IMG/VR virus record: IMGVR_UViG_3300021255_000050 | Location: 51,380 to 115,379 of that record | Source: a virus | Taxonomy: Duplodnaviria > Caudoviricetes | DNA length: 64,000 bases | Reading direction: 5' to 3' (one strand) | Part shown: positions 1 to 64,000 of the stretch, piece by piece | How positions within the stretch are numbered: position 1 is the stretch's first letter | How the letters are laid out: each line of letters starts with the position of its first letter | The notes under the pieces: generated by a model | Databases searched by the model: none | What the model saw: the letters and a program-made list of their open reading frames with translations, nothing else | What the model was told of the DNA's origin: nothing | Position numbers and translations under genes: made by a program

Positions 1-81
1 AAACCAAAGGATAATCGATCTAAGAGAAACTAGAAAGAACAGGGAAGTCGTATTATGGCAGCCCTAAAATGGAGGAACATA

Positions 82-423
82 ATGGACCACAATATTATGT
101 TTGGTGTCATGCCCGATGCGCCCGTCGAAACCAACGCCAGAGGTGGCAAGCAGTCCTCGTCGCCCTATGCTTTCGAGCTGCTGCCGATCACCTCTATGTT
201 TGCTGCAGCAAAGGTAGCCCGTGAAGGCGCGACTAAGTACGGCGAAACATTCGGCGACCGCAACTACACCAAGATCCCCTCGACGGACCACATTAACCAC
301 GCTATCGCCCATCTGTACGCACACCTCGCCGGCGACACCAGCGACGAGCACCTTGCCCACGCGATCGTGCGCCTGCTGTTTGCGTATGATTGCTGGAAGG
401 ATGAAACGGATGTACCTGTATAA
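82..423 (+). CDS. dATP/dGTP diphosphohydrolase-domain protein (DUF5664-like)
   Basis: GATKYG..RNY and DxSDEHLAHA motifs typical of the family; GGAGG SD before ATG 82. Confidence 0.7.
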   Translation: MDHNIMFGVMPDAPVETNARGGKQSSSPYAFELLPITSMFAAAKVAREGATKYGETFGDRNYTKIPSTDHINHAIAHLYAHLAGDTSDEHLAHAIVRLLFAYDCWKDETDVPV

Positions 424-646
424 GTACTACGGTGCGTTCGGCGAGAAGCTCGCAGACGATGAGTATACGCTCATCGACAAAGATATAGCTGCAGAAGATG
501 CGCTTCACGCAGTTTATGATGACCTCGGTTTCACCCCGCGCTACGTTCGAACAACAGAGCCGGACGAGCAGGGTGTAACCTACTTTGATTATGGTTCACA
601 CACAACATTCTATGTGCTACTCCCACGGCCGTGGGAGTTGTGTTAA
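410..646 (+). CDS. hypothetical phage protein
   Basis: ATG 410 after GGAAGGA, overlaps the upstream stop; DYGSHT motif. Confidence 0.6.
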   Translation: MYLYKYYGAFGEKLADDEYTLIDKDIAAEDALHAVYDDLGFTPRYVRTTEPDEQGVTYFDYGSHTTFYVLLPRPWELC

Positions 647-671
647 TCACGGCGCCCTCGTGGCGCCACAT

Positions 672-747
672 GCAAGCGTAGCTCAGTGGTGAGAGCAGGT
701 TCCTTATAAGTGCCGTGCCGCTGGTTCGATTCCAGCCGCTTGTACCA
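672..747 (+). tRNA. tRNA-Ile (anticodon UAU)
   Basis: Acceptor GCAAGCG/CGCTTGT, D arm, anticodon loop CT-TAT-AA, T arm GCTGG-TTCGATT-CCAGC, encoded ACCA; one T-T mismatch in the anticodon stem. Confidence 0.8.
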
Positions 748-816
748 GGGCGTGGTGGTAGTTCAGACAGGTAGAACACTCGTAGATGACGGTTCAACCC
801 CGTCCCGCCTCGCCCA
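748..816 (+). ncRNA. tRNA-like element lacking an anticodon arm
   Basis: D-arm-like TAGTTCAG..GGTAGAAC and T arm GACGG-TTCAACC-CCGTC; ~11-bp terminal stem; only ~10 nt between D and T arms. Confidence 0.5.
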
Positions 817-819
817 TAT

Positions 820-895
820 GCAGACATAACTCAATGGATAGAGAAAAGGTAGCGATCGCTACCTTATATGCGGGTTCGACTACTGCTGTCTGCCA
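820..895 (+). ncRNA. tRNA-like element with aberrant palindromic anticodon arm (pseudo-tRNA)
   Basis: Acceptor GCAGACA/TGTCTGC, D arm, GGTTCGA T loop; anticodon arm is the 20-bp palindrome AAGGTAGCGATCGCTACCTT with no 7-nt loop. Confidence 0.55.
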
Positions 896-977
896 TGGGA
901 TCGGTGCGCTTTATGTCAATCTAACCAAGCAAAACAGCAAAGACATGTGGCAGCCGGGAACGAGACCGGCAAAACAT

Positions 978-1051
978 TGGGGATTAGTATATTGGCTTGA
1001 TTACACCCGGCTTTGAACCGGGTAAGAGTGGATCGTAACCACTATCCCCAG
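978..1051 (+). tRNA. tRNA-Gln (anticodon UUG)
   Basis: Acceptor TGGGGAT/ATCCCCA, anticodon arm CCCGG-CTTTGAA-CCGGG, T arm AGTGG/CCACT with a non-canonical loop. Confidence 0.75.
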
Positions 1052-1075
1052 CTTTTCATGAAAGGATGTGAGACT

Positions 1076-1261
1076 ATGGACCTCGACAAGCTGAATGAGA
1101 AGCTCGAACCTTGCCCATTCTGCGGAGAACTGGCTGGAGTCGGCATCCTTGGCGGCAAATTCTTCATCGCATGCACGCATTGCCCTGCTTGCTTCCCACC
1201 AAACGGCATGGAACTGGAGGAATTAATCAAATGTTGGAACGAAAGAGCAAAAGATACGTGA
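1076..1261 (+). CDS. Lar-family (restriction alleviation) zinc-ribbon protein
   Basis: LEPCPFCG...CxxC...WNERA pattern. Confidence 0.75.
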   Translation: MDLDKLNEKLEPCPFCGELAGVGILGGKFFIACTHCPACFPPNGMELEELIKCWNERAKDT

Positions 1262-1357
1262 CAATCTGTGATATGTACAGGCTTCCGCGCAGAACTCCCA
1301 GTTGGTTGGCGGCTCTGCGCTTTTATCTTGACCGATTTTTCCATAGGAGGAAGAAAA

Positions 1358-1552
1358 ATGAGGCTTATAGACGCTGAACCCCTAGAAAATAGGGTAACAG
1401 AACTGCGAAAAGTGTTTCGAGGCGAGGCTCGCGAAGCTCTTGACCTCGTTGCTGCAGCAATAATCAAGGCTCCGACGGCTGAAATCGTAAGCGGAGAGCT
1501 TTGCGCCATCCGTTTCAAGGAAAGGACCGGTAAAAATGCCACGAGCACGTAA
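1358..1552 (+). CDS. hypothetical phage protein (MRLIDA family)
   Basis: AGGAGG SD; MRLIDA N-terminus and APT motif common in Firmicutes phages. Confidence 0.7.
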   Translation: MRLIDAEPLENRVTELRKVFRGEAREALDLVAAAIIKAPTAEIVSGELCAIRFKERTGKNATST

Positions 1553-1833
1553 GAAACCTGTCGAGATCGAGCCGGAAGAGCACAGCATTATCGTCAGAGT
1601 GCCGAAAAATACCATAAAGCTGGAGATTACAGCGTGGTTTGCTGACGAAAAAGGCGAGGAAATCATAAAAGCAACGAAAAAAACTCTCGCCAGATGACTA
1701 CCGAAAGTGTCGTAAGCACTTCGAAGAAGAGGTCGGTGACGAAGATTACGATGCTATATATTGCCTAACCCCTAAGGGAGAAGAATTTCTCAGAGAACTG
1801 GAGGAAAAAGACTATGATGAACGTGAACGTTGA
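1536..1833 (+). pseudogene. small gene frameshifted at an A7 tract (1677-1683)
   Basis: Frame 1 stops at 1697; removing one A joins it to an open frame ending at 1833 that overlaps the next gene start. Confidence 0.5.
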
Positions 1834-2353
1834 AGCTCCTTGGTACACTTTCCTGAAAAAGGTCCAGGCCCTTTTCGAAGGCGACCCTGAAATTGTTGTA
1901 GAACCGGACCTTACTGAACTTGAAGGCGGCAACCATGACTATGCCCTGATGATCGGTGTGAAGAACCACGAGAAATATCTCGCGCTGGACAGGATGATGC
2001 GCAAGGAACACACCTTTGGCAACATCAGCGTCGAGGTTATGCTGTTCGATGAAGAGAATACTGCCAACGAAGAGAACGACCGCATCGAACTGTACCGCAC
2101 CATCTTCAAGGGCAACCGTATCGTGCGTGATGTGAAGGAACAGACCGACTTTACTGGCACAAAGTTTGGCTACGTCCGCTTCGAGCCTGAGGTCATCCAG
2201 TTCGATGACGACAACACTGCTGACTACAGCGGCCTGTGGAATGGTCTCGCCGAAGACATTGCCCGCGAAGTTTTCGTGGATGAGTTCTGCGGTGTCTACT
2301 TCTGCACTGTGGACAAGCGTGAGAACGCCGTTGCTGCTACTGCTGCCGAATAA
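1814..2353 (+). CDS. conserved hypothetical phage protein
   Basis: 179-aa ORF, GGAGG SD, strongly biased codon usage, followed by a terminator. Confidence 0.8.
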   Translation: MMNVNVEAPWYTFLKKVQALFEGDPEIVVEPDLTELEGGNHDYALMIGVKNHEKYLALDRMMRKEHTFGNISVEVMLFDEENTANEENDRIELYRTIFKGNRIVRDVKEQTDFTGTKFGYVRFEPEVIQFDDDNTADYSGLWNGLAEDIAREVFVDEFCGVYFCTVDKRENAVAATAAE

Positions 2354-2366
2354 GAGATAATAAATT

Positions 2367-2409
2367 GACCCGGCCTTGGTTCTTTGTTAGAATCGGGCCG
2401 GGTCTTTTT
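2367..2409 (+). terminator. rho-independent terminator
   Basis: GACCCGGCC...GGCCGGGTC followed by TTTTT. Confidence 0.7.
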
Positions 2410-2421
2410 GGTGGTGATGTT

Positions 2422-3630
2422 ATGGAGATTACACTGGAAAGCCTGAAGAGCCTTATTAATGAGGCTGTTCGCGTGAACCTTGAAAACTGCATGACTACGC
2501 TGTTGACATCCGAATCGAAAGAGAAGGATGAAGATATGAAAAGATTCATGTACACTTACAATGATGGAAACGGCGACGAACAAACAGTAAGAATCTTTGG
2601 CAATTCAAGGACAGATGCTGATAAAAAATTCCAGGACTTCATTAGCGATATTGATGAGGGCAGCATGACCTTCAGGCAGTTTATCGAGGACTATTATACG
2701 CAGGGTTTCCTGCCTAAAAAAGCTACAACACGCGCAACATACGAGTACTATATCGAGCACTATATGTATCCGATCATCGGTGATATAGAGCTGCTGAAAA
2801 TAAAAGTGAAGCATGTGCAGCAGATCATGGACTACCTTGCGAACGGAAAAAAGAATGGGCTGAAGAAAAACATCGTAAGCGGAACCATATCGAGAGTCGT
2901 TGGTCTGCTATCTCACATAATGCGCATAGCCCAGGCTTCGGATTTAATTCCGGCGAACCCTGTGAAGACCGTACTGCTGCAGAACAGGGGAGAGGAAAGC
3001 GGCCACCATATAGCACTCGCTGATGAGGACATACACTACATCAAGACACAGCTGCCGGAAATGGAAGACGACCACGAGAAGGTTTGCCTTGCGCTTATCG
3101 CATACACAGGCTGCAGACCAGAAGAGATCCGTGGGATTCGGTGGGAAGATGTGGACCTTGCTGAGCGCTATATCAGCATCAAGCGAGCTGTTACATATGC
3201 TGGAAAGAAAAACAGGACCAATGTTGATACACCAAAGACTGAAGCATCAAAGCGCACCGTATATATCCCGGAGCCTCTGCTGCGAATCCTCGAATCAGTT
3301 AAGGATAAGCGTGGCTACCTCGTGCACGCGATTCGGAATAAGGAGAACCCTATCCCGGAAAGCTCATGGAAGCGCTTGATCAAATCGGGCTTTACAAATC
3401 TCGGCATCAGTGGCTGCACGCCGTATGACTTTAGAGCGACGTTCGCGACACAGTGCAAGGAGAGCGGCATCACAAGCGCACAGGTCGCTGATTTGATGGG
3501 CCACGCTGATACGAGGATGGTCGAGACGGTATATGCAAAGACGAGACACCAGAGCGTTATGAAGCAGAGCGCAAAACTTGAGGCATTGAACGAGCAGTAT
3601 ACCAAGCACGTCACTAAAAACGAGGCTTGA
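2422..3630 (+). CDS. int: tyrosine integrase
   Basis: YTGCRPEE (catalytic R), PKT, YDFRATFAT (Y in place of H in HxxR), LMGH, VY; adjacent to attP. Confidence 0.93.
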   Translation: MEITLESLKSLINEAVRVNLENCMTTLLTSESKEKDEDMKRFMYTYNDGNGDEQTVRIFGNSRTDADKKFQDFISDIDEGSMTFRQFIEDYYTQGFLPKKATTRATYEYYIEHYMYPIIGDIELLKIKVKHVQQIMDYLANGKKNGLKKNIVSGTISRVVGLLSHIMRIAQASDLIPANPVKTVLLQNRGEESGHHIALADEDIHYIKTQLPEMEDDHEKVCLALIAYTGCRPEEIRGIRWEDVDLAERYISIKRAVTYAGKKNRTNVDTPKTEASKRTVYIPEPLLRILESVKDKRGYLVHAIRNKENPIPESSWKRLIKSGFTNLGISGCTPYDFRATFATQCKESGITSAQVADLMGHADTRMVETVYAKTRHQSVMKQSAKLEALNEQYTKHVTKNEA

Positions 3631-3672
3631 GCCGTTGAGATATAAGGCTTCGTGATGCACAAGCACGTCACT
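3603..3672. repeat. 13-bp direct repeat CAAGCACGTCACT (3603-3615, 3660-3672), candidate integrase arm sites
   Basis: Exact repeat flanking the int stop codon, next to the att core. Confidence 0.55.
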
Positions 3673-3745
3673 TTTTCAGGACCCGCCAATTTAATATTAA
3701 TAAACAAAAACCGCTGCAGCCTTATGCCACAACGGTTCCCGACAA

Positions 3746-3789
3746 GTGGGGTTTAGAGGACTCGAACCTCCGACCTTTACGATGTCAAC
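3746..3789 (-). other. attP: attP core: 3' half of host tRNA-Val(GAC)
   Basis: Minus strand GTTGACATCGTAAAGGTCGGAGGTTCGAGTCCTCTAAACCCCAC runs from anticodon loop to acceptor 3' strand; no 5' half upstream; directly downstream of int. Confidence 0.8.
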
Positions 3790-3877
3790 ACATAGTCATG
3801 CCAGCAACGTTGGGTTTACGCAGTTCGAATCTGCATGCTGGAATCATTCGCGCTCTCTAGATATGTAGAGCGCACAA

Positions 3878-3914
3878 TAAAATAGGGGCGTCACGATTTG
3901 TGACACCCCATTTT
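3878..3914. terminator. terminator hairpin, possibly bidirectional, ending the late/lysis operon
   Basis: GGGGCGTCAC-GATTT-GTGACACCCC with A/T runs on both sides. Confidence 0.65.
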
Positions 3915-3918
3915 AATA

Positions 3919-4251
3919 TCAGCCGTCGGCAGCTTCTTTAATCCCTGCAGCAATCTGCTTAATATCAAGCTCTTGCCATGCGGCGCTAATCGCATTAAGG
4001 ACTTCGTTAGTTTCGACGTTCCAACCGTCGGCCTTCAACTGATCGATAGCGCACTTGAGCTTTTCTTCTCCATGGCCGCGACCATACAGAGCCTCGGCAG
4101 CTTCAACAGCAATCATCGCAGCATCAACCAAACCAGCCTGCTCAATGTAGGGCCGGATGGTTCGCCGGTATAGGCGGTTAAACAAGAACGTAACAACAAT
4201 AATTACTGCGGTAAGGATCGCAGTCCACGGCAGCTCTTTCAGAAACTCCAT
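3919..4251 (-). CDS. holin (LL-H-like)
   Basis: N-terminal TM helix, AVEAAE..YG.G.GEEK motif, lysis-module position. Confidence 0.75.
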   Translation of the reverse strand: MEFLKELPWTAILTAVIIVVTFLFNRLYRRTIRPYIEQAGLVDAAMIAVEAAEALYGRGHGEEKLKCAIDQLKADGWNVETNEVLNAISAAWQELDIKQIAAGIKEAADG

Positions 4252-4263
4252 ACAATCACCTCG

Positions 4264-4515
4264 TTAACCTTCAGTATCATCATCTCTGCGGGCAGTAAAG
4301 TTCTCGACACTTGCTCGCCCAAAGTAGCCCGTAACAACAACACCCGCGAGCGTTGCGAATATCTGGACGAGGCTGGTCACAGCATTAATCTGGTTCGGGT
4401 CGCAGCATACGAAGACGCACAGCGCGATCGCGACGAGTACGAGTATGAAGACGCCAAGGAGCGACCACTTTGTAACGCGCTTGCTGTAAGCGATATATTC
4501 TTTTTCAGCTTTCAA
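4264..4515 (-). CDS. two-TM membrane protein (holin/antiholin-like)
   Basis: Two hydrophobic helices, lysis module. Confidence 0.6.
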   Translation of the reverse strand: MKAEKEYIAYSKRVTKWSLLGVFILVLVAIALCVFVCCDPNQINAVTSLVQIFATLAGVVVTGYFGRASVENFTARRDDDTEG

Positions 4516-4981
4516 TTGGACATCCCTTCAGTTTCTCTTTAAAGTCTCCTGGGACATGGTTTCGTCCACCTTTAATATAGGCATCATAAATGCGCTCGAG
4601 GGATGCGACCTTTGAAACGCTGATCGGCTCCTTACGAACGCAGTGCTGCGTGTATGCTTCCATCAGCTGATAGTACGTCAGGGAGGATGACTGTTCCTGA
4701 ACATCAGCCATAGTCGCTTTAAGCTCGTCGATTCGCTCGAAGACCTTGTCGATGAGCTTGGCTTGTTCTTCATCTCGCTTGCGGACATTCTTGTCGAGGT
4801 TGTCAACAGCTTGCATAATACGTGCTTCCATGTCATCATGGTCCACCTTATCTTTCGCTTTCTTTCCAAACCACGCAATGATGAGTTCGATGTTCTTAAC
4901 GAGACTTACGATAATGGCGAGGCCAGCGCCGATGGTTACGGCGAGACCCCAGCCTGTTGATAAGAGAGCCTCCATAGGCAT
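4505..4981 (-). CDS. membrane-anchored coiled-coil lysis-module protein
   Basis: N-terminal TM, coiled coil, YDAY..GGRNH motif. Confidence 0.6.
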   Translation of the reverse strand: MPMEALLSTGWGLAVTIGAGLAIIVSLVKNIELIIAWFGKKAKDKVDHDDMEARIMQAVDNLDKNVRKRDEEQAKLIDKVFERIDELKATMADVQEQSSSLTYYQLMEAYTQHCVRKEPISVSKVASLERIYDAYIKGGRNHVPGDFKEKLKGCPIES

Positions 4982-4988
4982 TCCTCCA

Positions 4989-6419
4989 TTAAATTCGGAC
5001 CCCAGCTTCTTTCATTGCTGCAGCAAGAGATTTTGCTACAGATTCGCTGAGTGTAATAGTAACGACAGGTTCTACAGCCGGCGGCATCGGTGCGATTTCC
5101 TCGCTCGGAACCATTGGTGCAGCAAGGAATTGAGACATGATGTAGCCGCTCTTTCCGTTAAACGAAACCGGAGTCCAACCACCAGAGGGTTCGCCGGCGG
5201 TTACGATGGTGCCAACAGGCAGCTGCTGGATAATAGCGGCATCGGCGCTCGGCTGGTGCCGGAAATTAACGCTCTTGCCGTTTGCTGATGTAATGACCAT
5301 GGTCATATGCACATCTTCTTTCTTTGTAGGGTTAGTATAGTCAATGCCTTTCAGCTCGCCCCAGTGGGACCACGTGGTCACCTTTGATTTGATGACGCCG
5401 GTCTTTGCCCCTTGCGCTTCGATTACCTCGCCATTGCCAATGTACAGGCCAATGTGGTGGTAGCGCTTCTTCGGGTCTGGGTCGTACTTAAAGACTGCAG
5501 TGCCGGGGAGAAGCTCCTTGCCATCAATGCGCTTGCCGCGGGCGAGGGCGCCATTTGCTGTGCAGCCTTTGGACCAGATGGAGTTCGAGCCGTGGTAAAT
5601 AGTCTGGCCGTGCTTCTTGAAAGCGTAAACAAAAAGACCAGAGCAGTCAGTAACGTTGTGGTTGATCCACTTCGAACCATACTTGATCGAGTATGTGTAG
5701 TTGGGATCAGAAGCTTTCGTTTCTTTCAGCCGAGCTTGCTTGGCAGCGGACCACACCTCGCCGCTCGTGCCATAGATGTAGCCGAAGTTGCTGGTGAGAG
5801 CATACTCGAATTCGGAGATAAGTGTTTCAGGAATCATAAGGTCACCACCTTGTATGGTTGATCCGGGATAATAAAAAGCGAGGATTTCCTCGCAGCTTTT
5901 GCCATGCTCCGCAGCATAGATCGCACCAACCTGGCTCATGCCTACGCCGTGGCCGAGCTTCACACCATCGCTTGCTGCGGAATCCCATTCATCAGGCTGC
6001 GAGATAAGGTAAGGTCGCGACCCGCCCCAGCGTTCTGCGGATGAAGTTGTGTGGCCGCCGTTCGAGTGCGAGTAGGAGCAGGGCGAGAGCAGCTTATCGT
6101 TGTAGGTGAGGACGCGACCGGCGGTAGCGCGGGCTGCAGTTATGGCATTTGGGTATGTAGTGTTATTAAGCCTTTCAATACGGAAAGCTTGGGCCGACGA
6201 AGATGAATCTGAGATAGCTTTGCCAGCTTGAATATATGAATATGCCAGTGTTCGAGACGCAATTGCTTGGGCTTTACATGCTTCGAGCGGGGCATTGCCA
6301 ATTTCGGAAGCAACTACGCAGGAAATATAATCCTCCAGATCAAAATAAATAACGCTGCCCACAGTCGTATGAAAGTAGGCAGCGTTATTTGCGTTGGTAA
6401 GTTTTATGTCAATATTCAG
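4989..6419 (-). CDS. multidomain endolysin: SpoIID/LytB-like + NlpC/P60 + SH3 (probable CTG start at 6419; ORF track uses GTG 6362)
   Basis: LEDY..VVASE..EA.KAQAIASRT and GHGVGMSQ.GA (SpoIID); DCSGLF..HHIGLY (NlpC/P60); VNFR..PS..GW..V.FNGKSGYI (SH3). Confidence 0.88.
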   Translation of the reverse strand: MNIDIKLTNANNAAYFHTTVGSVIYFDLEDYISCVVASEIGNAPLEACKAQAIASRTLAYSYIQAGKAISDSSSSAQAFRIERLNNTTYPNAITAARATAGRVLTYNDKLLSPCSYSHSNGGHTTSSAERWGGSRPYLISQPDEWDSAASDGVKLGHGVGMSQVGAIYAAEHGKSCEEILAFYYPGSTIQGGDLMIPETLISEFEYALTSNFGYIYGTSGEVWSAAKQARLKETKASDPNYTYSIKYGSKWINHNVTDCSGLFVYAFKKHGQTIYHGSNSIWSKGCTANGALARGKRIDGKELLPGTAVFKYDPDPKKRYHHIGLYIGNGEVIEAQGAKTGVIKSKVTTWSHWGELKGIDYTNPTKKEDVHMTMVITSANGKSVNFRHQPSADAAIIQQLPVGTIVTAGEPSGGWTPVSFNGKSGYIMSQFLAAPMVPSEEIAPMPPAVEPVVTITLSESVAKSLAAAMKEAGVRI

Positions 6420-6595
6420 ACGAAAAGATACTCCAACGGGATATTGACATAATGGTTATTGTTATCTGGAGGAAGATCATAACAAGGTCTGTCGTCTATG
6501 GCAACATATATTTTGTCACCATAAAGAACGACATCATTTTCTTTGAACGACAAGCCGTTCAACCATTCGCCGCGAACAACGTAGTTACTCGGCAT
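6416..6595 (-). CDS. small protein, carbohydrate-binding-module-like
   Basis: RGEW....F..NDVVLY...IY...PP pattern; coupled to both neighbours. Confidence 0.5.
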   Translation of the reverse strand: MPSNYVVRGEWLNGLSFKENDVVLYGDKIYVAIDDRPCYDLPPDNNNHYVNIPLEYLFV

Positions 6596-6719
6596 AAGGT
6601 TCACCGACGATTTCTTCATACTGTTCAGGAGTGATAACACCCTTCTTGACAGCATTGGCTACCATGGTCTTAGTCCACAGACGCGGATACCACTTCTTAA
6701 TCTTCTCAAACATTCTCAT
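6585..6719 (-). CDS. XkdX-family protein (below the ORF-track cutoff)
   Basis: MRMFEKIKKWYPRLWTKTMVANAVKKGVITPEQYEEIVGEPYAE; GGAGG SD. Confidence 0.8.
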   Translation of the reverse strand: MRMFEKIKKWYPRLWTKTMVANAVKKGVITPEQYEEIVGEPYAE

Positions 6720-7902
6720 CAACCTCCACTTCGTCTTCGGGAAGCTCAATATCGGCCATCATAGCGATGTATTCCTGGAAGGCCTCGAACTTCTCCATAG
6801 CCAGTTCCATAACGTCATTGCGCTGCTTCACTCTGGCAGCAACCAGTTCCTTGTTCAGAATCATAGTAACACCCTTTCTTTGTTTAAGGTATAATCTATG
6901 CATATTAGAGCGAGCACCGCTTGTATTACCGTGCTTCGCGTATGCATTCAAACATGTATAACTCTCATTATATTTTCCCAATGGCATTATACCAGCAGAA
7001 ACTTTACGAATCAACTTCTTCAGCTTTGACCGCTCACGCTTTGAAGACGCTTTTGAAAGCTTTCTCAAAACCTTACCTGTTCGTGTAAGGATAAAGCGCC
7101 ACTTGAGAAATACAATGCCTTGGGATAATTTATAAATACAAGTTTTCTTGTTTAGCGTTAATCCCATCTCAAATAACTTTTCTTTGATTACATTTAAACA
7201 ATACTGTAGATAAGCCTTATCTTCATGAATAAGAATAAAATCATCCATGTAACGAATGTAGTGCTTGATATGCAATTTTTCTTTAATGAAGTGGTCAAGA
7301 TCATCCAGCACAGCAAGTTGTATTAATTGACTTACCTGACTGCCAAGACCAATACCACGATCGCTACCAAAAGAATCAATTATATCAACAGTATATTTGT
7401 ATGCCATGTCGTCTTTTACTCTTTTGCGAACAGCAGCTTTAGCAACATCATGAGGTGTTTCCGGGAAGAAGTGATGTATATCACACTGCAGAACATATCC
7501 ATCACAACCGCTTTCTCTATAGTACTTATGCAAGTGATGGTTCATTCTATCAAGAGCAAACGTTATTCCTTTGCCAACATGACAAGCGCAATTATCATAA
7601 ATAAAACTTCTTGTAATAGCCGGAGTAAGAATGTTATCACAAAGAGAACGCTGAAAAGCACGGTCGCGAACACGAGTCGCAACGATTTCTCGCTCTTTGG
7701 GTTCGTGAATGGAAAATATCTGATAAGGACTTATCTTGTATGATCCATCCAAAAGAGATTTGCGCAGCGAATGAACTTCACGTGATAAACTCAAAGAGAA
7801 TTTGACTACAGAATCTTTCCACATAACATTTCTGCAGGATTTCTTCGCACCTATCCAAAGCTGTTCGAAGCTAATTGCTTCTTCAAATGTCTTTATATCC
7901 AT
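6706..7902 (-). CDS. DGR reverse transcriptase (C-terminus in frame with a small phage ORF starting at 6864)
   Basis: EPKERE, RDR..Q, DIHHFF, GIGLGSQVSQ (DGR-type SQ), YIRYMDD; next to TR and avd. Confidence 0.95.
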   Translation of the reverse strand: MDIKTFEEAISFEQLWIGAKKSCRNVMWKDSVVKFSLSLSREVHSLRKSLLDGSYKISPYQIFSIHEPKEREIVATRVRDRAFQRSLCDNILTPAITRSFIYDNCACHVGKGITFALDRMNHHLHKYYRESGCDGYVLQCDIHHFFPETPHDVAKAAVRKRVKDDMAYKYTVDIIDSFGSDRGIGLGSQVSQLIQLAVLDDLDHFIKEKLHIKHYIRYMDDFILIHEDKAYLQYCLNVIKEKLFEMGLTLNKKTCIYKLSQGIVFLKWRFILTRTGKVLRKLSKASSKRERSKLKKLIRKVSAGIMPLGKYNESYTCLNAYAKHGNTSGARSNMHRLYLKQRKGVTMILNKELVAARVKQRNDVMELAMEKFEAFQEYIAMMADIELPEDEVEVDENV

Positions 7903-8074
7903 AATAAAAGAACTACCGGGTTAATAGGCTAAGCCCTTGCGGGTTCATATCTTTGTCCCATACGTACAAAGTCACGGCCATCACCGGCTTGTATTCACCC
8001 ATACAGGTTATGTTGCAAACTCCCTGAATCATGCACTGATTTCACTTAAACGTTACTTTATTCTCGCTTTGTAT

Positions 8075-8202
8075 CCAGTCCGCGGCCAGCCCGTTCGCGT
8101 TGTTCGCATTATTGTTGTTGGGGGCGCCGGAGGTGTTGACGTTACGCACATTGTTTGCATTAGTCGGGTTAGGACCACGCAACCACCAATTGCGGGCAGC
8201 AG
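8075..8202 (-). repeat. DGR template repeat (TR)
   Basis: 128-bp AAC/AAT-rich copy of the target 3' end; 21 of 22 mismatches to VR are at TR adenines. Confidence 0.95.
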
Positions 8203-8230
8203 CTTATAGTTTGCAACCTAGAGTAAACAG

Positions 8231-8740
8231 TTACGCTATCTGTTGTTTCAGCAGAAAATCATTGAGCCTTGCAAGCTCATGAACGATTTGATGCATGACA
8301 TTTTGCTCCTGGAATATTTTGGCATCAGAAATAATCTCTGCGTATGATTTGCGATCACCTTTTCTCCAGGCGATAAGCAGCTTGGATGTTTCGTCGATTA
8401 GTTCTTGCCAATAGTCCATGCTAAGATCTTTTAAGTATCCAAGATCAATAGCAAGATTAATGTCAGCCTCAAGAGCTTCTAACGAATTTTGAGCTTCAAT
8501 CATATAGTCTCTCCGTTTTGTATAATCTTCATAAGTTTTTACATTGATTCGGTTTGCTTTTCGAATGTAGCGATATACATCAAGCGCATCATTTTTAAGA
8601 TCACTACCTATGATCCATCGTTGCGATTTTGGAATATGTTTTTCGCTTTTCAGCCCAGTTAATACAGTGTATGCAAGCTGCCGGGCTTTAACCGCTACTT
8701 GTAGCTTACCTTCACTCCTGTCATACTTTGGAACAGACAT
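8231..8740 (-). CDS. avd: DGR accessory variability determinant (Avd, four-helix bundle)
   Basis: MSVPK..R, helical, W..LI......LI.WRK.D motif; between VR and TR. Confidence 0.85.
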   Translation of the reverse strand: MSVPKYDRSEGKLQVAVKARQLAYTVLTGLKSEKHIPKSQRWIIGSDLKNDALDVYRYIRKANRINVKTYEDYTKRRDYMIEAQNSLEALEADINLAIDLGYLKDLSMDYWQELIDETSKLLIAWRKGDRKSYAEIISDAKIFQEQNVMHQIVHELARLNDFLLKQQIA

Positions 8741-8760
8741 ATGATTTCACTCCTTTATGC

Positions 8761-8792
8761 GTGTTCCCCACCCCTTGCGGGGCAGGGAACAC
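8761..8792 (-). promoter_or_regulatory. DGR target-recognition hairpin/cruciform downstream of VR
   Basis: Minus strand GTGTTCCC-TG-CCCC-GCAA-GGGG-TG-GGGAACAC, ~30 bp after the target stop. Confidence 0.7.
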
Positions 8793-8821
8793 TGTAATTC
8801 GATTAGAAATTCTACCGGATT

Positions 8822-10255
8822 TTAGATTGCCCAGGCCGCGGCCAGCCCGTACGCGCTGTTCGCAAGATCGCCGTAGGTGGCGCCGGAGGGGCGGACGCAA
8901 CGCACAAAGTTCGCAAGAGTCGGGTCAGGACCACGCAACCACCAAATGCGGGCAGCAGAGTTCAGCTTCTTGATTCTGTCAGCATTTGTAGCACCATTGT
9001 AGTAAGCATAAGGCACAGTCTTGCTTGTGGCAGAACCATCGACGCCATAGCTGGTTTCGCTGATGCTGTTATTCTGACCGAAACCGACTTCGGTATTGCT
9101 GACAAGGAACACATAGTCTTCAGTCTCGACGAAACCGTCGCCATCGCAAGTGCCGAGAGCGTGAATCTTCTTAACCTTCTTCATAACCTTGCGCAGTGCA
9201 GGATCAATCATGGACAGGAAACCAACCATAGTTTCGACGTTGGCGGGCGGGAAATCCCACTCGTTTTGCTTGGTGAACCAGCCGGTCCCGGCGCTGTTCA
9301 GACGCTGCCGGATGTTGGACTGGTCCCAGCGGTTGCAGCCATGCGCCTGCCGCCGAGTATAGTTCATGTGTGCGGTCTTGATGCCGACATCTTCAGCGGT
9401 GCAGGTGCCGAGGCTTGTGCCTTCGGGAGCATCAATGGTTTCCAGCTGCTCAATCTGAATAAAGTTGGGACCGTAGGTAATAAACTTACCAGCCAGAAGA
9501 GCTGCGCGGGTATAGGTGTTATCGGACCGATATACACCGAGGGTGCTGTGACGAACATAGCCGCCAGCAGGAACGTCCTGCGTTGGAGTGAAACCAATCG
9601 TACCATCCTGGCTGGTGGAGTTGTTGTAGGCGCCCTTCAGCACTTCGATGGTATAGGTGGTGCCGGAGGTAAGGCCGCTGGGATAATCGGTCGGATCAAC
9701 ATAGAAGAGAGCTTCCGGCGCGTCAAATTGCATATTCTGCAGGCAGTTCAGCATCTGCATAGTCATGCTGTGCTTGAACTCAGAGTTCGCTGGGGTGTCG
9801 TAATCGTGGTCCAGCACAACAACTTCAACGGAGTTGTCGGTTTCGGTAACAACGATCGTATCGTTAGCATCGGGGGTGCCTTCGAAGGTAATACCGTACT
9901 CAGCGATGTTCACGGAGTTGCCGTTGAGCTTCCACACAACACCATCGTAAACGAACTCGTAGATCTTGTTCGCTACTTCGCCGGCAGCCTGAATGAATAG
10001 CACTTCGTTCACGGCGACACTGGCGATGCTGGAGCTTGTGGTGGTGACGGCCATGCCGGCTTCGATCTCAACGGTTTCGATGGTGCCGGTAGGCATAGCC
10101 TTGGCGCCGAGGCCCATATCAACGAGGTTGCGCTGGCCAGCGAAGTTGATCTTCTGGTCCACGCCACCGGCCTGTGCAATGGCGATCACATTCAGCGCAT
10201 TTACGATTTCATGACCAGTGCTGTCAAGAATGATAGGGTTAGTAATTTCGGACAT
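8822..10255 (-). CDS. DGR target tail-fibre/receptor-binding protein (DUF6273-like, C-type-lectin fold)
   Basis: NRWDQSNIRQRLN, TED.VFL.S..EV and WWLRGP motifs; VR at the C-terminus. Confidence 0.88.
   Translation of the reverse strand: MSEITNPIILDSTGHEIVNALNVIAIAQAGGVDQKINFAGQRNLVDMGLGAKAMPTGTIETVEIEAGMAVTTTSSSIASVAVNEVLFIQAAGEVANKIYEFVYDGVVWKLNGNSVNIAEYGITFEGTPDANDTIVVTETDNSVEVVVLDHDYDTPANSEFKHSMTMQMLNCLQNMQFDAPEALFYVDPTDYPSGLTSGTTYTIEVLKGAYNNSTSQDGTIGFTPTQDVPAGGYVRHSTLGVYRSDNTYTRAALLAGKFITYGPNFIQIEQLETIDAPEGTSLGTCTAEDVGIKTAHMNYTRRQAHGCNRWDQSNIRQRLNSAGTGWFTKQNEWDFPPANVETMVGFLSMIDPALRKVMKKVKKIHALGTCDGDGFVETEDYVFLVSNTEVGFGQNNSISETSYGVDGSATSKTVPYAYYNGATNADRIKKLNSAARIWWLRGPDPTLANFVRCVRPSGATYGDLANSAYGLAAAWAI
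8831..8958 (-). repeat. DGR variable repeat (VR)
   Basis: Aligns ungapped to TR; encodes the C-terminal IWWLRGP...AAAW. Confidence 0.95.
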
Positions 10256-10269
10256 ATAAAAACACTTCC

Positions 10270-10545
10270 TTATACAGAATAGGTAATACAAACACGCCCA
10301 TCGACGATGGACAGGTTTAGCTTTTCCAGTGCGGTAGTGCGCTCTTCTACAGCGCTGACCACATCTTCTTCGGCGACCAACCGATCGTCGAGGTTTGCTG
10401 TATCTTCTTTCAATTGTGCGACATCTGCCTTCATATCAATAAATTCCTGCGTTTTCTCCGCAGGAACGAGATGCCCTATAGCTTCTACAATTTTGCGACC
10501 AGTGGAGTCCAAAAGAATAGGATCACTATGAATCATCTTCCTCAT
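10270..10545 (-). CDS. small coiled-coil tail-fibre accessory protein
   Basis: N-terminal PILLDSTG shared with the DGR target; C-terminal LNLSIVDGRVC. Confidence 0.65.
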   Translation of the reverse strand: MRKMIHSDPILLDSTGRKIVEAIGHLVPAEKTQEFIDMKADVAQLKEDTANLDDRLVAEEDVVSAVEERTTALEKLNLSIVDGRVCITYSV

Positions 10546-10825
10546 CCTCCCTGTATCTGCAGCAAAGTTTGCCGTTGATTATTTCGAGGCCAAGGTTCTG
10601 CAGCAGCGCGTCAATGGCTGTGTATTCCGGGATAACTTCTTCAAGCAGTCCGGCCACTTTGCCATCGAGTATGTCCACAGCTTCATCGAGGTCTACGAGC
10701 TTTTGTTTTTCTTCTGGTGATGTGTGAATTGTCGCGTCAGCAATGTGAGCAGCTACGGCAGATCCAGAACCCGAGCCGCCGCTTTTTCTGGCAAGAGCAA
10801 GAGTGAGTATATCCATATGCATCAC
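10526..10825 (-). CDS. small tail-fibre accessory protein
   Basis: MDILTLALA N-terminus, HIAD..IH motif, C-terminal LGLEIINGKLC. Confidence 0.65.
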   Translation of the reverse strand: MMHMDILTLALARKSGGSGSGSAVAAHIADATIHTSPEEKQKLVDLDEAVDILDGKVAGLLEEVIPEYTAIDALLQNLGLEIINGKLCCRYREDEEDDS

Positions 10826-11016
10826 TCTCCAATAGGCTGCCAGACTCTGTTGATATCGAGCATCCAGATATTTGCGAGGTCAGCTGTATAAGCAATGCTG
10901 CCGGGAGCAAGCTTCATTTCGGCAGCATCGGGCAGATCATTTTCGCCGTCAACAAGGAGCTCAAGCAGATCAGCCAGCGCACTTTCGCCGTTTCGTTTTA
11001 CCGCGGTATAGCTCAT
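10822..11016 (-). CDS. hypothetical tail-region protein
   Basis: DLP...APGS.AYTAD...W motif; GGAGTG SD. Confidence 0.65.
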   Translation of the reverse strand: MSYTAVKRNGESALADLLELLVDGENDLPDAAEMKLAPGSIAYTADLANIWMLDINRVWQPIGE

Positions 11017-11020
11017 AACA

Positions 11021-11350
11021 TCACTCCTTCAGTACCTGGCACAGTTCGCCGTTGCTGTTAACGACGAAGCCAAGTGCTTCAAGAGCGTCTGCAAGCAGGC
11101 CATCAGCGTTCTCACGGATAGCTGCTTCGGAGTTGACAGAAGCATGAATGTTTTCGGCGACCGTGTCGTAGCCTGTGTCGAGGACGACCTTGCCAACTAC
11201 TTCATCGAGGTCTTCCTGGATTGCTGGGACGGTCGTATTAGCCAACTGCTCAATAGCTGTGGTATTGGCGGCAATCTGGTTTTCCTGCTGGTTGTGGTCG
11301 GCAGAATAGATGATGTCGCCTGGGTTGCGAATTTGTGTGTTGTAGGCCAT
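11021..11350 (-). CDS. small tail-fibre accessory protein
   Basis: GDII.SAD.N N-terminus; C-terminal LGFVVNSNGELC. Confidence 0.65.
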   Translation of the reverse strand: MAYNTQIRNPGDIIYSADHNQQENQIAANTTAIEQLANTTVPAIQEDLDEVVGKVVLDTGYDTVAENIHASVNSEAAIRENADGLLADALEALGFVVNSNGELCQVLKE

Positions 11351-11408
11351 AGAAACACTCCTTTCTATGAGTATATAAACAACTGCAGCGCGTCGAACTA
11401 CAGTACGT

Positions 11409-12938
11409 TTAGTTAGTGTTTGGGTAATTTGGATTGGCGATTATAGTCTTGATTAAATCGACAATCTCCATATCGTGTGTATACAAATTCCACTTGCCAT
11501 CTATGTAAACTACACCTTGTGCAGAAACGTAGCCATGACTGCTACTATCATAGATTGCCTTATTTTTGCTCTCGTTCGTAGGATAAGCTCCGATGCCAAG
11601 TGCAGACGTGTGATTGGTAGGGTCATATTCCATACGCATAAAAACATTTGCTGATGTAACTTTGTATGTTGTTGAAGTTGATGTTACCCGGTCCCAAGCT
11701 GTGAGCTGAATGATGTACGCAGAGCTATTATCAACTACAACATCCTGTGGATCGTTAAAGTCTCCATACTGTAACATATAATAGTTAGCAGCACTAATAG
11801 CACCTGTATGATTCTCGTCACATCCATATACTGTTGGTGACCATTCAGCGATATCTTCTCTTCTATAATGCACCATGCATAGGACAGCATTTAGTTCGTT
11901 TCCATTGGCATCTTTAATAGATGAAGCTTGTGTCAGCGTTACGTTAAAGCCGATTCTGTTTCCAGAAGCTACGGCAATATTGGGAGCACCTTCAGCACAT
12001 CTGTATGCCATGAAATAAGCCTGCGGTTTTGTATAGGCAATGAACGTATGTTGGTCTTCTGCTGCCATGCCATACTGAACTGCAACATTTCTTGAATCGT
12101 ACACAGTTATAACAAGACTCTTTACACCAGCTGTCAGGAATGTTATTTCCTCATCGACTGTGCTGGATGTACCAGTAAGATAAGTATCGGGGCCACTAAT
12201 TACCCACGACACTATATCTGCATACTCGGATGAAAGAGTAGCTCGTACATGGATACATGTATGATTTGTCAGGTAATAATCAACGCCGCTATCTGTGAAC
12301 ACGTTCTCTATAGAATACCATTTATTGTAACCACTGATAGGGCTGACAGTTGCGCCTGTATCGGTGCTATAACAATTAAGAGTAAAGCTTGCTGTGGCAC
12401 TGCATTCCTTTGTACTGTTTTTATATGCATCACACGTAACAGTAACGACAACAGAGTTGGCAGTTTTATTCGCTTTGGCAACGCTCTTAAGCCATGCTGG
12501 ATTATCAATCTGAAAGGTATAAGACTCGCCGGTCAGGCCGCTTAGATTCTGTGCATATGGTTCAACGCCTTGTGCAGACCATGTCACGACATATGTATAT
12601 GAACTCAGGCTTCCTGTCAGTGTTATAGCGCCACCTTGATTTGCATATACATCAGCAGCAGTCATAGAGATTGAGCCACCATATTCAACTTCAATACTTA
12701 CATAGCCACCGCCGGAAGTTTGACCGCCGGCAAACATCGTAATTGAATTAACAGCTCCAATATTCGTCGACAAACCACGAGATACAAGAATCTCACCATT
12801 GGTTTTATACATGTGCTGAGATTTTGCACCCTCGTTATGATATGTAACGGTTACGCTCGATACATTTGGGAAGTCCCATTTGGCAGTCTGCCATCCTAAA
12901 CCTACCCAGTGTTTATCCCATACAGTTGATCTTGCCAT
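11409..12938 (-). CDS. baseplate/minor tail structural protein
   Basis: Beta-rich 509 aa with V.DSR and Y..P....AYRC motifs; follows the tail-tip gene. Confidence 0.65.
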   Translation of the reverse strand: MARSTVWDKHWVGLGWQTAKWDFPNVSSVTVTYHNEGAKSQHMYKTNGEILVSRGLSTNIGAVNSITMFAGGQTSGGGYVSIEVEYGGSISMTAADVYANQGGAITLTGSLSSYTYVVTWSAQGVEPYAQNLSGLTGESYTFQIDNPAWLKSVAKANKTANSVVVTVTCDAYKNSTKECSATASFTLNCYSTDTGATVSPISGYNKWYSIENVFTDSGVDYYLTNHTCIHVRATLSSEYADIVSWVISGPDTYLTGTSSTVDEEITFLTAGVKSLVITVYDSRNVAVQYGMAAEDQHTFIAYTKPQAYFMAYRCAEGAPNIAVASGNRIGFNVTLTQASSIKDANGNELNAVLCMVHYRREDIAEWSPTVYGCDENHTGAISAANYYMLQYGDFNDPQDVVVDNSSAYIIQLTAWDRVTSTSTTYKVTSANVFMRMEYDPTNHTSALGIGAYPTNESKNKAIYDSSSHGYVSAQGVVYIDGKWNLYTHDMEIVDLIKTIIANPNYPNTN

Positions 12939-12951
12939 AACTCCACCTCAC

Positions 12952-15900
12952 TTACTGGCTCCACCCAAAATTAATACCTCCGTCTGAGCAGAGGAATACA
13001 GTGAGCGGAGTTGAAGTGCCAAGATTGAAACTGTTAGTGAAACTGGCTTTGGATACCATCATACCGCTCTCGCCGATATATGCGACTTCTGTTGCGTTAT
13101 TCAAAAAAGATAGCTTTGAATTTGAAAGCTGCATAGTTGTCTTTGAATCTGACTTGCCAATACTAAGACCGTCTTGGTTCTGAACGAACCATGTCAGGCG
13201 CTCGTCTAAGCCTTGGGTTCGGAACTCTGTGTACAATCTATCAGCTTCAAGCTTTGATATGGACTTGGCTATTTCTGTCATACCATTCTTATATGTATCG
13301 CTTCTGGTCACTGTCTGAATAATTGCATCGTCTTCAATTTTGATTTCGGCTTTGCTGACTCGCTTCAAAAGATTGGCTATAGTATCACCTGTCATGCCGT
13401 CATCCAAAGGGCTGCTGGAGTAATCTGTGGAATACATACCGTATTCAAGTTTGCAGTTCGCTACAAATAAAACAGGTGGTGGGACTATAGGATCAGACAT
13501 GTTGATAAAACCGTGTATGAATATTTGAACTGTATCACTTACAGCCTCAAAAGGAATATCAATACGCACATACTTTTCAAGAGAATCACCTTGCGTAATT
13601 TCAGTTATGCTTTTATTAATATATTCACCATCCGCTACCTGAATATTGACAAGTATGCTGGATAATCCTAAACCTGATACATACATGCTTAATGAGTAGT
13701 ATGCGCCGGGTTCAACAGCAATAGGTGTATGCACAGCATTAATACATGGGTCCTGAAGTATGACTCCTGTTTCCGTTGCTGTATATGCAATGACGAGAGT
13801 ATTCACGCTTTTATCAACATAATCACTAAGATTGATGAGATCTTTTTTAACTCCGGATTCTTGTAATTCTCCAGTGTCCCAGCTTATATCGTTGTTTATT
13901 TTTTCCCCAATAACAAAACCAAAAAGTTTAGATTGATCAAAAATATAACCCTGCTTGCTCCAGCCGGATGTGTCATCAATTACGCCGCTACCGTTTTCGT
14001 CAACAATACATTTAACGTTATCGCTGGTTGCTTCATAATGCGGCACTGGACCATCGACATAATATGTGAAGCCGCCGTTGATCAGGAGGTTCTCACCATT
14101 CTTCGTATTGCTGTCAGCGCTTGCACACCATGCAGAAGCAATAAGACTGTGCTCAACCATGAAGTTAGAAATTGTTACAGCTTTTTCGCTCGTGAATATA
14201 CAGACAGGTTCCTCAGGGATACCTTCGAAACTTGTATGGTATACAACGCGGTACAAATAACCGGCTTCCATGCGCAGCTCAAAGGGCTGGCCGGGAAGCG
14301 ACTGCATTGATGCTTTGTTGCACATAGCTACGAACAAACTGCCGGCTTCCTCTGACTTTGCGAGAAAAGATACAACGTAGTCGCCTTCATATGTAGCATG
14401 ACTTATTGTTGTGAAGCCAAGCGTTGTATCGGCAGGGACTGTAAAACCGTGAAATCTGTTCTTGCTGATAAGGTTCGTGCCGTCAAACATTTCTGAATAC
14501 AGGTTTTCGTGGTTCGAATATATAGTTTCAGATGTGACGGACTGCGAGATGAACCTTGGGTTCACTTCTAGAACAGCACGGGAAAGTCCGACCGTATCTG
14601 TCTCTGTATCGTCAGGATTAAATGTGAAGAGGGTAGGTATCTTGCCAAGCTCAACCTTCGGCGAACTGTAATCGACTCGATCATTGCGACCATCAATAAT
14701 TGTGATGCGAGCAATAACCATTTCGACTGTGCTTGCAAGAGTTGCTGTAGCGCTTGACCATCCACCTTCTCTATTTCCAACATCGATAACATTACCTTGG
14801 ACAGTTGTCTGTTTACCGTCATCAATAATAATAAGGTCGGCCCGTGCTTGGCTGCTTGTCGTTTTAAGGTTCACCCTGAATACGATCTTATCGGTTGATC
14901 TTTCTTTTGGGACCTCAATATAGTTCAGGTCAATCGTCTGGTTCGTGCTGTACCATCCATTCGCAGCAGCTCTCATCAGGTTAACACCGTTCGAAAACCC
15001 TTTGTCGAATATCTGTTCGTCAGCGACCAACCGCACACTCTTATTCGAGTACACGTTCAGCTCGGAACCAACAGGGGCTGCGAGCATCTCTGTGGTAATG
15101 AGACCAGCCTGAATAAGCGAGGCTCGCAAAGTCCCGCTTGTAATAAGGTCAGCCGATATACCTTCGCCTGTAGTACATGTGCGCCAGTTCCAGTCGCCGT
15201 CTTCGTTCCTGCTTGTAGCCACGCCGATGCCGGCTGAAGAAATGATGATGGCTGAAGAACCATCGACAGCTTCAAGTACGAAGTTGCCGTTGTCGTCCTG
15301 CGTCAGAGTAGATGCCACACCAGTGAGCTTCACCTTATCAAGAGAGATTTGGCCTTCAAGATTATCCGCGAGGTATTCGCCATAGTTATTGAGATAGGCA
15401 GCCCTTTTATACAGTGCGTCTTTACCGCTCATTGTATTCGACACTTCTGCTATATGTTGCATAACGTCAGCGAATGTATGAGAAGTAATCGTTGAGAGAT
15501 TCGTGTTTACTTGCAGCTGCGTCTTCCATGGTTGGTCCACGCACCACGCAAGCTTATCAACGAAAGCCCACTTGCTGATACCAATGTCATCGTCAATGAT
15601 ATGGATAGCCGATGCTGCAGTAATAACAGGGTTGATCACGTCGTTCCAGTTTGGAACAGCATCCGTGTTAATGAAGCTTATATCATATTTCTCTTCGGGC
15701 CACGCGATCTCGCGCAGCGTTTCGAGACCATCATCGTAAAGCTTCTGCTCGTCGCCGTCTACATAGTCGTTCTTTTGCATCCAGCCTTCACGATACATGT
15801 AGCCGGTCGCATCCACAAACTTCTGCAACTTATCATCGACAACAGCCTGTGCTTCTTTAACAGCATTGTAGTCGTCGATATAAACAGTGTCTGCCGTTTC

Positions 15901-18900
15901 AGCGAAGGTGGTAAGAAGCGGAATCAAACCCTTCTTAATATTCTTTTCGATGCCATCTGTTATGTATGGTTCGGCAAGTACTTCATATAACTCGTCTTCA
16001 AGAGCGAATATACGATCCGGTCCAGACAGGTGAACGTCCAAAGGTGAGTTCGTCAGTCTGCATACAGTACAATGTGTTGCGCCATACGGAACATTGAAGT
16101 AGCTGTACATTGATGTTGGATAGTTCGGATTATAACTACCCACGAGATTCTCGTCAGCGTCATAGAAGCTGATGTTATACGTTCCATGATTGATGCAGTA
16201 CATATGACCAAAAGAAACCGGTATGCCATTTGTGCAATAGTGGCCTTCCCACTCTATTGTTTCGAGATCATAAGCAAGATTCACATGCTGCGAACGAACT
16301 GCATAGCTCGGCGCCCACGATGGCTGCGGAAGCTGCTCTTCGTATGAAGCCTTAATCTTCTGGTTAATGAAGCCATCAATCGTAACAGAAAGATTACTCA
16401 GGTCAGACATCATGCTGTTCATAATGACGAGCCTGACATACATAGTCTTCTTATTCGGCTTCTCGCAGCGCGTATCAAAGATTCCACTGCTGAAGATATG
16501 GGTTTCGATATAGTTGTTGAACTGATCGTAAAGCGCAACATAGCCTGTGCTTGCGTTGACGATGTATGCTGCATCGTTGTAAACAGGAATGAAGCCGCTC
16601 GTGCTGTAGAGTGTAGTAGGTTCTTCACGCCCATCATTCAGCCATGTATCCTGCGTAACAGGTTTACCAATGGCTGCGTTAACAGGCATGTATGTAACGG
16701 AGTCGAAACCAACCTTGTGCGTGGTGTATGGATTGTCGAGGTTATCATGAGAAGTAAGCAGAGTCTTCGTATCAAATGTCAGCACAGTTCCGTTATTGAT
16801 TTCCTTCTCAGTTTCAAAGAGGAAGTAATCATCATCGGGAGAGAGCCATGCATAGTTGCCTTTGATCATTGCAGGAGTTTCGTAATTGAAACTCATGTTA
16901 ACTTTGTACTGGTACTTCTCATATATGCCAAACATCTTTGCGTTATATTCGAGGCAGTTCTTGATGACAACTGCGAAACTGTTGACCATAGAAGAGATCG
17001 AACTATTGCTATCGATGTCATTGATCTCGACCCAGTATCCATAAAGAGGAATGCCTTCTTCGGTTGTATGCTCTTCTGGATAGCTAAAGTAAAGCTTTTT
17101 TGTAGCCCAGTTGTAGAACCATGTACCCGGCCTGTTCTCAGGCATAATGCGGCCCCACATAACAGGATACCATTCTCCGTTATATAAGGAAGCAAGCGAA
17201 AACTTCAGCGACCGCATCTCCTTACCGTCTGTATATCTGTAGCGCCACGCCCATGCATATGCATCTGTGCCGGATGCTTTATCAGGATCTGGCTTTGATT
17301 CATTCAGAATGTGTACAGGATGTGTTGTTCTGACATACTTGGTCTCGGACTCCATAGTCTGGACAATACCCTTGAGCGCGATTTCGATTGCGCCAAGGTA
17401 ACCATTCGTGCTGAGTCTTGAGAAGACGTATACACGGGAGCCATTAAAGTAGTTAAGATCATGTACTTCATCTGTGCAGCTGACAATAATCTGTCCAGAC
17501 TTTCTGTCGCCTTCCATGATGTAATAACATTCATGCGTCATAAGCTCGGCAGAAACCGGGCGAATGATGTATACACAGGAAGCTTCGGCATTCAGCGGGC
17601 TGCCATCCTTCTTGAAACCATCTGTAACCGGGCGCCAAGTGAACCAGTCCTTCTCCTTCTTCATGTACTCCGAAGTGTAGTCAAGACCGGTAAAGTCAAT
17701 CGTGAGATAGTTTTTCGGGATATCAAAGTACACCTTTCTGGTGAATGAGAAAGTCGGCCCATTCTTACCTTTGTCATCCGGCCCTGCGAGCTTCACAAAG
17801 TCATTCGCACCAATTGTTTCATACAGTATGACGTTGTCCTCTGCCATCTTTGTAGTGCGATCGTCAACGAGCTTGAGAGCATCGGGAGATTCTCGCTGGT
17901 ACTTGGCAAGCTGCTGAAGATGTTCATCTTTGAATAGACCAATCTCGTCGTAGTAGGAGAAGTCCATAAGGCATGGGAAATAGTTCTGTTTCTCTATTCT
18001 CGCGACCGGCGTTGAGATATCTGTAGCCACCATAGACTGTTGCTTTTCATAAACCTTGATAGCAGTATTCTTGCTCTCAACCCATATATACATCATGGAT
18101 GCAGGATCGAGTTCGGACCATAGCAACCTCGTACCGCTGCTGATATCAAATGGAGCTGTAAAATATCTTCTTCGTTTGATGTACATGTTATCCATTGTCT
18201 CGAACGTGTACTCTGACCCCTCGACCAAATCAATGCCAATATCAAAAGCCCACTCGTTATGAGAGACTTCGTCAATATTACAGTAGCCATTAACGTAGTC
18301 ACCGTATGCACCGTAAGCATACAGGCGCGTGGTAAGGTTTTCTGTATTCAGCGTCTTGGTTATGGTCTTCACGTTCTTGCCATAGTGCAGCTCATAGATC
18401 GTATCGGCTTTGCTTGCGATCGTTTTGACGTTATCTTCCTTTGAGAATGGATTCATTAGATGCATGCTGACAGTTCGGTCCTTGCCATGATAAATTGCAC
18501 GGGCTTCGAACAGATCACACAGCTTACTGATAAGGTTGAATGCGCCAGTGCGTTCGGAAGCGACAAGTGTTCGGCGCTTTATGTTCTTGTCTACAGACTC
18601 AGGATCATTGTAGTCAATGTAGCGATGCTTCTCGAAGAATGTATCGACATCAAGCTCGCCATCAATCGTTCGAATGGACCAGTTGGTTCCTTCAAGAATC
18701 GTCTTGAGGATTTCTTCAGCCTTGCCGACATTGTTGCCTTCTGTATCGGAGAAAACGAGACCAAGGTTCTTCGTCTTCAGTAGAGCAGACACATGGTCGC
18801 AAGTCACAGTGCGGGTAGCTGACATGTTCTGGTGAACAATCTTCGGCTCAGAGATAATAAAAAAATCAGTGTCGTCGCCATCGAGGCGGCAATCACTGTC

Positions 18901-19128
18901 GTAAACTCGTATGAGGTAATCAGCCTTCAGGTATTCACAGCGGAAGTTCTCAACGTTCTGGCCACTGTCATCTATCATTGTGTCTGGCAAAGTGAAGCTT
19001 AGAGTCTTTGCACCATTTCGCTGGAATGTGATGACAACATCTGCAGCACCGCCGGAAAGCTCGTTCTCGCTGGAGTAAAGCGGGCAGACGAGGGTATTCG
19101 AATAATCGAATATGTCGATTGAAACCAT
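12952..19128 (-). CDS. large tail-tip/spike protein (Tal-like, with carbohydrate-binding-like modules)
   Basis: N-terminal prophage tail domain (YGKNVK.I.K....ENL.TRLYAYG), W.WRT..TG.GI.AD.I..G, KLE.G...T modules; follows Dit. Confidence 0.8.
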   Translation of the reverse strand: MVSIDIFDYSNTLVCPLYSSENELSGGAADVVITFQRNGAKTLSFTLPDTMIDDSGQNVENFRCEYLKADYLIRVYDSDCRLDGDDTDFFIISEPKIVHQNMSATRTVTCDHVSALLKTKNLGLVFSDTEGNNVGKAEEILKTILEGTNWSIRTIDGELDVDTFFEKHRYIDYNDPESVDKNIKRRTLVASERTGAFNLISKLCDLFEARAIYHGKDRTVSMHLMNPFSKEDNVKTIASKADTIYELHYGKNVKTITKTLNTENLTTRLYAYGAYGDYVNGYCNIDEVSHNEWAFDIGIDLVEGSEYTFETMDNMYIKRRRYFTAPFDISSGTRLLWSELDPASMMYIWVESKNTAIKVYEKQQSMVATDISTPVARIEKQNYFPCLMDFSYYDEIGLFKDEHLQQLAKYQRESPDALKLVDDRTTKMAEDNVILYETIGANDFVKLAGPDDKGKNGPTFSFTRKVYFDIPKNYLTIDFTGLDYTSEYMKKEKDWFTWRPVTDGFKKDGSPLNAEASCVYIIRPVSAELMTHECYYIMEGDRKSGQIIVSCTDEVHDLNYFNGSRVYVFSRLSTNGYLGAIEIALKGIVQTMESETKYVRTTHPVHILNESKPDPDKASGTDAYAWAWRYRYTDGKEMRSLKFSLASLYNGEWYPVMWGRIMPENRPGTWFYNWATKKLYFSYPEEHTTEEGIPLYGYWVEINDIDSNSSISSMVNSFAVVIKNCLEYNAKMFGIYEKYQYKVNMSFNYETPAMIKGNYAWLSPDDDYFLFETEKEINNGTVLTFDTKTLLTSHDNLDNPYTTHKVGFDSVTYMPVNAAIGKPVTQDTWLNDGREEPTTLYSTSGFIPVYNDAAYIVNASTGYVALYDQFNNYIETHIFSSGIFDTRCEKPNKKTMYVRLVIMNSMMSDLSNLSVTIDGFINQKIKASYEEQLPQPSWAPSYAVRSQHVNLAYDLETIEWEGHYCTNGIPVSFGHMYCINHGTYNISFYDADENLVGSYNPNYPTSMYSYFNVPYGATHCTVCRLTNSPLDVHLSGPDRIFALEDELYEVLAEPYITDGIEKNIKKGLIPLLTTFAETADTVYIDDYNAVKEAQAVVDDKLQKFVDATGYMYREGWMQKNDYVDGDEQKLYDDGLETLREIAWPEEKYDISFINTDAVPNWNDVINPVITAASAIHIIDDDIGISKWAFVDKLAWCVDQPWKTQLQVNTNLSTITSHTFADVMQHIAEVSNTMSGKDALYKRAAYLNNYGEYLADNLEGQISLDKVKLTGVASTLTQDDNGNFVLEAVDGSSAIIISSAGIGVATSRNEDGDWNWRTCTTGEGISADLITSGTLRASLIQAGLITTEMLAAPVGSELNVYSNKSVRLVADEQIFDKGFSNGVNLMRAAANGWYSTNQTIDLNYIEVPKERSTDKIVFRVNLKTTSSQARADLIIIDDGKQTTVQGNVIDVGNREGGWSSATATLASTVEMVIARITIIDGRNDRVDYSSPKVELGKIPTLFTFNPDDTETDTVGLSRAVLEVNPRFISQSVTSETIYSNHENLYSEMFDGTNLISKNRFHGFTVPADTTLGFTTISHATYEGDYVVSFLAKSEEAGSLFVAMCNKASMQSLPGQPFELRMEAGYLYRVVYHTSFEGIPEEPVCIFTSEKAVTISNFMVEHSLIASAWCASADSNTKNGENLLINGGFTYYVDGPVPHYEATSDNVKCIVDENGSGVIDDTSGWSKQGYIFDQSKLFGFVIGEKINNDISWDTGELQESGVKKDLINLSDYVDKSVNTLVIAYTATETGVILQDPCINAVHTPIAVEPGAYYSLSMYVSGLGLSSILVNIQVADGEYINKSITEITQGDSLEKYVRIDIPFEAVSDTVQIFIHGFINMSDPIVPPPVLFVANCKLEYGMYSTDYSSSPLDDGMTGDTIANLLKRVSKAEIKIEDDAIIQTVTRSDTYKNGMTEIAKSISKLEADRLYTEFRTQGLDERLTWFVQNQDGLSIGKSDSKTTMQLSNSKLSFLNNATEVAYIGESGMMVSKASFTNSFNLGTSTPLTVFLCSDGGINFGWSQ

Positions 19129-19143
19129 GCTGCCATCACCTCC

Positions 19144-20289
19144 TTAATTGAATGTGGGTTTGTATTCGAACTGAACAGAACCATTGATCATCCTTACATC
19201 GGGATCAATGTTGATTATGTTAGCACCTGAATAAATAACACCAGTGCCGCCTGTGGCGAAGCTCGTGCCGGACGTCTGGAAGGTTAGCTCGATTGTGTTA
19301 ACATCATACTTGAAACCTTGAATAAGATATCTGCTGGTAGGATTAAGAGCAAAATACTTATGATAGAGATCAACACCAGCCAGCCGTTTCTCAGGATCAT
19401 TAACGTATATCTTATGCGGGTTGTTAATATCCCTCAGGTATTCACAGGTGAAAGCAAAATCAGCAGGCGCAAGCTGTATAAATCCATAGTCATGGTAAAC
19501 ATAGTTAGCGGTCTTCGTGCCAGATCCGTCATCAAAATAGCAGTTGCCATTCTTGCTGTTGCAAACATACCATTGCGTTAGGCCGGGGCTTGCGGAAAGA
19601 CGAAGGCGTTGGCCAGTTGTCTGATTGGTGATCGTGAGCGCTCCGTTGATTTCGCTGTTGTGTTCAGCTTTGACTTTCACAGCAACGTCTGCCGTAACCG
19701 TGCCTGGGTTAAACAAAAAGAACGATTGGCCGTTGTTATGCTGCAGATTCAAACCGGTGTACTTAACAGGGAAGAACGAGATAGTGTTATGCATCATGCT
19801 GGAATTATTCTTCATGTCGTTATAAAACTTATCTGAAGTATTCGGCAAATCCAACTGGCTGCACAAACCATACGGATAATACGCTCTTGCTGTGATAATA
19901 ACGAAGCCGCCCTTCGTCCCTCGAATCTGCGAAGCGTCCACATTGACGATCGTCGCATCATAATATATCCAAGGCCGGTTCGAGAAAGTGAGCTGGCCTG
20001 TAGTTCCGACTTCAAACACACGATACAGCTGCGTGAAGAAACCATTCATCACATCGAACTCTTCTGTATCCTCGCACTTCTGTGCATAAAAACAGCGCAG
20101 CACGAAGTCCTTCCACTTGCACGAGGCACCAAAGAAGTAGCCGCCATGGTGACCTTCGAACTGCTGCTCATGAATGTTACGGGTTGTAGGAGACCATACG
20201 TACATGTCTTTATTATCGGGCGCGTATGTGAGGCCCAGAGACTCGCACGAGACTCCATTGAAGGTGAAACTTGTGATCATATGGACCAC
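19144..20289 (-). CDS. distal tail protein (Dit)
   Basis: SFTFNGVSC..LGL N-terminus, G.L.FS..P..YY, PY motifs; between TMP and Tal. Confidence 0.78.
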   Translation of the reverse strand: MVHMITSFTFNGVSCESLGLTYAPDNKDMYVWSPTTRNIHEQQFEGHHGGYFFGASCKWKDFVLRCFYAQKCEDTEEFDVMNGFFTQLYRVFEVGTTGQLTFSNRPWIYYDATIVNVDASQIRGTKGGFVIITARAYYPYGLCSQLDLPNTSDKFYNDMKNNSSMMHNTISFFPVKYTGLNLQHNNGQSFFLFNPGTVTADVAVKVKAEHNSEINGALTITNQTTGQRLRLSASPGLTQWYVCNSKNGNCYFDDGSGTKTANYVYHDYGFIQLAPADFAFTCEYLRDINNPHKIYVNDPEKRLAGVDLYHKYFALNPTSRYLIQGFKYDVNTIELTFQTSGTSFATGGTGVIYSGANIINIDPDVRMINGSVQFEYKPTFN

Positions 20290-20317
20290 TCTCCTTTATC
20301 ATTATAACACAAATATA

Positions 20318-20351
20318 AAGTATAGAGGAGGCGTGAACCTCCTCTATACTT
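20318..20351 (-). terminator. hairpin/terminator after the tape measure gene
   Basis: AAGTATAGAGGAGG/CCTCCTCTATACTT inverted repeat. Confidence 0.6.
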
Positions 20352-20355
20352 GCAA

Positions 20356-23300
20356 TTACCAGCTAAGTCTTGTAGTTGCGATGCCTTGACCTGAGATCTG
20401 CTTTACAAATTCCTGGCCGACCTTCTCGGCGAGTTCCTGAAGATCGAGGTTGTCATTCAGTTGGTTCGTGCTTACGTGAATGTCGCCGACGGTAACGGTT
20501 GGCTTACCTGTCAGCATATCGGAGCGGAACGCGGTCGAGAACATGGGGACGCTCACGCGAGAGAACGCGCTGATCATCTTGCGCATGTCAGCCATAACGC
20601 CGCTGTCGAGCAAGCCACGAATCATTTCGCGGTCATCGCTGTTAAGGAAAGCTTCGGGCTTGGACTTAGTGCCGTCAACCCATGCCGGGCCGGTGTAATC
20701 TACGAGGCCGCCACTCTTGTATTCTGAAACATTGATCTTGTTCTTTAATGCTTGCGCATAACCATGTACCATTCTTACTGTTGTTGCTACATCACCATAT
20801 CGCTGTGGGTTTGCATTAACAAAAGACGCGGCCAATTCATCCAGCATAGCTTCGGCAGCCGCTCTTGCTTCTTTTTCCGTTCGGAAACCTTGAAGGGTTC
20901 GTCCCTGGAATCCATGCGCCGTTTCCCATCCAGCTTGATATCTCTTTATTGTTGCAATTTTCTCGTCGCTGTTAGCATTTTTGTTTGCACCACTGTTGGT
21001 ATTGCCACCGGTGTTGCCGCCGCCATTACCGCCACCGCTGCCATCGCCGCCGTTGTAATTAGCAAAGTTCTCGTCGCTGTGGAAATATGTAGCCATATCT
21101 TGCATTGCTGCAATCCATGCATCATATGAACCAGAGCCGGCATCTACATCGAGCCACTGATAAAGAAGTTGCTTACGCTTGTCGTCACTGGCTGTCTGGT
21201 ATTCATCGGAGGCCATCATATAAGCTGCGAAGGATTCTCTGTCACCGAGTATGTTATGCACTTCATCCCAGTAGGTATCAAGAATGTGCAGCATCTGCTT
21301 ATAGGTATCGGTCCAACTCTGAACCATTTGTGTTTGTGCATCTTCAATACTGTAAGTGTATTCCTTTACATTTTTCTTCAGCCAATCAAAAAGCTCTGTC
21401 TGGTTAAGCTTCATAACTCCATTAACCTCTTCGGCAAAGTTATTAGCATCACGCAGCAAGCGCTCCAGATCTTCGTCACCATATGTTACGTACTGATCGT
21501 AAGCTTCGATCTCGTCGTCCATGCTCTTCTTCTGTGCTTCTACTTGTTCTTCTGCGATCTTCCAGCCGCGCTCTTCCTGCAGATCATCGATCTTCTTCTG
21601 CAGCTCCTTCACATCTTTCGTGCGGGTGCTGTCCATGCTGATAAGAGCAAGCTGCCTCTGGTATTCAGCAAGCTCTTCGGCCTTCTTGGCTTCGTTACTT
21701 GCGTCCTTCCTGCGCTGGAGTTCTTCGTCAATATACTGTTTCTTCTTTTCGAGAGCTTCCTTCTCTTTTTCAACGCCCTTCTTAATGAGCAATATGTTGG
21801 CGCAGCAGGTTGTCATCCTTGCGCCGTTATACAGTGCACTTAAATATACTGCCAGTGGAAACCGCCGGCGGTTTTGCGCAGACCACAAGCAGCTCGCCGA
21901 ACCATCTCTTTTCCGGGGAGACTTTGCGTGGCCGCTTTTGCGCTGGGATAAATAACACCGGTCTCAACACACAAGACCGGTTTCGAATTTATTTCTGCTA
22001 GCTTTTGCTTTGTTTCCTCTGAGTGGTGGAACCCTGTTTTTACTGCACTCATCTTCTTTCGGTACTCCTCTGTATGCATTGCGTTAACGATCTTCTGATG
22101 CACCTCTGGTTCCGCAAGTATCTGGCGCCGAAGCTCGATGTACTCCGGGTGTTCTTCAATGTATCGGTGCAAGCTTTCGATCCGGCGAGCTGTTACTTCG
22201 GGCGAAACCTCGCGACCACCTTCACCGCCGGCTGTCATGTTGTAGCCGTACTCCGGGTTGTTCGAATGGTAAGCTGCGATGAACCGTTGCTCTTCGCTGT
22301 TGAGCGAATCAATGCTGCAGGGTTCGAGGAGGAAAGCATCGAAAGCTTCGGGACCATACTTATTATATGCGTACTGCAGATGAGTGTTAGGGTGGGAACC
22401 GCGCTTTAGTTTACTCATGTGTTCTTTCAATCTCCTATCTACGTTTTTGGACTGGCCAATATAACACTTATTATTTACCATGTTTCGAATCATGTAGATA
22501 CCACTTTGAATGCAACCACCTGCCTTAGGTGGCACTGTATAACCCTCACACTTTCATGCGAGTTCAGACTATATCTTGTGTGCGCAGCAAAGCGCAGCAC
22601 ACCAACCGCTTCGGCAGCAATGACGGGGCGCTGCCTACTCCATATAGGATAGTCGTTGAACCTTCTTCTCAGCGGGCTTTGCAAAGTCTTATGAGAAGCT
22701 TGGCTGCTGATTGCCCGTGTACATCCGCGCCATTTTCGAGCATTCGCGTTTGCTCTCGCGAGCTGCGCTGTAGCTGGCGGGCTTTGGGGTGTTCCAGCAA
22801 TTCGATTGGTAGGGACCGTATAATCCCATTCGTCTTGGTAGCGTTGTTTAATCGCGTCGAGAACCGTCGTTTCCATTTGGACGCGAGCATCGAGCATGTC
22901 GCGCTGGATCTGGATGCGGTTCCGAATTTCCTGATCAACGAGGTCTTCGAGATCAGTATGCGTTTTGAGGATAGCTTGCTCGTTCTGTTTCATCTTCTTG
23001 GTGTTCGCGTCAATTGTATTGTTAGTTTCGTCTAACTGCTCTTCGTACTGCAGCACTTGCTCGTAAAGTTTTTGCCAGTCGTCGGAACCACGCTCTGTCG
23101 CGGCAAGCTGCTCGCGAAGCTTCGTGATCGCGTCGGCGAGGACCACGCTCTTCTCGCGCTGCAGCTCGTTCTCGTACTCGATCATATTGTTGACGTTGCC
23201 GAGCTGGCCGAGCTGTTCGTACTTGGTTTCCTGGAGTTGGGTCATCTTGATGCGGTGATCGGCAAGAGTAATTTTGTTCTTGAGGTTTTGGAGAAGCTTG

Positions 23301-26300
23301 TCGGCTGCAGATTTACCACCGCCGCCACCGCCGCCGGCTGGCTTAATACCGCCACCACCGCCGCCGAATTTTACTGAGTCTGATTTGAGTTCGGCAACAT
23401 ATTGTCCTTCAGAATTCTTTACGATATCCCAGTTAGCCTCAATGTATGCCTGAAGAGTTTGGAGTATACTCATTACGTCGTCACTGACTTGTCCTTGCAA
23501 TGCCGAAATAATCGAACCGATTCCTACGTCTTCAACAGAGCCGCCGTTAAGCATAATATGCAGAGGATTATCCAATTCGATAGTTCCAAAGTCTATTGTA
23601 TTAAGAACATCGTTAATAGCAGCAGTCGCTGTTTGTGCAAAGCCAGTAGCTACTTCTATATCAGAAGATTCAACACCTTTAAGTAGCTGCTCTACAAGAC
23701 CAGCATTTGCGGAGTCCTTAACGAACTTCTTATTATTAATACCTGTTTGCTGCATGATAGAGGAAACAACATCTTCAGATCTATTTCCTTTGCGCCACTG
23801 TTGTCTTGCCCATTGGCGTTCATTAGCTTCAAGCAGTTCTTTATTCATATTGTTAAGCGTTTGATTTACATCTTGCTGTGAACCATTAAGCCCCTGCAAG
23901 TTCTTTTTTACTGACTCTGTGTTATATCCATATTTACCCATCGTTGTATTGGCAGTATCAACAACTTTCTTTAAGTCTCTGAATGTTTTAGCAGAATCTC
24001 TGTTCTCATCATTAAGAGCAGCAAGTGCTTCTGTCCCACCATCAAACTGTTTGATCATATCGACGAGCCATGTATTATCACTCAGATATGAAGAGAAACC
24101 GGCAAGATCAAGAGATCCTGTAGAAAGCGCACCAGCAAAGTCGCCACCGGCATATCCATTGAGGGCGCCCATCATGATGCCAGCCGTTTGATCAGACCGC
24201 AGTCCTGCCATAGAGGAGTTGTTGTACAGATCATTCAGCAGCATATTGTAGGTGTTTGGATCACCAGTGAGTTGCCATGACTGAGTATTTTGATCGTATG
24301 TGTACAGCCTTGCGAAAGCTTCTGCGAGTCCGCTGCCTTCGAGGAAACTCTGGAATTGACTGCCATTTTTAATCCAGTCAGTTTCGGAAGATGTCAGCGC
24401 GTTAAGCAACGATTGAGCATCGCCAGCGCTAGTAGCCATTTCAAGCAGTGTGTTAACGCGACTATTCTGAAGTTGCTTGGCACCATAGCCAGATGAGTTA
24501 TTTACAAAGCTTGCAAAGTCGCTTTCGGTCCAGGCGTCTGTTACTAAGTTTGCACCTTGAGTAATTGCATTGGCAAGAGTTCGGAAAGTTTCTGCAATAT
24601 CTGCAGCGCCATCCATGCCAGAAGTTTTGATCATGGTTGCCATTTCATCAAGCGTTGTGGCATATCCTGAGTATGAAGTTCTCATGCTTTCACGGACTTT
24701 ATTCACGCTGTCAGCAGAAGCATCAAGCGAATCAACATCCATGTCACTCATGTCACCGAATTGTTTTGCGTATTCTTTTATCTTCTCGCTATCATACGTA
24801 CCGTACTTCGTCATATTACCAAGTTCTTTATATGCTTCAGAGAACGCAACCACATCGTCAACGATTTGGTTAACGGTACTATTGCGCTGCTTTGAAGTAC
24901 CGAAGAGACTACCATACTGATTGAGGAGATCAGCATTGAGTTCCGGGTTTTCAAGCAGCTTCTGAGTAACTTGAGCTTGGCGAAGCTCTTCGTTGATTTC
25001 GTTAATCTCGCCGGGGTTAAGTGTACCGCCAGCCATAACGCGGGCTGCGTACTTGCCCCATGTGCCGTAGTTACCGAGAGCGGCTGCGAGGCCACTGTTA
25101 GATGAGTCGAAGGTTCGGAGTGTATCAGTGTCGCCGTTGGCAAGAGCTGTCATGAACTTCATTACATCTTCATTGCCGTAAGCTGTATAAGAGTTGTAAG
25201 CATCCATGCCGTAGGCATACTGTGCGATGGTATTGAGTATACCTTGCCGGTCGCCGTTCTTAACGAGAGTCTGGAATGCTTCGTCTTCGGCGAGCGTTCT
25301 AGCGAGATCAGAATTTGCAAGGACGCCTTTTGATATGGCATCTTGATATGACATGCCAGAGTTCATAAATTTAAGAAGCTGCATTGCGTCGCGGCGCGGA
25401 TCATATGTGTTGGCTACACGCTGCGAAACTTGAGCTGCGGTTGGATTAACGCCTGGAATAAACGAAACACTATAATCATTATCAAGTCCAAGTAATTTTG
25501 CAGCTTCAGATTGTTGAACTTTAATGCCATATTTCTGTAACTGAGAAATAAAACCTTCTCTATATTCAGGTGGCAAGCTAGCCATAATGATAGGTATCAT
25601 ATTAACCAACTTGTTTTTATCTGCTGCAACGGAGCTGCCATAAGTTTTCATAAGTTCTGTGTTTGACATACCCATAATTGTGCTTGCATCAACATTGAGA
25701 TAATTTGCCAACGCATTGTAATTCGAATCACTATGGCTGCCGCCGATGATTGCATTGAAAGCGTTAATACCCATGGCTGTGGTTGTGAGGGAGCCGGCTA
25801 TAGCATTAACTCTACTTGCTGCATCAGAGCCAACATCGAGTTCTGCAATTTCTTTAAGGTTGGAAGCAATGTCACTGGTAAGCTTACCAAGCTTTACAAG
25901 GTCATCATAACCACTGACTTTTACTTTGACTTCGAAATCATGAAGAAGACCTTGACCTTCTGGAGAGGCACGCTGCTCATCAGTCATGTTGAGGTATTTG
26001 TATAGTTCTGGGTAAGCAGACTTAATTTGTTCTTCGAGAGTGTCATCCATATTTTCTGACATAGTTTTCCAATCTGTGGAGTTGAGGAGAGCTTGTGCTT
26101 GCTGTGCAATATAGGCGTTGGTAAAGATAGATTCAGTTGCAACGAGAGGATTATCCGTCGGCAATGTCCATGAACCGGAAGAAGAAACCGTTCTTCTTGT
26201 ACCTGGACTATCCATTACTACACCTTCTATTGTATCTCCGGCTTCCCAGTCAGAAGATGCAGATGACCAGTAAACGCCATGTGTTGCACTAAAGTTAAGA

Positions 26301-29300
26301 AGTTGCTGCAGAAGTGGATTGGTAGCTGCAATATCGTTTATGTTAAGTTTTTTGGTTGGATCGGCTGCATCCATAATTCCTACTATAGTATCTGCCATAC
26401 TGCTTGTGAAAGAGTCTATATTTGACTCTACAGCATTTTCGAATACCGAATAAAAGAAATCGAGATTTTGTTCAACATTAGCAACACTTGTACTAAATGC
26501 TTTGGCAAGAGTAGCTTTCATTTCCGGGGTAAGGTTATCTTTCCCTGTAGCAAGAATTTTAGACTGGTCAGCCATAGTTTGAAGAGTGCTAGATGCTGCA
26601 GAAAAATAGTCAGTTAAATTCTGACTATTAAGAGATTTTTTAAGAAGATATTCACCAAGATCTGCTGCAGAATAAATTCCATCTTCAGCACGGAGACTAT
26701 CAATGATTTTATCAAGTTCGGCATCATTTTGGAGAAGAGATGAAAGATTGGGAACTTCAATGTCAGTGAGGCTAAGAAAATCATTTATATTTGACACGTC
26801 CAAAAGAGAGTATAACTTTCTGTACTCTTCAATAAATCCTTTGTTCTTGCTTGTTTGACTAATAGATTTAGAAACGGCAGAAATAGGTGAATGTTCCTTA
26901 AGTCCAGTTATGTTATTAATAATATCTTTTCTAAAGGCATTATAGTCAATGGTTTTATCTTCTTTTATATATTTATCCAACCAAGATCCGTTTTTAGCAT
27001 ATCCTCCAGAAATGATGTATGAATGGATAGCATCAAAAATACTTTTGTCGCTGAGATCATTCAATCCTATTCCGTTTTCGCCACCGATACTATATATAAA
27101 TCCTCTAGATGTTGGATCAATAAATTTACTATAATCAAAACCGCTATTTATTATCTCTTCCAAGAATTTAAATATGTTATCTGGATTCAGCAAATCCTCT
27201 TCAGGGTATTTGCTATAATAATAATCAAGCAAAGCGCTTTCGACATCAGTATTTCCAGATGTTAGCGTCGTCCAAGAATCTGAATATCCGTTTGTTATAA
27301 CATCCTTAACATATTGTTTTATTCGATCTTTTCTAGTCAGATCGCTTGTATAGTAAAACTTGTTTAAGTAACTGTCATTGTCATAAACTTGATCGATAAA
27401 ATGCTGTGCTGCATAATAATCTTCTTGCTTTTGCCCGTCTGCATTCAAATGATTTATAACTTCATCGGCAGTTCTATATGAATGCCAAGCATCATAAGGC
27501 CTTGAAATATCGTTAGCTAAATACATTGTAAGCAATTCTTTTAATGCGTCACTTGGAGTAATTCTCGTTCCGGAAAGAATACCGGTTAATTTGCTGGCAG
27601 CAGATTCATCATAATATCTATAATCAAAATCATTTGGATCATATCCTTCGTCTTGTAACTTCTTACGCCATTTTTCAATATCTTGAACTGTTGAATTAAC
27701 TGTTACCGGAAGAACTTCCTTTGATGTTTTACCAGCCAAACTGTTAGATATTGTTTCTTTAGCTTTACTCGATTCTTCTTCTATTATTGGTTTAGCAATG
27801 CCAAGAGCATATATCAAATCGTCTTTTTTCTGCTCTTTCATAGCTTCCTTGGCTTCTTTATATAATGTAATATAATCTTCTAGGCTTGCGTTTGTAATAT
27901 CTATTGAACGACCTAATTTTGGGAAAACAGCAGATAATGAAAGAACTGAATTAGCAAGTTCAAGTGAATGCTCTGAACTGATCTCACTTAATGAATCGTA
28001 CTTTTCGGTTATTTTTTCAATAGATGAAATAGCTTTATCAACAGATTCGTATTTTTGTTTGTATTGTTCATTATTAAATTTCAACTTTTCCCTTGCATCT
28101 GAATTAGTGTCATTGTTAGGAGTTTTCGTACCACCAGATAATCCGGGTAAAATATTAAACAAAAACCCAGAACTAGCAATACCAAAAAGACTACCAATTA
28201 TACCGGCAATAGGAGCAAGAGGAGTTGCAGCAAGTCCTATAGTTGTTATAGATTTGATAAATACGCCAGTCAACAAGGACATGATTGTTTCAGCGATAGC
28301 AATTGTTTGTTTCCCTGCATTATTCAAATCAGTTAAACCCTGTATCATTTTTGTAATGTTGTCAAATATGCTAGTTATTTCATTGCTTGAACCAAGTGAT
28401 GCTATGAATTCATCAAACGTGGACTTTAAAGTATCTAACGCCGCTTGAATGCCTTTAATTGAGACTTCATATTTTGATTGAGTTGTTCCTTTTGCGTTTT
28501 CAGTCAAACCTAAATATTCATCAAGTAAGGCACCACCGTCTTCACCCATACCTTCCATAAGTGTATTGAACATATTGGCATTTCTATTACCAACCATAGC
28601 ATATGTGATATTGTTCTTTTGTAAATCGTTTAACCCGTTCCATACTTTTGCAACATCTCTTAATACATCAAAAGAACTTCTAAAAGAATCCTTGCCATCA
28701 CGCAGTGAAATGCCAGCAGTTTTCAATGCAGCTTCCACGTCATTTATATTGGTAGTTTCTCCACCTTCATCTGTAAGGTATCCTTCTTTTGTAACTCTAT
28801 TCATTCGACTAAACAAGGTTTGGAAAAATGTTCCAGCTTGATTTCCGCTCAATTGAGTCTTGCTCGTTGCGATTGTTAACATTGAAGTAAGTTCTGCATA
28901 TGAAACGCCTGCTGTCTTTGCCGACGCTGCAGCTTTCTGCATTCCTTTTTGAATCTCTTCTGCAGTTGTGGCAGCGCTATCACCCAATGCGACCAATACA
29001 TCCATAGCTTCTTCAACAGAACTAACAAGTCCTGTTTGAATAGCTGTTGTTAATCCCTTTGTGGCATTTGTAATATTTTGGCCTGTGACTGTGCTAAATT
29101 TAATAATTGCCTCAGTTCTGTCTTCCACTTCCGCATCAGACAAGCCCTGCCTATACAATGCAGCTTTTGTTTGAGTAACATTTTTCACAGAAGTATGAAG
29201 ACTCTTCGCTTGTGAAAGAGAACTAGAACGAACAATACCCATTTCCTCATCTGATTTCCCAGTGATTTGTTGAATGGTAATCATGTCTGCATTAAACTGT

Positions 29301-32300
29301 TTTACAAAAGAAGTTATTTCATTGGCTATTTTCATAAATAATCTGCGGCCCAAGCGCATAATTAATCCGTCAACAGCACGACTTACATTCATAAGAGATG
29401 TTCCGACAAAACCACCAGCACTACCAAAATTCTTCATTGCCTTTTGTGCAAATTCTAAATTGTTTTGCAATTCTTTGATTTTGCTATTTGACGCATCCAA
29501 CTGTTTGTCTATATTATTCATTGATTCTGTGTATATAGAGTCTTTAGTTTTTCCATAGTAAGAATGCTCTAAATCATCTTTTCGCAATAACAGCGCATCG
29601 CGAGTTGCTTCTTCCGTATTTAATTGCGCTTCATAATTAGACGAATTATTTTTCCAGTAATTATATTGTTGTTCGTTATATTGTAATGACCGCCCAATAA
29701 TGTCAGAACCATAATACGTATTGGACATTTTATAGCGAGCCATGTTTTGTTCTAATTGATTCTGATATTGCATAGCTTGTGTTTGTTGCCTAACAAGATC
29801 AAGCTCTTGTTTTTCTTTCTGCGATTTATCCAAAGTACTTTTTAGTGTATCTGCAATCGCGCCCTGATTCGCAGTGTTATCTGGATTGACAAATGGGAGG
29901 AATTCTGCCGGCAATGCATCGATACCATTTTGATTTATAAATGTATTGATAGCATTAGCATAACTTCTGGCTTTAAGATCATTCATTGTAGCATTTGCTA
30001 TTGGCATGCCTGTAATCGAAGAGAAAAGATTATGCATATTCTGCAATTGATTAATATCATATCGATCTAGTTCAAGTTGATCCATTCTGTCCAGTTTGTC
30101 AAGATCAGCCATCTGCAATCTATCTCTAATTTGCATCAATTTGTACATTTCAGGATTTCTTGATTTAAAGCCTGCTTCATCAGCTTCTCGTTGCCATTCT
30201 AATTCAGGGTCTATCGCTTGTTTAAGGAAGTCCATATATTTTGAATGCGTTATCCTTCTATCTTCCTGCTTTTGTATAACCGCATCCTTCCTAGTTAATA
30301 ATGAATTTGCATATGCTTCGACCGCTTTAACTTTAAGACCACTTTCATATTCATCAAAATCGAAAGCATGCAATGAGTCCATTAAACCATTTAACGTTGT
30401 TTGTTGCTTTTCTGAAAGTTTCTCTCTAGCAAAGATTCTAGTTAAATCGGCTTTTTGTTGTTCGATCTCAAGACGTTTTTTAAGAACTTCTGCTTGAACA
30501 TTATCGCTAATACTTGTTGTACCAAGAATGTCTTTCGTGGCAGTACTCTCTGCCAAAAGAGTATCATTTATATATCTCTTTCTAAGCTTATTAAGATTGT
30601 CTTCAGATTTTAAATTTTCAAATCGACTTATAATAACACTAGCATCAACAGGTTGAATAATTCCTTTTTTAGAAAGTTCGGAAACATTTCCAATATTCTG
30701 ATTAATATCTTGCTCAAATGCATCCATCATCTGTTTAATTGTCAGTTTCTTCATATTTGGGCTTACCTTGCCATTCATTTCATTTTCAGCTATATTATAT
30801 GAATCTGCAAGTGTTTCAAGCATTCGCGTTTCAAGGCGATTTTTATATGTAGCCACTTCTACTGCTGCTCTATTGTATGGATCTCGCGTTGCTTTTTGCG
30901 CTTCTATAAGTTCTTTCTGTTGCTGTTTGAGTCTTTCTCTTTGAATATTTGAATTTGCATTAAAGGTATCAATTTCTGTTTGTTCTTTCTCTTGTTCTTC
31001 TTTTGTTTTGGCTCTATGCTGATTGTTTCTATCCTTTTGTTTGTCATCCAAAGTCTTCCACTCATCTTGAATGGCTTTTATTTTTAGTCCAATTTCAGCA
31101 TAGTTTTTGTCGGCTTGGTCTACAGATTTACTCAATGAGTCCCATTCTTCGATAACATTATCAATTTCTTTTGATGCAACAAAACCTTTATTAACACGTT
31201 CAAGCGAATCGGCAAGTTCGTTATAAGATTTAATTGCAGCAGTTGGTAATGTTTGGTTGTATTTATCTTTTGCTTTTTCTATTGCGTTTCCAAGATTTTT
31301 TGATTCTGCATATTGTTTATTTGCCTCAAGAACTTCTTGCTGTCTCTCTGCGGCAAGAATTGTTTGATGGTACGCTTCCCAAATATTACCATATGGTTTA
31401 TCATCGGATAAAAACATTTTATCTAAAGTTCCGGTCATTTTAGTAACGTCTTTCATCGTTTCTTTATAATCTTCATGAGCTGTAAGAGTTGCGCCTATAC
31501 CTGTAGCATTAATACTACCAGCAGTAAGAGCATCATGAATTTCATTATCCCATTTATAATTTCTTAGCGCCAAAGACTTATCTTTTCCAATTAATATATC
31601 ATGAACCATATTCTGAGCTGAATAAATAAAATCCCCTCTAAGCCCAGTATTTGCGAGTTCTTGCATAGTTTGTACAGCAAGTTTGATGTTGTCCATATTT
31701 AATTTTAGCGCTTTTGGATCAACTGAAAAATCATGTGTATATGACCCAGTTCCTGAAATAACATCTGGGAAAATAGCTTTAAGCGCTTCAAAATTATTAT
31801 TTGTTGTATCAAGAGTTGATCCGTCACCCATGACAGCCGCAGGACTACCTCCATTTTGGAATTGATCTGCCATAGCATAAGCCATAAGTTGTACTTCAAC
31901 CTTCTTTAATTGTTCATTTGTCAATGTGTCCCATCCACCATATGTTTTTATATCAGCAATTGTAAGCTTATGATTTTGTATGTTTCTAAACAAAGCGTCT
32001 TCTCGCCCTGTAAAATGAATATCTTCCCCGCCGAGTATCTTTTTGCCAACATTAGACATAGTAAGTATATGTTCATGTCCAAGATAATCATAGATATCTG
32101 TTGGGAACAAGGCACGAAGCCCATTTTCAGAAGTAAGAAAATCTCTGACATTGTGATACTTTCTGTTTGTTCTATTAACGTATGCCTGGCCAGTATATTC
32201 CTTAATAATATTTTCGTATTCGCTTGAAAGACTATCTTCTTCTAACTGTTTTCTTATATATTCGTTAAAGCCTGCATATCCTGAAGTAAGTATCTGGCCA

Positions 32301-35300
32301 GATTCATTTTTACCATGAACTAATTCATTGATAAGATCAGTCGTTTGAGCATCTGTCAATGTTCTGCCTTTGCCTTCTTTTACATTTTTGTCAACTAATT
32401 CTTGTCTACGTGTCCAATATTCCTGTATGATATCCTCTGTAGCGTGTCCAAATGCAGTATCTCTACTTGTCCCTGTATCAGAGTGTTCAGGCTTACCTAG
32501 ATTCTGCTTTATCCATCTAGATCCACCAAACGTTTCATCGGCAAAACCAAGTATATTTGTTATAGACCAAAGCGTATTATCTAATTGTTCTTGAATTGTT
32601 TCTTTTGGCATTCTTGCTAGAGTCCTGAGTTTATCGTCATCGTTTTTCTCAGATCGCCATTCTGAAAAATTATCTTTGTTGTAAACTTTTAAACTTTTCA
32701 AATCAAGATTGCTATATGGGTTAATACCAAATCTTTCTAATGCAACAAGACGAGCGCCCCAATCCTTAGATTTCCCTGAAACATTGCCTTCATACAGACC
32801 TATATTCGGATCAATAATATTTGCAAGCGTTGCACCGCCAAATGCTTCAATAATCTTATCAACATCGCTTGCTGTTCTTCCGATATTCCCCTCTGCCTTT
32901 CGTGCTGCTTCTTTCATTTCAAGAAGCGAGAAAATATCATCAGAAGATCCTATAAGAAAATCGCTTTTAAGTAACCCAGAAAGATATGTTTGCATTCCTT
33001 TAATATATTTTCTAGTTTCTTTCGTGAGTTTAGGTTTATCACCAAGTACGCCGGAACTTTCAAGGGAGTCCATAATACCAATAAAAGAATTTTCAAAAGC
33101 TTTATCCCAATCAATTTCTTTGTCGATATTCTGACCATGGCTTCTTGCTATCATTCTTGAAGTTAGGCTAGAATAAATATTACCAGTCATTGTCCTTGTA
33201 GGAGCATTGATCTTAAATAAATTAGTATCTCTAAATTTGTTATAGTCATAGTGTCCTCTATCATCTTTGCTTTTCATTAATGTGTTATAAAATTCAGACC
33301 ATGATTTATATTTATTCATGATCTCTTGTCCTTCTTTTGTCGAGTTAAAGAAAAAACCATACTTTGCAGCAACTGAATTTGCATCATATTGGGAAGATGC
33401 CATGTTAATTGCTTTAGCGGTTTCTCTATTTATTGGTATTTGTAAAGCATTTCTTGTTATTGCATTGGGAGCACCAAGACGAAAACTTTGTTGTGCATAT
33501 GCAGATATCCATTTACCTATATGAGCAGGATCTTTTGTATTAAATTCTGTTAAATCACCCATAATGTTCTGCTTAAGAGCGGCTTCTCTTTGACTTTTTT
33601 CTTCTTCAGTCATTTGTCCTTTTCTCATAAGGTCGTTATGAGTTTTGATTGTTTTCGAAAATATTGTTTGAATAATCTTTGACATTGGAGCATTTGAAGA
33701 TATAAGATCAAAAATTTCATTAACGTCGCCATCAAAGTCTTCACTTTGCAATAAATCTAACAAAGGAGATGACTGTGAAAAATATATAGCGTTTGGATCA
33801 AGCCCCAATAATTTTGTAAGATCCTTAAAGCTTTTAGACTTTCCAGCTCTTATAAGTGCTTGTTGGTTAGCTACATTATTAACTTGCTGTAATGAACCAA
33901 TGGATGCAGGAAATCTACTAATGCCAAGCATGTCTGACAAGCTTTTTGAATATACCGCGGCATTATCAGCTATACGTACATCAGATATTTCTGAACCATT
34001 TTTAGGGTCAATTAAAGAATTAACAATTCTACCAGCCGCATTTACGACGGCACCTTTTACTTGCCGTTCAACACCATTTTTATCCTTTATATTAGCCACG
34101 GCATTTGGATCCCACTTATATCCAAGTCCGAGCATGCTTGTTGGAATTTCACTACCTTCTATTCTTCTACGATACATGCCGCCCTTTGTAGGTTCAATGT
34201 CTTGATATAATGCATTAATAGCATCGGAGAAAACATTTGCAACCCATGGTGCTGCTAACCCTCTATGCGTACCAAGTTCTTCCGGGACAACAAGATCCCC
34301 TCTGCCAACTCTTTCTAACATGTTTCGACGGAAAGCTTCAACTCTATTTTTATATTGCTTTTGGTTTAAGAGAGTTGGATTATCAATTAGCATCTTTTGC
34401 AAATTTGAATCGTCCGCGAACACATGCTTAATTTGACCAAGCGGTGTATTGAGGTCGGTGTATAAGTTCCAAAATGCATCAGAAAATACTTGAGCTTGCG
34501 TTGCGTCAATTGACATTAACTGAGCCAGCTGTGATGGTATCCATGATAACGTTTTACTGCCGGCTTGGGCAGCTGTTTTATTTACATATATACCACTTGT
34601 TCTTATACGATTCGCGAATTCTTTTGACAATTCATCAGATGATTTTGTAACTTTATACGTCTTCCCATCCGGGCCTGTTACATCTTTCTGAAAAGCAATT
34701 CCGAAACCCTTCAAATCAGCCTTGTTGAGAACAACATCTGTGTCTGCTTCAATAAACTGTATAGATCCATCAGGTGCACGAACTGGGATTTTCCCACCGA
34801 AAAGATCAACCATCTGCTTCATATTGACAGAATTAAGAGCAGATTTAACACCAAGAATACGTCCCTGAAAAGCCGTGCCTCCAGTTAACTTTGACGAAAG
34901 AAAACTTGCGCCATTTAAACCTGGGCCTACTCCTCCTTGCCCTTTCGTATCCTCTTCAATATCCATTACAACAACTTTCAAGTTCGAAAGGTTAGTTCCA
35001 AAAAGGTCTCTAATATCAACACCTTCGGTAGCTATTTTATTCATATATTCAAAGTATCCAGCAAAATCTTTTACATTTGTAAATTTGCCGCCTTGCATAC
35101 CTCCGGTGAAGAAATCTTTGCCATATTTACTTTCTATTCTATTCTTTAACTCCAAAGGAATCATTTCAATTCCTGTAGACTTTGGATTAATTCTTGTTGC
35201 GGCATATTTAACACCATTAATTGTTCGCCCATGTAAAAAGAGATTGCCATATTTCTTTTCCAAATCTTTTCTTATATCATCAGGTGTATTCGGATCAGCG

Positions 35301-36820
35301 AGCCTCGGGTCAATTGAGACATACACAACGTTATTTAATGCTGAATTATGTGGAAGAACTTGGTGGCCACCTGTTTCTTCTCGCATAATAGCATCAAGTT
35401 CAAGGCTTTGATTAACAGGTATTTTGTGTTCTCTATTAGCACCAACTGAATTATCTTGAAAATTTTCTCCGCGTAACAATTCATCAATTGTATATGTTGT
35501 TGCTTGGTATGTATTCGGTTGAACCGCAAAGTTAACATGTCCTATATTTTTATTAAGCTTTGGTGTTTTGGTAGCCTTCCCATTTTTGGGTTTAGGCATA
35601 CTGGCAAGATAAGAGCTTGTTGCAATATCACGAAGATCAGTCAGTTGTGTGTCAGTAAATCTTCCAGGTGACAACCAACTAAATTGTTTTGTTAAAAATC
35701 TTTCAGCATCAAGCCCGCCATATAACATTTTGTTTGTTTTGTTGAGAATCCTATCAAACATGTTTGGGTCTGCGACATCGGATATACCATACATTGGTAA
35801 ACCTTTTGCACCATTAATAGTCATATCATGGATAAGAGCTGCAGCGGCATTGACCTGCTGCCTCGTAATAGCTTTGTCAAGATAAAAATAACCATTTTCT
35901 CTACGAAGAACTTGCGCTTGTTCGAACGCCTTTGCTGCATATTGGTTTTCTCGTACCAATGAAGCTACACGCTTAAGTTCATTTTTCGAAAGACGATCAT
36001 TATTATTTTTAGAAGTGCGTGTCATATAATCAGACTGTTGAATCTCGGCGAAACCAACATTCGATGCACCTGCTTTAAACTGCCCTGGTAACATATCGGC
36101 AAAGCTATTCATAGGCCCCATGCGTTGGTTTTGTCCTCTTAAATGATTCATAAATGATCCACGTTGAGTTTTGTCTACTTCTGTTATGATATTTAACCCA
36201 ATGAGATCTGACATGAAATTATCAAATGTTTTATTGTTTGCAAGATTTTTAGAAGCCTTCCTTGTAAAATATGTCATGTCTGTTTTTATCTGGCTTGCTA
36301 TGTCTTGATAATCTTTTCTATGCATAACCGCACCGCGAATAACATCATCGGTTACAATGCCACTATGCGTTGAAGTGTTATGAGAAAAATCATTTGCAAC
36401 TTTTAAAATTATATCTCTTAGTTTTGGCAATTGTTGATTAACAACACTTATATCATGGTTAGTTAATCCAAGGCTTGATAGACTCCTTGCGAGTTGTGAT
36501 GCAACTGTTAAATCTTTTGATAACCCGGCAATCGTATGCAAACCTACTTCGTAACGACCAGCATTAAGAGTGTTAGAATAATCATTCGACGAAGATGAAG
36601 TGTACTCCTTTTTAGCTTCATCCATTATACTAGTAGTTTCTTCTAGATCGTGCCTAATCTGTTGTGTAAAATTTCCGAAAACAGGCGCCATTGAAGCAGC
36701 GGCTGATTCTATACCACGAATTCTTGACTCAAGACGTTCGCTTGCATCCGCAGCATTGACAAGATCTTTATAGCCGCCCATATCCATTTTTATTTGTGCT
36801 GTAAATATAGCATCGGCCAT
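20356..36820 (-). CDS. giant tape measure polyprotein, spliced: exon 1 36820-22823, exon 2 21789-20356 (~5,143 aa)
   Basis: TP901-type TMP core at ~29310-28400; C-terminal GGLVDYTGPAWVDG..KPEAFL; the splice joins ...QDEWD|LIKKGVEK in frame; position between TAC and Dit. Confidence 0.88.
21790..22822 (-). mobile_element. group I intron (1033 nt) in the TMP gene
   Basis: 5' splice after U with P1 GGGAU/GUCCC; P AATTGCTGGAA, Q AATCAGCAG, R GTTCAACGACTA, S AAGATATAGTCT; terminal G at 21790. Confidence 0.92.
21840..22535 (-). CDS. intron-encoded GIY-YIG homing endonuclease with NUMOD-type C-terminus
   Basis: SGIYMI..NNKCYIGQS..R, GYN, HHSEETK, KPVLC.ETG..Y.S, TAGGFHW. Confidence 0.93.
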   Translation of the reverse strand: MPPKAGGCIQSGIYMIRNMVNNKCYIGQSKNVDRRLKEHMSKLKRGSHPNTHLQYAYNKYGPEAFDAFLLEPCSIDSLNSEEQRFIAAYHSNNPEYGYNMTAGGEGGREVSPEVTARRIESLHRYIEEHPEYIELRRQILAEPEVHQKIVNAMHTEEYRKKMSAVKTGFHHSEETKQKLAEINSKPVLCVETGVIYPSAKAATQSLPGKEMVRRAACGLRKTAGGFHWQYI

Positions 36821-36892
36821 TATATAATCATCCTTTCAATTGCTATGTGACAACATCGGCTTTATATTATTACCCTCTTTAACGGCGCCCCG

Positions 36893-36920
36893 TTGACACA
36901 AGATATGCATATGATAAAAT
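36893..36920 (+). promoter_or_regulatory. sigma-A-type promoter
   Basis: TTGACA-16 nt-TAAAAT with extended TG. Confidence 0.6.
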
Positions 36921-36991
36921 ACATATGCCTAAAAGAAAGGAGCGCTATAGGTTTACGTAATCTAACCGATCTAAGAAAAAGTGAGGACAAA

Positions 36992-37249
36992 ATGAAAAAT
37001 ACAGGTGTTATTATTAAAAGTATTAGTGTTATACTCCTTATCATAGTTATTAGTACAGTAATAATTGCTATGGTTGTAAACGCATATATGGGTATGGAAA
37101 TCGACATTATAACTAATATGATATATCTAACCTCAACAATAATTCTTTCATCTATTCTATTTGGGATAGGCGACATCGTTAAAACAAATCAAGAAATAAG
37201 AGACCAGATTATCGATATCAAGTTAATGCAAATGCAGAACGAAGATTAA
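36992..37249 (+). CDS. small two-TM membrane protein (moron-like, opposite strand)
   Basis: AT-rich, two hydrophobic helices, own promoter, GAGG SD. Confidence 0.6.
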   Translation: MKNTGVIIKSISVILLIIVISTVIIAMVVNAYMGMEIDIITNMIYLTSTIILSSILFGIGDIVKTNQEIRDQIIDIKLMQMQNED

Positions 37250-37250
37250 T

Positions 37251-37616
37251 TTATTTTCTTGCAAAGCTCCATCCGTCAAGGCCAGCCTTCCTCTTCTGGT
37301 CCTCCGGCCTCGCCCTCATGTACTCCATCATATCCTCCATCAACTTAATCTCGCCCTCGTTCAGCGCCGCTGCGCCCTCCTCCGTCATCAGCTTATACAG
37401 CCAGTTCACGACCGGATGCACGAGGTCCGCTTCCGCGTTGCGCTTCGCCACGGTCAGCTCGAGCATCTCCTTGATCTCGGCCATCGCCGCCGGATCGTCC
37501 GCGAACTCGTGCAGCGCAGGGTCGATGCGCCAAAGCGGTTCGAGGTAGAAAACGCCAGAATCACCGCAGCCGATGCAGGTGGGGATCGCAGAGTTAAACG
37601 CTTCAATCTTGGTCAT
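37251..37616 (-). CDS. hypothetical protein
   Basis: AAGGAG SD before ATG 37616; GC3-rich coding pattern. Confidence 0.65.
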   Translation of the reverse strand: MTKIEAFNSAIPTCIGCGDSGVFYLEPLWRIDPALHEFADDPAAMAEIKEMLELTVAKRNAEADLVHPVVNWLYKLMTEEGAAALNEGEIKLMEDMMEYMRARPEDQKRKAGLDGWSFARK

Positions 37617-37739
37617 AATAACACGCTCCTTTATGCGGTAGTGCTGCGACAGCAGTGATGACAATAGCGTAGCCAGAAACTGTCGTCATCGCTGCCGTCG
37701 CAAATAAGGCCGGCAGTGCGTACCACCGGCCTTTTGCTG

Positions 37740-37976
37740 TTAGTGAAAATCGCGCTCGCCGTTTTCGCTGCGGCCAGTTACGCGCTGGTAAAGCTCGCCA
37801 TGCTTCTTGTCAGGATCGGAATCGCTGACGATAGGGAAAGGGTTCGCCTGTTCGAGAGTCATCAGCTGCACAGCGCAAGCGCCAATGCGGCCAAGCTCCC
37901 CGCTGCGGTCAATGCCGAGCTTATAGTTACGGTAATGTATCTGCATTTCGTTATACAGATCAAATGCTGTCTTCAT
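37740..37976 (-). CDS. hypothetical protein
   Basis: GAGGTG SD before ATG 37976; followed by a hairpin terminator near 37703-37734. Confidence 0.55.
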   Translation of the reverse strand: MKTAFDLYNEMQIHYRNYKLGIDRSGELGRIGACAVQLMTLEQANPFPIVSDSDPDKKHGELYQRVTGRSENGERDFH

Positions 37977-37989
37977 AGTCAACACCTCG

Positions 37990-38331
37990 TTAATCATTTG
38001 CCCATTCCATCCCCTGCATATCCTTTTCTGCTGTAATAGGAACGTTAGCGAAAAGCGCAAGGAGACCGCTGGCAACATTTGCGGAATCACCACGGAGGGG
38101 GTTCGCCTGCTCGATAATCTTGCCGGACTCTTTTGCAAAAGCATTGCCGGCATAATTAACAGCGGCTTCGTAATTCAAGCGCTTGCCTAGCGCTTTAAGG
38201 ACTGCTTTGAAGAACGGGATACTCATGTTATTGATCTTATCCTCGTTAACTTCACCTAAATGAACAGCGACAGCAGCAACAGCTTCATCAAGAGTTAGCC
38301 CATCGTCGCCGCTGTCGCCATCCGGTTTTTT
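37990..38331 (-). CDS. tail assembly chaperone -1 frameshift extension (gpGT-like)
   Basis: A AAA AAC at 38331-38325; the -1 frame is open (PDGDSGDDGLTLDEAVAAVAVHLG..MSIPFF) to 37990. Confidence 0.8.
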   Translation of the reverse strand, partial: KKPDGDSGDDGLTLDEAVAAVAVHLGEVNEDKINNMSIPFFKAVLKALGKRLNYEAAVNYAGNAFAKESGKIIEQANPLRGDSANVASGLLALFANVPITAEKDMQGMEWAND

Positions 38332-38807
38332 ACTTGTTCCTCCATCTCGTCAATCTTGTTCAAGCGGCAGAAGATGTCGAGCAAGTTGTAAATATCTGCA
38401 GAGGTCATGTTGTCGAAGTGCTTCTTCGTAAAGGCTGCATCATCAACAACACAGGTTACCCAGTCCATGAGGCACTTTGTAGGCGTACGCTTTTCGTCAA
38501 AGTAATCATCAGGAAGCTGGAAGATGTAGGGAAGCGGCATGCTTTTCAGCACCCTGTAAAAACCAGCAACACCATTACGCTGGTAGAACATGCGCGTTGC
38601 TTTTATCTCTATAGTAACGCCGTCACATGTGAACATATTTTGCATGTTCTCAGCCGGCGGGATTGGCTTGCTGGATATTTCTTCTGAAGGCTGCGGTTCC
38701 GAAATCACTTCTTCTTTCGGGAGATCGCTGGCTTCAATATCTTCATCAGGCAGTGTACCGGGGTTCGGCACCTTTTCTGTGGGAAGCTTCTTCGGCATAA
38801 TCATCAT
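38295..38807 (-). CDS. tail assembly chaperone (gpG-like)
   Basis: Between MTP and TMP; ends ..VKN on a slippery site. Confidence 0.78.
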   Translation of the reverse strand: MMIMPKKLPTEKVPNPGTLPDEDIEASDLPKEEVISEPQPSEEISSKPIPPAENMQNMFTCDGVTIEIKATRMFYQRNGVAGFYRVLKSMPLPYIFQLPDDYFDEKRTPTKCLMDWVTCVVDDAAFTKKHFDNMTSADIYNLLDIFCRLNKIDEMEEQVKNRMATAATMG

Positions 38808-38818
38808 CTCTTCTTTTT

Positions 38819-38850
38819 AAAAAAGGGCTGCCAGTGTTAGTAGCAGCCCT
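38819..38850 (-). terminator. rho-independent terminator after MTP exon 3b
   Basis: AGGGCTGC...GCAGCCCT followed by a T run. Confidence 0.75.
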
Positions 38851-38855
38851 ATAAG

Positions 38856-39010
38856 TTAGCTTGAATATTTGTCCGTATCGTAGTTGGACTCGTCGTACTT
38901 GGATTGCTGTCCGTACCCCTTGCTTACAATGCCAACCTGCCAAGCGATGTTGTCATCGCCGCCGGGGTCCATTGTAGACAGGGTGAGCGGAAATGTAGCT
39001 GCTGATTTGT
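38856..39010 (-). CDS. major tail protein alternative terminal exon 3b
   Basis: (Y)KSAATFPLTLSTMDPGGDDNIAWQVGIVSKGYGQQSKYDESNYDTDKYSS*; paralog of exon 3a, same phase, preceded by an intron-like 3' end. Confidence 0.75.
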
Positions 39011-39050
39011 CATTTACATTCAGCATAGATCGCTACACTATGCTCGCGCT
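39011..39050 (-). ncRNA. duplicate group I intron 3' module (P9.2-like hairpin plus terminal G)
   Basis: AGCGCG-AGCATAG-TGTAGCGAT-CTATGCT-GAATGTAAATG has the same layout as the 3' ends of both MTP introns. Confidence 0.75.
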
Positions 39051-40391
39051 TTAGGACGACTTCTTCTTGGGATTGTCGATGATGCCAACCTGCCATGCAA
39101 TAGCATCGTCATCGCCACGGTCCATCGTGGAGAGAGTCAGCGGGAAGGTAGCAGCAGACTTATCATATGTATTCACCGCAGTTCGCTGGGCTGCAGTCGC
39201 GCCTTAAGCACTGCTCTATGTCGCCATAGAGATTAGACCATATCTTCATCTCAAGTTGAGAGGCTACCGTTTCGACCACCAATCGCTTGTGGCCTACTCC
39301 CATATGGGATGGTCGTTAGAGTCTATGCGTATAACGCACTTGCTACGGGATTGTCTCGTAGAGAGTTTCCCCGTTTAGGTAGCTTTTGCATGCAGCTCAC
39401 GCTGCAAGGAACCTATTGTTTGCTAAGCTCGTGTCAACAGTGTGTGTTCAGCATGGTTCGCAACACCATGCCCGCTTTTCAGCTGCTGCATATCACTATG
39501 CAGATCGGACTATATCTTCATCCATTTTCATGGAGCTTCCCATTTCGAACGCCATATGCTTGCGTCCTACGCCGTAAGGCTAGTCTCTAGGCTTTTTGCA
39601 TACTCTTTTCAGGTATGCATTTAGCACGGTAGGTTGTCTTACGCTGCCGTAAGAGTTTCCCCGTTTAAGGAAGTGTCAGTATGCATTGCTGCATAAAGGA
39701 CCTTGACAAATGTAAAGCCAGGAAGAGTGGTCACGCGGGTCTTGAAGATACGAACCACAGCATACTTGATGATGCCGCTTTCTTCGCACTTCTTACCGTC
39801 GTTGTAGATAGGCCACTTAAGGATAACTTCGCCGCAAGCCACGTCCCTGTTGTTGATGTTAACAACATTGGCAGTGGAATCTGCAGTCTCGTAGAAGATC
39901 TCCATCTCGTCGGTTTCATCATCAGAGAACAGGACCGTCTTTGCTTCGGTATCAACATAGTAATAACCGGACGCAACAGGAGTGCCAGAAGCCTGTTCCT
40001 TCAGACCATTGATATACACGGTGCCAGCGGCCGGCTTATAGGTCAGGGTAACCTTGTGGGTAGTGGCATCGGGAGTAAGAGACTCGCTGACAGGAACCAG
40101 GAAATTGGGATCGTTCACGAAATCAGCAGCATTCGCGGCAGCAAAGATTTCGGGCATGAAATCGCCCAGAGTGATCTGGATGTCCATGGTGGACTGGCCA
40201 GGGATGTTAGCAGAAGCATAAGCGGACCACCCAGAGCGAACCTCAATGAAGTCCACCTGAGGATTCAGGGAGCACTGCGTAACATGCTTGCTTGTAAAGA
40301 CTTTCTTGTCGCCACCGCGCCTAAAGTAGAACTGCGGAACGTCGACAATGTAGCCGCCAAACTGTGGTACATATTTGGTTGCCATAAGCAT
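39051..40391 (-). CDS. major tail (tube) protein, spliced: 40391-39716, 39437-39426, 39163-39051 (266 aa; 280 aa with exon 3b)
   Basis: Joined reading ...RVTTLPG-F-DTS-Y-KSAATFPLTLSTMD; position between tail terminator and TAC. Confidence 0.85.
39164..39425 (-). ncRNA. group I intron 2 of MTP (262 nt, no ORF)
   Basis: P1 GAGCU/GGUUC; P3 GCTACC/GGTAGC; P4 AAACGGGGAA with AATCCCGT; P7 GACCA/TGGTC in GAAGATATGGTCT; terminal G at 39164. Confidence 0.9.
39438..39715 (-). ncRNA. group I intron 1 of MTP (278 nt, no ORF)
   Basis: P1 GGCU/GGUC; perfect P10 UGUCAA/UUGACA; P3 CTTCC/GGAAG; P7 GACTA/TAGTC in GAAGATATAGTCC; terminal G at 39438. Confidence 0.92.
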
Positions 40392-40445
40392 TCACGTTCT
40401 TTCAATTGTATTTATGATAGCTCGTCCCTCACACGAGTTACATAC

Positions 40446-40940
40446 TTAATAAACTCTCGTGAAAGTCATCGTGAGGCAGTGGCGTTCGTACCCTATGGTC
40501 CGTGTGCCAAGCACCGTTTCATGCGGATCACGAAACTTAAACACACCGATGTACCCGTAGTTCTCATCGCGCGGCTTAATGTAAAGCAGCTCAAGGAACC
40601 TGCGAGCAATACGCTGTGTTCGTGCGACAAGGCGGTCCTTGCCAACAGTGTGCATCTTCTCAGTCGGACAATAGATGTCGAGGCTGAGTGTCATGTTATG
40701 AGCATTTGGGATGTCTGTGCTGTCAGCTGGATAAAAACCATAGACGACGCGAATGTCCTCGTTGGTGAGAAGCTCGGACGTGGTCTTGCCAGCCTGCACA
40801 AAGTAGCGGTTCACAAATTCAAGGATGCTGGTTTTCGGGGCAACCCCCATCAGCTCCTTCAGCTCTGTATCGGGAAAGATGACGTCACGAATAATGTCGA
40901 GCCAGTCATCGTCCCAGGCGGTGTACAGCATTCTCACCAC
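40446..40940 (-). CDS. tail terminator/completion protein
   Basis: Immediately upstream of MTP; size and D.ELKELM / DIYCP pattern. Confidence 0.6.
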   Translation of the reverse strand: MVRMLYTAWDDDWLDIIRDVIFPDTELKELMGVAPKTSILEFVNRYFVQAGKTTSELLTNEDIRVVYGFYPADSTDIPNAHNMTLSLDIYCPTEKMHTVGKDRLVARTQRIARRFLELLYIKPRDENYGYIGVFKFRDPHETVLGTRTIGYERHCLTMTFTRVY

Positions 40941-40979
40941 CTCGCTTTCATTTGAGTAGTAATTTCGTAACTTAAACGG

Positions 40980-41213
40980 TTAAGCATTCATACCGATGCG
41001 GCGCATCGCATTCTGCCAATCGTATTCTTGGAACTCTTTCTTGCGGTCTTCGTCAGCCCCTTCGAGGTTCAGCTGAACTTCATCCTTGGTCACGCTTTTA
41101 ATCGAGACCTTGATCGGTTCGCCCTCGATACCGGATTCATAGGTTGCTGCAGCAGCAAGAGCTGTGAATCTTTTTTGGAGCATGTCAACGACAAACTCAT
41201 CTACGTTAATCAT
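40980..41213 (-). CDS. hypothetical neck-region protein
   Basis: Coupled ORF with GGAGGG SD. Confidence 0.6.
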   Translation of the reverse strand: MINVDEFVVDMLQKRFTALAAAATYESGIEGEPIKVSIKSVTKDEVQLNLEGADEDRKKEFQEYDWQNAMRRIGMNA

Positions 41214-41937
41214 AACTGAACCCTCCAGCCGTATGCCGACACCGCAGCGTCAGGCAACCGCGCTCATCATCCAGCGCGAGACCAACGCGGGAAACATCAA
41301 CGATCTCGTACGTATCATCGCCCCACTGGAATGTATCGTCCACGCGGATAAGCTTCGTCTGGTCGTTGTACTGCACACTAAGGATCGTGTAAGCATTCGC
41401 GGTAATACCGGGAGTGCCGCTGGCTGCAGAAAACTCAGGGCGGCCATCATAGCGGTATGCGTTACAAGGAATCGCATCCACGATCTTGGTCCAGCCCTTC
41501 TCCTCGATAACGTAGCCCCGCTCGTCCACAACATCGTCCATGTATCGGCTGATGCTGAGATAGAAGTTGCAGCGCAAAGCACGGCTTGGAGCATTGTTGG
41601 ATTCGAGGTGAACTTCCCAGTCGAGAAGGTAAGGCTGCTGGTTATTGCTGGCGATAATCATGTCGCCCTTATGGATACCAGAAGACAGGCTCGCGCGGAA
41701 GTTCATATTGGAGTCCGTGTTTTCATAACGAGACTTTGTCGCATCAGGGTAGAGTTCGCCCCTGATGATCGTAGGTTCGTAACCATCTTCGAACTGAGCG
41801 TACCAGTCGTGCAGCAGAGTGAAGTCCATGACTTGATTAGGAAGCTGACCATCCAAAAAATTGTCGAAGTCGGATTCCAAAGTCGGAGGCCGGTAAAATC
41901 TAAACTGTGAAGGCCTTTTAACATAAGGTCGGCTCAT
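41206..41937 (-). CDS. head closure/head-tail joining protein
   Basis: Synteny; beta-rich with IHKGD.I and T..I.VDD.F motifs. Confidence 0.6.
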   Translation of the reverse strand: MSRPYVKRPSQFRFYRPPTLESDFDNFLDGQLPNQVMDFTLLHDWYAQFEDGYEPTIIRGELYPDATKSRYENTDSNMNFRASLSSGIHKGDMIIASNNQQPYLLDWEVHLESNNAPSRALRCNFYLSISRYMDDVVDERGYVIEEKGWTKIVDAIPCNAYRYDGRPEFSAASGTPGITANAYTILSVQYNDQTKLIRVDDTFQWGDDTYEIVDVSRVGLALDDERGCLTLRCRHTAGGFSYD

Positions 41938-41956
41938 GGCGCATCACTCCTTTCTG

Positions 41957-42502
41957 TTAATAAGATACGCCCTTCATGTACCGGATCATTCGGTAAAGCA
42001 GCTCGCGCCTGTAGTTCTCCAGCTTGTCGATGGAGTCAGCAAGGTGAGCATAGGGTTTGTCTGCGCCTGTAACGCTCAGCGCATTCGTGGTGTAAGACGT
42101 GATCACGTTGACGTCTTTCTGGATAATCTCGAGGAACGCTTTCTCTGCACACAGCAGCACGTACTCCTCCTCATCGATCTTCAAGTCCGCTGAAAAGAAC
42201 AGCGCAGCCGCTGCAGGATCGGTGTCGCTAGTAGGCTCGCCGTCCGCAGCAGGATCTTGATCATCAGTAGGCTGTGTAGAAGGTTCGTCGCTAGACGGTG
42301 CGAGGTCCCCTTCTTCGGAAGAATCGATGAACATTTCTTTGCTGAAGATAAGAGCGCGGCCTGTATCGACATAAAGCCGCCTTATAGCGCGGACGATCAA
42401 GTCCATGTACTCTTCGAACGTGAACTCTTTCTCGGTCCGCTGCATGTAAACACGGCTCTCCAGTTCTTCAGCAAGAGCATTCACTGAAGTCATAAGCCGC
42501 AC
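41957..42502 (-). CDS. head-tail adaptor protein
   Basis: Synteny; helical with an acidic low-complexity insertion. Confidence 0.55.
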   Translation of the reverse strand: MRLMTSVNALAEELESRVYMQRTEKEFTFEEYMDLIVRAIRRLYVDTGRALIFSKEMFIDSSEEGDLAPSSDEPSTQPTDDQDPAADGEPTSDTDPAAAALFFSADLKIDEEEYVLLCAEKAFLEIIQKDVNVITSYTTNALSVTGADKPYAHLADSIDKLENYRRELLYRMIRYMKGVSY

Positions 42503-42507
42503 CTCTC

Positions 42508-42957
42508 TTACTCAGGGTCGGAAGCCCAGTCCTTGTTCGGGATTTTTGCCTGCAGGATTTCCAGCTTGCTCTTGGTGAGCGTATCCATATTCTTGGCAAC
42601 AAGATAAATGGAGTGCAGCTCGGCGGGATCGGTTACGGTCTCGAGCCACTTCTCAAGCTTGGTGTTACTCATCCGCAGATAGCCGGCGATCTCTTCATCA
42701 TCAAGATGGACGTTAGCCTTCACGGGCTTCACGATGTGCAGCTTGTCCAGCGGGACATCATTGCCATCGTCATCAACAGGGACGAGCATGCGCTGTGCAA
42801 AGAACTTGTTGACCTTGCACTTGTTTTCGACAAACATGATCTCGTCATCTGTCATAAGCTGGAAGTTGCCGGCTTCAACATTGCGCTCCAGCCCATTGGG
42901 CAGCACGCACCCGATGTCGTAGTTACACCGGTTGTAAACTCGAAATGTATTCGCCAT
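42508..42957 (-). CDS. hypothetical head-region protein
   Basis: AAGGAG SD before ATG 42957; follows MCP and a hairpin. Confidence 0.7.
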   Translation of the reverse strand: MANTFRVYNRCNYDIGCVLPNGLERNVEAGNFQLMTDDEIMFVENKCKVNKFFAQRMLVPVDDDGNDVPLDKLHIVKPVKANVHLDDEEIAGYLRMSNTKLEKWLETVTDPAELHSIYLVAKNMDTLTKSKLEILQAKIPNKDWASDPE

Positions 42958-43016
42958 ACTTTTCTTCTCCTTAAATATGTACGCCCCCACCGAAGCAGGG
43001 GCGTACACGAAGATGG

Positions 43017-44030
43017 TTAGCCGATGAGATAGCCGCCCAGATTGGGGAGCCGATCCATCGTGATGAAAGAAGCACCAAACCACAGACGCAGCGTAACTTC
43101 GAGAGCTTCGTCGTCTGCATCCTGACGCTCGTAGGACCGCACGTTACCTTCGGTGATGATCTTCAGGTTGCGTGCATCGCCGGTGTAGCCGCCGGGAACG
43201 ATATACAGCCAGTCCTTGGACAGAATGTTCCTGGTCGTTCCGGGATAGTAAGCATTCTGCATGCAGACCAGCTCAGCGCCATTGTAGGTGCCAAGGTGAC
43301 CATTCGCATTGGCCTGGTCGATCATGCCGTCAGAGTAGGACTTGACGGTGGGGTCGAGGATAGCGCCGGCCAGCCCGCTCACCTTGCGCAGAGCGCTGTG
43401 GGTACCAAGGATACCAACGGGGCCAAAGTCGGCGAAGTAGTCGATCATGCTGTCCAGAGTAGCAGCAACAACACCGGTGCCGGTGCCATAGAAAGGAGTA
43501 GCATAAGAACCACTGGACAGAGCAGCCTGCAGCACACTCTGCACCTTTTCGATCTCGATGCGAACGATCGCGTCATTAGCTTCTTTGATGAGGTCAGACA
43601 TCTGGAAGCGGCCACGCAGAAGGTCGCCGATCTGGATAGTGGGGCGAGCAGCAATTTCCTCGGTATCGACGGAAACCTGCTTCTCTGTCACGTAGCTACG
43701 GGAGGGCGTGCTGCCCTTGGCCTGAATCTGGGCCATGATGCCGCGAGTCTTGATATTGAAGGCAGCCTTCTGACCATAGGCGACATGCTTCTGGTCGGCG
43801 AGCTGGCCGAAGAAATCAAGAGCATTCTGCTGCAGTTCATTCACGCCATAACCAATGGTCTGAGCAAAGGTGTGGCGGTTAGCAGGGCTGAAGTCACTGA
43901 TAAGATCATGAACGATCTGGTTGGCTTCAGCAGTGGTGTTGGAGTCAAGACGTTCCCCGCGAGCCTGCGCTGCGAGGACTTTCACGAAATCGCAATCGCT
44001 GCGAACATTAATGTCAGCCATTTCATTCAC
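43017..44030 (-). CDS. major capsid protein
   Basis: 337 aa, highly biased codons, after decoration and scaffold genes, followed by a hairpin at ~42979-43007. Confidence 0.8.
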   Translation of the reverse strand: MNEMADINVRSDCDFVKVLAAQARGERLDSNTTAEANQIVHDLISDFSPANRHTFAQTIGYGVNELQQNALDFFGQLADQKHVAYGQKAAFNIKTRGIMAQIQAKGSTPSRSYVTEKQVSVDTEEIAARPTIQIGDLLRGRFQMSDLIKEANDAIVRIEIEKVQSVLQAALSSGSYATPFYGTGTGVVAATLDSMIDYFADFGPVGILGTHSALRKVSGLAGAILDPTVKSYSDGMIDQANANGHLGTYNGAELVCMQNAYYPGTTRNILSKDWLYIVPGGYTGDARNLKIITEGNVRSYERQDADDEALEVTLRLWFGASFITMDRLPNLGGYLIG

Positions 44031-44034
44031 CTCA

Positions 44035-44478
44035 TTACGCAGTAAACTTTCCGGTAGCGGCAGACTTCAGGGTATCGCCGACTTCATAAGTAGACGGCAG
44101 GGCTGCGAGCTGGTCGGTGGTGACTTCTTCGCCAGCTTCCAGCTTGTGGATGCGCACACGCTTGCCGTCGGCGACGACATAGGTAGCACCATCCCATTCC
44201 TCATTGCTCTCGTTGATGAGAATGAGGTTCTCAACGAGGTACAGCTCGTCGGGGTCTACAACATGCAGGGCCAGACCCGGAGTCCCTTCAAACACATCAC
44301 GCTTTTCGACCACAACAAAAGCTCCCTTGTTAGCAGCAGGGAGCTTTACTTCAACAGTATGGTTCGTGGTGTCCGGGGTGAGAACCACGAGCATGCCGTT
44401 GGCGAGGTCGGCGCCGGTCTTATTCATGAAGCGACCTTCATAAACGCGATGAGTCAATCTAGACATAAAACCAGCCAT
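44035..44478 (-). CDS. capsid decoration/cement protein
   Basis: 147 aa between scaffold and MCP; L.NG..V and Y.V..G..VR motifs. Confidence 0.65.
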   Translation of the reverse strand: MAGFMSRLTHRVYEGRFMNKTGADLANGMLVVLTPDTTNHTVEVKLPAANKGAFVVVEKRDVFEGTPGLALHVVDPDELYLVENLILINESNEEWDGATYVVADGKRVRIHKLEAGEEVTTDQLAALPSTYEVGDTLKSAATGKFTA

Positions 44479-44503
44479 AGATATTCACTCCATTTTCTTC
44501 AAG

Positions 44504-45649
44504 TTACAGCAGCGAGTAAGTCTTCACGCGGTCCTTTTCTTTAAGCAGGGAGTACTCCTTGCCACCGACTTCGACCTCAGCGAGCATCTTGTTCTCAGCT
44601 TCGCCGATAGTGCTGCTTTCGATTTGTGCGACAGCCTGGTCAACGACCTTATCTTCTTCTTTTACAATCTTGATGAGTTCTGCGAGAGCATTCATCATGC
44701 CGTCGAGCTTACTGGAAAGTTCGGCGTACAGTTTGATATCGGCATTGACAGGCTCGGGATCAGCATCGCGGGACTCTTCGCTCGCTTGCTGTTTTTCGTC
44801 ATTACAAGCTCCTGCCTTTTCATCGGCGAGCTTGTCTTCGTTTTCTTCTTCGTCGTCTTCGTCTTCATCGTCTTCGCATTCGGCAGCTTCAGTAGAGGCA
44901 GTAACCTCGGGTTCGGCTGCAGTTTCGGCGGTAGCTTTGGCTGCAGAGGCGGTGGCCTCAGTTTCTGCAGAAGCGGTAGTTTCTGCGGTAGCTTCAGCTG
45001 CAGAAGCGGTAGCTTCCTCGGCTTTAGTTTCGGCTTCGGCGACGACGGCTTTGTTCTCCTTCTCCATAGTAGGATCACCATCTTTCGGAATCATGATTTC
45101 TGCTACGAGTTGCTCGGCAACGGCTTCAGGGCATGCCGGAAAAGATACGACGCACATCCCCTCCAGACAGTTATCCGCTGACGCATCGATAACCATTACT
45201 CCGTTTTCGTTGGGAGAAATCGGGGCTGTGGAAATCTCAAAGCTGAACTTCAGCATATCCTCTGTGAAGAGTTCGCTTAGCGCTTTGCATACAGCTTTGT
45301 TACGTTTCCAAACTCTGGCGTAGCCAATGAGAGCTTTCTTGCCGGACTTCAATTCGGCTTTCTCGAATGCCTGAAAGCAACCAATGGAAGTCGTCTTGAA
45401 TTCATCGGCACGTCGATCGTACAGGTGGCCAAGATGACTGTAGTTACCACTGATCAGGTTCGAGACATCTGCGACAAGGGGAAGTCCAACATACTCATCC
45501 TGATGCGCGATGATGTCGTCTATGAAGGCTTCTGTACATGCGACGCTGTTTAGGTTCGGTTCATCTGCGACAAACATCGGAGTCGTGATTTGTAGAAACA
45601 AGGGGGAACTTTGCAACTCGGAGGCAGATGCAATGAATGTTTGCTTCAT
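44504..45649 (-). CDS. prohead protease with C-terminal scaffold region
   Basis: NLN, PLVAD, GH, FSFEI, G.CVV..PA protease-like N-half; Ala/Glu-rich low-complexity C-half with a possible internal ATG at 45067. Confidence 0.75.
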   Translation of the reverse strand: MKQTFIASASELQSSPLFLQITTPMFVADEPNLNSVACTEAFIDDIIAHQDEYVGLPLVADVSNLISGNYSHLGHLYDRRADEFKTTSIGCFQAFEKAELKSGKKALIGYARVWKRNKAVCKALSELFTEDMLKFSFEISTAPISPNENGVMVIDASADNCLEGMCVVSFPACPEAVAEQLVAEIMIPKDGDPTMEKENKAVVAEAETKAEEATASAAEATAETTASAETEATASAAKATAETAAEPEVTASTEAAECEDDEDEDDEEENEDKLADEKAGACNDEKQQASEESRDADPEPVNADIKLYAELSSKLDGMMNALAELIKIVKEEDKVVDQAVAQIESSTIGEAENKMLAEVEVGGKEYSLLKEKDRVKTYSLL

Positions 45650-45738
45650 TACGCATCCCTCTTTTATGCTGCTGCTCAATCCAAAGGTGAGGGCAATGTT
45701 TCGAACACCAGCGAAATATATAGCTTAAACGTTTAACG

Positions 45739-47301
45739 TCAGCTATCTCCATCAGTCGACGGTTTCGGTTGCGCACCACGATCGGAGCTTTCGGGATCAG
45801 AGTGGCGCTCCTCGTCAGTCATTTCGGGGCGACCGCCATCGCTGCCGGAGGAACCGGAATCGTCATTGGTTTGCTGAACATTCGTTACGCGGGGCGCAAG
45901 AATGTCATCAATACCGCGGGCTGCTTCTCGCTTCCGCTGCTCGACTTCATGGTCGAGGTTGTACCCTTCGGTATGCATAAGGGTCTCGGTTGAAAGCAAC
46001 CCTTCAGCCCAAAGCTTCTCGCACTTTTCACGCAGCGCTTTGCGGCCCGACATTTCGAGCGGCAGGAAGGTGAAGTGCGGAACTTCTTTCACGTTGTATA
46101 TGTGGGACTTTGCAAGCTCCTCTTTGATGCAGACGTTCAGCTTATCCATCAGCTCGCAAAGCAACAGGCGCATAGCCTCAATGCGAGCTTCGGCAGTCTG
46201 CATGCTAACCTGTGCTGAAGCAAAGGTAGCGCCGTCAGAGGAAACACCGGTGACCAAAACACCGGAGATGCCGCCGGCTGCGAGGATATCGTTATTCACG
46301 TTCTTGTACTTGTCCCACTGGAAGAGGTCGTCCATCTCAGGCTGCACAACATAAGCTTTCGCGAGGTGCGATGTTGTGACGAGAGGGAAACCATTCATAG
46401 CTTTTCGGAAAAGACCATGGATCGTATTCAGCGCGGTTTCATCCGGGATGATGTCGCGCTCTTTGGTCGTACCGCCGTACTGTGTATGCACGAAGGAATG
46501 GACGCCAAGGTTAAGGATAGCGGTCTCCCACTTGCGGATAATGTCCTTCTGCTCAAGAGCAAGGAGGGCTGCAGAGATGAATGGGACCGCGTACCGGGAC
46601 CACCCATCCTTTGCGCCCTGCAGCACGAACGTGTACTTCGGGTTCAGCTGGACCCACGGCTTGCAGTCATTCAGAGCATCAACGACTTCGGGCGGGAAAG
46701 CATTCATGAACACTTCGGGATCATGGTCTTTAACCCACCCTTTGTAGACATCGAAACCTCGGCTGACGTAATCATCGATGACAGCCTGGCAATCGAATTC
46801 AACAAGAGGGCGACCATTCAGCTGGAGGTTGCCAATGCGGCACCGGCTTATCGGCAGCGTGATCGGCGCACCATTCAGGAAGTAAACGAAAACATTGTTG
46901 TAAGTTACAAGCTCGCAAGCAATGTTCTTCAGCCGCTCATCGAGGCGAATCTTTTTATAGTACGCTTCGTAGATGGCGTTGGTTTTCTGGTGACCATAAA
47001 GCTGCCAAGGGGAGCTGAGAATGTAGGGAAGGTACACATGGTAGATAATGCCGTGCACGATAGGGTCCGCGTCCCTGTAGAAGTTAGCAAGCTCGAAAAG
47101 CTGCTGAATGAAAAGCTGCTTGTTCAGCAGGATGCGGCGAATATCGTACTGCCAAATGGGACCGCGCCGGATGCGAGCAATTTCCGAATCATAAGCTTGC
47201 ATGTCTACGTTGGCCCCGGGAGCTATGGCTTGCGGCGCTTCGGGAGTTACGATCGTCTGCGCTTCACCTAAGAGGCGGGATATCAAGCCCATAGTCATCA
47301 C
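45739..47301 (-). CDS. portal protein
   Basis: 520 aa directly after terminase; GGRP acidic tail. Confidence 0.8.
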   Translation of the reverse strand: MMTMGLISRLLGEAQTIVTPEAPQAIAPGANVDMQAYDSEIARIRRGPIWQYDIRRILLNKQLFIQQLFELANFYRDADPIVHGIIYHVYLPYILSSPWQLYGHQKTNAIYEAYYKKIRLDERLKNIACELVTYNNVFVYFLNGAPITLPISRCRIGNLQLNGRPLVEFDCQAVIDDYVSRGFDVYKGWVKDHDPEVFMNAFPPEVVDALNDCKPWVQLNPKYTFVLQGAKDGWSRYAVPFISAALLALEQKDIIRKWETAILNLGVHSFVHTQYGGTTKERDIIPDETALNTIHGLFRKAMNGFPLVTTSHLAKAYVVQPEMDDLFQWDKYKNVNNDILAAGGISGVLVTGVSSDGATFASAQVSMQTAEARIEAMRLLLCELMDKLNVCIKEELAKSHIYNVKEVPHFTFLPLEMSGRKALREKCEKLWAEGLLSTETLMHTEGYNLDHEVEQRKREAARGIDDILAPRVTNVQQTNDDSGSSGSDGGRPEMTDEERHSDPESSDRGAQPKPSTDGDS

Positions 47302-47314
47302 TCTTCTTTCTTTA

Positions 47315-48964
47315 TTAGAAGTTCGAGCACACGCCGAGGCATGGCTGCAGATTCATGTACTTAAGGTTCTCCTTCTCCATCTCCGAGATGTAGTCATTCG
47401 CCATAGCGAGAGCTGAGTAGCGGTCCTTATGGAATGCTGCAGAAGGAGTGTCATACGTCACGCCTCGCGCACCCTCCTTGCGAACTATATGCGACATCTC
47501 GCGCTGCAAAGCATCGGTCTCAATAAAAATAGCCCGCTCCTCCATTGGGCGCTGCTGTGCGCTTGAGAGGTTGCGGGAGCTAACGGGAAGCTCGATGGTT
47601 CGCTTTTCGAGAGTGAGGATAAGGTTCGAGTAGAGGCGCTGGTTCAACGAGAGAACCGCGCGGAACGGGTGGAGGGCCACAATGGCTGAGCTGTTGTAGT
47701 TAGGTTCATCATCCACGACAAGGGGAGGGTACTCGCGCCCGGTTGCGGGATCAATGAACTCGTTATTGCAAAAGCGGGAGAAAGCATCGCCGACACCGCG
47801 AGCGTCGTATACGATCTTCTCCGTATTCGGGAAGCGCAGGAAGTAAAGCTCCTGTATGCGCTTCGCAAGGCTGTCGAGCTTTTCACCGTGGAAGGACTGC
47901 ATGAAGACGAGCTTGCGAGCAAAGAGACCGCTCTGCAGTTCGTGGAACTTCATGACAACAATGATCGAGTTATCGGCGCCCTTTGCTGCAGAAGTAGCAA
48001 TGTCGAGGCCAATGACATAGCGAGCTTTGCTGCTCTTCGGCTGAGCAAGCTCGACGCGATCAAGAACGCGGACGGGATCAGTAAGCGTGTAGGGGAGAAC
48101 CGTACCGCGAACGGACCCCAGGAAAACCGAACCAAACTCAAGCATGAATTGGTCGGCTGGATAATTGCTGCGAACTTCCTCGAAGTACTCCGCTTGGTTT
48201 ACGCCATTAGCGATGGAAGCATTGTAGTCGAGGCAGCAAGCAAAGTAGCCGGGCTTACCTTCACGAAAGCTGTTGTAGGTTTGCATGAACTCATCGTAGA
48301 AAGGGTGAGCCTGCTCGCAGCAGCTGGTGATGCTGACGTTCTTGCTGGGGAAATCTTTTATGCCAAGCGAGATGCAGATGTCACGGGTGTAGTTCGTGAT
48401 GGGCATGACGATAGGCCGGATGAGGTCCTGGTCGAGTTCAACCTCTTCATCGCGGACAAGAATCTTTGCGCGGATACCGCGAGCGCTGTTAATGGATCGA
48501 GTTTCAATAGTCGAACCATTCTTCAGGCGAACGCTGGCACCATCCTTCGTGATTTGTACGAGGGTGCGGGCTGCCCCTTTGTCGATCTCGTTAGCAAAGG
48601 ACGGGGAGAACTCTGCTATCTTCGCGAGCTTGACCAACGTCTCGACCGCCTGTGGCACCGTTTTTGAGATGACGATGACAGGCGTACCGGGTTCGAGGCA
48701 GCAGAGAGCGAAGCAGCAGAGAGCAATGAGCCACGTCTTACCGCCGCCACGGTTCATGACGACCTTAATGTTATGCGCGCGACCAAAAGCGCGAGCAATC
48801 ACTTTCTGGTCGCGGGAGAGGTGGATCTCAGGAAAAGCATACTCGATGAATACGTCGAGATGCTGAATAAAGTAATCCTTCTGGATGAGGGCGAGCTTAT
48901 CAAGATCAGTGAGGTTTGCTGTGGGTGGGAAGGCTGCGAGTTTGAGAGCTTGGGCTAGCGTCAT
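47315..48964 (-). CDS. terL: terminase large subunit
   Basis: Walker A RGGGKT, Walker B ILVRDE, nuclease GLDIA, YDARGVG, HKDRYSA. Confidence 0.92.
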   Translation of the reverse strand: MTLAQALKLAAFPPTANLTDLDKLALIQKDYFIQHLDVFIEYAFPEIHLSRDQKVIARAFGRAHNIKVVMNRGGGKTWLIALCCFALCCLEPGTPVIVISKTVPQAVETLVKLAKIAEFSPSFANEIDKGAARTLVQITKDGASVRLKNGSTIETRSINSARGIRAKILVRDEEVELDQDLIRPIVMPITNYTRDICISLGIKDFPSKNVSITSCCEQAHPFYDEFMQTYNSFREGKPGYFACCLDYNASIANGVNQAEYFEEVRSNYPADQFMLEFGSVFLGSVRGTVLPYTLTDPVRVLDRVELAQPKSSKARYVIGLDIATSAAKGADNSIIVVMKFHELQSGLFARKLVFMQSFHGEKLDSLAKRIQELYFLRFPNTEKIVYDARGVGDAFSRFCNNEFIDPATGREYPPLVVDDEPNYNSSAIVALHPFRAVLSLNQRLYSNLILTLEKRTIELPVSSRNLSSAQQRPMEERAIFIETDALQREMSHIVRKEGARGVTYDTPSAAFHKDRYSALAMANDYISEMEKENLKYMNLQPCLGVCSNF

Positions 48965-49926
48965 TTCTCAACACCACCCTGCACAGCAGAGACGATGTGC
49001 TGGAACTCCTCAAGGGTGCGGTCAATATCGTCCTTCGGCCAGTGGATAACGGGAGCATAAATCTCTTTGTTGATCAGCTCCTTGGACCACTCGGACCAGC
49101 TTGTCTTCGCAGCAGTAGCTTTTGCTTTCTTCTGGAAGGCTGTGAGGTTCGAGCTTTTCGCGAGCTTGTCAAAGTTGTCGAGCGTGCGGTTCACGTCGTC
49201 AATGCTGCCGCGACCAGAGTTGTAGTCGTCTTGCGCTTTGTTCGCAGCAAGGGAAGCTTTCGCGAGCTTCTTGATGTACTCGCGATCAATGTAGTCGTCG
49301 ATCTCGTCGCCGCCTAAGTTGTTGTAGAACTCCTCAAGATATGCGAGGTCCTCTTTTGAGAAGTTGCCATTAAACTGCGGAGAGTAAGAAGCGCGGGTGC
49401 TGTGCGGCGATTCAGAACTTTGCTGCACAAAGCGACCAGTTGCCATGGCGTGGTCGAAGGTTTCGCCAGCAGGATCAAAGTACTTATAGTACGTTTTCTT
49501 GCTGATAATGGCGGGGAAGCTTTGGCAAGCGAACCGCTCTTCGAGAACCTTGCGCCGCTCGCCGTTGGACCGCAGGTACGTTTTGTCACCAGCGAGTTGC
49601 TCGCGAGCTTTCGCGATGGCAGCGGACCACGCATCCTCGGACCATGCACGATGGTTCTCCCAGCAGTACCGCATCATGTCGGACCGCGTCGTGAGCTTGG
49701 CAACGCAGTCTTTGCACCAGAGATCGCGCCCTGCATTCTCGGCCCAATCGGCGTTGTTCGCGAACTTCGAAGCGGGAGCATCGTGGTCGCCGCGAAAGCA
49801 ATGGCGGGTGGGAGCAGGAGCGTGGGAAGCGGTAGGCTTAGGCGATTGGGAGGTCATCGCAAGCGCGGGCGAGAGCGTCGTATTCAAGGCGCTGCTCGAG
49901 CTGGTAGTAGTAGTTGAAAAGCTCAA
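48961..49926 (-). CDS. terminase small subunit-like protein with zinc finger (start uncertain)
   Basis: WCKDC zinc motif, F..EDL.YLE.FY; directly upstream of terL. Confidence 0.6.
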   Translation of the reverse strand: MSFSTTTTSSSSALNTTLSPALAMTSQSPKPTASHAPAPTRHCFRGDHDAPASKFANNADWAENAGRDLWCKDCVAKLTTRSDMMRYCWENHRAWSEDAWSAAIAKAREQLAGDKTYLRSNGERRKVLEERFACQSFPAIISKKTYYKYFDPAGETFDHAMATGRFVQQSSESPHSTRASYSPQFNGNFSKEDLAYLEEFYNNLGGDEIDDYIDREYIKKLAKASLAANKAQDDYNSGRGSIDDVNRTLDNFDKLAKSSNLTAFQKKAKATAAKTSWSEWSKELINKEIYAPVIHWPKDDIDRTLEEFQHIVSAVQGGVEK

Positions 49927-50038
49927 GAAAGAGGGTGTGCGTTTTTTGGAAGTAGTAAACGCCGTTCACGGTGCGGACCACGGGGATGTGGCGGCGAGTA
50001 AGAAAAGCGTACTCCAAGGGGTCAGTAGTTTCGTACAC
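49838..50038 (-). CDS. small protein at the head of the late operon
   Basis: AGGAGGTG SD before GTG. Confidence 0.55.
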   Translation of the reverse strand: MYETTDPLEYAFLTRRHIPVVRTVNGVYYFQKTHTLFLELFNYYYQLEQRLEYDALARACDDLPIA

Positions 50039-50104
50039 GAGACCACCTCCTGCATATTTTCATTATACATATTTTATAAAGTTTAAAAAATAGAAAACCG
50101 GACC

Positions 50105-50139
50105 TTATGCGGTACACGACGCAGGAGTGTACCGCATAA
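50105..50139. repeat. 13-bp inverted repeat in the divergent late/early intergenic region
   Basis: TTATGCGGTACAC / GTGTACCGCATAA. Confidence 0.7.
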
Positions 50140-50347
50140 CAGGCGATGAAGTATCGATACGCAGAAGATGGCTCCCTGCATGCCGTGGGTGTCGGCGAAG
50201 AACGAAAGGGGAGGGATTTTGCAAAAGTGGTTTCGGATGGAACTGTTTATATGGATCTCATGGGGTTCGTGGGTTTTCCCGCGTAAACCATGGGGTCGCT
50301 TTTGCATAAGTCCTGAACCGTAAGGCAGGCTGCAGAGGAGGTACAAT

Positions 50348-50695
50348 ATGATGAACGGTATGGAAATGACTAAGGAACTTATCCTGAGGAACGAAGTGCT
50401 GGTAGGCAATTGCCTCCTTGATGTGTTCTACACCAAGAGTACCTACCGGAGCCAGAAGTTCTATTGGGGCGAACACATCGTCGAAGAAGAAACAGAAGAA
50501 ATTCTGTTTGTTCAGAACGACGTGGTCCTTGGGGCTGCAGTGGATGGAGAACCCATCAGCTCCGAGGAAATGCTTGACCTTCCTGACAGCACAATGTGCT
50601 GCAGTAAGTTCACAGCAGAGGATAGTCAGCATATGCTGGAGGCGCTTGACCAGAGTCAGTGGAAATTCTATGACATCTGGTACAAGGAAGATTGA
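50348..50695 (+). CDS. hypothetical early protein
   Basis: GGAGG SD, acidic 115 aa. Confidence 0.7.
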   Translation: MMNGMEMTKELILRNEVLVGNCLLDVFYTKSTYRSQKFYWGEHIVEEETEEILFVQNDVVLGAAVDGEPISSEEMLDLPDSTMCCSKFTAEDSQHMLEALDQSQWKFYDIWYKED

Positions 50696-50813
50696 CCAGT
50701 ATAAGAGAGGCTTATGCCTCTCTTTTTTATTTTTATTTCTTTACGGTCAAGAGTGGCGTCTTGACTGTGGTGACGACCACTCAGCCAAAATAAATAAGAA
50801 AGAGGTAACTACT

Positions 50814-51014
50814 ATGTTGACTAAAGAAGAAAAGAATTTGCTCGAAAGGGCAGTGCGCCTCATGCACAAAACAACAAATTATATGACATGGGCAGCGAAA
50901 CGGATGGATAAGAAAGAGTATTTTCTTGATCCAGAAGTAGAGTATGCCTTCAAGGTCAGCGACTTCGCTGGGAAAGCATACTGCTGCTTAAGGCAGAAGG
51001 AACAGGATGGTTGA
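50814..51014 (+). CDS. hypothetical early protein
   Basis: GAGGT SD before ATG 50814. Confidence 0.65.
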   Translation: MLTKEEKNLLERAVRLMHKTTNYMTWAAKRMDKKEYFLDPEVEYAFKVSDFAGKAYCCLRQKEQDG

Positions 51015-51124
51015 AAAGAGAGGCTTTGTCCTCTCTTTTTTTTATTTTTATTTTTATTTTCTTCACGGCATCCACAGGGGGTGCACCGGCAACAGGGTAC
51101 TGAAGAAAATCAAAGGAGGCAAAT

Positions 51125-51427
51125 ATGAAATACCTTTTTGATGTTGATATTCCGCTCCGGCAGGGTAACGCGTTCCTTACCGGAACCATCAAGAATCTTG
51201 GTGGTATTAAGGCCATCGATGTCAAGATGGAACTGACCGTCGGCAGCAAGGTAGCAACGCTCACAGCTCCTTGCTGTGCGATTGGAGATGACATGTGCGA
51301 TTCAATCGCATCCGCAATTGAAGGTTTTGTAGCCTTTTGCGGTTTCGATTGGGACCGCACGCCCGAAAGGCAGCAGCTCCATAAAAGCATTCTGGAGTTT
51401 GCTGAGTCCTATCGGGAAAATGATTAG
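51125..51427 (+). CDS. hypothetical early protein
   Basis: AAGGAGG SD. Confidence 0.7.
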   Translation: MKYLFDVDIPLRQGNAFLTGTIKNLGGIKAIDVKMELTVGSKVATLTAPCCAIGDDMCDSIASAIEGFVAFCGFDWDRTPERQQLHKSILEFAESYREND

Positions 51428-51520
51428 TGTTAAGAAAAAGAGAGGTGGCTTCGGCTACCTCTCTTTTTTTATTTCACGGCATGCACTGGCCATGCATGTC
51501 AATGCGCTCAGAGAGGAGGC

Positions 51521-51958
51521 GTGTGTATGAATCATACTGAGCGTCGTATCTTGCGTAATATTATCATCGCGCAAGTGGCAAGCGATGGTGGAAAGGACAA
51601 GCCTTGGCTTGTTAACTCTCTGCCAAGCGCGCTGAGAGAAGCCGGTATGAAAGCATATAAATCCGGCTACTCTGCAAAAGACGTGGCGATCAGGGCTGCC
51701 TTGTCAGATATCGCAAGGTACAACCCTGATTGCATCCGCTTCTTCATCATGAAGGATGATCCGAAGAAGGCGAAGTATATCGTCTATTTCGATATCCGTA
51801 TTGGTGAAGAACGGAAACAAGTGTCCTTTCATACCTCTTGCAACCTCAAGAGGTGGGTCCCCGGTTGCAACCGCAGCATGGGGAAATGGACACCCGGAGC
51901 AGGCTCCAGACAAATATGCTTGGAGATTGCGAACCTGCTATGCGGCTCCGAAAGATGA
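51521..51958 (+). CDS. hypothetical early protein
   Basis: GGAGG SD; IVYFD...QVSFH motif seen in phage proteins. Confidence 0.7.
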   Translation: MCMNHTERRILRNIIIAQVASDGGKDKPWLVNSLPSALREAGMKAYKSGYSAKDVAIRAALSDIARYNPDCIRFFIMKDDPKKAKYIVYFDIRIGEERKQVSFHTSCNLKRWVPGCNRSMGKWTPGAGSRQICLEIANLLCGSER

Positions 51959-52148
51959 CGTGTTCCGCAGCGTCGCTTTCGGCTGGCTTCGGCCAGTGTA
52001 AGAGTCCCGGCTCTAGGAAGTTCCGGGGTTATGCGGGGAAAGGAGATGGATAAGTAGGTTCCCATTAAGGAGAGAGTTTCGACTCTCTCTTTTTTATTTT
52101 ACGGCTGTGTGGCCTACAGCCGAATCCTCAGAGAAGGGAGGTGTACGT

Positions 52149-52295
52149 ATGGTATTCGCTCTGAGGAATGCCATTCGTCTTATGAAGACGAAGGGCAACC
52201 TGTATGAGGAAGACCGTCTCTTCATGCTGGCACTCCAGCCGGAGCTGCCGAAGCTGAAGAGGAGACGGAGCCATCGCCTCTTCGGGTTGCTGTGA
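52149..52295 (+). CDS. small basic hypothetical protein
   Basis: GGAGGTG SD. Confidence 0.55.
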   Translation: MVFALRNAIRLMKTKGNLYEEDRLFMLALQPELPKLKRRRSHRLFGLL

Positions 52296-52454
52296 TAAAT
52301 AGTCCCAACCCCTGTCACGGTCGTCACCCGACGCGAGTTGACCGACGCCCGTGCGTTGCAGATGTGAGGGACAAGAGAGTAGTTTCGACTACTCTCTTTT
52401 TTATTTTACGGTCAGCGAGGCCAGCTGGCCAATAATAACAAGGAGGTTACTGAT

Positions 52455-52610
52455 ATGTTTAAGGTAACTTTGGAAGGTATGTATGGCGCGTTCATCATGG
52501 AATTCGAATCCATGATGGATGCAAGGCGGTACGCAGCTGTTTGCGAGCTGCACATCCTGAATTATATCTTCGTCGAAAAGCCTATTGAAGACGAAGATAT
52601 AATCATCTGA
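52455..52610 (+). CDS. small hypothetical protein (51 aa, not in the ORF track)
   Basis: AAGGAGG SD; fills the space between two repeat elements. Confidence 0.6.
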   Translation: MFKVTLEGMYGAFIMEFESMMDARRYAAVCELHILNYIFVEKPIEDEDIII

Positions 52611-52790
52611 CTAAGAGAGCTTCGGCTCTCTTTTTTATTTTTATTTCCCTTTTTAACGCCAGCTTCGGTGCTGGTGTTTGACTACGGCTGTACGTCAACG
52701 TAGTCGGACGTTTCTTGATATTAGTATCTATGCAGTGCACGGCATGAGATGCAGGGAACAACTATAACTAATGAATTTTGGAGGTAAACT

Positions 52791-53324
52791 ATGACTTACG
52801 CTATTGCTTGCTTCGCTATCGCTTTTGTTATGGTACTTGTAAATGCCATGCTTATGCAGGAACAGGAACAGGCTGAGGCTACCGCTGCAAAGGACGGTAT
52901 CCACTACCACATCACTGTTAAAGACTTTAACACGTGGTGCAAAGAGCATCCGTTGTATGGCGATCATGATGGTGACAACCCGGAAATGGAGAGGTTCTTC
53001 AAAGAACTCGACGAGTTCATTGATGAAATCTTCCCGAAAACGGGAGAATGGGAACCTAAAACCATCGTCACTGAAGATCCTCAGACTTGGCCGGACGCGG
53101 TAGAAGTCTTTGAGAACCTTCTTGAAGACGGCATCCCGAACTTCTATGAAGGCCCTGAGGAATCTGACATTGTGGTTAGTGATATTGAAACTGACTTTAA
53201 TGTACCTGAATTATTCTGGGCTATCGGTCCCATCTCTGCTGTTTATAGGAGGGAGGTTGATAAGATTCTCGGCGTTGAGCCGGTATATATACAGCCGGCT
53301 GAAATCGACGAGCTGCCGTTCTGA
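52791..53324 (+). CDS. acidic protein with N-terminal TM/signal and C-terminal DELPF
   Basis: GGAGG SD; hydrophobic N-terminus; SSB-like acidic LPF tail. Confidence 0.65.
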   Translation: MTYAIACFAIAFVMVLVNAMLMQEQEQAEATAAKDGIHYHITVKDFNTWCKEHPLYGDHDGDNPEMERFFKELDEFIDEIFPKTGEWEPKTIVTEDPQTWPDAVEVFENLLEDGIPNFYEGPEESDIVVSDIETDFNVPELFWAIGPISAVYRREVDKILGVEPVYIQPAEIDELPF

Positions 53325-53496
53325 TGCCGCATATTTAAGAGGGGAGATTAACTCCCCTCTTTTTTTTATTTTTTTCTTCTTCACGGCCTCGCACCGCGAG
53401 GAGGCTGACTCACAGGGTAACTGAGACGCGCGGCGACGTAAACGCCGGCTCGAATGAGCAGGAAATAAACAGATACAAATTAAGGAGGATACAACA

Positions 53497-56400
53497 ATGG
53501 CAAACAACATTAAGGGACTTCGCAACATCAACACCACCCCCGAGTGCGGGAAGACCATCGTCATCAACACCACCCCCGAGTGCGGGAAGACCAAGAAGGT
53601 TGCCAAATTGAGCCGCGATGAGCACGGCACCTGGCGCTGCAGCGTCCTGATGCCCGGTGGGAACATCTGGTCCCAGAACTTTGAAACCTTTGAACAGGCC
53701 GCGGAAGTCCTGTTCAGGGCTGAACAGTCCGATAAGGTTATTGGCTGTGTCGGCCAGATCCGTTACGTAGGTCAGGCCCGCACGATCATTTGTGCAGAAA
53801 GCCCTATCCGCAAGGATGGGAAGCGCAAGGTCAAGAGCTTGACAAAGGATCAGCGACGGACCCTTATGGCAGAAGACTCGCTGTATGTAGAACACATCTC
53901 CACCGGTGAGCAGGTGACTCGTCTCACCCTGCACCCGGACTATGACGGCAGCTACGGTGCCAAAGAATGGAAGATCGACACCGTGCGCAAGGCTCTTTCC
54001 GCTCTGGAGGAGGAGGCTATCAAGTTGGGCGGGAAGGATGCCTATATCCGCGTCGTCTCGACTATCCCGGAGATCGACTCTTGGAGACCGCAGGATCGCG
54101 ACAAGGCTCAGGCCAAGCAGGACCTGTGGCAGACTGTGTGCGTGCACGGCATCACTTTGAACGGGAAGACTTATGTCCCGTTTGGTGCGCCGGTGAACGG
54201 TCTGAAGGATAACAAGACCATCTGGGTCTTGAAGGATATCAGGGATGAACTTCGCGAGATTATGAAGCGCGGTTCTTTGGATTCTTGGCTCACCACAGAA
54301 GCAAAGAAGATTGCCTACCTCTACGGTTTGCAGGCTACCGCGCCGTCGTGGTGGGTTGACCTCCCGCTTCGCCCTGAAGATTGTTACTTCAAGAGCGGTG
54401 AACCGATTGTAGACATCAAAGATATGGTGGCATACGGCCACAAGAATAATGATGTCACGCTCAATGAAAGTGATATTTCTGCCCATCAGGGCGATGGTCC
54501 AACCTTCTTCTCCGTATCTCCTCTCATGCGCGAAGTGTTCGCCGAGAGGCTGATTGAAGAAGGAAGATATGACAATATGGATGACGCCCTCAACCATGTT
54601 GACCGGGAACTGGATAAGATGCCGGGCATCTTCAGCGGCAGGACAAGGAATGGTGCAATTAAGCCGGCCATGTACAATGTACCTGGAAGCGTACAGAAGT
54701 ATTGGCATGCTCATGGTGTTCATGATCGCGATGGCCGCGATGTTGACCGCCTTGTTGTGATCGGCAATACCACGGCAAGGAAGACACCTATTGGCCCCAA
54801 GGGCTGCGCATATGAAACTGAGGATGCCTGGGCTAATGGCATTCGTGACGGTTTCCAGCTCGGCGTAATGATCCCCGAGCACGAGGACAAGCTCACCAAG
54901 AGTAGCTATCAGTTGCTCCAACTTCTGTACGGAGCTTCTGACGAAAATCTGATGAAGCTCGCCCAGCACGAAGCAAAGTACATCAACAGCCTCGTGATTG
55001 GCAAGGGGCGCTACCGCCTGATGGGCCGCGAAAAGGCTATTGTCAGCGCGTTCGAAGGGAGCTTCTTGTCACATCCGATGATGAAGTCAGAAATGACAGA
55101 AACTTATCATAGGATTATTGAGCAGGCTTTCGAGGGTATGATCCACAATCATATCCATAATGCCATGCTCTTCCCGGATCCGGTAGCCTACATTCAGTGG
55201 TTGGGTGACCTGCCGGTAACTGGGTGCATCGAGGCGAATACGATCGTTTGCCCTGCTGCAAAGATGTCTGGCAAGGGCATCATGTATCGCAACCCTCTGA
55301 CAAACTTGGGTGCTGTACGTGAAGTCGAAATCATCAACAAGTGGCCTGAGGAATATGCGGATCTCTTCCCGGCCAAAACAAATGCAGTCTTCCATAGCTG
55401 GAAGGATGCAAATGTGACACGCATGGAAGCTGATGCTGATGGCGACCATGTCAGCTACAGTTTCCTGAAGCCTCTGGTTGACTGCGTGCGCGAATGCCAT
55501 GAGAAGTATGGCGACATCGCTATCGACTTCGATCGTGATGAGGTCAGCGACAAGCATGTAGTGACTGAGAAGTCTCTTACTGCATACTTCATGACCAGAG
55601 TTCGCAAGAATAAACTCGGCGAAAAGTGCTATAACCTTAACAAGTTATACGCAATGACTGCCGATAACGAGTGGTTCGCGAACCATCCGTATGTCCAGCT
55701 GCCTGAATGGGCAGAGGAAGAGGTTGACTTGGCTACTGAAGTCAGGAATGTCAGGGATGTACAGAATGCCGTTGATAGCGGAAAGCACGAAACGGCTGAA
55801 GTGAATGATAACAAGCAGGATGCTTGGCTCCGTGGCATGAAGCAGAGCGATGCCGTAATTCTGCGGCAGGCTCGCGATCTGCGTGACAGCGATGGCAATA
55901 AGGTCAACGATATCGATGATCTTATCGCGCTGATTAAGCAGCTGAAATACGATGGCAATGGTGCCATTGACCGGTATATGAGGATGCTGCGCGGCATGGT
56001 TAGCATTGACCTTCCTGCCGAATGGTTTGAAGGAGAATTCGAATCAAGCTGCATCTTCTTCAATACAGAAGACTGCGGTAGCCGTACAGGTATCCGCGGC
56101 CTCTGGCGCGAGGGAGATTACGACAAGGATCTCAAGTTCGCACCGAACGAGGGTCTCTTCAATGGTATCTCTCGCCGTTATCGTGATGAATGGAAACAGC
56201 TTGTTGCTGGTGAGGACAACGCTATGAAGCGTATGTCCAAGCATGACTTCGACGAGTTGTGCAAGAAGCAGGCGCTGGACGAGATCGAAGAGCTTGTTAA
56301 CACATTCGGTTGCAGCCTCAAAGAGGCGCATGATGTAGTGGCACGCCGTATTCTCGAACTCCGTCCTGATCCCAAGACCAAGGCCAATACCACGAATGAA

Positions 56401-56586
56401 GGCCGTGCACGTTGGAATAGAACACTGTGGGACAGCTTCTGGAACATCTTCGGTGAGATGACGATAGAAGCTGTCAAGCAGAACCGCTACATTGAGAACT
56501 TTAACATGAAGGAGGTGCTGAATCTCACGATCGATGAACTGCTGGATATCGACATGGATGACATCGAGTGCAACATCGATGACTAA
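53497..56586 (+). CDS. single-subunit two-barrel RNA polymerase (YonO / RNAi-RdRP-like)
   Basis: YRNP followed ~45 aa later by MEADADGDH (DxDGD, 55432-55446); VDSGKH; 1029 aa. Confidence 0.75.
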   Translation: MANNIKGLRNINTTPECGKTIVINTTPECGKTKKVAKLSRDEHGTWRCSVLMPGGNIWSQNFETFEQAAEVLFRAEQSDKVIGCVGQIRYVGQARTIICAESPIRKDGKRKVKSLTKDQRRTLMAEDSLYVEHISTGEQVTRLTLHPDYDGSYGAKEWKIDTVRKALSALEEEAIKLGGKDAYIRVVSTIPEIDSWRPQDRDKAQAKQDLWQTVCVHGITLNGKTYVPFGAPVNGLKDNKTIWVLKDIRDELREIMKRGSLDSWLTTEAKKIAYLYGLQATAPSWWVDLPLRPEDCYFKSGEPIVDIKDMVAYGHKNNDVTLNESDISAHQGDGPTFFSVSPLMREVFAERLIEEGRYDNMDDALNHVDRELDKMPGIFSGRTRNGAIKPAMYNVPGSVQKYWHAHGVHDRDGRDVDRLVVIGNTTARKTPIGPKGCAYETEDAWANGIRDGFQLGVMIPEHEDKLTKSSYQLLQLLYGASDENLMKLAQHEAKYINSLVIGKGRYRLMGREKAIVSAFEGSFLSHPMMKSEMTETYHRIIEQAFEGMIHNHIHNAMLFPDPVAYIQWLGDLPVTGCIEANTIVCPAAKMSGKGIMYRNPLTNLGAVREVEIINKWPEEYADLFPAKTNAVFHSWKDANVTRMEADADGDHVSYSFLKPLVDCVRECHEKYGDIAIDFDRDEVSDKHVVTEKSLTAYFMTRVRKNKLGEKCYNLNKLYAMTADNEWFANHPYVQLPEWAEEEVDLATEVRNVRDVQNAVDSGKHETAEVNDNKQDAWLRGMKQSDAVILRQARDLRDSDGNKVNDIDDLIALIKQLKYDGNGAIDRYMRMLRGMVSIDLPAEWFEGEFESSCIFFNTEDCGSRTGIRGLWREGDYDKDLKFAPNEGLFNGISRRYRDEWKQLVAGEDNAMKRMSKHDFDELCKKQALDEIEELVNTFGCSLKEAHDVVARRILELRPDPKTKANTTNEGRARWNRTLWDSFWNIFGEMTIEAVKQNRYIENFNMKEVLNLTIDELLDIDMDDIECNIDD
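53526..53593 (+). repeat. perfect 32-bp tandem duplication with 36-bp period
   Basis: CATCAACACCACCCCCGAGTGCGGGAAGACCA at 53526 and 53562 (INTTPECGKT twice). Confidence 0.9.
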
Positions 56587-56746
56587 TCCGCACGACATAA
56601 GAGGGGTAGCTTTGGCTACCTCTCTTTTTTATTTTATGGCTTCATGGCTGGAGCTGCTGGCTTGGCAGGATACCAAGGCGCGCTGCGACGTAAACGCAGG
56701 CTCATTGAGCAAGAATGAACCACATAATATTAAGGAGGAAATAACA

Positions 56747-57259
56747 ATGAAAGGACTTCGAAATGTTATCATCAATAAGCCAAGCGTTGCCAAGCCGGTT
56801 GCACGCAAAGTATTCATTGACATTGGCTATGTTCACCCGGCAACACGTCAGTGGCACAGCAAGAGATTCGATAGTGTTGTGGATGCTGACAAAGCAAGGG
56901 ATGCCATACTGCGCAAAGGCATTCCTTGCGCGCGCTTATCAAGCGCAACACATGAATTCACTGTATATGGCTGCACAGAGGATTCATTCATGTCTTTGTT
57001 CATCAGTATGGGCGGGGACTGGGACATCGATGACGATGGCGACCTTGTGCATGCTATCTATAGAAAGATCATGGACGGTGCAGAAAATGATCGTGTCACG
57101 ATATGCGGCCACGTCTACACGATCAAGGACGAAACGATTCGTCAAGATGAACAGTGGGCCGCAATCTATAACGTGTACAGCGGATACGATAAAGTAGGTA
57201 CGTATTCGCTATATGACGCCAATGATGAGGATGTGATCTGTTTCTATTGGCAGCTGTAA
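56747..57259 (+). CDS. hypothetical protein
   Basis: TAAGGAGG SD. Confidence 0.7.
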   Translation: MKGLRNVIINKPSVAKPVARKVFIDIGYVHPATRQWHSKRFDSVVDADKARDAILRKGIPCARLSSATHEFTVYGCTEDSFMSLFISMGGDWDIDDDGDLVHAIYRKIMDGAENDRVTICGHVYTIKDETIRQDEQWAAIYNVYSGYDKVGTYSLYDANDEDVICFYWQL

Positions 57260-57522
57260 TAAAAGGAGGGGTTAATCCCCTCTTTTTATTTTTTATTTTT
57301 TATGCCCATGAGGGCGCACCCTACTCGGCTTGCCGGGTTTAAAGGGTGCGCATAAGTGGGAGGGAGGGCGGCGGTTTTTTCGGGGCGGCATTTTTTCGCT
57401 CCGCTCGCTCGCTCTGCTTCGCATAGCTCACTCGCTCCAGTGGCTACGCCACCAAAGCTGTGAGCAAACCTCACGTGATTATCGTTAATCCTACTTAATG
57501 GTAATTGCAATCGGCGTGTAAT

Positions 57523-57715
57523 GCGCCGACAAGTCGGCGCGAGAGATGTGAGATAACTCATGTACTCCGTGAAGTTGTCTTACGTCATGCTGCTATCGTT
57601 GCAGTTGGCGTTCTCCGCAGCTTATGCGCTGGCAAGCCAGCGCGAGAGTTGTGGGAGATAAATCCCATAATCCTTAACCCAGCTTAAGCGCCGTCAGGCC
57701 GGCGCGAGAGATGTG
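57523..57715 (+). repeat. three GCGC-stem hairpin + GAGAGWTGTG repeats
   Basis: 57523-57550, 57626-57653, 57688-57715, with compensatory stem changes. Confidence 0.8.
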
Positions 57716-57752
57716 GATGCCTTTAAGGCGCACATTAAAAGGAGGACAATTT

Positions 57753-57932
57753 ATGACTACTATTCGCGAAAGAAACAGCTACAACCGTAACTATGAAGGC
57801 TATATGGATAGCACCGCTTCTCGTGCTCTGGACAATGTAGAGCGTGAACTTCGCAAAGTCGGAAACTGGCGGCGCGACCCTGAAGAACCGGCGAAGAAGG
57901 TCACCTATCGGCTGGCTTGGAAGGCCGCCTGA
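57753..57932 (+). CDS. small phage protein (N.EGY.D.TA family)
   Basis: RNYEGYMDSTA motif; AAGGAGG SD. Confidence 0.7.
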   Translation: MTTIRERNSYNRNYEGYMDSTASRALDNVERELRKVGNWRRDPEEPAKKVTYRLAWKAA

Positions 57933-58020
57933 TCCCGGAACTTTCTGGACCGCCCACTACGAGCAATCGTGGCGGGCGGTGTAGAGCGTTCCGCTCAAAC
58001 AAATTAAGGAGGGTCCCATT

Positions 58021-58560
58021 ATGAAGTCTATGAATGGTATTGAGGTTTATCTCCATCCCGAAAGCCACCCGCACCGTACAGATCTGTTGGGAGAAGTTAT
58101 TAGCAAGATTACGCTTCCTGAAGATGCTACTTTCTACCGGACCACCGTTGACCTTGGTCGCATCATCGGCGTAGACCATCTGGTCGAAGCAGATGAAGAC
58201 CATAACAAGGTGGTCAGGGTTGTACGTGGGAACAGAGCTGGATGGACTCCAATGGTCCTAGATGTAGAACCCGTTGAAACCAGCAAAGTAACAATTGTTC
58301 TCTGCGTCGCAACCGAACCCAAAGGATACGCTGGAAAGTGGGTTGTGGTCACCCTCTTCGAGGGCGAACCCGGCCTGCCTGAACCGTGGGACAAGAAATG
58401 TCAGAACGACAAAGCTCTCCACGAAAAGAGTTTGAAATTCTGGCGTACCCACGCACTCGTACCTGCAAATGAGGATGAGTGGAAGGCAGTGATCGATGAA
58501 CTGTACCACTTCAAAGAGCTGTACGAAGAGTTGTGGGAGCAATACGCCTACAACTCCTAA
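58021..58560 (+). CDS. hypothetical protein
   Basis: TAAGGAGG SD; VDLGRIIG, T.F.G...P.EPWD, FW..HALV motifs. Confidence 0.75.
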   Translation: MKSMNGIEVYLHPESHPHRTDLLGEVISKITLPEDATFYRTTVDLGRIIGVDHLVEADEDHNKVVRVVRGNRAGWTPMVLDVEPVETSKVTIVLCVATEPKGYAGKWVVVTLFEGEPGLPEPWDKKCQNDKALHEKSLKFWRTHALVPANEDEWKAVIDELYHFKELYEELWEQYAYNS

Positions 58561-58691
58561 CCATCAATAGAAACGGCGTCGGATTTCCCGCTTCATGTTC
58601 ATACTGGATAACTTGTCCAGTCCCGCCGTGAAGCCTGGAATTCGACGCTGTTTGCATTGTAATCCAATTGATTACAGAAAGGAGGACAGAC

Positions 58692-58853
58692 ATGCCGATC
58701 ATTGTTTGTTTGCTATTGATCGGAGGCATGCTCGCTCTTGAGCTAATTGTAGATCAAGATGACGAGCACGCCCTTCGGGTTGCGAAGATAGGGATGATCG
58801 CCCTGCTACCTGCAGTGATCGGCATCCTCGTCTTTATCGGAATTCTTATGTAA
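58692..58853 (+). CDS. small two-TM membrane protein
   Basis: AAGGAGG SD; two hydrophobic stretches. Confidence 0.65.
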   Translation: MPIIVCLLLIGGMLALELIVDQDDEHALRVAKIGMIALLPAVIGILVFIGILM

Positions 58854-58973
58854 CTTGCGTGCGGTACAGCTTGTGTCTGTATCGTACGAGATCGAGGCCG
58901 CTGCTTGGCCGGACGCGTGATTCGCTCCGCGTGGGTTGACGACAGTGGCTTCTACTATTGAAAGGAGCCTGTT

Positions 58974-59153
58974 ATGCCTGAACATTGGGAGTACACCGTG
59001 CTGATCGACTATGTCGAAGTCGGCACATACTATGGACTGCAGAAGGCTATACAAGTAGCTGAAGACCTCAGAAGAACACGCTGCCCGCTTTATCCGATCG
59101 ATGTGGTCGGAGATTATCGGGGCGAGTACGAATGGCTCGCCTACGAATGCTGA
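58974..59153 (+). CDS. small hypothetical protein (not in the ORF track)
   Basis: AAGGAG SD; 59 aa MPEHWEYTVL... Confidence 0.55.
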   Translation: MPEHWEYTVLIDYVEVGTYYGLQKAIQVAEDLRRTRCPLYPIDVVGDYRGEYEWLAYEC

Positions 59154-59166
59154 AAGGAGATTTCAA

Positions 59167-59493
59167 ATGATCATTAACCTCACGCCTCATTCCATTACAT
59201 ACATCCACGAGGATGGTCACACTACTATCCTCCCGTCAGCTGGCATCGCTCGCGCAAGCCAGACCATGACCGAAGCCGGCATGAGCGGCGACTTCCGAAT
59301 CGTAACCATGCAGTTCGGCGAACCTATCGGTCTTCCCGACTACACCCCTGGCACACAGTATGTGGTGAGTGCCATCACAGTGGCTGCTGCACGCGCTTAT
59401 GGCAGGACCACCGACGATCTGCTTCTGGTTGCCGATACCGTGAGAAACGAAGCTGGGCAAATCATTGGTTGCAAGGCGTTCGCAAGAGCTTGA
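59167..59493 (+). CDS. conserved phage protein (NLTPH motif)
   Basis: MIINLTPH..., GLP....YVVS, VRNE.GQIIGC. Confidence 0.75.
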   Translation: MIINLTPHSITYIHEDGHTTILPSAGIARASQTMTEAGMSGDFRIVTMQFGEPIGLPDYTPGTQYVVSAITVAAARAYGRTTDDLLLVADTVRNEAGQIIGCKAFARA

Positions 59494-59539
59494 TGTTGCG
59501 GTGCTACGCACCGCGAAACCTATGAAAGGAAGTACTACT

Positions 59540-59926
59540 ATGAAGAAACTGTATGTTGTTGGTGATGGCGATAAGGCTGCTGTCGATCTCACAGAACTGC
59601 GTGGCTTTGGTGGTAGTGTGTATGCACACGGACTGCTGGAAGAACTGGCTGGATATGACATCGTCGGCCAGCTGGTAACCGACAAGTACGAACAGAAAGA
59701 CTTGATCGAAGACGTAATCGCTGTTCTGCCGGATGGCAAGGAAATGCCGGCGACCGTCTTCATCTGGATCGCAACCATGATGCATCCTTATGACGACTGG
59801 CGTACTGGAGAGCAGTACGACATCATCGATGGAACTCGCCTTCTTGGTCTTCTGGTTGCAAAAGAAGACGCCGAAGCTATGGAATATGCCCGCAAGAAGT
59901 ACGACGAAAAGCCGTGGCACATCTAA
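59540..59926 (+). CDS. hypothetical protein
   Basis: AAGGA SD, 128 aa. Confidence 0.65.
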   Translation: MKKLYVVGDGDKAAVDLTELRGFGGSVYAHGLLEELAGYDIVGQLVTDKYEQKDLIEDVIAVLPDGKEMPATVFIWIATMMHPYDDWRTGEQYDIIDGTRLLGLLVAKEDAEAMEYARKKYDEKPWHI

Positions 59927-60049
59927 GATGCGCCTTCGGCTAATGAATAAGAAAGGAGCTTTCTGTGCAGCCCGTCCGCGTGATGGGCTGAATAGAGCGC
60001 TTCGCTCAAATAATGGCTATAAGCCGCAAATATAAGGAGGATCTTTACT

Positions 60050-60523
60050 ATGCTGAATCCTAACAAGACCGTAGAACGCGCAACCGTCACCATCACTCTT
60101 GTAACTGCAGTGAAAGGCAACACCACTTCTTGCACGGCAATTCTTCACGCTCCGAGCGGACTCGAGCGTAGCTATACCGTAACCAGCAACGAGGCCGCTC
60201 GCAATGAGGTTGCTCTCAAATGCATGATCGGAATTACCGACCGCATCACCAGCAAGCAGGGCGTTGACGTGAACTTTGCATCTGACAGTAAGTATCTGAA
60301 TGAGATGTTCGGTGGTGAGTACCGCCGTAAGCTGATGGCTGGCGAAGAGATTGAGTATAACAATCTCTGGCAGCAGGTCATCGCTATCCTGCGTGGCCAC
60401 CACTGCAAGCTGGAGACTGCACCTATGCCCGACGATGAAATCACCGAGCGGGCCAAGGCTACCGCTAAGTTCTACGTGAAGAAGGCAGCCGCTGCTAAGA
60501 CTCAGGCTGACGAAGCCGCATAA
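60050..60523 (+). CDS. RNase HI-fold protein, probably catalytically degenerate
   Basis: RNEVAL..., V.F.SDSKYL, N.LWQQV pattern follows RNase HI, but the first Asp and the helix Glu are not evident. Confidence 0.6.
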   Translation: MLNPNKTVERATVTITLVTAVKGNTTSCTAILHAPSGLERSYTVTSNEAARNEVALKCMIGITDRITSKQGVDVNFASDSKYLNEMFGGEYRRKLMAGEEIEYNNLWQQVIAILRGHHCKLETAPMPDDEITERAKATAKFYVKKAAAAKTQADEAA

Positions 60524-60633
60524 CTGAATCCTCCTGCCAGCTAGCCGAAAGACTGGCTGGTAGTAGAACGCACCGATGCCCGGAAACCACAAGCCCGGGA
60601 GGAAGAAGACGGAGTGGGCAAAGGAGTAATCGC

Positions 60634-60810
60634 ATGGCAGAAGAGAAACGTAACGTCTTCTTGATCTGGGAAGACAATGACCTCGTCGATATATGTTACA
60701 GCATGGAGGATGCTGAGAAAGCTCTCGCTCCCGGACAGGAAATAGAGCCGGCAGTAATGATCGAGCATGCGCCATGCGAAAATCCCGAACCAATCGATAT
60801 ACCGTTTTGA
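60634..60810 (+). CDS. small acidic protein ending DIPF (not in the ORF track)
   Basis: AAGGAG SD; 58 aa. Confidence 0.55.
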   Translation: MAEEKRNVFLIWEDNDLVDICYSMEDAEKALAPGQEIEPAVMIEHAPCENPEPIDIPF

Positions 60811-60823
60811 AAGGAGAATAACT

Positions 60824-61141
60824 ATGAAACTGAGCAATACAGCCGAATACGCCATCTATGGCATGTTTGCCAAGATGGGCAAGCTGCAGAAGATTGATCG
60901 TCATGCCGAACTGAACCTCGTCGAAAACGGACATAAGATCACTGTAGCTTTCGGCAACACCTGTGGACAGTACTTCGGGATCATTTATCCCACTGACAAG
61001 GGTGTGATGTCAACTGAGAGCAAGGTCTTCTTTGTACACGACATCGAAACCCTGAAGACAACCTTAACAGCAATGGCCGCTATGGCTACCAATGCTGTTG
61101 CAGATTATCTCAGCAGACTGGCTGATAAGGAGGTAGCCTGA
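60824..61141 (+). CDS. hypothetical protein
   Basis: AAGGAG SD. Confidence 0.65.
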   Translation: MKLSNTAEYAIYGMFAKMGKLQKIDRHAELNLVENGHKITVAFGNTCGQYFGIIYPTDKGVMSTESKVFFVHDIETLKTTLTAMAAMATNAVADYLSRLADKEVA

Positions 61142-61566
61142 TGATCACAAACTTCCATTTGGATAATACACGCTTTCTCAGTAACTTCTATCAGTCGCCT
61201 GTAACGTATGACGGCATACCGTACAGAAATGCGGAAGCCGCCTTTCAGGCCCAAAAGTGTATGACCCGCGAAGAGCGCCGCACCTTCGCTGGCCTCTCTG
61301 GAGCTGACGCCAAGAAGTTTGGTCGCCGCGTCCAGATGCGCCCGGACTGGGATAGAGTGAAGCTGCAGATCATGGAAGAAGTGCTGCGTGCTAAGTTCCA
61401 GAATGCAGCCCTCCGCAGCATGCTCCTTGCAACCGGCAACGAGCTGCTGATCGAAGGAAATAGTTGGGGCGATACCTTCTGGGGCGTGGACATCCGCACC
61501 AACAGAGGCGAGAACCATTTGGGCAGACTGTTAATGAAGATAAGGAGTGAGCTTAAATGTTCTTGA
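61141..61566 (+). CDS. NADAR (YbiA-like) ADP-ribosyl hydrolase
   Basis: FLSNFY, EAAFQAQK, AK..GR, W...K..IM, KFQN, L.EGNSWGDTFWG, GENHLG. Confidence 0.92.
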   Translation: MITNFHLDNTRFLSNFYQSPVTYDGIPYRNAEAAFQAQKCMTREERRTFAGLSGADAKKFGRRVQMRPDWDRVKLQIMEEVLRAKFQNAALRSMLLATGNELLIEGNSWGDTFWGVDIRTNRGENHLGRLLMKIRSELKCS

Positions 61567-61856
61567 GCGAGAAAGCTGAATATCTGTTCACTGAATTCGA
61601 TAAGGCCAAAATCCTTGGTATGTTGGCCTATTGCTATTTTGAACACAAGCCCATGAACTGTGGGCTGTACAATGCTAACGATGATAAAATCGTTACCTTC
61701 GTATACGTCGAAGATACCCGGGACGCGATCAAGATCCGCATCTACGACTACCCTGATATCGTATATGCCGGTAAATACTTCTTCATTCAGAACATGGTTG
61801 ATATCGCTACAGATATCCTGAACCATGCTGCGGAAACGTATAAGGAGGAAGTATGA
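61557..61856 (+). CDS. hypothetical protein
   Basis: AAGGAG SD, coupled ORF. Confidence 0.65.
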   Translation: MFLSEKAEYLFTEFDKAKILGMLAYCYFEHKPMNCGLYNANDDKIVTFVYVEDTRDAIKIRIYDYPDIVYAGKYFFIQNMVDIATDILNHAAETYKEEV

Positions 61857-62068
61857 ACTTCGACATATACATAACAAATAAGAATACCGGCGACACCTTC
61901 CATTACGAGAAGGCGTTGCCGTATGCTGACGCAGTCCGGTTCATCAATGAATACCAGGACAAAATTGATGAGCTGGGCGTAGGGGACAGCTTCGAGTTCA
62001 AGCTGAAGCCCAAGAGGTTCATTTCCTACAGCGACGCGTTCGCTTTCAATTATCAACCAAGGAGGTAA
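61853..62068 (+). CDS. hypothetical protein
   Basis: AGGAGG SD, ATGA overlap. Confidence 0.65.
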   Translation: MNFDIYITNKNTGDTFHYEKALPYADAVRFINEYQDKIDELGVGDSFEFKLKPKRFISYSDAFAFNYQPRR

Positions 62069-62072
62069 CCGT

Positions 62073-62363
62073 ATGCTTCCATACTACATTAACTTCTATG
62101 TCGTGTGGTACAAGGACGGCAATTGCGAGACTTTTGGCTGGCCATTCAACGTGACCGAGGACGAGTTCTTTACAAACATCTCACGTGAGATCGGGTTCGG
62201 GGAGGTCCCGTACAATGAATCCAATGATACTGTATCTTTCATCTGCTGGAGAGGAAAGAGGGTATGGCGCGATCTTAGAAATAAGAAGGAGATGGACTTC
62301 ACGTACGAAGATATGTACGGTAACATCATTTGGACTAAATACTTCCCGGAATGGGAACATTAA
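62073..62363 (+). CDS. hypothetical protein
   Basis: AGGAGG SD. Confidence 0.65.
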   Translation: MLPYYINFYVVWYKDGNCETFGWPFNVTEDEFFTNISREIGFGEVPYNESNDTVSFICWRGKRVWRDLRNKKEMDFTYEDMYGNIIWTKYFPEWEH

Positions 62364-62401
62364 TTTTTTGAATGCTGCATGATGGAAAGGAGGGATGCCA
62401 T

Positions 62402-62791
62402 ATGAGCAACCCTATTGAAGATTTCTTCTATGTGACCACAGACTACGGTTATATCATCGGCATATACGACGATATCGAGCAAGCTATCAATGCTGCCAAA
62501 GCAGAGAAGGGGCTGCTGAGAGCTTTTCATCGCAGCAACAGCGCCAGCAAATTTGTTGAGACATTTTCTAAATCATACATTGAAGGAGAAGAAGACTTTA
62601 ACGACAACGAACTCCTTGACGGCTATGAGGTATTTGGGATTACTTCTGAAGGTGCCGGTGCTGAATTCTTCACCACTGAGCAGAAAGCTATAGAAGCAGC
62701 AGCTATGTTATACCCAGAAACATTGTTTAGCTACAAATACAGCAAGGATACACATGGATATGAAGCTGATAAATGGGAAATGATATCATAA
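62402..62791 (+). CDS. hypothetical protein, paralog of the next gene
   Basis: AGGAGG SD; PIEDFFYVT...IEQA...AK and FFT....A...GY motifs shared with 62857. Confidence 0.65.
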   Translation: MSNPIEDFFYVTTDYGYIIGIYDDIEQAINAAKAEKGLLRAFHRSNSASKFVETFSKSYIEGEEDFNDNELLDGYEVFGITSEGAGAEFFTTEQKAIEAAAMLYPETLFSYKYSKDTHGYEADKWEMIS

Positions 62792-62856
62792 CCCGCAGGG
62801 CGGCCGAATAGGCGGCGCGAAGCGCCGCCTTGCCCGTATTTTTTGGAGTGACCGCT

Positions 62857-63264
62857 ATGGAACCATTACGTGAGTTTTTCCTTGTCACGCACCCAGCACC
62901 GTGGGCAAGTGATGACTACTATTACATGTACATTGAGCCGGAGATTGACCAAGCTGTGTATTGGGCTAAAAAGATGCACTGCGTGCTGTACGGATACAGG
63001 CTCAAGAAAGGCAAGAGACAGTATGAACTCTTCTATCAAAAGTCATTTGCCGAAGACCCACAAGAACATGACACACCGAAACTGTATGCAGTCCTGCAAG
63101 ATGACAACGCAACCATTGACTTCTTCACAGCAAAAGCTAGAGCAAAACAGATTGCCAAAACTCGTAAGGATCCTACAGTAGCAACTTACGCATACGATAA
63201 TCTGGAGAAAGGATATAAAGTGAAGAAAGCAGAGATGACGCGACCTCCAATCATCGAGTGGTAA
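62857..63264 (+). CDS. hypothetical protein, paralog of the previous gene
   Basis: PLREFFLVT...IDQA...AK, FFT..., GY. Confidence 0.65.
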   Translation: MEPLREFFLVTHPAPWASDDYYYMYIEPEIDQAVYWAKKMHCVLYGYRLKKGKRQYELFYQKSFAEDPQEHDTPKLYAVLQDDNATIDFFTAKARAKQIAKTRKDPTVATYAYDNLEKGYKVKKAEMTRPPIIEW

Positions 63265-63334
63265 GCGGAGCGGCCCGAAGGGCCGCGACATTATGAACTC
63301 TGCATAATGGAATAAACCATTATGGAGGTAGCGT

Positions 63335-63916
63335 ATGGAATACAGAAAGGCGACTGCTATGATTAAGAATGTACATTTTGACAAGGGCGATACCGTGGAT
63401 ACGAAACTCGCCGTTGTGCGTAAGCTGATTGACAGCTGGCGACTGAAGAGTGCGGAAGCAAACCTCTTCCTGTTCTATGCCAGCAAACCGTCAGGTTACA
63501 AACCGCATGAAGACGAGATCACTCGTGAGACTGGCATCATTCGCAACAACATAAGCAGAACCCGGAACAAGCTCGCAGAGCGTAAGCTCATTCAGTACGA
63601 TGACAAGAAGAACACAATAACGTTAGACTGGAGTCTGCTGAAAGCATTATGCTGGATACCCGATGATATGAATCCCCGTAAGGGTGAGATTCTACCTTAC
63701 ACAGAAACTAAACTGCCAAATGAGGAAAAGCGACTGAGGGAACTCTACGGGTTAGACCTTCCCGATGTAAACCCAAACCACCTTACGTTCGGTTGCATGC
63801 TCAAGCCTTATACAGAGCCGCCGAAGGAAAAGATGGAATGGCTGCCTGAAGAGGACGGTGACCGTCCGGTACTCAAAGAAGCAGGGGTTCTCGAGACCTA
63901 CGAACTGCCGTTCTAA
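63335..63916 (+). CDS. winged-HTH protein, possible replication initiator or regulator
   Basis: EI.RETGI.RNNISR.RNKL.E.KLI; GGAGG SD; C-terminal ELPF. Confidence 0.6.
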   Translation: MEYRKATAMIKNVHFDKGDTVDTKLAVVRKLIDSWRLKSAEANLFLFYASKPSGYKPHEDEITRETGIIRNNISRTRNKLAERKLIQYDDKKNTITLDWSLLKALCWIPDDMNPRKGEILPYTETKLPNEEKRLRELYGLDLPDVNPNHLTFGCMLKPYTEPPKEKMEWLPEEDGDRPVLKEAGVLETYELPF

Positions 63917-64000
63917 TCAAAAATTGATGCATATAAAGATATATGGGTGGAGATTTTCTCCCCCCAAACCCCCCTCTCCATGATGGTGTGGCCCGCGCGG

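Follow-up and report, generated by a model that had tools for sequence, protein, structure and literature searches.

The window, a stretch of 64,000 nucleotides from an uncultured phage with a 115-kb genome, contains a giant minus-strand open reading frame of 4,776 amino acids (36820..22490). It is part of a canonical siphovirus tail module and lies at the tape-measure position, between the tail tube/chaperone genes and Dit. The core of its product matches PF10145 (PhageMin_Tail; E 2.6e-25) as well as PHROG tape-measure families, and membrane-type segments are present, all of which identify a tape measure protein (Table 1). The same frame encodes a polymerase-like domain ahead of this core. 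Three motifs of two-barrel polymerases are found by translation exactly where the first-pass annotation had placed them: AFQGRILGVKSAL at aa 650-662 (34873-34835, minus strand), with FQGRILGVK from aa 651; S-R-F-P at aa 968-971 (R969 codon, 33916-33914, minus strand); and DFDGD. As it had also claimed, they lie well upstream of the tape measure core. Neither Pfam nor PHROGs gave any match in aa 1-2300, and the conserved N-terminal region of 450 residues has no Pfam match. The flexible glycine runs of the protein are near its C-terminal end (aa ~4440), not near the polymerase.

Table 1. Features of the tape measure gene and of the second polymerase block (window coordinates)
Feature	Position	Strand	Basis or remark
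Exon 1, aa 1-4666	22823..36820	(-)	homologs gapless up to ...RYQDEWD, ending at 22823
Group I intron, 1,033 nt	21790..22822	(-)	Rfam RF00028, 64.6 bits vs gathering score 50
GIY-YIG/NUMOD3 homing endonuclease ORF within intron	21840..22535	(-)	PF01541, E 5.3e-10
Exon 2, aa 4667-5143 + stop	20356..21789	(-)	tblastn of homolog C-termini, 40-46% identity
Conserved N-terminal region, aa 1-450	35471..36820	(-)	conserved blocks, 5-sequence alignment
Two-barrel RNA polymerase domain (~aa 462-1335)	32816..35437	(-)	
R654-x4-K659 within FQGRILGVK, first (beta-like) barrel	34844..34861	(-)	invariant in 43 sequences
R969-F-P971 (R-x-P), second (beta-prime-like) barrel	33908..33916	(-)	R520, P522 kept in >=90% of sequences
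DFDGD metal-binding loop, aa 1028-1032	33725..33739	(-)	D579, D581, G582, D583 kept in >=90%
PD-(D/E)xK nuclease-like domain (aa 1420-1665)	31826..32563	(-)	motifs, ESM Atlas, weak Pfam
Tape measure core (aa 2320-2980, incl. PF10145 aa 2538-2744)	27881..29863	(-)	Pfam, PHROG
Hydrophobic membrane-type segments (aa 2840-2892)	28145..28303	(-)	Kyte-Doolittle scan
P0080, free-standing two-barrel RNA polymerase, 1,029 aa, candidate non-virion polymerase	53497..56586	(+)	motifs, Pfam, ESM Atlas
Nine hairpin + T-run-A-T-run (+ACGG) modules flanking short genes and P0080	50702..57310	(+)	

By sequence, a group I intron carrying a homing endonuclease gene interrupts the tape measure gene. The Rfam match begins 80 nt ahead of the actual 5' splice site, a result of low-information P1/P2 alignment over the exon. 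The splice sites were therefore taken from the alignment of homologs, which are uninterrupted across the exon junction. The final base of the 5' exon is U, and that of the intron is G. The predicted spliced frame is open and joins 4,666 and 477 residues into a protein of 5,143 aa, close to the ~5,140 aa given in the first-pass annotation. We rejected the C-terminal 110 aa of the 4,776-aa frame as coding sequence; they are intron read-through.

Modeled with AlphaFold (pLDDT 83), aa 450-1400 match RNA polymerases of the single-chain two-barrel type, namely QDE-1, RDR2, and the polymerases of phage P23-45. The model contains double-psi barrels. The beta-like barrel comes first and the beta-prime-like barrel second in one chain, with a linker of ~200 aa between them and bridge-helix-type helices after them. 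The modeled slice was also numbered in a 43-sequence alignment, in which R205/K210 correspond to R654/K659, R520/P522 to R969/P971, and D579 to D1028. In this numbering, R654 and K659 sit on a beta-hairpin (E202-206/E209-216), and the DxDGD loop of the model runs into a strand (E584-591) and then a long helix (H596-618).

The DxDGD motif is present in all full-length relatives but one, which has DLDSD. Its second position varies (F/E/L/I/Y), and the aspartates are fixed. Among relatives that are only 22-45% identical, R-x4-K, R-x-P, and D-x-D-G-D show little or no variation, and hence the motifs are not due to chance. R654 and K659 provide the conserved basic pair of the first barrel (R/K...K, as in beta GRHGNKG). 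Between R969-F-P971 and D1028-F-D-G-D1032 there are 56 residues, which agrees with the filter [RK]xPx{20,100}DxDxD of Chaban et al., where DxDxD follows [RK]xP by 20-100 residues (PMC10770324). The central claim of the first-pass annotation, a two-barrel single-chain RNA polymerase ahead of the tape measure core, is thus supported by the fold and by the conserved DxDGD, the two points on which it had proposed to be judged.

About 40 full-length relatives bear the motifs. All are giant proteins (3.7-6.6 thousand residues) with the same fusion of polymerase and tape measure, and the family comprises at least 54 clusters at 50% identity. No shorter, free-standing relatives of the fused domain appeared in a word-indexed protein search. 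Scans of IMG/VR returned no loci with a single-sequence query and six with an alignment-based query. It is very unlikely that the polymerase-like region has lost its catalytic activity and is retained only as a structural tail part or an ejection plug. Such a relic would be in keeping with a sequence-orphan family that has no Pfam match, but the three aspartates, R-x4-K, and R-x-P are fixed over dozens of lineages while the neighboring positions vary. At the identities found here, a functional active site would be expected to look like this.

The fused domain is a sequence orphan that Pfam, PHROGs, and PDB sequence searches all miss. Searched against all PDB chains, aa 400-1400 gave no polymerase at E values up to 10, either as a single sequence or as a seven-sequence profile. 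The best matches in that search, to ribosomal protein eS17, were rejected as chance. PF05183 (RdRP) had no match at threshold in the whole protein or in eight relatives. Both the polymerase slice and the second polymerase of this phage, P0080, were without a tblastn match in 50,697 GenBank phage records.

P0080 belongs to a family in which R384-x4-K389, R598-N-P600, and D646-A-D-G-D650 are invariant. PF05183 matches three of five members (best E 9.2e-9), and 27 of the 30 ESM Atlas neighbors of P0080 are RdRP clusters. A PDB profile search with P0080 gave nothing significant, and its AF2 model, built from five sequences, reached a pLDDT of 42 and was excluded from the fold searches. In profile comparison, the fused domain is homologous to this RdRP/YonO-type family of the phage itself, which makes its link to PF05183 an indirect one. 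hhalign gave a probability of 97% (E 6e-11), with R654/K659 aligned to R384/K389. This holds for the deeper alignment (A4 vs A5) only, as the shallow one (A2 vs A5) gave a nonsignificant 1.7%.

The hairpin/T-run pattern around P0080 occurs solely in this 6.6-kb block and only on the plus strand across the 115-kb genome. In two relatives, a search around the P0080 homologs did not recover the T-run motif. We regard the nine modules as candidate phage-specific terminator/promoter units. The virion RNA polymerase of coliphage N4 is likewise giant; it is injected and reads early genes from promoters in hairpin form. It is a functional analogue only, with a T7-like right-hand fold unrelated to two-barrel polymerases. 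By this analogy, the modules may possibly act as hairpin promoters.

The polymerase is followed by a nuclease-like domain, also found in the closer relatives P0002-P0009. Its invariant elements are G.A....I, G.E, D..FR, D-I-K-x-Y, and Q...Y. The ESM Atlas neighbors are PD-(D/E)XK clusters (0.94-0.95), and there is a weak Pfam match to Exo5 (E 0.013). Because a PDB profile search gave nothing significant, the call comes solely from the motifs and the ESM Atlas neighbors, and we treat a PD-(D/E)xK nuclease at this position as a lead.

The enzymes most similar in structure to the fused domain are of the RdRP/YonO type and the eukaryotic QDE-1/RDR type. It shares barrel order, R-x4-K, RxP, and DxDGD with the PF05183 phage enzymes, SPbeta YonO, and QDE-1/RDR. 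Each of those enzymes is a protein in its own right, 600-1,400 aa long, whereas the polymerase described here is embedded in a tail protein and falls below all Pfam thresholds. Phage phi14:2 gp66 (PDB 6VR4) is a virion-delivered two-barrel polymerase within a very large protein of the tail/ejection module, an arrangement resembling the one proposed here. However, the fold match is weak (Foldseek E 0.1), gp66 is not a tape measure, and its virion is podovirus-like.

The 5,143-aa product might be a polyprotein that releases the polymerase by cleavage, either during assembly or earlier, for separate packaging or injection. The protein is very long, and tape measure proteins of some other phages are processed. 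Nevertheless, we consider this reading improbable. We found no protease domain or recognizable cleavage site between polymerase and core, and the polymerase of Thermus phage P23-45 is found in virions within full-size gp96, a 5,002-aa fusion that goes with a tail of ~800 nm (PMC10770324). The same precedent leaves the suggestion of the first-pass annotation, that the protein is too long for a ruler and so probably cleaved, unsupported. Our preferred reading is that polymerase and ruler would be made, and kept, as a single polypeptide.

The tape-measure-fused virion RNA polymerase of P23-45 (also P74-26, G20c, and TSP4) has been determined in structure (PDB 8H2M, 8H2N), and gp96 aa 1-326, the equivalent of the N-terminal aa 1-450 here, are dispensable for activity (PMC10770324). 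No sequence similarity to gp96 was seen in the PDB chain search, a set that should include 8H2M/8H2N. QDE-1, RDR2, and gp64 resemble the fused domain in structure more closely than gp96 does. In gp96 the barrels are joined by a short disordered linker of 67 aa, compared with ~200 aa here, so the flat, clamp-less shape of gp96 may not apply. A nuclease-like domain follows the polymerase in our protein, in which no metallopeptidase domain was found, and its gene, unlike that of gp96, is interrupted by a group I intron. The phages differ as well: the one studied here has a 115-kb genome with 35-55% G+C and probably infects Clostridia rather than a thermophile. On sequence grounds, the fused domain represents a different family of tape-measure-polymerase fusions. 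Since such a fusion has already been published, the arrangement is not new in kind.

Taken together, we think it probable that this phage builds an intact DNA-dependent polymerase into its tail, injects it for a host-independent first round of transcription, and then hands over to P0080. This proposal builds on results obtained here, namely the fold, the conserved motifs, the homology to an RdRP/YonO-type family, the presence of a genuine tape measure in the same chain, and a gene for a second polymerase. Residues ~460-1335 would form the catalytically intact, single-chain two-barrel enzyme. As part of one polypeptide with the ruler, the polymerase would be built into the tail and would exit the virion together with the tape measure upon infection. 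We infer virion delivery from the gene position and the P23-45 precedent (PMC10770324). Virion location, injection, template, and the genes read by each enzyme are assigned by analogy with P23-45 gp96/gp64. The injected enzyme would transcribe the first phage genes with no need for the host polymerase. Its likely first targets would be in the 6.6-kb plus-strand block (window 50.7-57.3 kb), which has its own hairpin/T-rich signals. P0080, encoded in that block, would be made early, be absent from virions, and take over early transcription. As with gp96, a partner two-barrel polymerase gene is present.

An active enzyme with this fold could instead be an RNA-dependent polymerase, or act in a primase-like manner on incoming DNA, rather than transcribe DNA from promoters. 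We judge this unlikely. Both SPbeta YonO and crAss-like phi14:2 gp66 are DNA-dependent. P23-45 gp96, the sole characterized phage member with the fused architecture among the systems compared, is a DNA-dependent transcriptase. The double-stranded DNA genome and the second encoded polymerase, as in the P23-45 cascade, also argue for a promoter-directed DNA-dependent transcriptase.

To our knowledge, injection of a ruler-borne polymerase has been demonstrated for just one phage group, the Thermus phages (2024), which are unrelated to the phage studied here. The fused family probably comes from phages of gut or rumen Clostridia. For the phage studied here, Acutalibacteraceae or other Clostridia are the candidate host, a guess based on co-binned contigs and a SpoIID/NlpC-P60/SH3 lysin. 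Tentatively, and with rather less confidence than in the proposal itself, tape-measure fusions may form a large class that has diversified on its own in mesophilic 100-150-kb phages of gut or rumen Clostridia. The ejected head would then consist of polymerase and PD-(D/E)xK nuclease, and the fused and free polymerases would be paralogous, with the fused enzyme reading private hairpin/T-rich signals as the DNA enters. This would be a second independent case of injection-coupled transcription.

With at least 54 clusters that escape detection by Pfam, PHROGs, and PDB sequence searches, this way of delivering a polymerase is likely common among large uncultured siphoviruses. The finding corrects the automatic annotation of such giant genes, which are now labeled merely "tape measure" or "minor tail". 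The locus combines a fused polymerase, a putatively paralogous free polymerase, a private candidate promoter/terminator block, and an adjoining nuclease-like domain. It is a compact system in which to test host-independent early transcription, and it also suits the question of how a folded enzyme of ~100 kDa passes through the tail tube.

Translation of the tape measure gene gives an open frame of 4,776 aa on the minus strand (window 36820..22490). Tape-measure families are its only Pfam and PHROG matches, and residues 1-2,300 are without annotation from these libraries. The three polymerase-type motifs AFQGRILGVKSAL, SRFP and DFDGD lie exactly at the coordinates of the first-pass annotation, which had proposed an RNA polymerase-like domain fused to the tape measure.

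Coordinates of the features in the window and in the tape measure protein
Feature	Tape measure aa	Window	Strand	Remark
Tape measure exon 1		36820-22823	-	
AFQGRILGVKSAL	650-662		-	ORF translation
SRFP	968-971		-	ORF translation
DFDGD	1028-1032		-	ORF translation
PD-(D/E)xK nuclease-like domain	1420-1665	31826-32563	-	directly after polymerase
PHROG tape-measure families (n=5)	2320-2980			
PF10145	2538-2744			Pfam, E 2.6e-25
Group I intron		22822-21790	-	1,033 nt
GIY-YIG/NUMOD3 homing endonuclease ORF		21840-22535	-	next ORF downstream, inside intron
Tape measure exon 2		21789-20356	-	
Reverse transcriptase RVT_1		6706-7902	-	retroelement
Template repeat		8075-8202	-	retroelement, 128 nt
Variable repeat		8831-8958	-	retroelement, 3' end of DUF6273 gene 8822-10291
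Lysin		4989-6362	-	SpoIID + NlpC/P60 + SH3
P0080, second polymerase		53497-56586	+	1,029-aa ORF

Four giant homologs (5,041-6,663 aa, identity 27-44%) came from a word-indexed search, and six related loci from IMG/VR, where their contigs measure 44-148 kb. Exhaustive profile searching with HMMER over 1.84 billion representatives returned 78 proteins at E ≤ 1e-3, 54 of them below 1e-30. The complete relatives are nearly all 3,700-6,500 aa long, with the profile match at about aa 410-1400. The short relatives are fragments cut off at contig ends, and these HMMER matches include no free-standing form of the domain. In 43 relatives (identity 22-45%), R654, K659 and K704 are invariant, and F651, Q652, R969, P971, D1028, D1030, G1031 and D1032 show conservation of 90% or more. 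Conservation of DFDGD in homologs, on which the earlier reading depended, is thereby borne out; the second position varies (F/E/L/I/Y) and the aspartates are kept. Judged from the alignment, catalytic-type residues fixed at such identities are what a working active site would leave, and the motif is not a chance one.

The AlphaFold2 model of aa 450-1400, built on a 32-row alignment, has a mean pLDDT of 83.3 and a pTM of 0.82. Its best PDB matches are QDE-1 and plant RDR2, followed by gp64, the second polymerase of Thermus phage P23-45; phi14:2 gp66, also named in the first-pass annotation, reaches only E 0.1. In BFVD, the model matches phage proteins annotated 'RNA-dependent RNA polymerase' (E 5e-12 and 6e-9). 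The domain almost certainly has the polymerase fold.

Structural comparisons of the AlphaFold2 model (aa 450-1400)
PDB structure	Foldseek E	VIA-align
QDE-1	1.2e-8	15.0 / 522 / 4.9 Å
Plant RDR2	1e-7 to 5e-4	14.9 / 495 / 3.8 Å
P23-45 gp64	4e-3	11.8 / 450 / 4.8 Å
P23-45 gp96 (8H2N; model 21-720 vs chain 327-1077)		10.4 / 373 / 4.5 Å
P74-26 gp62	1.2e-2	10.0 / 436 / 4.6 Å
phi14:2 gp66	0.1	

A regular-expression search of the large ORFs of the whole genome gave one further DxDGD candidate, the free-standing protein P0080. Its family has five members: P0080, two database proteins and ORFs in two of five related viral records. The family invariants are R384-x4-K389, R598-N-P600 and D646-A-D-G-D650-H. 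Three of the five members match the Pfam RdRP family PF05183 (best E 9.2e-9), and 27 of the 30 ESM Atlas neighbours of P0080 are RdRP-family phage clusters (score 0.91, 199-200 shared features). The AF2 model of P0080 is unusable (pLDDT 42). With hhalign, the 32-row tape-measure alignment matches the P0080 family at a probability of 97.1% (E 5.7e-11, 393 columns) and brings all three motifs into register; a shallower tape-measure alignment gave no significant match. By this match and the RdRP links of the family, the fused domain is a homolog of an RdRP/YonO-type polymerase family, and the phage genome encodes a pair of paralogous two-barrel polymerases, of which P0080 is likely the non-virion one. 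Fold, motif conservation and the hhalign link all support the proposed polymerase in the tape measure. The N-terminus of P0080 holds an exact 32-nt segment twice, 36 nt apart (53526-53557 and 53562-53593, plus strand), and a stretch of about 12 codons (..INTTPECGKT..) is doubled there.

The region that follows the polymerase in the tape measure has the invariants G.A....I, G.E, D..FR, D-I-K-x-Y and Q...Y, in this order, a residue set typical of RecB/Cas4-type PD-(D/E)xK nucleases. Its ESM Atlas neighbours are PD-(D/E)XK clusters (0.94-0.95). The Pfam Exo5 match is weak (E 0.013), and a PDB profile search found nothing. A simple HMM detects the region in the closer relatives P0002-P0009. We regard a PD-(D/E)xK nuclease here as a lead.

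The gene is split 477 codons before its end by a group I intron. The Rfam core lies at 22545-22902 (64.6 bits; gathering score 50). Four homologs have C-termini that match without interruption as far as ...RYQDEWD (end at 22823) and pick up again with LIKKG... at 21789. U is the last base of the 5' exon and G that of the intron. Together with the endonuclease ORF, these data define the exon structure. The last ~110 residues of the 4,776-aa ORF look non-coding on the intron evidence and homolog C-termini, and were rejected as coding sequence, being intron read-through. At 5,143 aa, the spliced protein agrees with the ~5,140 aa proposed earlier.

Of the 115,379 bp in the IMG/VR virus record, which has a terminal repeat of 107 bp, the window covers the right-hand 64 kb. 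On the minus strand lies a canonical siphovirus late module, in the order terminase large subunit, portal, major head protein, virion/tail proteins, tape measure, Dit and a tail-associated protein of 2,058 aa (Prophage_tail and YomG_N domains). The lysin domains point to a Gram-positive host. The only matches in species-representative genomes are two phage-sized contigs (100 kb and 136 kb) in the bin of an Acutalibacteraceae MAG, which weakly suggests a host among the Clostridia. A diversity-generating retroelement is also present (6706-10291, minus strand); differences between its two repeats fall almost exclusively on template adenines.

Around P0080, a 6.6-kb plus-strand block (window 50702-57310), a candidate target region for the polymerases, contains nine copies of one module: a GAGAGG/CCTCTC-type hairpin, T5-9-A-T3-7, followed as a rule by (C)ACGG and another GC hairpin. 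Each short gene has a module behind or in front of it, and P0080 is directly flanked. They could be a run of intrinsic terminators. A genome scan found the pattern confined to the plus strand of this block and absent elsewhere in the 115 kb, and the modules resemble two features of the P23-45 pre-early region, its private AT-rich promoters and its conserved terminator motif (PMC10770324). We consider them candidate phage-polymerase terminator/promoter units. Just past the block, a 37-nt GC-rich hairpin repeat, GCGCCGnCAnGnCGGCGCGAGAG, occurs in three copies (57515-57716, plus strand).

The precedent for a tape-measure-fused polymerase is gp96 of P23-45 (Chaban et al. 2024, PMC10770324). Virions contain the full-length protein, which is flat and clamp-less; the pre-early genes that it transcribes include that of gp64 (PMC10770324). 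Proteolytic processing of the tape measure, suggested in the first-pass annotation, finds no support here and runs contrary to the full-length gp96. The domain shows no sequence kinship with gp96 in PDB chain searches and tblastn of GenBank phage records; its model is nearer to QDE-1, RDR2 and gp64, with a much longer inter-barrel linker. It also differs in the added nuclease-like domain and in the kind of phage. A literature search found no later paper on such fusions outside Thermus phages. The kind has thus been known since 2024, and the present polymerase is a new sequence-orphan variant with extra features. The P23-45 system is matched in every testable feature, here from sequence and predicted structure. 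By this analogy, the tape-measure domain is probably a virion-delivered transcriptase that would start a two-polymerase cascade.

What the first reader, a model, noticed from the sequence alone, without database searches (positions are those of the whole stretch)
38856..39425. Candidate ribozyme-based alternative splicing: two mutually exclusive 3' exons for the major tail protein
Seen: after MTP intron 2 (terminal G at 39164), exon 3a (39163-39051) encodes (Y)KSAATFPLTLSTMDRGDDDAIAWQVGIIDNPKKKSS*. Right after its stop is a 40-nt segment (39050-39011) that copies a group I intron 3' end: GCG, a 7-bp hairpin with a GCGA-containing loop, GAA, then a terminal G. Exon 3b (39010-38856) follows in the same split-codon phase and encodes (Y)KSAATFPLTLSTMDPGGDDNIAWQVGIVSKGYGQQSKYDESNYDTDKYSS*. 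The two exons differ mainly at synonymous sites over their first ~28 codons, which indicates selection on both as protein. Exon 3b has no SD or start at its 5' end, and the terminator lies after 3b. Intron 2 has no good P10 for either exon, which would leave 3' site choice flexible. Known: siphophages such as SPP1 make short and long tail-tube isoforms by ribosomal frameshifting. Inference: here a self-splicing intron chooses between two 3' splice sites, giving 266-aa (basic tail) and 280-aa (acidic YD-repeat tail) tube proteins. I know of no described phage example.
Basis: partly seen in the sequence, partly recalled or inferred. Interest (0 to 1): 0.97.

Follow-up and report, generated by a model that had tools for sequence, protein, structure and literature searches.

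The report
Ribozyme intron with two alternative end-exons

Summary
The tail-tube gene (minus strand) is exon 1, intron 1, a 12-nt exon 2, intron 2, exon 3a, a 40-nt copy of an intron 3' end, then exon 3b and a terminator.

- The 3a / splice-signal / in-phase 3b layout recurs in four further diverged lineages (L002, L003, L047, L048).
- 3a and 3b keep almost the same protein while silent sites are scrambled (window pS 0.91, pN 0.08).
- 3b orthologues, including the 3b-only tail, show pN well below pS.
- The module hairpin keeps pairing through compensatory changes.
- 3b has no conserved start codon.
- Intron-less relatives carry a canonical -1 frameshift signal at the same stop codon. It adds a similar aromatic-Asp tail (FYDTDVY versus NYDTDKY).

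The proposed mechanism is that the intron's single P9.1 5' strand pairs with either the proximal or the distal 3' strand, and that choice selects the terminal G.

The one metatranscriptome holding the phage gave no junction-spanning contig. The main rival is a recombination relic.

The closest precedents are the Clostridium tetani group II intron with repeated 3' domains and exon skipping in phage Twort. Earlier unchecked notes of this scan describe a similar layout in a Staphylococcus phage tape-measure gene.

The parts
39716..40391 (-). Tail-tube gene exon 1 (start at ATG 40391 or 40385; ends ..CCU GGC U)
   Evidence: ORF. Homologues carry PF27173 YomU_Tube. The junction is fixed by intron-less P0005.
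39438..39715 (-). Group I intron 1 (ends in G at 39438)
   Evidence: Rfam RF00028, 68.1 bits. The 3'-end model R1 scores 57.8 bits at 39430-39487. A metatranscriptome contig covers 39471-39653.
39426..39437 (-). Exon 2, 12 nt (UUGACACGAGCU), encoding (F)DTS(Y)
   Evidence: Relatives without intron 1 read GFDTS continuously.
39164..39425 (-). Group I intron 2. P1 is GAGCU/GGUUC with U.G at the 5' splice site; the proximal terminal G is at 39164.
   Evidence: Rfam, 53.1 bits. R1 scores 61.6 bits at 39156-39212. The helix assignment is by inspection.
39206..39211 (-). P9.1 5' strand GUGCUU of intron 2. It is present once and can pair with the proximal GCGC (39199-39202) or the distal AAGCGC.
   Evidence: Invariant in the window, L002, L003 and L047. 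In minimum-free-energy folds it pairs with the distal strand in the window, L003 and L047.
39051..39163 (-). Exon 3a: (Y)KSAATFPLTLSTMDRGDDDAIAWQVGIIDNPKKKSS plus stop. This is the short, basic C-terminus.
   Evidence: It resembles the C-termini of intron-less homologues, which end IIDNVKN or IIDNPENQN.
39011..39050 (-). Distal 3' splice module: P9.1 3' strand AGCGC (39046-39050), GA, 7-bp hairpin (39038-39044 with 39022-39028, loop UGUAGCGAU), GAAUGUAAAU, and terminal G at 39011
   Evidence: Alignment A2 and pair counts. R1 scores 65 bits. Orthologous modules occur in L002, L003 and L047.
38856..39010 (-). Exon 3b: (Y)KSAATFPLTLSTMDPGGDDNIAWQVGIVSKGYGQQSKYDESNYDTDKYSS plus stop. This is the long C-terminus with an acidic aromatic-Asp tail.
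   Evidence: Orthologues are in L002, L003, L047 and L048.
38815..38850 (-). Intrinsic terminator after exon 3b
   Evidence: 10-bp stem followed by a T run. A terminator also follows 3b in L002, L047 and L048.

Best explanation
Intron 2 of the tail-tube gene uses two alternative 3' splice sites. After guanosine attack at the exon 2 / intron 2 junction, the free exon 2 end is ligated in one of two ways. It joins either to exon 3a, behind the intron's own terminal G at 39164, or to exon 3b, behind the G at 39011. In the second case exon 3a and the 40-nt module leave with the intron. Exon 3b re-encodes the last beta-hairpin of the tube fold and adds a roughly 20-residue acidic aromatic-Asp tail. 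The phage would therefore make a short tube protein (3a) and a long one (3b) from one gene.

Proposed site choice (inferred): the intron has one P9.1 5' strand (GUGCUU) but two copies of everything downstream of it, namely the P9.1 3' strand, the P9.2 hairpin, UGAAU and the terminal G. Whichever 3' strand closes P9.1 presents its own G to the catalytic core. Exon 3a then behaves like an insert in the P9.1 loop.

What is shown:
- the anatomy;
- conservation of the layout;
- selection on both exons and on the module.

What is inferred:
- that splicing to 3b occurs at all;
- the isoform ratio (3a probably major, because it is transcribed first and because frameshift-made long forms are usually minor);
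- what the tail does.
For: 1. The layout is conserved. Intron at the same codon, 3a, stop, splice signal, and 3b in the same split-codon phase are found in the window (and L001), L002, L003, L047 and L048. Their exon 1 proteins are only about 55-70% identical or less.

2. Both exons are under protein-level selection. In the window, 3a versus 3b over the first 28 codons shows 24/28 identical residues, pS 0.91 and pN 0.08 (Fisher p 2e-12). In L047 the figures are 25/28, pS 0.68 and pN 0.08. Among 3b orthologues pN is 0.28-0.45 against pS 0.66-0.98 (p 1e-4 to 9e-10). For the 3b-only tail pN is 0.30-0.53 against pS 0.67 or more, with 5 of 6 pairs at p <= 1.2e-3 and window-L047 at p 0.11. A random 50-codon frame of this composition stays open only 11% of the time.

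3. The module behaves as a working intron end. Its 7-bp hairpin is paired in 10 of 10 sequences. Four of the seven pairs change on both sides, and 0 of 500 shuffles reach the observed score. The window and L003 modules differ by three double compensatory changes. The unpaired motifs AGCRCGA, UGUAGCG and UGAAU are kept although neighbouring silent sites are saturated. The same hairpin ends ordinary endonuclease-bearing introns (L039-L041).

4. The modules lack a local partner for AGCRC, but the intron's GUGCUU can pair with it over 5-6 bp. Minimum-free-energy folds choose the distal pairing in 3 of 4 module-bearing lineages. L048 has no hairpin but does have ACGCGA, complementary to its own P9.1 5' strand GCGU, 13 nt before the distal G (by inspection).

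5. 3b cannot be translated on its own in all lineages. L002 has an in-frame TAA two codons upstream and no start codon. In the window the only ATG lies inside the hairpin stem and has no Shine-Dalgarno sequence.

6. The exon 3 segment forms the last two beta-strands of the tube fold (model pLDDT 81; strands at residues 237-243 and 254-260). The model's best structural matches are phage tail-tube proteins.

7. Intron-less relatives L005, L011, L015 and L016 end the gene with a slippery A_AAA_AAC, an 8-nt spacer and an 11-bp stem (-18.1 kcal/mol, z -4.1). Their -1 frame encodes ..PTPPPTPPSPSSGGVYNNSFYDTDVYG, a tail like that of 3b. This indicates that the phage group needs a short and a long form.

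8. Precedent from the literature: alternative or cryptic 3' splice sites of group I introns, and a remote 3' splice junction activating the T4 sunY intron core (Michel et al. 1992), are listed in PMC10136302.
Against: - There is no RNA evidence. The only RNA run holding the phage gave two short contigs (intron 1 and exon 1) and no junction.
- L048 lacks the hairpin module, so the proposed recognition element is not universal.
- In L047 the distal P9.1 pairing has an internal G-G mismatch.
- In L003 the 3b frame runs on about 36 codons past the conserved tail into the next gene.
- 3b evolves faster than 3a. Orthologue identity is about 35-53% for 3b against about 63-68% for 3a, which fits weaker constraint.
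- The selection signal could in part date from a time when each 3b was the sole exon in another phage.
- Only five lineages are known, all from gut or rumen metagenomes, and L001 is not independent because it is identical from intron 1 onward.
Confidence: 0.7

Rival explanations
1. Recombination relic. Two phages carrying different introns at this codon recombined unequally, near the stop of 3a and the AAGCGCGA of the other intron's 3' end. This left the other allele's intron tail and last exon (3b) as an untranslated 3' UTR behind a complete gene. Only 3a would ever be spliced in.
For: - The module loop (UGUAGCGA) resembles intron 1 and unrelated introns (L039-L041) more than intron 2's own P9.2 loop (CCCAGCGAA). 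The module and 3b therefore came from another intron-bearing allele.
- These phages recombine at intron borders: L001 is 100% identical to the window from 39707 downward but only 46-82% identical upstream.
- L002 keeps a remnant of the frameshift extension between 3a and the module, which shows past rearrangement at this spot.
- Silent-site divergence between 3a and 3b is what two diverged alleles would show.
Against: - A relic should decay. Instead 3b is open and in phase in all five lineages, with pN far below pS among orthologues, even in the tail that 3a lacks.
- Module hairpins keep pairing through compensatory changes, and the unpaired motifs are conserved.
- Within the window, L047 and L048, 3a and 3b share lineage-specific residues (WQVGI, SWQFAVV, WHSAI) encoded by different codons. 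A donor from another lineage would not give this pattern.
- Independent creation of the same order in several lineages is unparsimonious.
Confidence: 0.17
2. 3b is expressed without splicing. Candidates are a separate small protein from an internal start, ribosomal frameshifting or bypassing from 3a, or a DNA deletion between the repeats that switches the phage from 3a to 3b.
For: - In the window and L003 an in-frame ATG or TTG lies in the module, and gene callers list a 56-aa ORF.
- In L048 the 3b frame overlaps the end of 3a.
- Direct repeats can recombine.
Against: - L002 has an in-frame stop two codons before 3b and no start.
- No Shine-Dalgarno sequence is present, and the window's ATG is buried in the 7-bp stem.
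- In the window and L003, the in-frame UAG in the module loop blocks read-through or frameshift entry.
- 3b encodes only the last two strands of a fold, which would be meaningless alone, and a 3a+3b fusion would duplicate them.
- The repeats share at most 14 identical bases in a row, so homologous deletion is disfavoured.
- No contig with 3b alone was found.
Confidence: 0.05
3. The module and 3b act at the RNA or DNA level only. Possible roles are as a decoy 3' splice site that tunes the yield of the 3a mRNA, or as spare homology that protects the gene against homing endonucleases. The 3b product itself would have no role.
For: The module is conserved as RNA. Endonuclease-bearing introns target the same codon (L031) or nearby codons (L019, L030) in relatives.
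Against: A decoy role needs no open, in-phase, protein-constrained exon and no conserved aromatic-Asp tail. It also does not explain the matching frameshift-made tail in intron-less relatives.
Confidence: 0.05

Closest known systems
[quoted passage not shown]
   Same: A self-splicing intron uses several 3' splice sites. Each site is specified by its own repeat of the intron's 3'-terminal domains, and each is followed by a different downstream exon, giving protein isoforms from one locus.
   Different: It is a group II intron (repeats of domains V/VI) in a bacterial chromosome, and it is shown experimentally. Here the intron is group I (repeat of the P9.1 3' strand, P9.2 and terminal G) in a phage structural gene. 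The second exon re-encodes part of the first, and nothing has been shown at RNA level.
Exon skipping by group I introns in Staphylococcus phage Twort orf142, a tail-tube gene (Landthaler and Shub 1999; cited in PMC10136302 and PMC11878797), and in the phage SIOphi polymerase gene (PMC11878797)
   Same: Tandem IA2-type group I introns in a phage tail-tube gene, a very short internal exon (23 nt there, 12 nt here), and more than one spliced product.
   Different: Twort skips an internal exon. No duplicated 3' splice module, no mutually exclusive terminal exons and no isoform with a distinct, conserved C-terminus are described there.
Remote or alternative 3' splice sites of single group I introns: T4 sunY (Michel et al. 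1992) and Podospora coxII (Cummings et al. 1990), as listed in PMC10136302
   Same: They show that a group I core can use a 3' terminal domain far from the core, and that more than one 3' site can be used.
   Different: These are cryptic or putative sites. They have no duplicated module, no second coding exon under selection and no conservation across lineages. I did not read those papers themselves; this rests on the citing text and on my own knowledge.
C-terminal extension of siphophage major tail proteins by programmed frameshifting (for example SPP1 gp17.1/gp17.1*; from my own knowledge)
   Same: The outcome is the same: a short and a long tube subunit from one gene. Intron-less relatives of this phage have a canonical -1 signal exactly at the stop codon and add a similar tail.
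   Different: The mechanism there is translational, not RNA splicing. A frameshift adds the extension to the intact short form, whereas here the last 28 codons must be encoded twice.

Membership tests
Group I intron (Rfam RF00028) | Covariance-model score above the curated gathering threshold | tested here: met
   Intron 2 scores 53.1 bits and intron 1 scores 68.1 bits against a threshold of 50. Relatives L002 and L004 score 52.5 and 50.2 bits.
Group I intron (Rfam RF00028) | 5' splice site after a U.G pair in P1, terminal G at the 3' end, and precise in-frame exon junction | tested here: met
   P1 is GAGCU/GGUUC by inspection. The G is at 39164. The junction ..GFDTS|YKS.. matches intron-less P0005.
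Group I intron (Rfam RF00028) | Self-splicing activity | not testable with these tools
   This needs in vitro transcription and splicing. The RNA run gave only an intron 1 contig and an exon 1 contig.
Functional alternative 3' splice-site use (as in C.te.I1) | A repeat of the intron's 3'-terminal recognition domain directly before each alternative exon | tested here: met
   The module at 39011-39050 scores 65 bits with the 3'-end model. The same is found in L002, L003 and L047. It is not met in L048, which has only ACGCGA and ..UAAUG.
Functional alternative 3' splice-site use (as in C.te.I1) | Both ligated-exon RNAs detected | tested here: inconclusive
   Three metatranscriptome runs were laid on the region. 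Only two contigs matched, and none lay over a junction.
Functional alternative 3' splice-site use (as in C.te.I1) | Each alternative exon is open, in phase and under purifying selection | tested here: met
Phage tail-tube protein (Pfam PF27173 YomU_Tube) | Profile match or tube fold | tested here: met
   Precomputed PF27173 hits exist on P0001 and its homologues. My own hmmscan of exon 1 found nothing at E <= 0.01. The predicted structure of homologue P0005 matches solved tail-tube proteins (8ygm, 8xkn, YSD1, Chi; E 6e-14 to 1e-8).
-1 programmed ribosomal frameshift (in intron-less relatives L005, L011, L015, L016) | X_XXY_YYZ slippery heptamer in the 0 frame, 5-9 nt spacer, downstream stable structure, and an open -1 frame | tested here: met
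   A_AAA_AAC, an 8-nt spacer and an 11-bp stem of -18.1 kcal/mol with z -4.1. The -1 ORF of about 30 codons is conserved between L005 and L015 despite substitutions. The frameshift product itself is not testable here.

The most novel reading that the evidence does not exclude
[quoted passage not shown] A duplicated 3' splice module lets one ribozyme core choose between two mutually exclusive terminal exons, producing two virion tail-tube isoforms. This RNA-level solution replaces the ribosomal frameshift that intron-less relatives use for the same purpose.
Probability: 0.68. Interest if true: 0.92.

Novelty: new variant of a known kind. Interest (0 to 1): 0.86.

Why it matters
Group I introns are usually seen as selfish elements whose only service to the host is to remove themselves cleanly. 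A conserved case in which the ribozyme chooses between two coding exons would change that view. To my knowledge and in the literature I could search, it would be the first natural group I example of mutually exclusive terminal exons that give protein isoforms.

It would show that alternative splicing as a way to diversify proteins exists in viruses of bacteria. It would also show two unrelated mechanisms, splicing and -1 frameshifting, converging on the same short/long tube-protein pair within one phage family.

It gives a compact natural model of about 420 nt for how a group I core selects its terminal G. That matters for ribozyme engineering, for example in circular-RNA and trans-splicing tools.

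It also warns annotators that small ORFs behind intron-bearing phage genes may be alternative exons.

Tried and rejected
- RNA evidence. The look-up of sequencing runs returned one RNA study. Laying three runs gave only two short contigs, over intron 1 (39471-39653) and exon 1 (40112-40377), with no junction either way. This says nothing for or against splicing to 3b.
- Known phages. blastn of the locus against 50,697 phage records matched only conserved intron cores of unrelated phages.
- IMG/VR scans. A scan with the single exon 1 protein found nothing. The intron 2 P2 pattern found nothing. The 3b peptide profile found nothing.
- Pfam. hmmscan of exon 1 and three neighbouring proteins gave no family.
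- P10. By inspection I found no convincing pairing of either exon start with the internal guide region. I could not define P9.0 confidently; L002's module ends CUG, not AUG.
- dN/dS as a ratio. Silent sites are saturated for most 3b pairs, so only pN against pS proportions are reported.
- L001 as an independent lineage. Rejected, because it is 100% identical to the window from intron 1 onward.
- Independent translation, read-through, frameshift and bypass models for 3b. Rejected for the reasons given under the rival explanations.
Full report
ANATOMY

The window is the right-hand 64 kb of a complete 115,379-bp virus record with terminal repeats. The genome holds four Rfam-level group I introns plus one below threshold.

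On the minus strand the gene starting at 40391/40385 encodes a siphophage tail-tube protein. Its homologues carry PF27173 YomU_Tube. A predicted structure of the intron-less homologue P0005 (mean pLDDT 81) matches solved tail-tube proteins at E 6e-14.

Rfam finds two group I introns inside the gene, at 68.1 and 53.1 bits. The intron-less homologue P0005 reads ..TTLPGFDTSYKSPATFPLTLSTMD..IIDNVKN, which fixes the exon borders:
- exon 1 ends at 39716
- intron 1 is 39715-39438
- exon 2 is only 12 nt (39437-39426)
- intron 2 is 39425-39164
- exon 3a is 39163-39051

A 40-nt segment (39050-39011) ends in G. A second exon, 3b (39010-38856), follows in the same split-codon phase. The only terminator lies after 3b.

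THE 40-NT SEGMENT IS A REAL INTRON 3' END

I aligned the segment with seven true intron ends: intron 1, intron 2, the cognate introns of L002 and L003, and three endonuclease-bearing introns found by pattern search in other phage genes. It shares every conserved element with them:
- AGCRCGA
- a 7-bp hairpin with loop UGUAGCGA
- UGAAU
- a terminal G 7-9 nt further on

The hairpin is paired in all ten sequences. Four of its seven pairs change on both sides, and no shuffle out of 500 reaches the observed covariation. A covariance model of this alignment scores the window module at 65 bits, above intron 2's own end (61.6 bits). In L047, which was not used to build the model, it finds both the intron end and a module.

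THE LAYOUT IS CONSERVED

Only about seven protein clusters in 5.8 billion resemble exon 1 at 55% identity or more. Fetching their contigs, and a profile search with the 3b peptides against 1.84 billion proteins, gave four further lineages with the same order. In each, an intron sits at the same codon, followed by 3a, a stop, a splice signal, and 3b in phase.
- L002
- L003
- L047
- L048, which is more distant

L002, L047 and L048 also place the terminator after 3b. L048 has no hairpin: 3b follows ..GCUUAAUG directly after the 3a stop. L001 has the layout too, but it is 100% identical to the window from 39707 downward. Its exon 1 is only 46-82% identical, so it is a recombinant and not an independent witness.

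Relatives with endonuclease-bearing introns at the same codon (L031) or five codons downstream (L019, L030) have a single 3' exon.

SELECTION

Within the window, 3a and 3b share 24 of their first 28 residues, but 15 of the 22 recodable identical codons differ. That gives pS 0.91 and pN 0.08 (Fisher p 2e-12), and the longest identical run is 14 nt. L047 shows the same pattern: 25/28, pS 0.68, pN 0.08.

This is stronger protein conservation than between orthologous 3a exons of different lineages (pS 0.34-0.55, pN 0.16-0.26). Within the window, L047 and L048, the two exons also share lineage-specific residues written with different codons.

Among 3b orthologues, pN is 0.28-0.45 against pS 0.66-0.98 (p 1e-4 to 9e-10). 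The 3b-only tail alone shows pN 0.30-0.53 against pS 0.67 or more.

The tail keeps a recognisable pattern, (K/T)(G/D)Y(G/N)Q followed by repeated aromatic-Asp motifs:
- window: KGYGQQSKYDESNYDTDKYSS
- L047: KGYGQTAYFDDAIFDVDAFD
- L002: KGYGQFPRFDAAHFDSSSYYRNVA
- L048: TKGEVSYYDEALYDLSRYSTPR

A random frame of this length and composition is open 11% of the time. Five open, in-phase copies at silent-site saturation are therefore not expected from drift.

WHY 3B MUST BE JOINED TO EXON 2

The exon 3 segment forms the last two beta-strands of the tube fold, so it is meaningless alone.

L002 has an in-frame TAA two codons before 3b and no start codon. In the window the only ATG sits in the 3' strand of the hairpin, has no Shine-Dalgarno sequence, and has an in-frame TAG in the hairpin loop upstream of it. 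Read-through, frameshifting or bypassing from 3a would duplicate the strands, and in most lineages these routes are blocked by stops.

The one feature common to all five lineages is a G immediately before 3b, in the phase that restores the split Tyr codon.

AN INDEPENDENT POINTER: THE FRAMESHIFT IN INTRON-LESS RELATIVES

L005, L011, L015 and L016 are 58% identical in exon 1 and have no intron. They end the gene with GUA AAA AAC UAA. This sequence contains the classic slippery heptamer A_AAA_AAC. An 8-nt spacer and an 11-bp stem follow (-18.1 kcal/mol, z -4.1).

The -1 frame then encodes ..LRPTPPPTPPSPSSGGVYNNSFYDTDVYG before the terminator. Its end (FYDTDVY) resembles the window's 3b tail (NYDTDKY).

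L002 still carries a remnant of the start of this extension between the 3a stop and its module. This phage group therefore appears to need a short tube protein and a long one with an aromatic-Asp tail. Lineages with an intron upstream of the last beta-hairpin would obtain the long form by a second exon that re-encodes the hairpin. That explains the duplicated 28 codons and their strong protein-level constraint.

PROPOSED MECHANISM (INFERRED)

After P9, intron 2 has these elements in order:
- a small P9.1 helix (GUGCU(U)/(A)AGCRC)
- GA
- the P9.2 hairpin
- UGAAU plus 6-8 nt
- the terminal G

The modules repeat everything from the P9.1 3' strand onward, but they have no local 5' strand. The intron's single GUGCUU is invariant in four lineages. 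It can form 5-6 bp with the distal strand: 6 bp in the window and L003 (each with one G.U pair), 6 Watson-Crick bp in L002, and 5 of 6 in L047.

Minimum-free-energy folds of the region from P9 to 3b choose the distal pairing in the window, L003 and L047, and the proximal pairing in L002. In L048 the end of 3a contains ACGCGA, complementary to that intron's own P9.1 5' strand GCGU, 13 nt before the distal G.

I therefore propose that mutually exclusive closure of P9.1 selects which terminal G is docked, with exon 3a acting as a loop insert in the long form. Two literature precedents make this plausible:
- use of a remote 3' terminal domain, as in the T4 sunY intron
- use of alternative or cryptic 3' sites in group I introns (PMC10136302)

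The isoform ratio is unknown. By analogy with frameshift systems, and because the proximal site is transcribed first, 3a is probably the major form.

RIVALS

The main rival is a recombination relic. The module loop resembles other introns more than intron 2's own P9.2, so the module and 3b did come from another intron-bearing allele. These phages also clearly recombine at intron borders. That accounts for the origin of the arrangement but not for its persistence. The open, in-phase 3b, pN well below pS even in the tail, the compensatory changes in the module, and the shared lineage-specific residues all argue against a decaying relic.

I put the relic at about 0.17. Expression of 3b by other means gets about 0.05, and a purely RNA- or DNA-level role about 0.05.

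WHAT IS MISSING

RNA evidence is missing. One metatranscriptome study holds this phage, but its contigs cover only part of intron 1 and part of exon 1.

COMPARISON WITH WHAT IS KNOWN

Group I alternative splicing is rare but documented:
- exon skipping in Twort orf142, which is also a tail-tube gene with tandem IA2 introns and a 23-nt exon
- exon skipping in the phage SIOphi polymerase gene
- a few alternative or cryptic splice sites (PMC10136302, PMC11878797)

The closest architectural analogue is the group II intron C.te.I1 of Clostridium tetani. [quoted passage not shown]

Four full-text searches found no description of a group I intron with a duplicated 3' module and mutually exclusive coding exons. 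Two earlier, unchecked notes of this scan report a similar layout behind a tape-measure-gene intron of a Staphylococcus phage. If that is real, the device may be more widespread.

VERDICT

I class this as a new variant of a known kind. It is well supported by comparative evidence and unproven at the RNA level.

Noticed in passing
window 39426-39437 (exon 2) with introns 39438-39715 and 39164-39425: A 12-nt exon lies between two similar group I introns, as with the 23-nt exon of Twort orf142. Skipping it would stay in frame, giving G-Y-K and losing the conserved FDTS. Up to four mRNA forms are therefore conceivable. Relatives L002, L003, L004, L047 and L048 lack intron 1.
   Followed up: partly
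window 37752-39707 versus L001 728-2713: L001, from a sheep-rumen assembly, is 100% identical to the window from the first bases of intron 1 for at least 1.95 kb downstream. Its exon 1 is only 46-82% identical in DNA and 58% in protein. This is a sharp, recent recombination boundary exactly at the exon 1 / intron 1 junction.
   Followed up: partly
L005 855-948; L011, L015, L016 3784-3880: Intron-less relatives carry a canonical -1 frameshift signal at the tube-gene stop: A_AAA_AAC, an 8-nt spacer and an 11-bp stem. It adds a Pro-rich linker and an aromatic-Asp tail. L010 lacks it.
   Followed up: yes
window 22545-22902 and ORF 22490-36820 (minus strand): The giant tape-measure ORF (4776 aa as listed) runs into a third group I intron (64.6 bits), so its listed C-terminus is intron read-through. 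Across the whole 115-kb genome there are four introns above threshold and one below. This intron's 3' end is not of the hairpin type modelled here.
   Followed up: no
L017, L022, L026, L028, L031, L032, L036 (tube genes starting near 3001): More distant relatives have 1-3 in-frame TAG codons inside otherwise colinear tube genes, at positions where homologues have S, I, N or E. This probably reflects TAG reassignment in these phages. The apparent 141 + 125 aa 'split' tube gene of P0007 is such a case.
   Followed up: partly
L031 3673-4598; L019 3648-4600; L041 about 7000-7716: GIY-YIG endonuclease-bearing group I introns of the same family sit at the same codon as intron 2 (L031), five codons downstream (L019, L030), and near the N-terminus of another tube homologue (L041). 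Each has a single 3' exon.
   Followed up: partly
L033 2627-2684 and 2959-3015: Two hits of the intron-3'-end model flank one Rfam intron core (2712-2955) in the 5' part of a tube gene. This could be tandem introns with a mini-exon or another extra 3' module.
   Followed up: no
L003 1249-1519: In L003 the 3b frame has no stop after the conserved tail. It continues about 36 codons through AT-rich sequence into the start of a different downstream gene. This may be a real extension, a lost stop, or a chimeric short contig.
   Followed up: no
window 39471-39653: A metatranscriptome contig (183 nt, 100% identical) lies entirely inside intron 1. This could be stable excised intron RNA, unspliced transcript, or DNA carry-over.
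   Followed up: no
L017 2821-2910 and L036 2379-2480: Some distant relatives have a second tube-like C-terminus upstream of the matched tube gene, which suggests two tandem tube-protein paralogues.
   Followed up: no

What the first reader, a model, noticed from the sequence alone, without database searches (positions are those of the whole stretch)
39046..39211. Competing P9.1-type pairing that could act as the isoform switch
Seen (minus strand): intron 2 segment GUGCUUAAGG (39211-39202) can fold locally as a weak hairpin GUGC-UUAAG-GCGC, leading into the proximal 3' splice site. Alternatively it can pair at 9 of 10 positions with CCUAAAGCGC (39055-39046), which spans the exon 3a stop codon and the start of the duplicate 3' module. 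The long-range pairing would loop out the proximal splice site and all of exon 3a, and place the distal hairpin and G next to the ribozyme core. Inference: two mutually exclusive folds set the 3a:3b ratio, much as homing endonuclease ORFs are looped out of P9.1.
Basis: partly seen in the sequence, partly recalled or inferred. Interest (0 to 1): 0.88.

Follow-up and report, generated by a model that had tools for sequence, protein, structure and literature searches.

The report
RNA switch choosing phage tail-protein ending
In this bacterial virus one self-splicing intron is followed by two alternative last exons of the tail-tube gene, and competing RNA helices, conserved in related viruses, probably decide which ending is used, which is a form of protein-free alternative splicing that I found described for group II introns but not for group I.

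Summary
Observation confirmed; interpretation partly supported. The pairing is real (9/10) and longer than reported: 15 bp, 39211-39195 with 39061-39046. It rebuilds P9.1 of a group IA2 intron in an SPbeta-like tail-tube gene and puts a second, complete 3' module (P9.2, P9.0 strand, terminal G) at the same 35-nt distance from the splice site. All four lineages with repeated last exons keep the pairing. P9.2 covaries at 7/7 pairs, and exon 3b is under purifying selection. The same genome loops a GIY-YIG ORF out of P9.1 in this way. Limits: a 9/10 match occurs every ~600 nt; the core pairing comes free with duplication; lineage-specific covariation is not significant. A third, overlooked helix masks the distal site with the start of exon 3b. 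With it, the two splicing-competent folds are near-isoenergetic (+0.3 kcal/mol) and the lowest fold is inactive, so this is a three-helix balance. No spliced 3b RNA was seen. One relative's contig has the exact 3a junction (RNA or DNA unknown). Closest known: group II intron C.te.I1. The scan noted a similar layout in a Staphylococcus phage (not checked here).

The parts
39716..40385 (-). Exon 1 of the tail-tube gene (YomU-like); ends in phase 1 of the Phe codon of PGF
   Evidence: junction fixed by intronless P0005 and P1 pairing; fold of relative P0172 matches tail tubes
39438..39715 (-). Group I intron 1, 278 nt, no ORF
   Evidence: Rfam RF00028 68 bits; ends
39426..39437 (-). Exon 2, 12 nt (F-D-T-S)
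   Evidence: Restores PGFDTSYKS as in intronless relatives
39164..39425 (-). Group I intron 2 to the proximal 3' splice site, 262 nt (415 nt to the distal site at 39011); P1 39430-39424/39415-39409 with U.G at 39426/39413
   Evidence: Rfam 53 bits
39284..39287 (-). L7.2 bases that can kiss L9.2 of either module
   Evidence: Compensatory C-G to U-A change in other introns of the family
39231..39235 (-). J7/9, partner of the P9.0-like strand of either module
   Evidence: A-U/G-C covariation over 14 modules
39195..39211 (-). P9.1 5' strand and local hairpin (39211-39199): the shared switch strand
39164..39198 (-). Proximal 3' module: P9.2 39197-39175, P9.0 strand 39174-39170, terminal G 39164
39051..39163 (-). 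Exon 3a (short ending; 264-aa tube); stop 39053-39051
   Evidence: same junction in relative L013
39046..39061 (-). Distal P9.1 strand (last three codons and stop of 3a plus 5 nt): long-range partner, 15 bp
39011..39045 (-). Distal 3' module: P9.2 39044-39022, loop bases 39034-39031, P9.0 strand 39021-39017, terminal G 39011
38992..39039 (-). Masking helix: 39039-39032/38999-38992, 39025-39020/39005-39000, 39018-39016/39010-39008; replaces distal P9.2 and buries the distal splice site
   Evidence: prediction and synonymous-codon null
38856..39010 (-). Exon 3b (long ending; 278-aa tube) with a conserved Tyr/Gln/Asp-containing extension
38824..38850 (-). Only terminator-like site on this strand in 38700-40600, after exon 3b

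Best explanation
Intron 2 has one catalytic core and two interchangeable 3' peripheral modules, each followed by a last exon. Shown in sequence: both modules carry P9.2, the L9.2 loop bases, the P9.0 strand and a terminal G in frame. Predicted: the P9.1 5' strand either folds locally (proximal module docks, exon 3a used) or pairs 150 nt downstream (3a and the base of proximal P9.2 are removed, distal module sits in the same geometry, exon 3b used). Predicted: a third helix between the distal module and the first ~20 nt of 3b opposes the distal choice. Inferred: tertiary docking (L7.2-L9.2, P9.0, G pocket) rescues one of the two active folds, and folding order during transcription favours 3a, so the transcript gives a roughly fixed mix of 264-aa and 278-aa tube subunits, probably with 3a in excess. 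The long-range P9.1 is the route to 3b, but it is one of two opposed weights and not the sole ratio-setter.
For: 15-bp helix, p 0.88-1.0. Kept in the window/L012, L004/L014/L015, L008 and L001/L011 lineages with spacing 35/35, 35/34, 35/35, 37/36 nt, although synonymous sites of the long exon differ at 50-96% between lineages. P9.2 100% paired, 7/7 pairs with double changes, 0/500 shuffles on four of five measures. L7.2-L9.2 and J7/9 contacts kept in every distal module. Long exon pN/pS mostly 0.34-0.53 with invariant residues in the extension. In L001 vs L011 the exon reached by the long-range helix has 0 nonsynonymous and 3 synonymous changes; the two bypassed exons have 5 and 0 (p 0.018; p 0.004 against exon 1). 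Single-exon relatives have a plain 8-bp local P9.1 at this place (L018; L029). Masking duplex -16 to -19 kcal/mol before all five long exons against -7 to -12 before seven others; window p 0.0005 against synonymous recoding. Active-state difference B-A: wild type +0.3, extension off +6.6, mask off -5.7, both off +0.8. In-genome long-range P9.1 around a GIY-YIG ORF. L013 has the exact exon2-exon3a junction with the distal module left behind.
Against: A simple duplicate of the hairpin pairs as strongly as the relatives' distal strands. Cognate versus cross-lineage pairing is not significant (3/24). Extension beyond the core is significant only in this window (p 0.016 against 0.20-0.28 in the others). 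ViennaRNA ignores the pseudoknotted core, and energy gaps shift by 2-5 kcal/mol with region ends. The lowest predicted fold is neither active state. L001/L011 keep a long exon without a P9.1 strand. Only four related lineages. The distal loop sequence is a common family variant.
Confidence: 0.62

Rival explanations
1. Both exons are spliced, but the choice is made by direct competition of the two modules for the core (P9.0, L7.2-L9.2, terminal G). The long-range P9.1 is a passive by-product of duplicating a hairpin and has little effect on the ratio.
For: Self-copy duplex -16.9 to -18.5 kcal/mol, stronger than the real distal strands in three of four lineages; no lineage-specific covariation; the L001 long exon has a J7/9-complementary strand but no P9.1 strand.
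Against: The four non-coding bases after the stop stay complementary in all lineages despite near-saturated synonymous divergence. Selection in L001/L011 follows the exon that has the P9.1 strand. The window extension removes the base of proximal P9.2.
Confidence: 0.15
2. Only one exon is used in any given phage. The other is a silent reserve, held off by the mask or by the long-range helix, and is brought into use by mutation or DNA recombination. The helices then fix the choice and do not tune a ratio.
For: Only the 3a junction was seen (L013). In L001/L011 two of three exons look relaxed. L004 has a 2-nt deletion in 3a. The 3' cassette is identical in the window and L012 while exon 1 is only 57% identical in protein, so the cassette moves by recombination.
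Against: Long and short exons are both kept open across lineages, with pN/pS below 1 and a conserved extension in the long one. Both modules keep all structural contacts.
Confidence: 0.13
3. The main role of the long-range helix is inhibitory. Together with the mask it forms the lowest-energy fold, in which neither splice site is presented, so it delays or gates production of full-length tube protein until a factor or condition refolds the RNA.
For: In the window the free ensemble lies 7.1 and 7.4 kcal/mol below the two active states; L008 also masks its distal site. The last exon supplies two strands of the tube fold, so unspliced RNA gives a truncated protein.
Against: No such trap in L004/L014 (active state A within 0.1 kcal/mol). 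Tertiary energy is not modelled. A major structural protein is needed in bulk.
Confidence: 0.07
4. Everything after the 3a stop is a decaying duplication, and the pairing is a chance or neutral remnant.
For: 9/10 matches are common, 1 per 600 nt.
Against: Covarying distal P9.2, constant spacing and an open, constrained exon 3b in four lineages.
Confidence: 0.03

Closest known systems
C.te.I1, group II intron of Clostridium tetani (PMC3919590)
   Same: One ORF-less ribozyme core followed by repeated 3' intron modules, each in front of an alternative last exon; shown there to give four spliced mRNAs.
   Different: Group II with repeated D5/D6 (catalytic parts), in a bacterial surface-layer locus; the paper states that the selection mechanism was not addressed. 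Here a group I intron repeats only peripheral parts (P9.1 strand, P9.2, P9.0 strand, G), the exons are paralogous, and candidate selecting helices are explicit.
Phage Twort orf142 (tail tube gene, three group I introns; as described in PMC10136302 and PMC11878797)
   Same: Phage tail-tube gene, IA2 introns, micro-exon, alternative products by ribozymes.
   Different: Skips an internal exon between two complete introns; no duplicated 3' module or alternative last exon is described.
Group I introns with a homing-endonuclease ORF looped out of P9.1 (T4 sunY type, from my own knowledge; P9-domain insertions in PMC4227781; example in this window at 22542-21827)
   Same: P9.1 closed by long-range pairing brings a remote 3' end to the core.
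   Different: There it is the only fold. Here the looped-out piece is a host exon with its own competing splice site.
IStrons (PMC4227781)
   Same: IA2 architecture with P7.1, P7.2, P9.0-P9.2 and a GAAY motif after P9.2.
   Different: No IS cargo between P9.2 and the splice site in either module; canonical U.G at the 5' site.
SPP1 gp17.1 and its frameshift-extended form (PMC8718954)
   Same: One gene gives two tail-tube subunits that differ at the C-terminus (3:1 in SPP1).
   Different: Made by ribosomal frameshifting and adds an FN3 domain; here splicing would swap the last two strands and add a 14-residue-longer tail.

Membership tests
Group I intron | Conserved core P3-P7 matching RF00028 | tested here: met
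   53.1 bits, above the gathering score of 50
Group I intron | U.G pair in P1 at the 5' splice site and terminal G | tested here: met
   U39426.G39413; G39164 and G39011; both give the intronless reading
Group I intron | Self-splicing with a guanosine cofactor | not testable with these tools
   L013 junction is consistent with splicing, but its run type is unknown
Subgroup IA2 | P7.1 and P7.2 hairpins | tested here: met
   feature list from PMC4227781
Subgroup IA2 | Extended domain 9 with P9.0, P9.1, P9.2 | tested here: met
IStron | IS element (ORFs or remnant) downstream of P9.2 | tested here: not met
   Only 11 nt between P9.2 and the exon in both modules
C.te.I1-type alternative splicing | Repeated 3' intron modules, each before an in-frame last exon | tested here: met
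   two modules in three lineages, three exons in L001/L011
C.te.I1-type alternative splicing | Group II intron with D5/D6 | tested here: not met
   Rfam finds group I only
C.te.I1-type alternative splicing | More than one spliced mRNA shown in vivo | tested here: inconclusive
Homing-endonuclease-in-P9.1 introns | Endonuclease ORF inside the P9.1 loop | tested here: not met
   Loop holds tube exon 3a; the tape-measure intron of this window does meet it
YomU / SPbeta-like tail tube | Family match and siphovirus tube fold | tested here: met
   PF27173 precomputed (the local Pfam copy gave no hit); model of P0172 matches 8xkn tail tube, E 2e-13

The most novel reading that the evidence does not exclude
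A domesticated group I intron acts as a protein-free alternative-splicing device. Two opposed helices, partly written into synonymous codons, set the ratio of two virion tube subunits, lineages retune the ratio by point changes or by adding a third exon, and the ratio may respond to transcription speed or temperature or change how host defences see the tube protein.
Probability: 0.4. Interest if true: 0.92.

Novelty: new variant of a known kind. Interest (0 to 1): 0.8.

Why it matters
Alternative splicing by self-splicing introns is rare, and PMC10136302 notes that natural exon skipping by group I introns has had no mechanistic analysis. For the one bacterial case with alternative last exons (C.te.I1) the selection mechanism was left open. 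This locus is under 500 nt, needs no known protein, and names the helices to mutate, most by synonymous changes. It makes 'how does a ribozyme choose between 3' splice sites' directly testable in a tube. It would also show a selfish intron turned into a generator of virion protein variants, a third route beside frameshifting and DNA inversion, and it offers a compact natural part for RNA-only isoform control. Standard annotation misses both exons.

Tried and rejected
Searches of IMG/VR, GTDB genomes and GenBank phages gave no further two-exon loci. Three distant intron-bearing relatives came without DNA. A profile search for full-length proteins ending in the 3b tail found none (weak). The run type of SRR18336214 could not be found. 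Literature searches found no group I intron with duplicated 3' modules; the sunY and Twort originals were not held. Rejected: splice sites at the AAY triplets right after P9.2 (they do not give the intronless sequence); the 9/10 count as evidence in itself; lineage-specific covariation of the long-range helix (3/24); 'weak local P9.1 is an adaptation' as a firm claim (other single-exit introns also have 3-4 bp P9.1); my first estimate that the long-range fold wins by 5 kcal/mol, which came from ending the folded region before the masking helix (corrected). No complex prediction was run.

Full report
Context. The window is part of a 115-kb phage contig with portal, terminase, capsid-like and tape-measure genes. 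The finding lies in a minus-strand gene whose relatives carry PF27173 YomU_Tube. A model of a full-length relative matches solved tail tubes, best 8xkn, E 2e-13. Rfam finds two group I introns in it. Comparison with intronless P0005 fixes the junctions: exon 1 to 39716, intron 1 39715-39438, a 12-nt exon 39437-39426, intron 2 from 39425, then either exon 3a (39163-39051) or exon 3b (39010-38856). These give 264 or 278 residues, both reading PGFDTSYKS. The last exon supplies the last two strands of the tube fold. The only terminator-like site on this strand follows 3b.

The observation. Both segments are at the stated coordinates and pair at 9 of 10 positions; the local hairpin has 5 bp and -4.9 kcal/mol. 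The long-range helix is longer than reported: 15 bp with one mismatch and one bulge, 39211-39195 with 39061-39046. It uses the local 3' strand and three bases of proximal P9.2, so it excludes the proximal module. A 9/10 match alone is weak evidence: there are 105 in the window. A plain copy of the hairpin would pair at -17 kcal/mol, so the core comes with the duplication. The extension into the last codons of 3a brings it to -21.0 (p 0.016 against synonymous recoding), and removing it in silico drops the long-range probability from 0.999 to 0.04.

Relatives. Four lineages have repeated last exons behind an intron at the same site: window/L012, L004/L014/L015, L008, and L001/L011 with three exons. 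All have a distal strand that pairs with the P9.1 5' strand, nearly always overlapping the upstream stop codon, at 34-37 nt from the splice site as in the proximal module. P9.2 is 100% paired over 14 modules, with double changes at all 7 pairs. Two further contacts covary across the intron family and are kept in every distal module: an L7.2-L9.2 kiss and a J7/9 pairing with the motif after P9.2 (further cases). The long exon has invariant residues in its extension and pN well below pS, with synonymous sites 50-96% different, so the non-coding distal strand has survived deep divergence. Between L001 and L011, the exon reached by the long-range helix 330 nt away has 0 nonsynonymous and 3 synonymous changes, and the two bypassed exons have 5 and 0. 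The numbers are small, but they match the predicted fold preference in that lineage. Single-exon relatives have an ordinary 8-bp local P9.1 (L018; L029). Against: the first five pairs hardly vary, and cognate strand pairs rank 3rd of 24 permutations, so covariation of this particular helix is not demonstrated.

The analogy. The tape-measure intron in this window closes P9.1 with 11 perfect base pairs between 22542-22532 and 21837-21827, around a 231-aa GIY-YIG ORF. Long-range closure of P9.1 is therefore used by this intron family in this genome.

When the folded region is extended into exon 3b, the distal module pairs with the first ~20 nt of that exon, replacing distal P9.2 and burying the splice site. 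Opening it costs 8.6 kcal/mol, against 0.8 for synonymous recodings (0 of 300); in L008 it costs 10.7 (p 0.01). All five long exons have such a duplex at -16 to -19 kcal/mol, the seven other exons -7 to -12 (the lineages are related, so the p values overstate). In L004 and L014 a stronger distal P9.2 wins over the mask. With the mask included, the gap between the two splicing-competent states is +0.3 (window), +2.0, +1.9, +4.9, -2.5 and -4.0 kcal/mol. In the window the extension and the mask cancel: +6.6 without the first, -5.7 without the second, +0.8 without both. The lowest predicted fold, long-range P9.1 plus mask, presents neither site and lies 7 kcal/mol lower; tertiary contacts are not modelled and gaps move by several kcal/mol with region ends. 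These are predictions, not measurements.

Expression evidence. L013, a 956-nt contig from a sequencing run, has the exact exon2-exon3a junction and still carries the distal module and the start of 3b. Its nearest protein relative (3 differences in 194) is cut short by an upstream intron that L013 also lacks, and a separately called 3a peptide matches its last 44 residues. This fits a fully spliced 3a mRNA, but precise intron loss in DNA is not excluded because the run type is unknown.

Mechanism, step by step. Shown: two complete, constrained 3' modules and exons; a conserved long-range P9.1; identical geometry. Predicted: three competing helices and near balance of the active states. Inferred: the local hairpin forms first during transcription (probability 0.35-0.64 before the distal strand is made), giving 3a a head start; molecules not yet spliced switch to the long-range helix and use 3b if distal P9.2 docks before the mask forms. 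Ribosomes on unspliced RNA stop early in each intron (39641-39639; about 39397) and do not reach the switch, so translational control of P9.1 is unlikely. Inferred function: two tube subunits differing in the C-terminal arm.

Comparison and verdict. It is an IA2 group I intron, not an IStron and not group II. It works like C.te.I1, where repeated D5/D6 modules precede alternative last exons and the mechanism was not addressed (PMC3919590). It shares a host gene type with Twort orf142, which skips an internal exon (PMC10136302, PMC11878797). It would give the same outcome as the SPP1 tube frameshift (PMC8718954). I found no report of a group I intron with duplicated 3' modules in the held literature, which lacks most older subscription papers. 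Earlier scan notes on this stretch agree with the exon structure, which I had derived before reading them (note, look-up). The scan also noted a similar two-ending layout in a Staphylococcus phage tape-measure intron, which I did not check. New variant of a known kind, interest 0.8.

Noticed in passing
window 21790-22545 (minus): Tape-measure intron closes P9.1 by an 11-bp long-range helix around a GIY-YIG ORF (22535-21840) whose stop sits just before the distal strand.
   Followed up: yes
L013:700-956: Contig with the exact exon2-exon3a junction plus the leftover distal module; probably a spliced mRNA, run type unknown.
   Followed up: partly
L001:4070-4310 and L011:1250-1480: Three last exons. 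The middle (long) one has a degenerate module whose G-rich strand pairs almost equally with its own start (-17.8) or the start of the first exon (-16.4), a possible strand-swap switch.
   Followed up: partly
window 38850-39730 versus L012:720-1620: The whole intron-exon cassette is identical (2 differences in 900 nt) while exon 1 proteins are only 57% identical, so the 3' cassette was recently exchanged.
   Followed up: partly
L014:2570-4150; L029:7000-10270; The tube gene is an intron hotspot: sites at WP, PGF (two sites one base apart), DTS and others, some with GIY-YIG endonucleases; many database proteins are truncated read-throughs.
   Followed up: partly
window 39287-39284, 39187-39184, 39034-39031: L7.2-L9.2 kissing with two Watson-Crick pairs flanked by A.G pairs; compensatory change in L014, L029 and another intron of this genome.
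   Followed up: yes
window 39426-39437: Both intron 2 modules are also compatible with intron 1's L7.2 core pairs, and skipping the 12-nt exon would stay in frame, so Twort-like exon skipping is possible.
   Followed up: no
genome C1 19077, 26172, 50732 (outside the window): Three more group I intron signatures on the plus strand.
   Followed up: no
model of P0172: Fold hits include entries titled SPR and DSR2-SPR (8ygm, 8ygc); from my own knowledge the phage SPR tube protein activates the DSR2 defence system, so tube isoforms might matter for host defence. Speculative.
   Followed up: no
L004:1590-1600: A 2-nt deletion shortens exon 3a relative to L013 and moves its stop away from the distal strand; strain variant or assembly error.
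   Followed up: no

What the first reader, a model, noticed from the sequence alone, without database searches (positions are those of the whole stretch)
39164..39715. Tandem ORF-less group I introns around a 12-nt micro-exon in a structural gene
Seen: two compact introns (278 and 262 nt) with complete P1/P3/P4/P7/P9 signatures and P7 covariation (GACTA/TAGTC versus GACCA/TGGTC) flank TTGACACGAGCT (39437-39426). The first 6 nt of this exon form intron 1 P10 and the last 5 form intron 2 P1, so nearly every base serves splicing as well as coding (F-D-T-S-Y). All three junctions share phase 1, so exon skipping would also stay in frame. The distal duplicate module resembles the 3' end of intron 1, and intron 1's guide region AUUUGU is complementary to the start of exon 3b (ACAAAU), so an exon 1-3b product is also conceivable. 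Standard gene callers would report a truncated MTP.
Basis: partly seen in the sequence, partly recalled or inferred. Interest (0 to 1): 0.75.

Follow-up and report, generated by a model that had tools for sequence, protein, structure and literature searches.

The report
Twin introns and alternative tail-tube ends
A gut phage's tail-tube gene is split by two real self-splicing introns only 12 bases apart, and the second intron most likely chooses between two alternative last exons, giving a short and a long form of the protein, the same outcome a sister phage reaches by ribosomal frameshifting.

Summary
Rfam scores both elements as group I introns (68.1 and 53.1 bits, cut-off 50). The boundaries fit a U.G pair at each 5' site and a terminal G at each 3' site. 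Removing both introns gives PG-FDTS-YKSAAT, and an intron-less homolog reads exactly that. A near-identical sheep-gut relative lacks intron 1 precisely at the DNA level.

The gene is an SPbeta-type (YomU) tail tube gene in a complete 115-kb phage.

The downstream duplicate end (3b) is probably not junk. In a strongly supported clade, the deep lineages that keep an intron at this site carry two or three intact terminal cassettes. Most distal cassettes sit behind their own copy of the intron's last hairpin and a terminal G. All 7 hairpin pairs covary and every cell is paired. The long cassettes share a Y/F-D-rich tail found in frame in none of 76 tube proteins. An intron-less member of the clade reaches the same kind of tail by a textbook -1 frameshift signal.

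I read this as alternative 3' splice-site choice by intron 2 (about 0.6). No RNA junction was recovered, so it is unproven.

First readers flagged 3b in this genome. The scan noted alternative end-pieces after a Staphylococcus phage tape-measure intron.

The parts
39716..40391 (-). Exon 1 of the tail tube gene (225 codons plus 1 base)
   Evidence: ORF and translation; phrog_2729 virion structural protein; homologs carry PF27173 YomU_Tube; PDB tail tube matches.
39438..39715 (-). Intron 1, a 278-nt ORF-less group I intron. P1 guide 39704-39699, P10 guide 39708-39703, P7 39585-39581/39512-39508, terminal hairpin 39472-39450, terminal G 39438.
   Evidence: Rfam 68.1 bits. Precise absence in a near-identical DNA contig. 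The same intron sits in L017 behind a different exon 1.
39426..39437 (-). 12-nt micro-exon, which completes F and encodes D-T-S plus the first base of Y
   Evidence: Intron-less homologs read PGFDTSYK contiguously. Homologs with only the second intron read PGFDTS and then run into the intron.
39164..39425 (-). Intron 2, a 262-nt ORF-less group I intron at the family's recurrent site after DTS. P1 guide 39415-39409, P7 39314-39310/39240-39236, P9.1 5' strand about 39211-39202, terminal hairpin 39197-39175, terminal G 39164.
   Evidence: Rfam 53.1 bits. Orthologous introns at the same site in L002, L008, L009, L010, L012 and L018.
39051..39163 (-). Exon 3a, the proximal terminal cassette (short C-terminus; stop at 39053-39051). 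Total product 266 aa.
   Evidence: Translation. It aligns with the C-termini of intron-less homologs.
39011..39050 (-). Distal 3' splice-site module: a copy of the 3' strand of P9.1, a 7-bp hairpin (39044-39022) with a 9-nt loop, a GAA tail and a candidate terminal G at 39011
   Evidence: Alignment A3 and pair counts: 100% of cells paired, all 7 pairs covary. MFE folds pair its start with intron 2's P9.1 5' strand and loop out 3a.
38856..39010 (-). Exon 3b, the distal terminal cassette. It re-encodes the last two beta strands and adds a Y/D-rich tail; stop at 38858-38856. Predicted long product 280 aa.
   Evidence: Translation. Long-type cassettes with the same tail motif in L002, L009, L010, L018, P0081 and P0083. 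Present in independent sheep-gut assemblies.
38824..38850 (-). Intrinsic terminator of the tube transcription unit, placed after 3b and not after 3a
   Evidence: It is the only minus-strand terminator-like site in 38600-40600. The terminator also follows the last cassette in L002, L009 and L018.

Best explanation
Shown: the tail tube gene of this SPbeta-like siphophage is interrupted by two diverged (58% identical), ORF-less group I introns that lie 12 nt apart in the loop before the last two beta strands. Canonical splicing joins exon 1, the micro-exon and exon 3a into a 266-aa tube protein.

Inferred, about 0.6: intron 2 has two competing 3' splice sites. The proximal one gives the short form. 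The distal one (G39011) removes 3a as part of a longer intron and joins the micro-exon to 3b. That gives a 280-aa form whose last two strands are re-encoded and which ends in a conserved Y/F-D-rich tail.

The distal site carries its own copy of the intron's 3' end: the 3' strand of P9.1, the last hairpin, the GAA tail and a terminal G. The shared 5' strand of P9.1 can therefore pair locally or with the distal copy. For the distal choice, 3a sits in a peripheral loop, where group I introns tolerate large inserts. Transcription order and an altered distal hairpin loop would make the long form the minor one. The outcome matches the short/long tube isoforms that other siphophages make by frameshifting.
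For: Introns: Rfam scores; U.G at both 5' sites and a terminal G at both 3' sites; compensatory changes between the two introns in P7 and P9; an intron-less homolog with the predicted junction; DNA-level presence/absence of intron 1.

Gene identity: YomU_Tube hits and neighbours. The model of the intron-less homolog P0008 has pLDDT 91.5 and TM 0.66-0.76 to SPbeta-family tail tubes.

Alternative exon:
(1) In a 100/100-supported clade, the lineages that keep the site-C intron (window/L017, L009/L011, L010, L002/L008, L018) have 2-3 intact cassettes wherever the contig reaches that far; L011 ends inside 3a. The only single-ended members are one nested group that lacks that intron. L018's exon 1 is only 38% identical.
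(2) Hairpins before distal cassettes keep 7 of 7 pairs, with compensatory changes.
(3) Coding constraint: window 3a/3b have dN 0.23 with dS saturated; L002 3a/3c have dN 0.058 and dS 0.96.
(4) The tail motif occurs only in cassette-type ORFs, in none of 76 tube proteins in frame.
(5) Three of six distal cassettes have no in-frame start codon.
(6) The intron-less clade member L004 has A_AAA_AAC at its stop, a 7-nt spacer and an 11-bp hairpin (-18.1 kcal/mol, z -3.4). Its -1 frame gives a Pro-rich linker plus the same kind of tail.
(7) The terminator follows the last cassette.
(8) MFE folds form the long-range P9.1 helix in three of four lineages.
Against: No spliced RNA was seen for any junction. 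The alternative-exon claim rests on comparative evidence from only five or six lineages, several of them short metagenome contigs. Mosaicism at the intron (L017) means exon-1 phylogeny may not track cassette history, so the ancestral-arrangement argument is weaker than the tree suggests. Intron 2 shows no convincing P10 with either 3a or 3b. Two distal cassettes (L002 3b and L018 3b) have no hairpin. Between L002 and L008, 3a and 3b show only non-synonymous changes (2 and 3), but the numbers are tiny. More distant site-C introns (L012-L014) have a single cassette. The long-range P9.1 complementarity is an automatic by-product of duplicating a near-palindromic helix. All four distal hairpin loops have lost the otherwise conserved GCGAA, which could mean tuning or decay.
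Confidence: 0.62

Rival explanations
1. 3b is a silent relic. It would be the former resident 3' exon, with the end of its old intron, displaced when an intron plus its own 3' exon (3a) recombined in. It is transcribed as 3' UTR but never joined to the gene.
For: Introns here drag flanks with them. L017 is 100% identical to the window from the 5' splice site of intron 1 onward but only about 65% identical upstream, and the intron-1-less relative shows the same boundary. Each repeat unit starts at a stop-codon/UAA microhomology, as illegitimate recombination would give. The distal hairpin loops deviate from GCGAA. No junction RNA was found.
Against: All six distal cassettes examined, from five lineages, are intact and in phase behind a G. 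Four keep perfect hairpins with compensatory changes. The arrangement spans a clade with exon-1 identity down to 38%. The long tail type is never seen as the sole in-frame end of any tube gene, so a relic has no evident functional source. The intron-less sister lineage preserves access to the same kind of tail by frameshifting.
Confidence: 0.27
2. One reading: intron 1, guided by AUUUGU pairing with the start of 3b, joins exon 1 directly to 3b. More generally, programmed skipping of the micro-exon gives in-frame products that lack FDTS.
For: The 6-nt complementarity is real. All junctions are phase 1. Exon skipping by tandem group I introns is documented for the Twort tail tube gene and the SIOphi polymerase gene (PMC11878797).
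Against: AUUUGU reads AUUCGU in the otherwise identical L017. A near-identical relative and four other lineages have 3b-type modules without intron 1. FDTS and its flanks are close to invariant across 76 homologs. Three of the six paired bases are already accounted for by P10 with the micro-exon.
Confidence: 0.08
3. The cassettes are DNA-level variation cassettes. Recombination between the repeated modules would delete 3a and bring 3b up to the intron, giving tail variants in the population rather than RNA-level isoforms.
For: The units are tandem and homologous, with repeated hairpins.
Against: The cassettes differ at nearly every synonymous site (window 3a/3b are 64% identical at the nucleotide level), which disfavours homologous recombination. 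No 3a-deleted contig appears in four runs. No recombinase or inverted repeats lie nearby. No genome has a long cassette as its only cassette.
Confidence: 0.03

Closest known systems
Staphylococcus phage Twort orf142 (tail tube gene) with three group I introns and exon skipping (Landthaler & Shub 1999, as cited in PMC11878797 and PMC3073962)
   Same: Several related ORF-less group I introns sit close together in a phage tail tube gene, and alternative products are possible.
   Different: Twort is a myovirus, and homology of the tube proteins was not tested. Its alternative product arises by skipping an internal exon. Here the candidate is a choice between duplicated terminal exons, each with its own 3' splice-site module. 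I could not read the original paper, so Twort's exon sizes were not compared.
Alternative splicing by bacterial self-splicing introns: the Clostridium tetani group II intron giving S-layer isoforms, and IStron alternative splice sites (PMC4430133)
   Same: A self-splicing intron uses more than one splice site and so gives protein variants with different ends.
   Different: Those are a group II intron and transposon-linked IStrons. Here it is a plain, small group I intron in a phage structural gene, with cassettes conserved across a clade.
Tube protein extension by programmed frameshifting: SPP1 and the TpeX of 936-group lactococcal phages (PMC6669499)
   Same: One gene yields a major short form and a minor C-terminally extended form of the tail tube protein. 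The intron-less clade member L004 has such a -1 signal.
   Different: The window has no slippery site. The extension would be attached at the RNA level, and the last two beta strands have to be re-encoded because the splice site lies upstream of them.
Micro-exons between group I introns in organelles, such as the 1-bp exon in placozoan cox1 (PMC5436844)
   Same: Two independent group I introns isolate a very short exon.
   Different: Those are mitochondrial. I found no phage case this short in the searched literature, but the search was limited.
SPbeta/SPR tail tube protein (PDB 8ygm, 8xkn; Pfam YomU_Tube)
   Same: Same fold and family, and the same gene neighbourhood of YonB, YomX and a giant tape measure.
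   Different: Sequence identity is only 14-15% in the structural alignment of the homolog model, and no isolated phage matched by tblastn.

Membership tests
Group I intron (Rfam RF00028) | Covariance-model score above the curated cut-off | tested here: met
   68.1 and 53.1 bits against a cut-off of 50.
Group I intron (Rfam RF00028) | U.G wobble closing P1 at the 5' splice site and a terminal G at the 3' splice site | tested here: met
   U39716 and U39426 each face a G of the internal guide. G39438 and G39164 end the introns.
Group I intron (Rfam RF00028) | Conserved core helices supported by compensatory change | tested here: met
   P7, P9, P7.1/7.2 and P8 differ between the two introns by paired changes. 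The terminal hairpin has 7 of 7 covarying pairs across 13 modules.
Group I intron (Rfam RF00028) | Precise removal restores a conserved reading frame | tested here: met
   The intron-less homolog P0008 and many others read PGFDTSYKS. A DNA allele lacks intron 1.
Group I intron (Rfam RF00028) | Splicing observed in RNA | tested here: inconclusive
   The one metatranscriptome gave two contigs, one inside intron 1 and one in exon 1, and no junction.
Mobile group I intron with homing endonuclease | An endonuclease ORF inside the intron | tested here: not met
   No ORF of that size lies in either intron. Relatives at the same site in L015 and L016 do carry GIY-YIG ORFs.
Siphophage tail tube protein, YomU_Tube (PF27173) | Family profile match and tube fold | tested here: met
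   Precomputed PF27173 on the window's product and on homologs. My Pfam copy gave no hit. PDB sequence hits to tail tube proteins at E 2e-6. Foldseek TM 0.66-0.76 for the homolog model.
Programmed -1 frameshift extension of a tube protein | Slippery heptamer, spacer and downstream structure at the end of the short frame | tested here: not met
   None lies at the end of 3a in the window. The feature is met in relative L004.
Programmed alternative splicing by a self-splicing intron | Two or more splice sites used in vivo, giving distinct proteins | not testable with these tools
   Only comparative support is available. No junction reads were available.

The most novel reading that the evidence does not exclude
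A small group I ribozyme performs programmed, conserved alternative 3' splice-site choice. A shared P9.1 strand pairs with one of two or three duplicated selector-plus-hairpin modules, which gives mutually exclusive terminal exons and so short and long tail tube isoforms. The system would be evolutionarily interchangeable with -1 ribosomal frameshifting within one phage clade.
Probability: 0.55. Interest if true: 0.9.

Novelty: new variant of a known kind. Interest (0 to 1): 0.8.

Why it matters
Self-splicing introns in phages are usually treated as neutral parasites that only need to be removed. If the distal cassette is used, this would be a compact, protein-free alternative-splicing device in a virus of bacteria. 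Its logic of competing RNA helices choosing between mutually exclusive exons is otherwise known from eukaryotes. It would also be a natural case where splicing and frameshifting substitute for each other to set the ratio of two structural isoforms.

There are practical consequences too. Gene callers truncate this tube protein and miss both isoforms. The YomU tube gene family is an intron hot spot. These tube proteins also share their fold with the SPR tail tube solved in complex with the DSR2 defence protein, so variation at the C-terminus could matter for phage-host conflict; that last point is speculation.

Tried and rejected
RNA evidence. One metatranscriptome from the same sample as a DNA holder gave only two contigs (39471-39653, inside intron 1, and 40112-40377) and no junctions, so nothing can be concluded about splicing or expression.

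P10 for intron 2. I found no convincing guide complementarity to the start of either 3a or 3b in the window or in L018. L009 and L010 do have 4-6 bp with both cassettes (read).

P9.0. I could not define a consistent pairing.

Independent translation of 3b. Rejected, because an in-frame start is missing in three of six distal cassettes.

Segment-wise divergence between L002 and L008. There are too few differences to test constraint on the distal modules.

More multi-cassette loci:
- A protein word search with the cassette profile found only the window's own ORF.
- The exhaustive profile search found four further cassette-like small ORFs.
- An IMG/VR scan with the intron core motif found many more intron-split tube genes but no further multi-cassette case.

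Other searches. INPHARED phages gave no tblastn match. My Pfam copy gave no hit for exon 1. Landthaler & Shub 1999 is not in the library.

Readthrough from 3a into 3b. Rejected, because two in-frame stops intervene and the strands would be duplicated.

Full report
**Observation.** On the minus strand, Rfam places two group I introns at 39486-39725 (68.1 bits) and 39214-39459 (53.1 bits), against a cut-off of 50. A third lies in the tape-measure gene at 22545-22902. The Rfam model ends at P9. Both tube-gene introns continue about 48 nt further, through a hairpin with a 9-nt loop and a GAA-containing tail to a terminal G.

Reading the sequence gives these boundaries:
- Exon 1 ends at U39716, paired with a G of the guide.
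- Intron 1 is 39715-39438 (278 nt).
- The micro-exon is 39437-39426 (12 nt).
- Intron 2 is 39425-39164 (262 nt).
- Exon 3a is 39163-39051.

All junctions are phase 1. The first six bases of the micro-exon are complementary to UGUCAA next to intron 1's P1 guide (P10). Its last five pair with GGUUC of intron 2 (P1). The two introns are 58% identical, with paired changes in P7, P9 and the peripheral helices. Neither holds an endonuclease-sized ORF.

**Independent checks of the boundaries.** The intron-less homolog P0008 reads ...PGFDTSYKSPAT..., exactly the predicted splice product. Several homologs read PGFDTS and then run into an intron, so they carry only the second intron. A sheep-metagenome DNA contig covers 38700-39435 with two differences and then continues in exon 1 with intron 1 precisely absent. 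L017 carries the same intron 1, micro-exon, intron 2, 3a and 3b at 100% identity behind an exon 1 that is only about 65% identical. The mosaic boundary therefore sits at the 5' splice site of intron 1. An assembly chimera cannot be excluded there.

**What the gene is.** The window comes from a complete 115,379-bp virus record with terminal repeats and five group I intron hits. Exon 1 matches a virion structural PHROG. Homologs carry PF27173 YomU_Tube and have YonB, YomX and giant tape-measure neighbours. A model of the intron-less homolog (pLDDT 91.5) matches SPbeta-family tail tubes at TM 0.66-0.76. In that model both insertion sites lie in the loop between the long strand 208-223 and the last two strands. 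A terminal cassette therefore encodes those two strands plus the C-terminal tail. The DNA is held by animal-gut runs, mostly labelled sheep or sheep gut.

**The downstream duplicate.** Directly after the stop of 3a comes a 40-nt copy of an intron 3' end (39050-39011), ending in a G. Then comes 3b (39010-38856) in the same phase. It re-encodes the two strands and adds a Y/D-rich tail, and the only terminator follows it.

The same architecture recurs elsewhere:
- L002/L008 have three cassettes.
- L009, L010 and the distant L018 (38% exon-1 identity) each have two.
- L011, a close relative of L009, is cut off inside 3a.
- In every case the cassettes sit behind an intron at the same site.

In an exon-1 tree these lineages form a 100/100 clade. 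The only single-ended members (L004, L001, L006) are one nested group without that intron. More distant relatives with an intron at this site have one cassette.

**Evidence that the distal cassettes are used.**
- Hairpins: across 13 modules, 4 of them distal, the hairpin has 100% of cells paired and all 7 pairs covary, with 0 of 500 shuffles as good.
- Coding constraint: cassettes differ mostly at synonymous sites. Window 3a/3b show dN 0.23 with dS saturated. L002 3a/3c show dN 0.058 and dS 0.96.
- Tail motif: the long cassettes share (Y/F)D-x3-(Y/F)D. It occurs in further cassette-like ORFs (P0081, P0083, P0085) but in frame in none of the 76 tube proteins.
- Start codons: three of six distal cassettes have no in-frame start.
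- Frameshift equivalent: the intron-less clade member L004 ends in A_AAA_AAC next to its stop, followed by a 7-nt spacer and an 11-bp hairpin (-18.1 kcal/mol, z -3.4). Its -1 frame encodes a Pro-rich linker and a tail of the same kind.

The clade therefore appears to need a short and a long tube form and reaches them by two different recoding routes.

**Proposed mechanism (inferred).** The repeat unit begins in the loop of intron 2's small P9.1 helix. The distal module therefore supplies a second 3' strand for the shared 5' strand. MFE folds form this long-range helix and loop out the intervening cassettes in the window, L010 and L002, but not in L009. For the distal choice, 3a lies in a peripheral loop. 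All four distal hairpin loops have lost the GCGAA kept by 8 of 9 genuine terminal hairpins (about p 0.007 by my hand count). That fits weakened minor sites, but equally decay.

**Weak points.**
- No RNA junction was seen.
- P10 is poor for intron 2.
- Two distal cassettes lack the hairpin.
- The number of lineages is small.
- The long-range complementarity follows automatically from duplicating a near-palindrome.

The complementarity exists, but it is altered in L017. It is unnecessary in relatives without intron 1, and the product would delete the near-invariant FDTS.

**Comparison with known systems.**
- Tandem group I introns with exon skipping are known in the Twort tail tube gene and a Bastillevirinae polymerase gene.
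- Alternative splicing giving isoforms is known for a C. tetani group II intron and for IStrons.
- Tube extensions by frameshifting are known in SPP1 and 936-group phages.
- Micro-exons between group I introns are known in mitochondria.
- I found no report of conserved, duplicated terminal exons with their own 3' splice-site modules behind a plain group I intron.
- First-reader notes on this genome had flagged 3b as an alternative exon. Earlier scan reports describe two alternative end-pieces after a Staphylococcus phage tape-measure intron. I did not check those.

**Verdict.** The twin introns and the micro-exon are real (about 0.95). Alternative terminal exons are the best reading of the surroundings (about 0.6). 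A silent relic is the main rival (about 0.27).

Noticed in passing
window 22545-22902 (-), within ORF 22490-36820: A third group I intron (64.6 bits) interrupts the 3' part of a giant tape-measure ORF of at least 4,776 aa. The whole 115-kb genome has five RF00028 hits.
   Followed up: no
L004 3289-3384 (also L005, L007): An intron-less relative has an A_AAA_AAC slippery site at its stop codon, a 7-nt spacer and an 11-bp hairpin. The -1 frame adds a Pro-rich linker and a Y/D tail, so this is a likely programmed frameshift in a tail tube gene.
   Followed up: yes
L017 about 700-720 / window about 39716: A mosaic boundary lies exactly at the 5' splice site of intron 1: 100% identity downstream for 2 kb and about 65% upstream. 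This is either intron-associated exon swapping or an assembly chimera.
   Followed up: partly
YomU_Tube homologs P0009-P0079; loci L026-L105: The tube gene family is an intron hot spot. Read-through tails of called proteins point to at least eight insertion positions in the last 60 or so codons, and tblastn shows further splits near the N-terminus in IMG/VR loci. Most were not verified individually.
   Followed up: partly
L012 2001-2699: The tube gene of this relative translates to the database protein only with TAG read as Q, which suggests a stop-codon-recoded phage.
   Followed up: no
L015 907-1467; L016 1215-1838: GIY-YIG ORFs lie in or next to tube-gene introns of distant relatives, a possible source of mobility in trans for the ORF-less copies.
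   Followed up: no
alignment A3, loop columns 23-31: All four distal hairpins differ from the otherwise conserved loop ending GCGAA, while their stems remain perfectly paired.
   Followed up: partly
model of P0008 against PDB 8ygm and 8ygc: The best structural matches include the SPR tail tube protein solved in complex with the DSR2 defence protein, so these tube proteins may be defence triggers.
   Followed up: no
window 672-744 (+): A tRNA gene (59.3 bits) lies in the phage genome.
   Followed up: no
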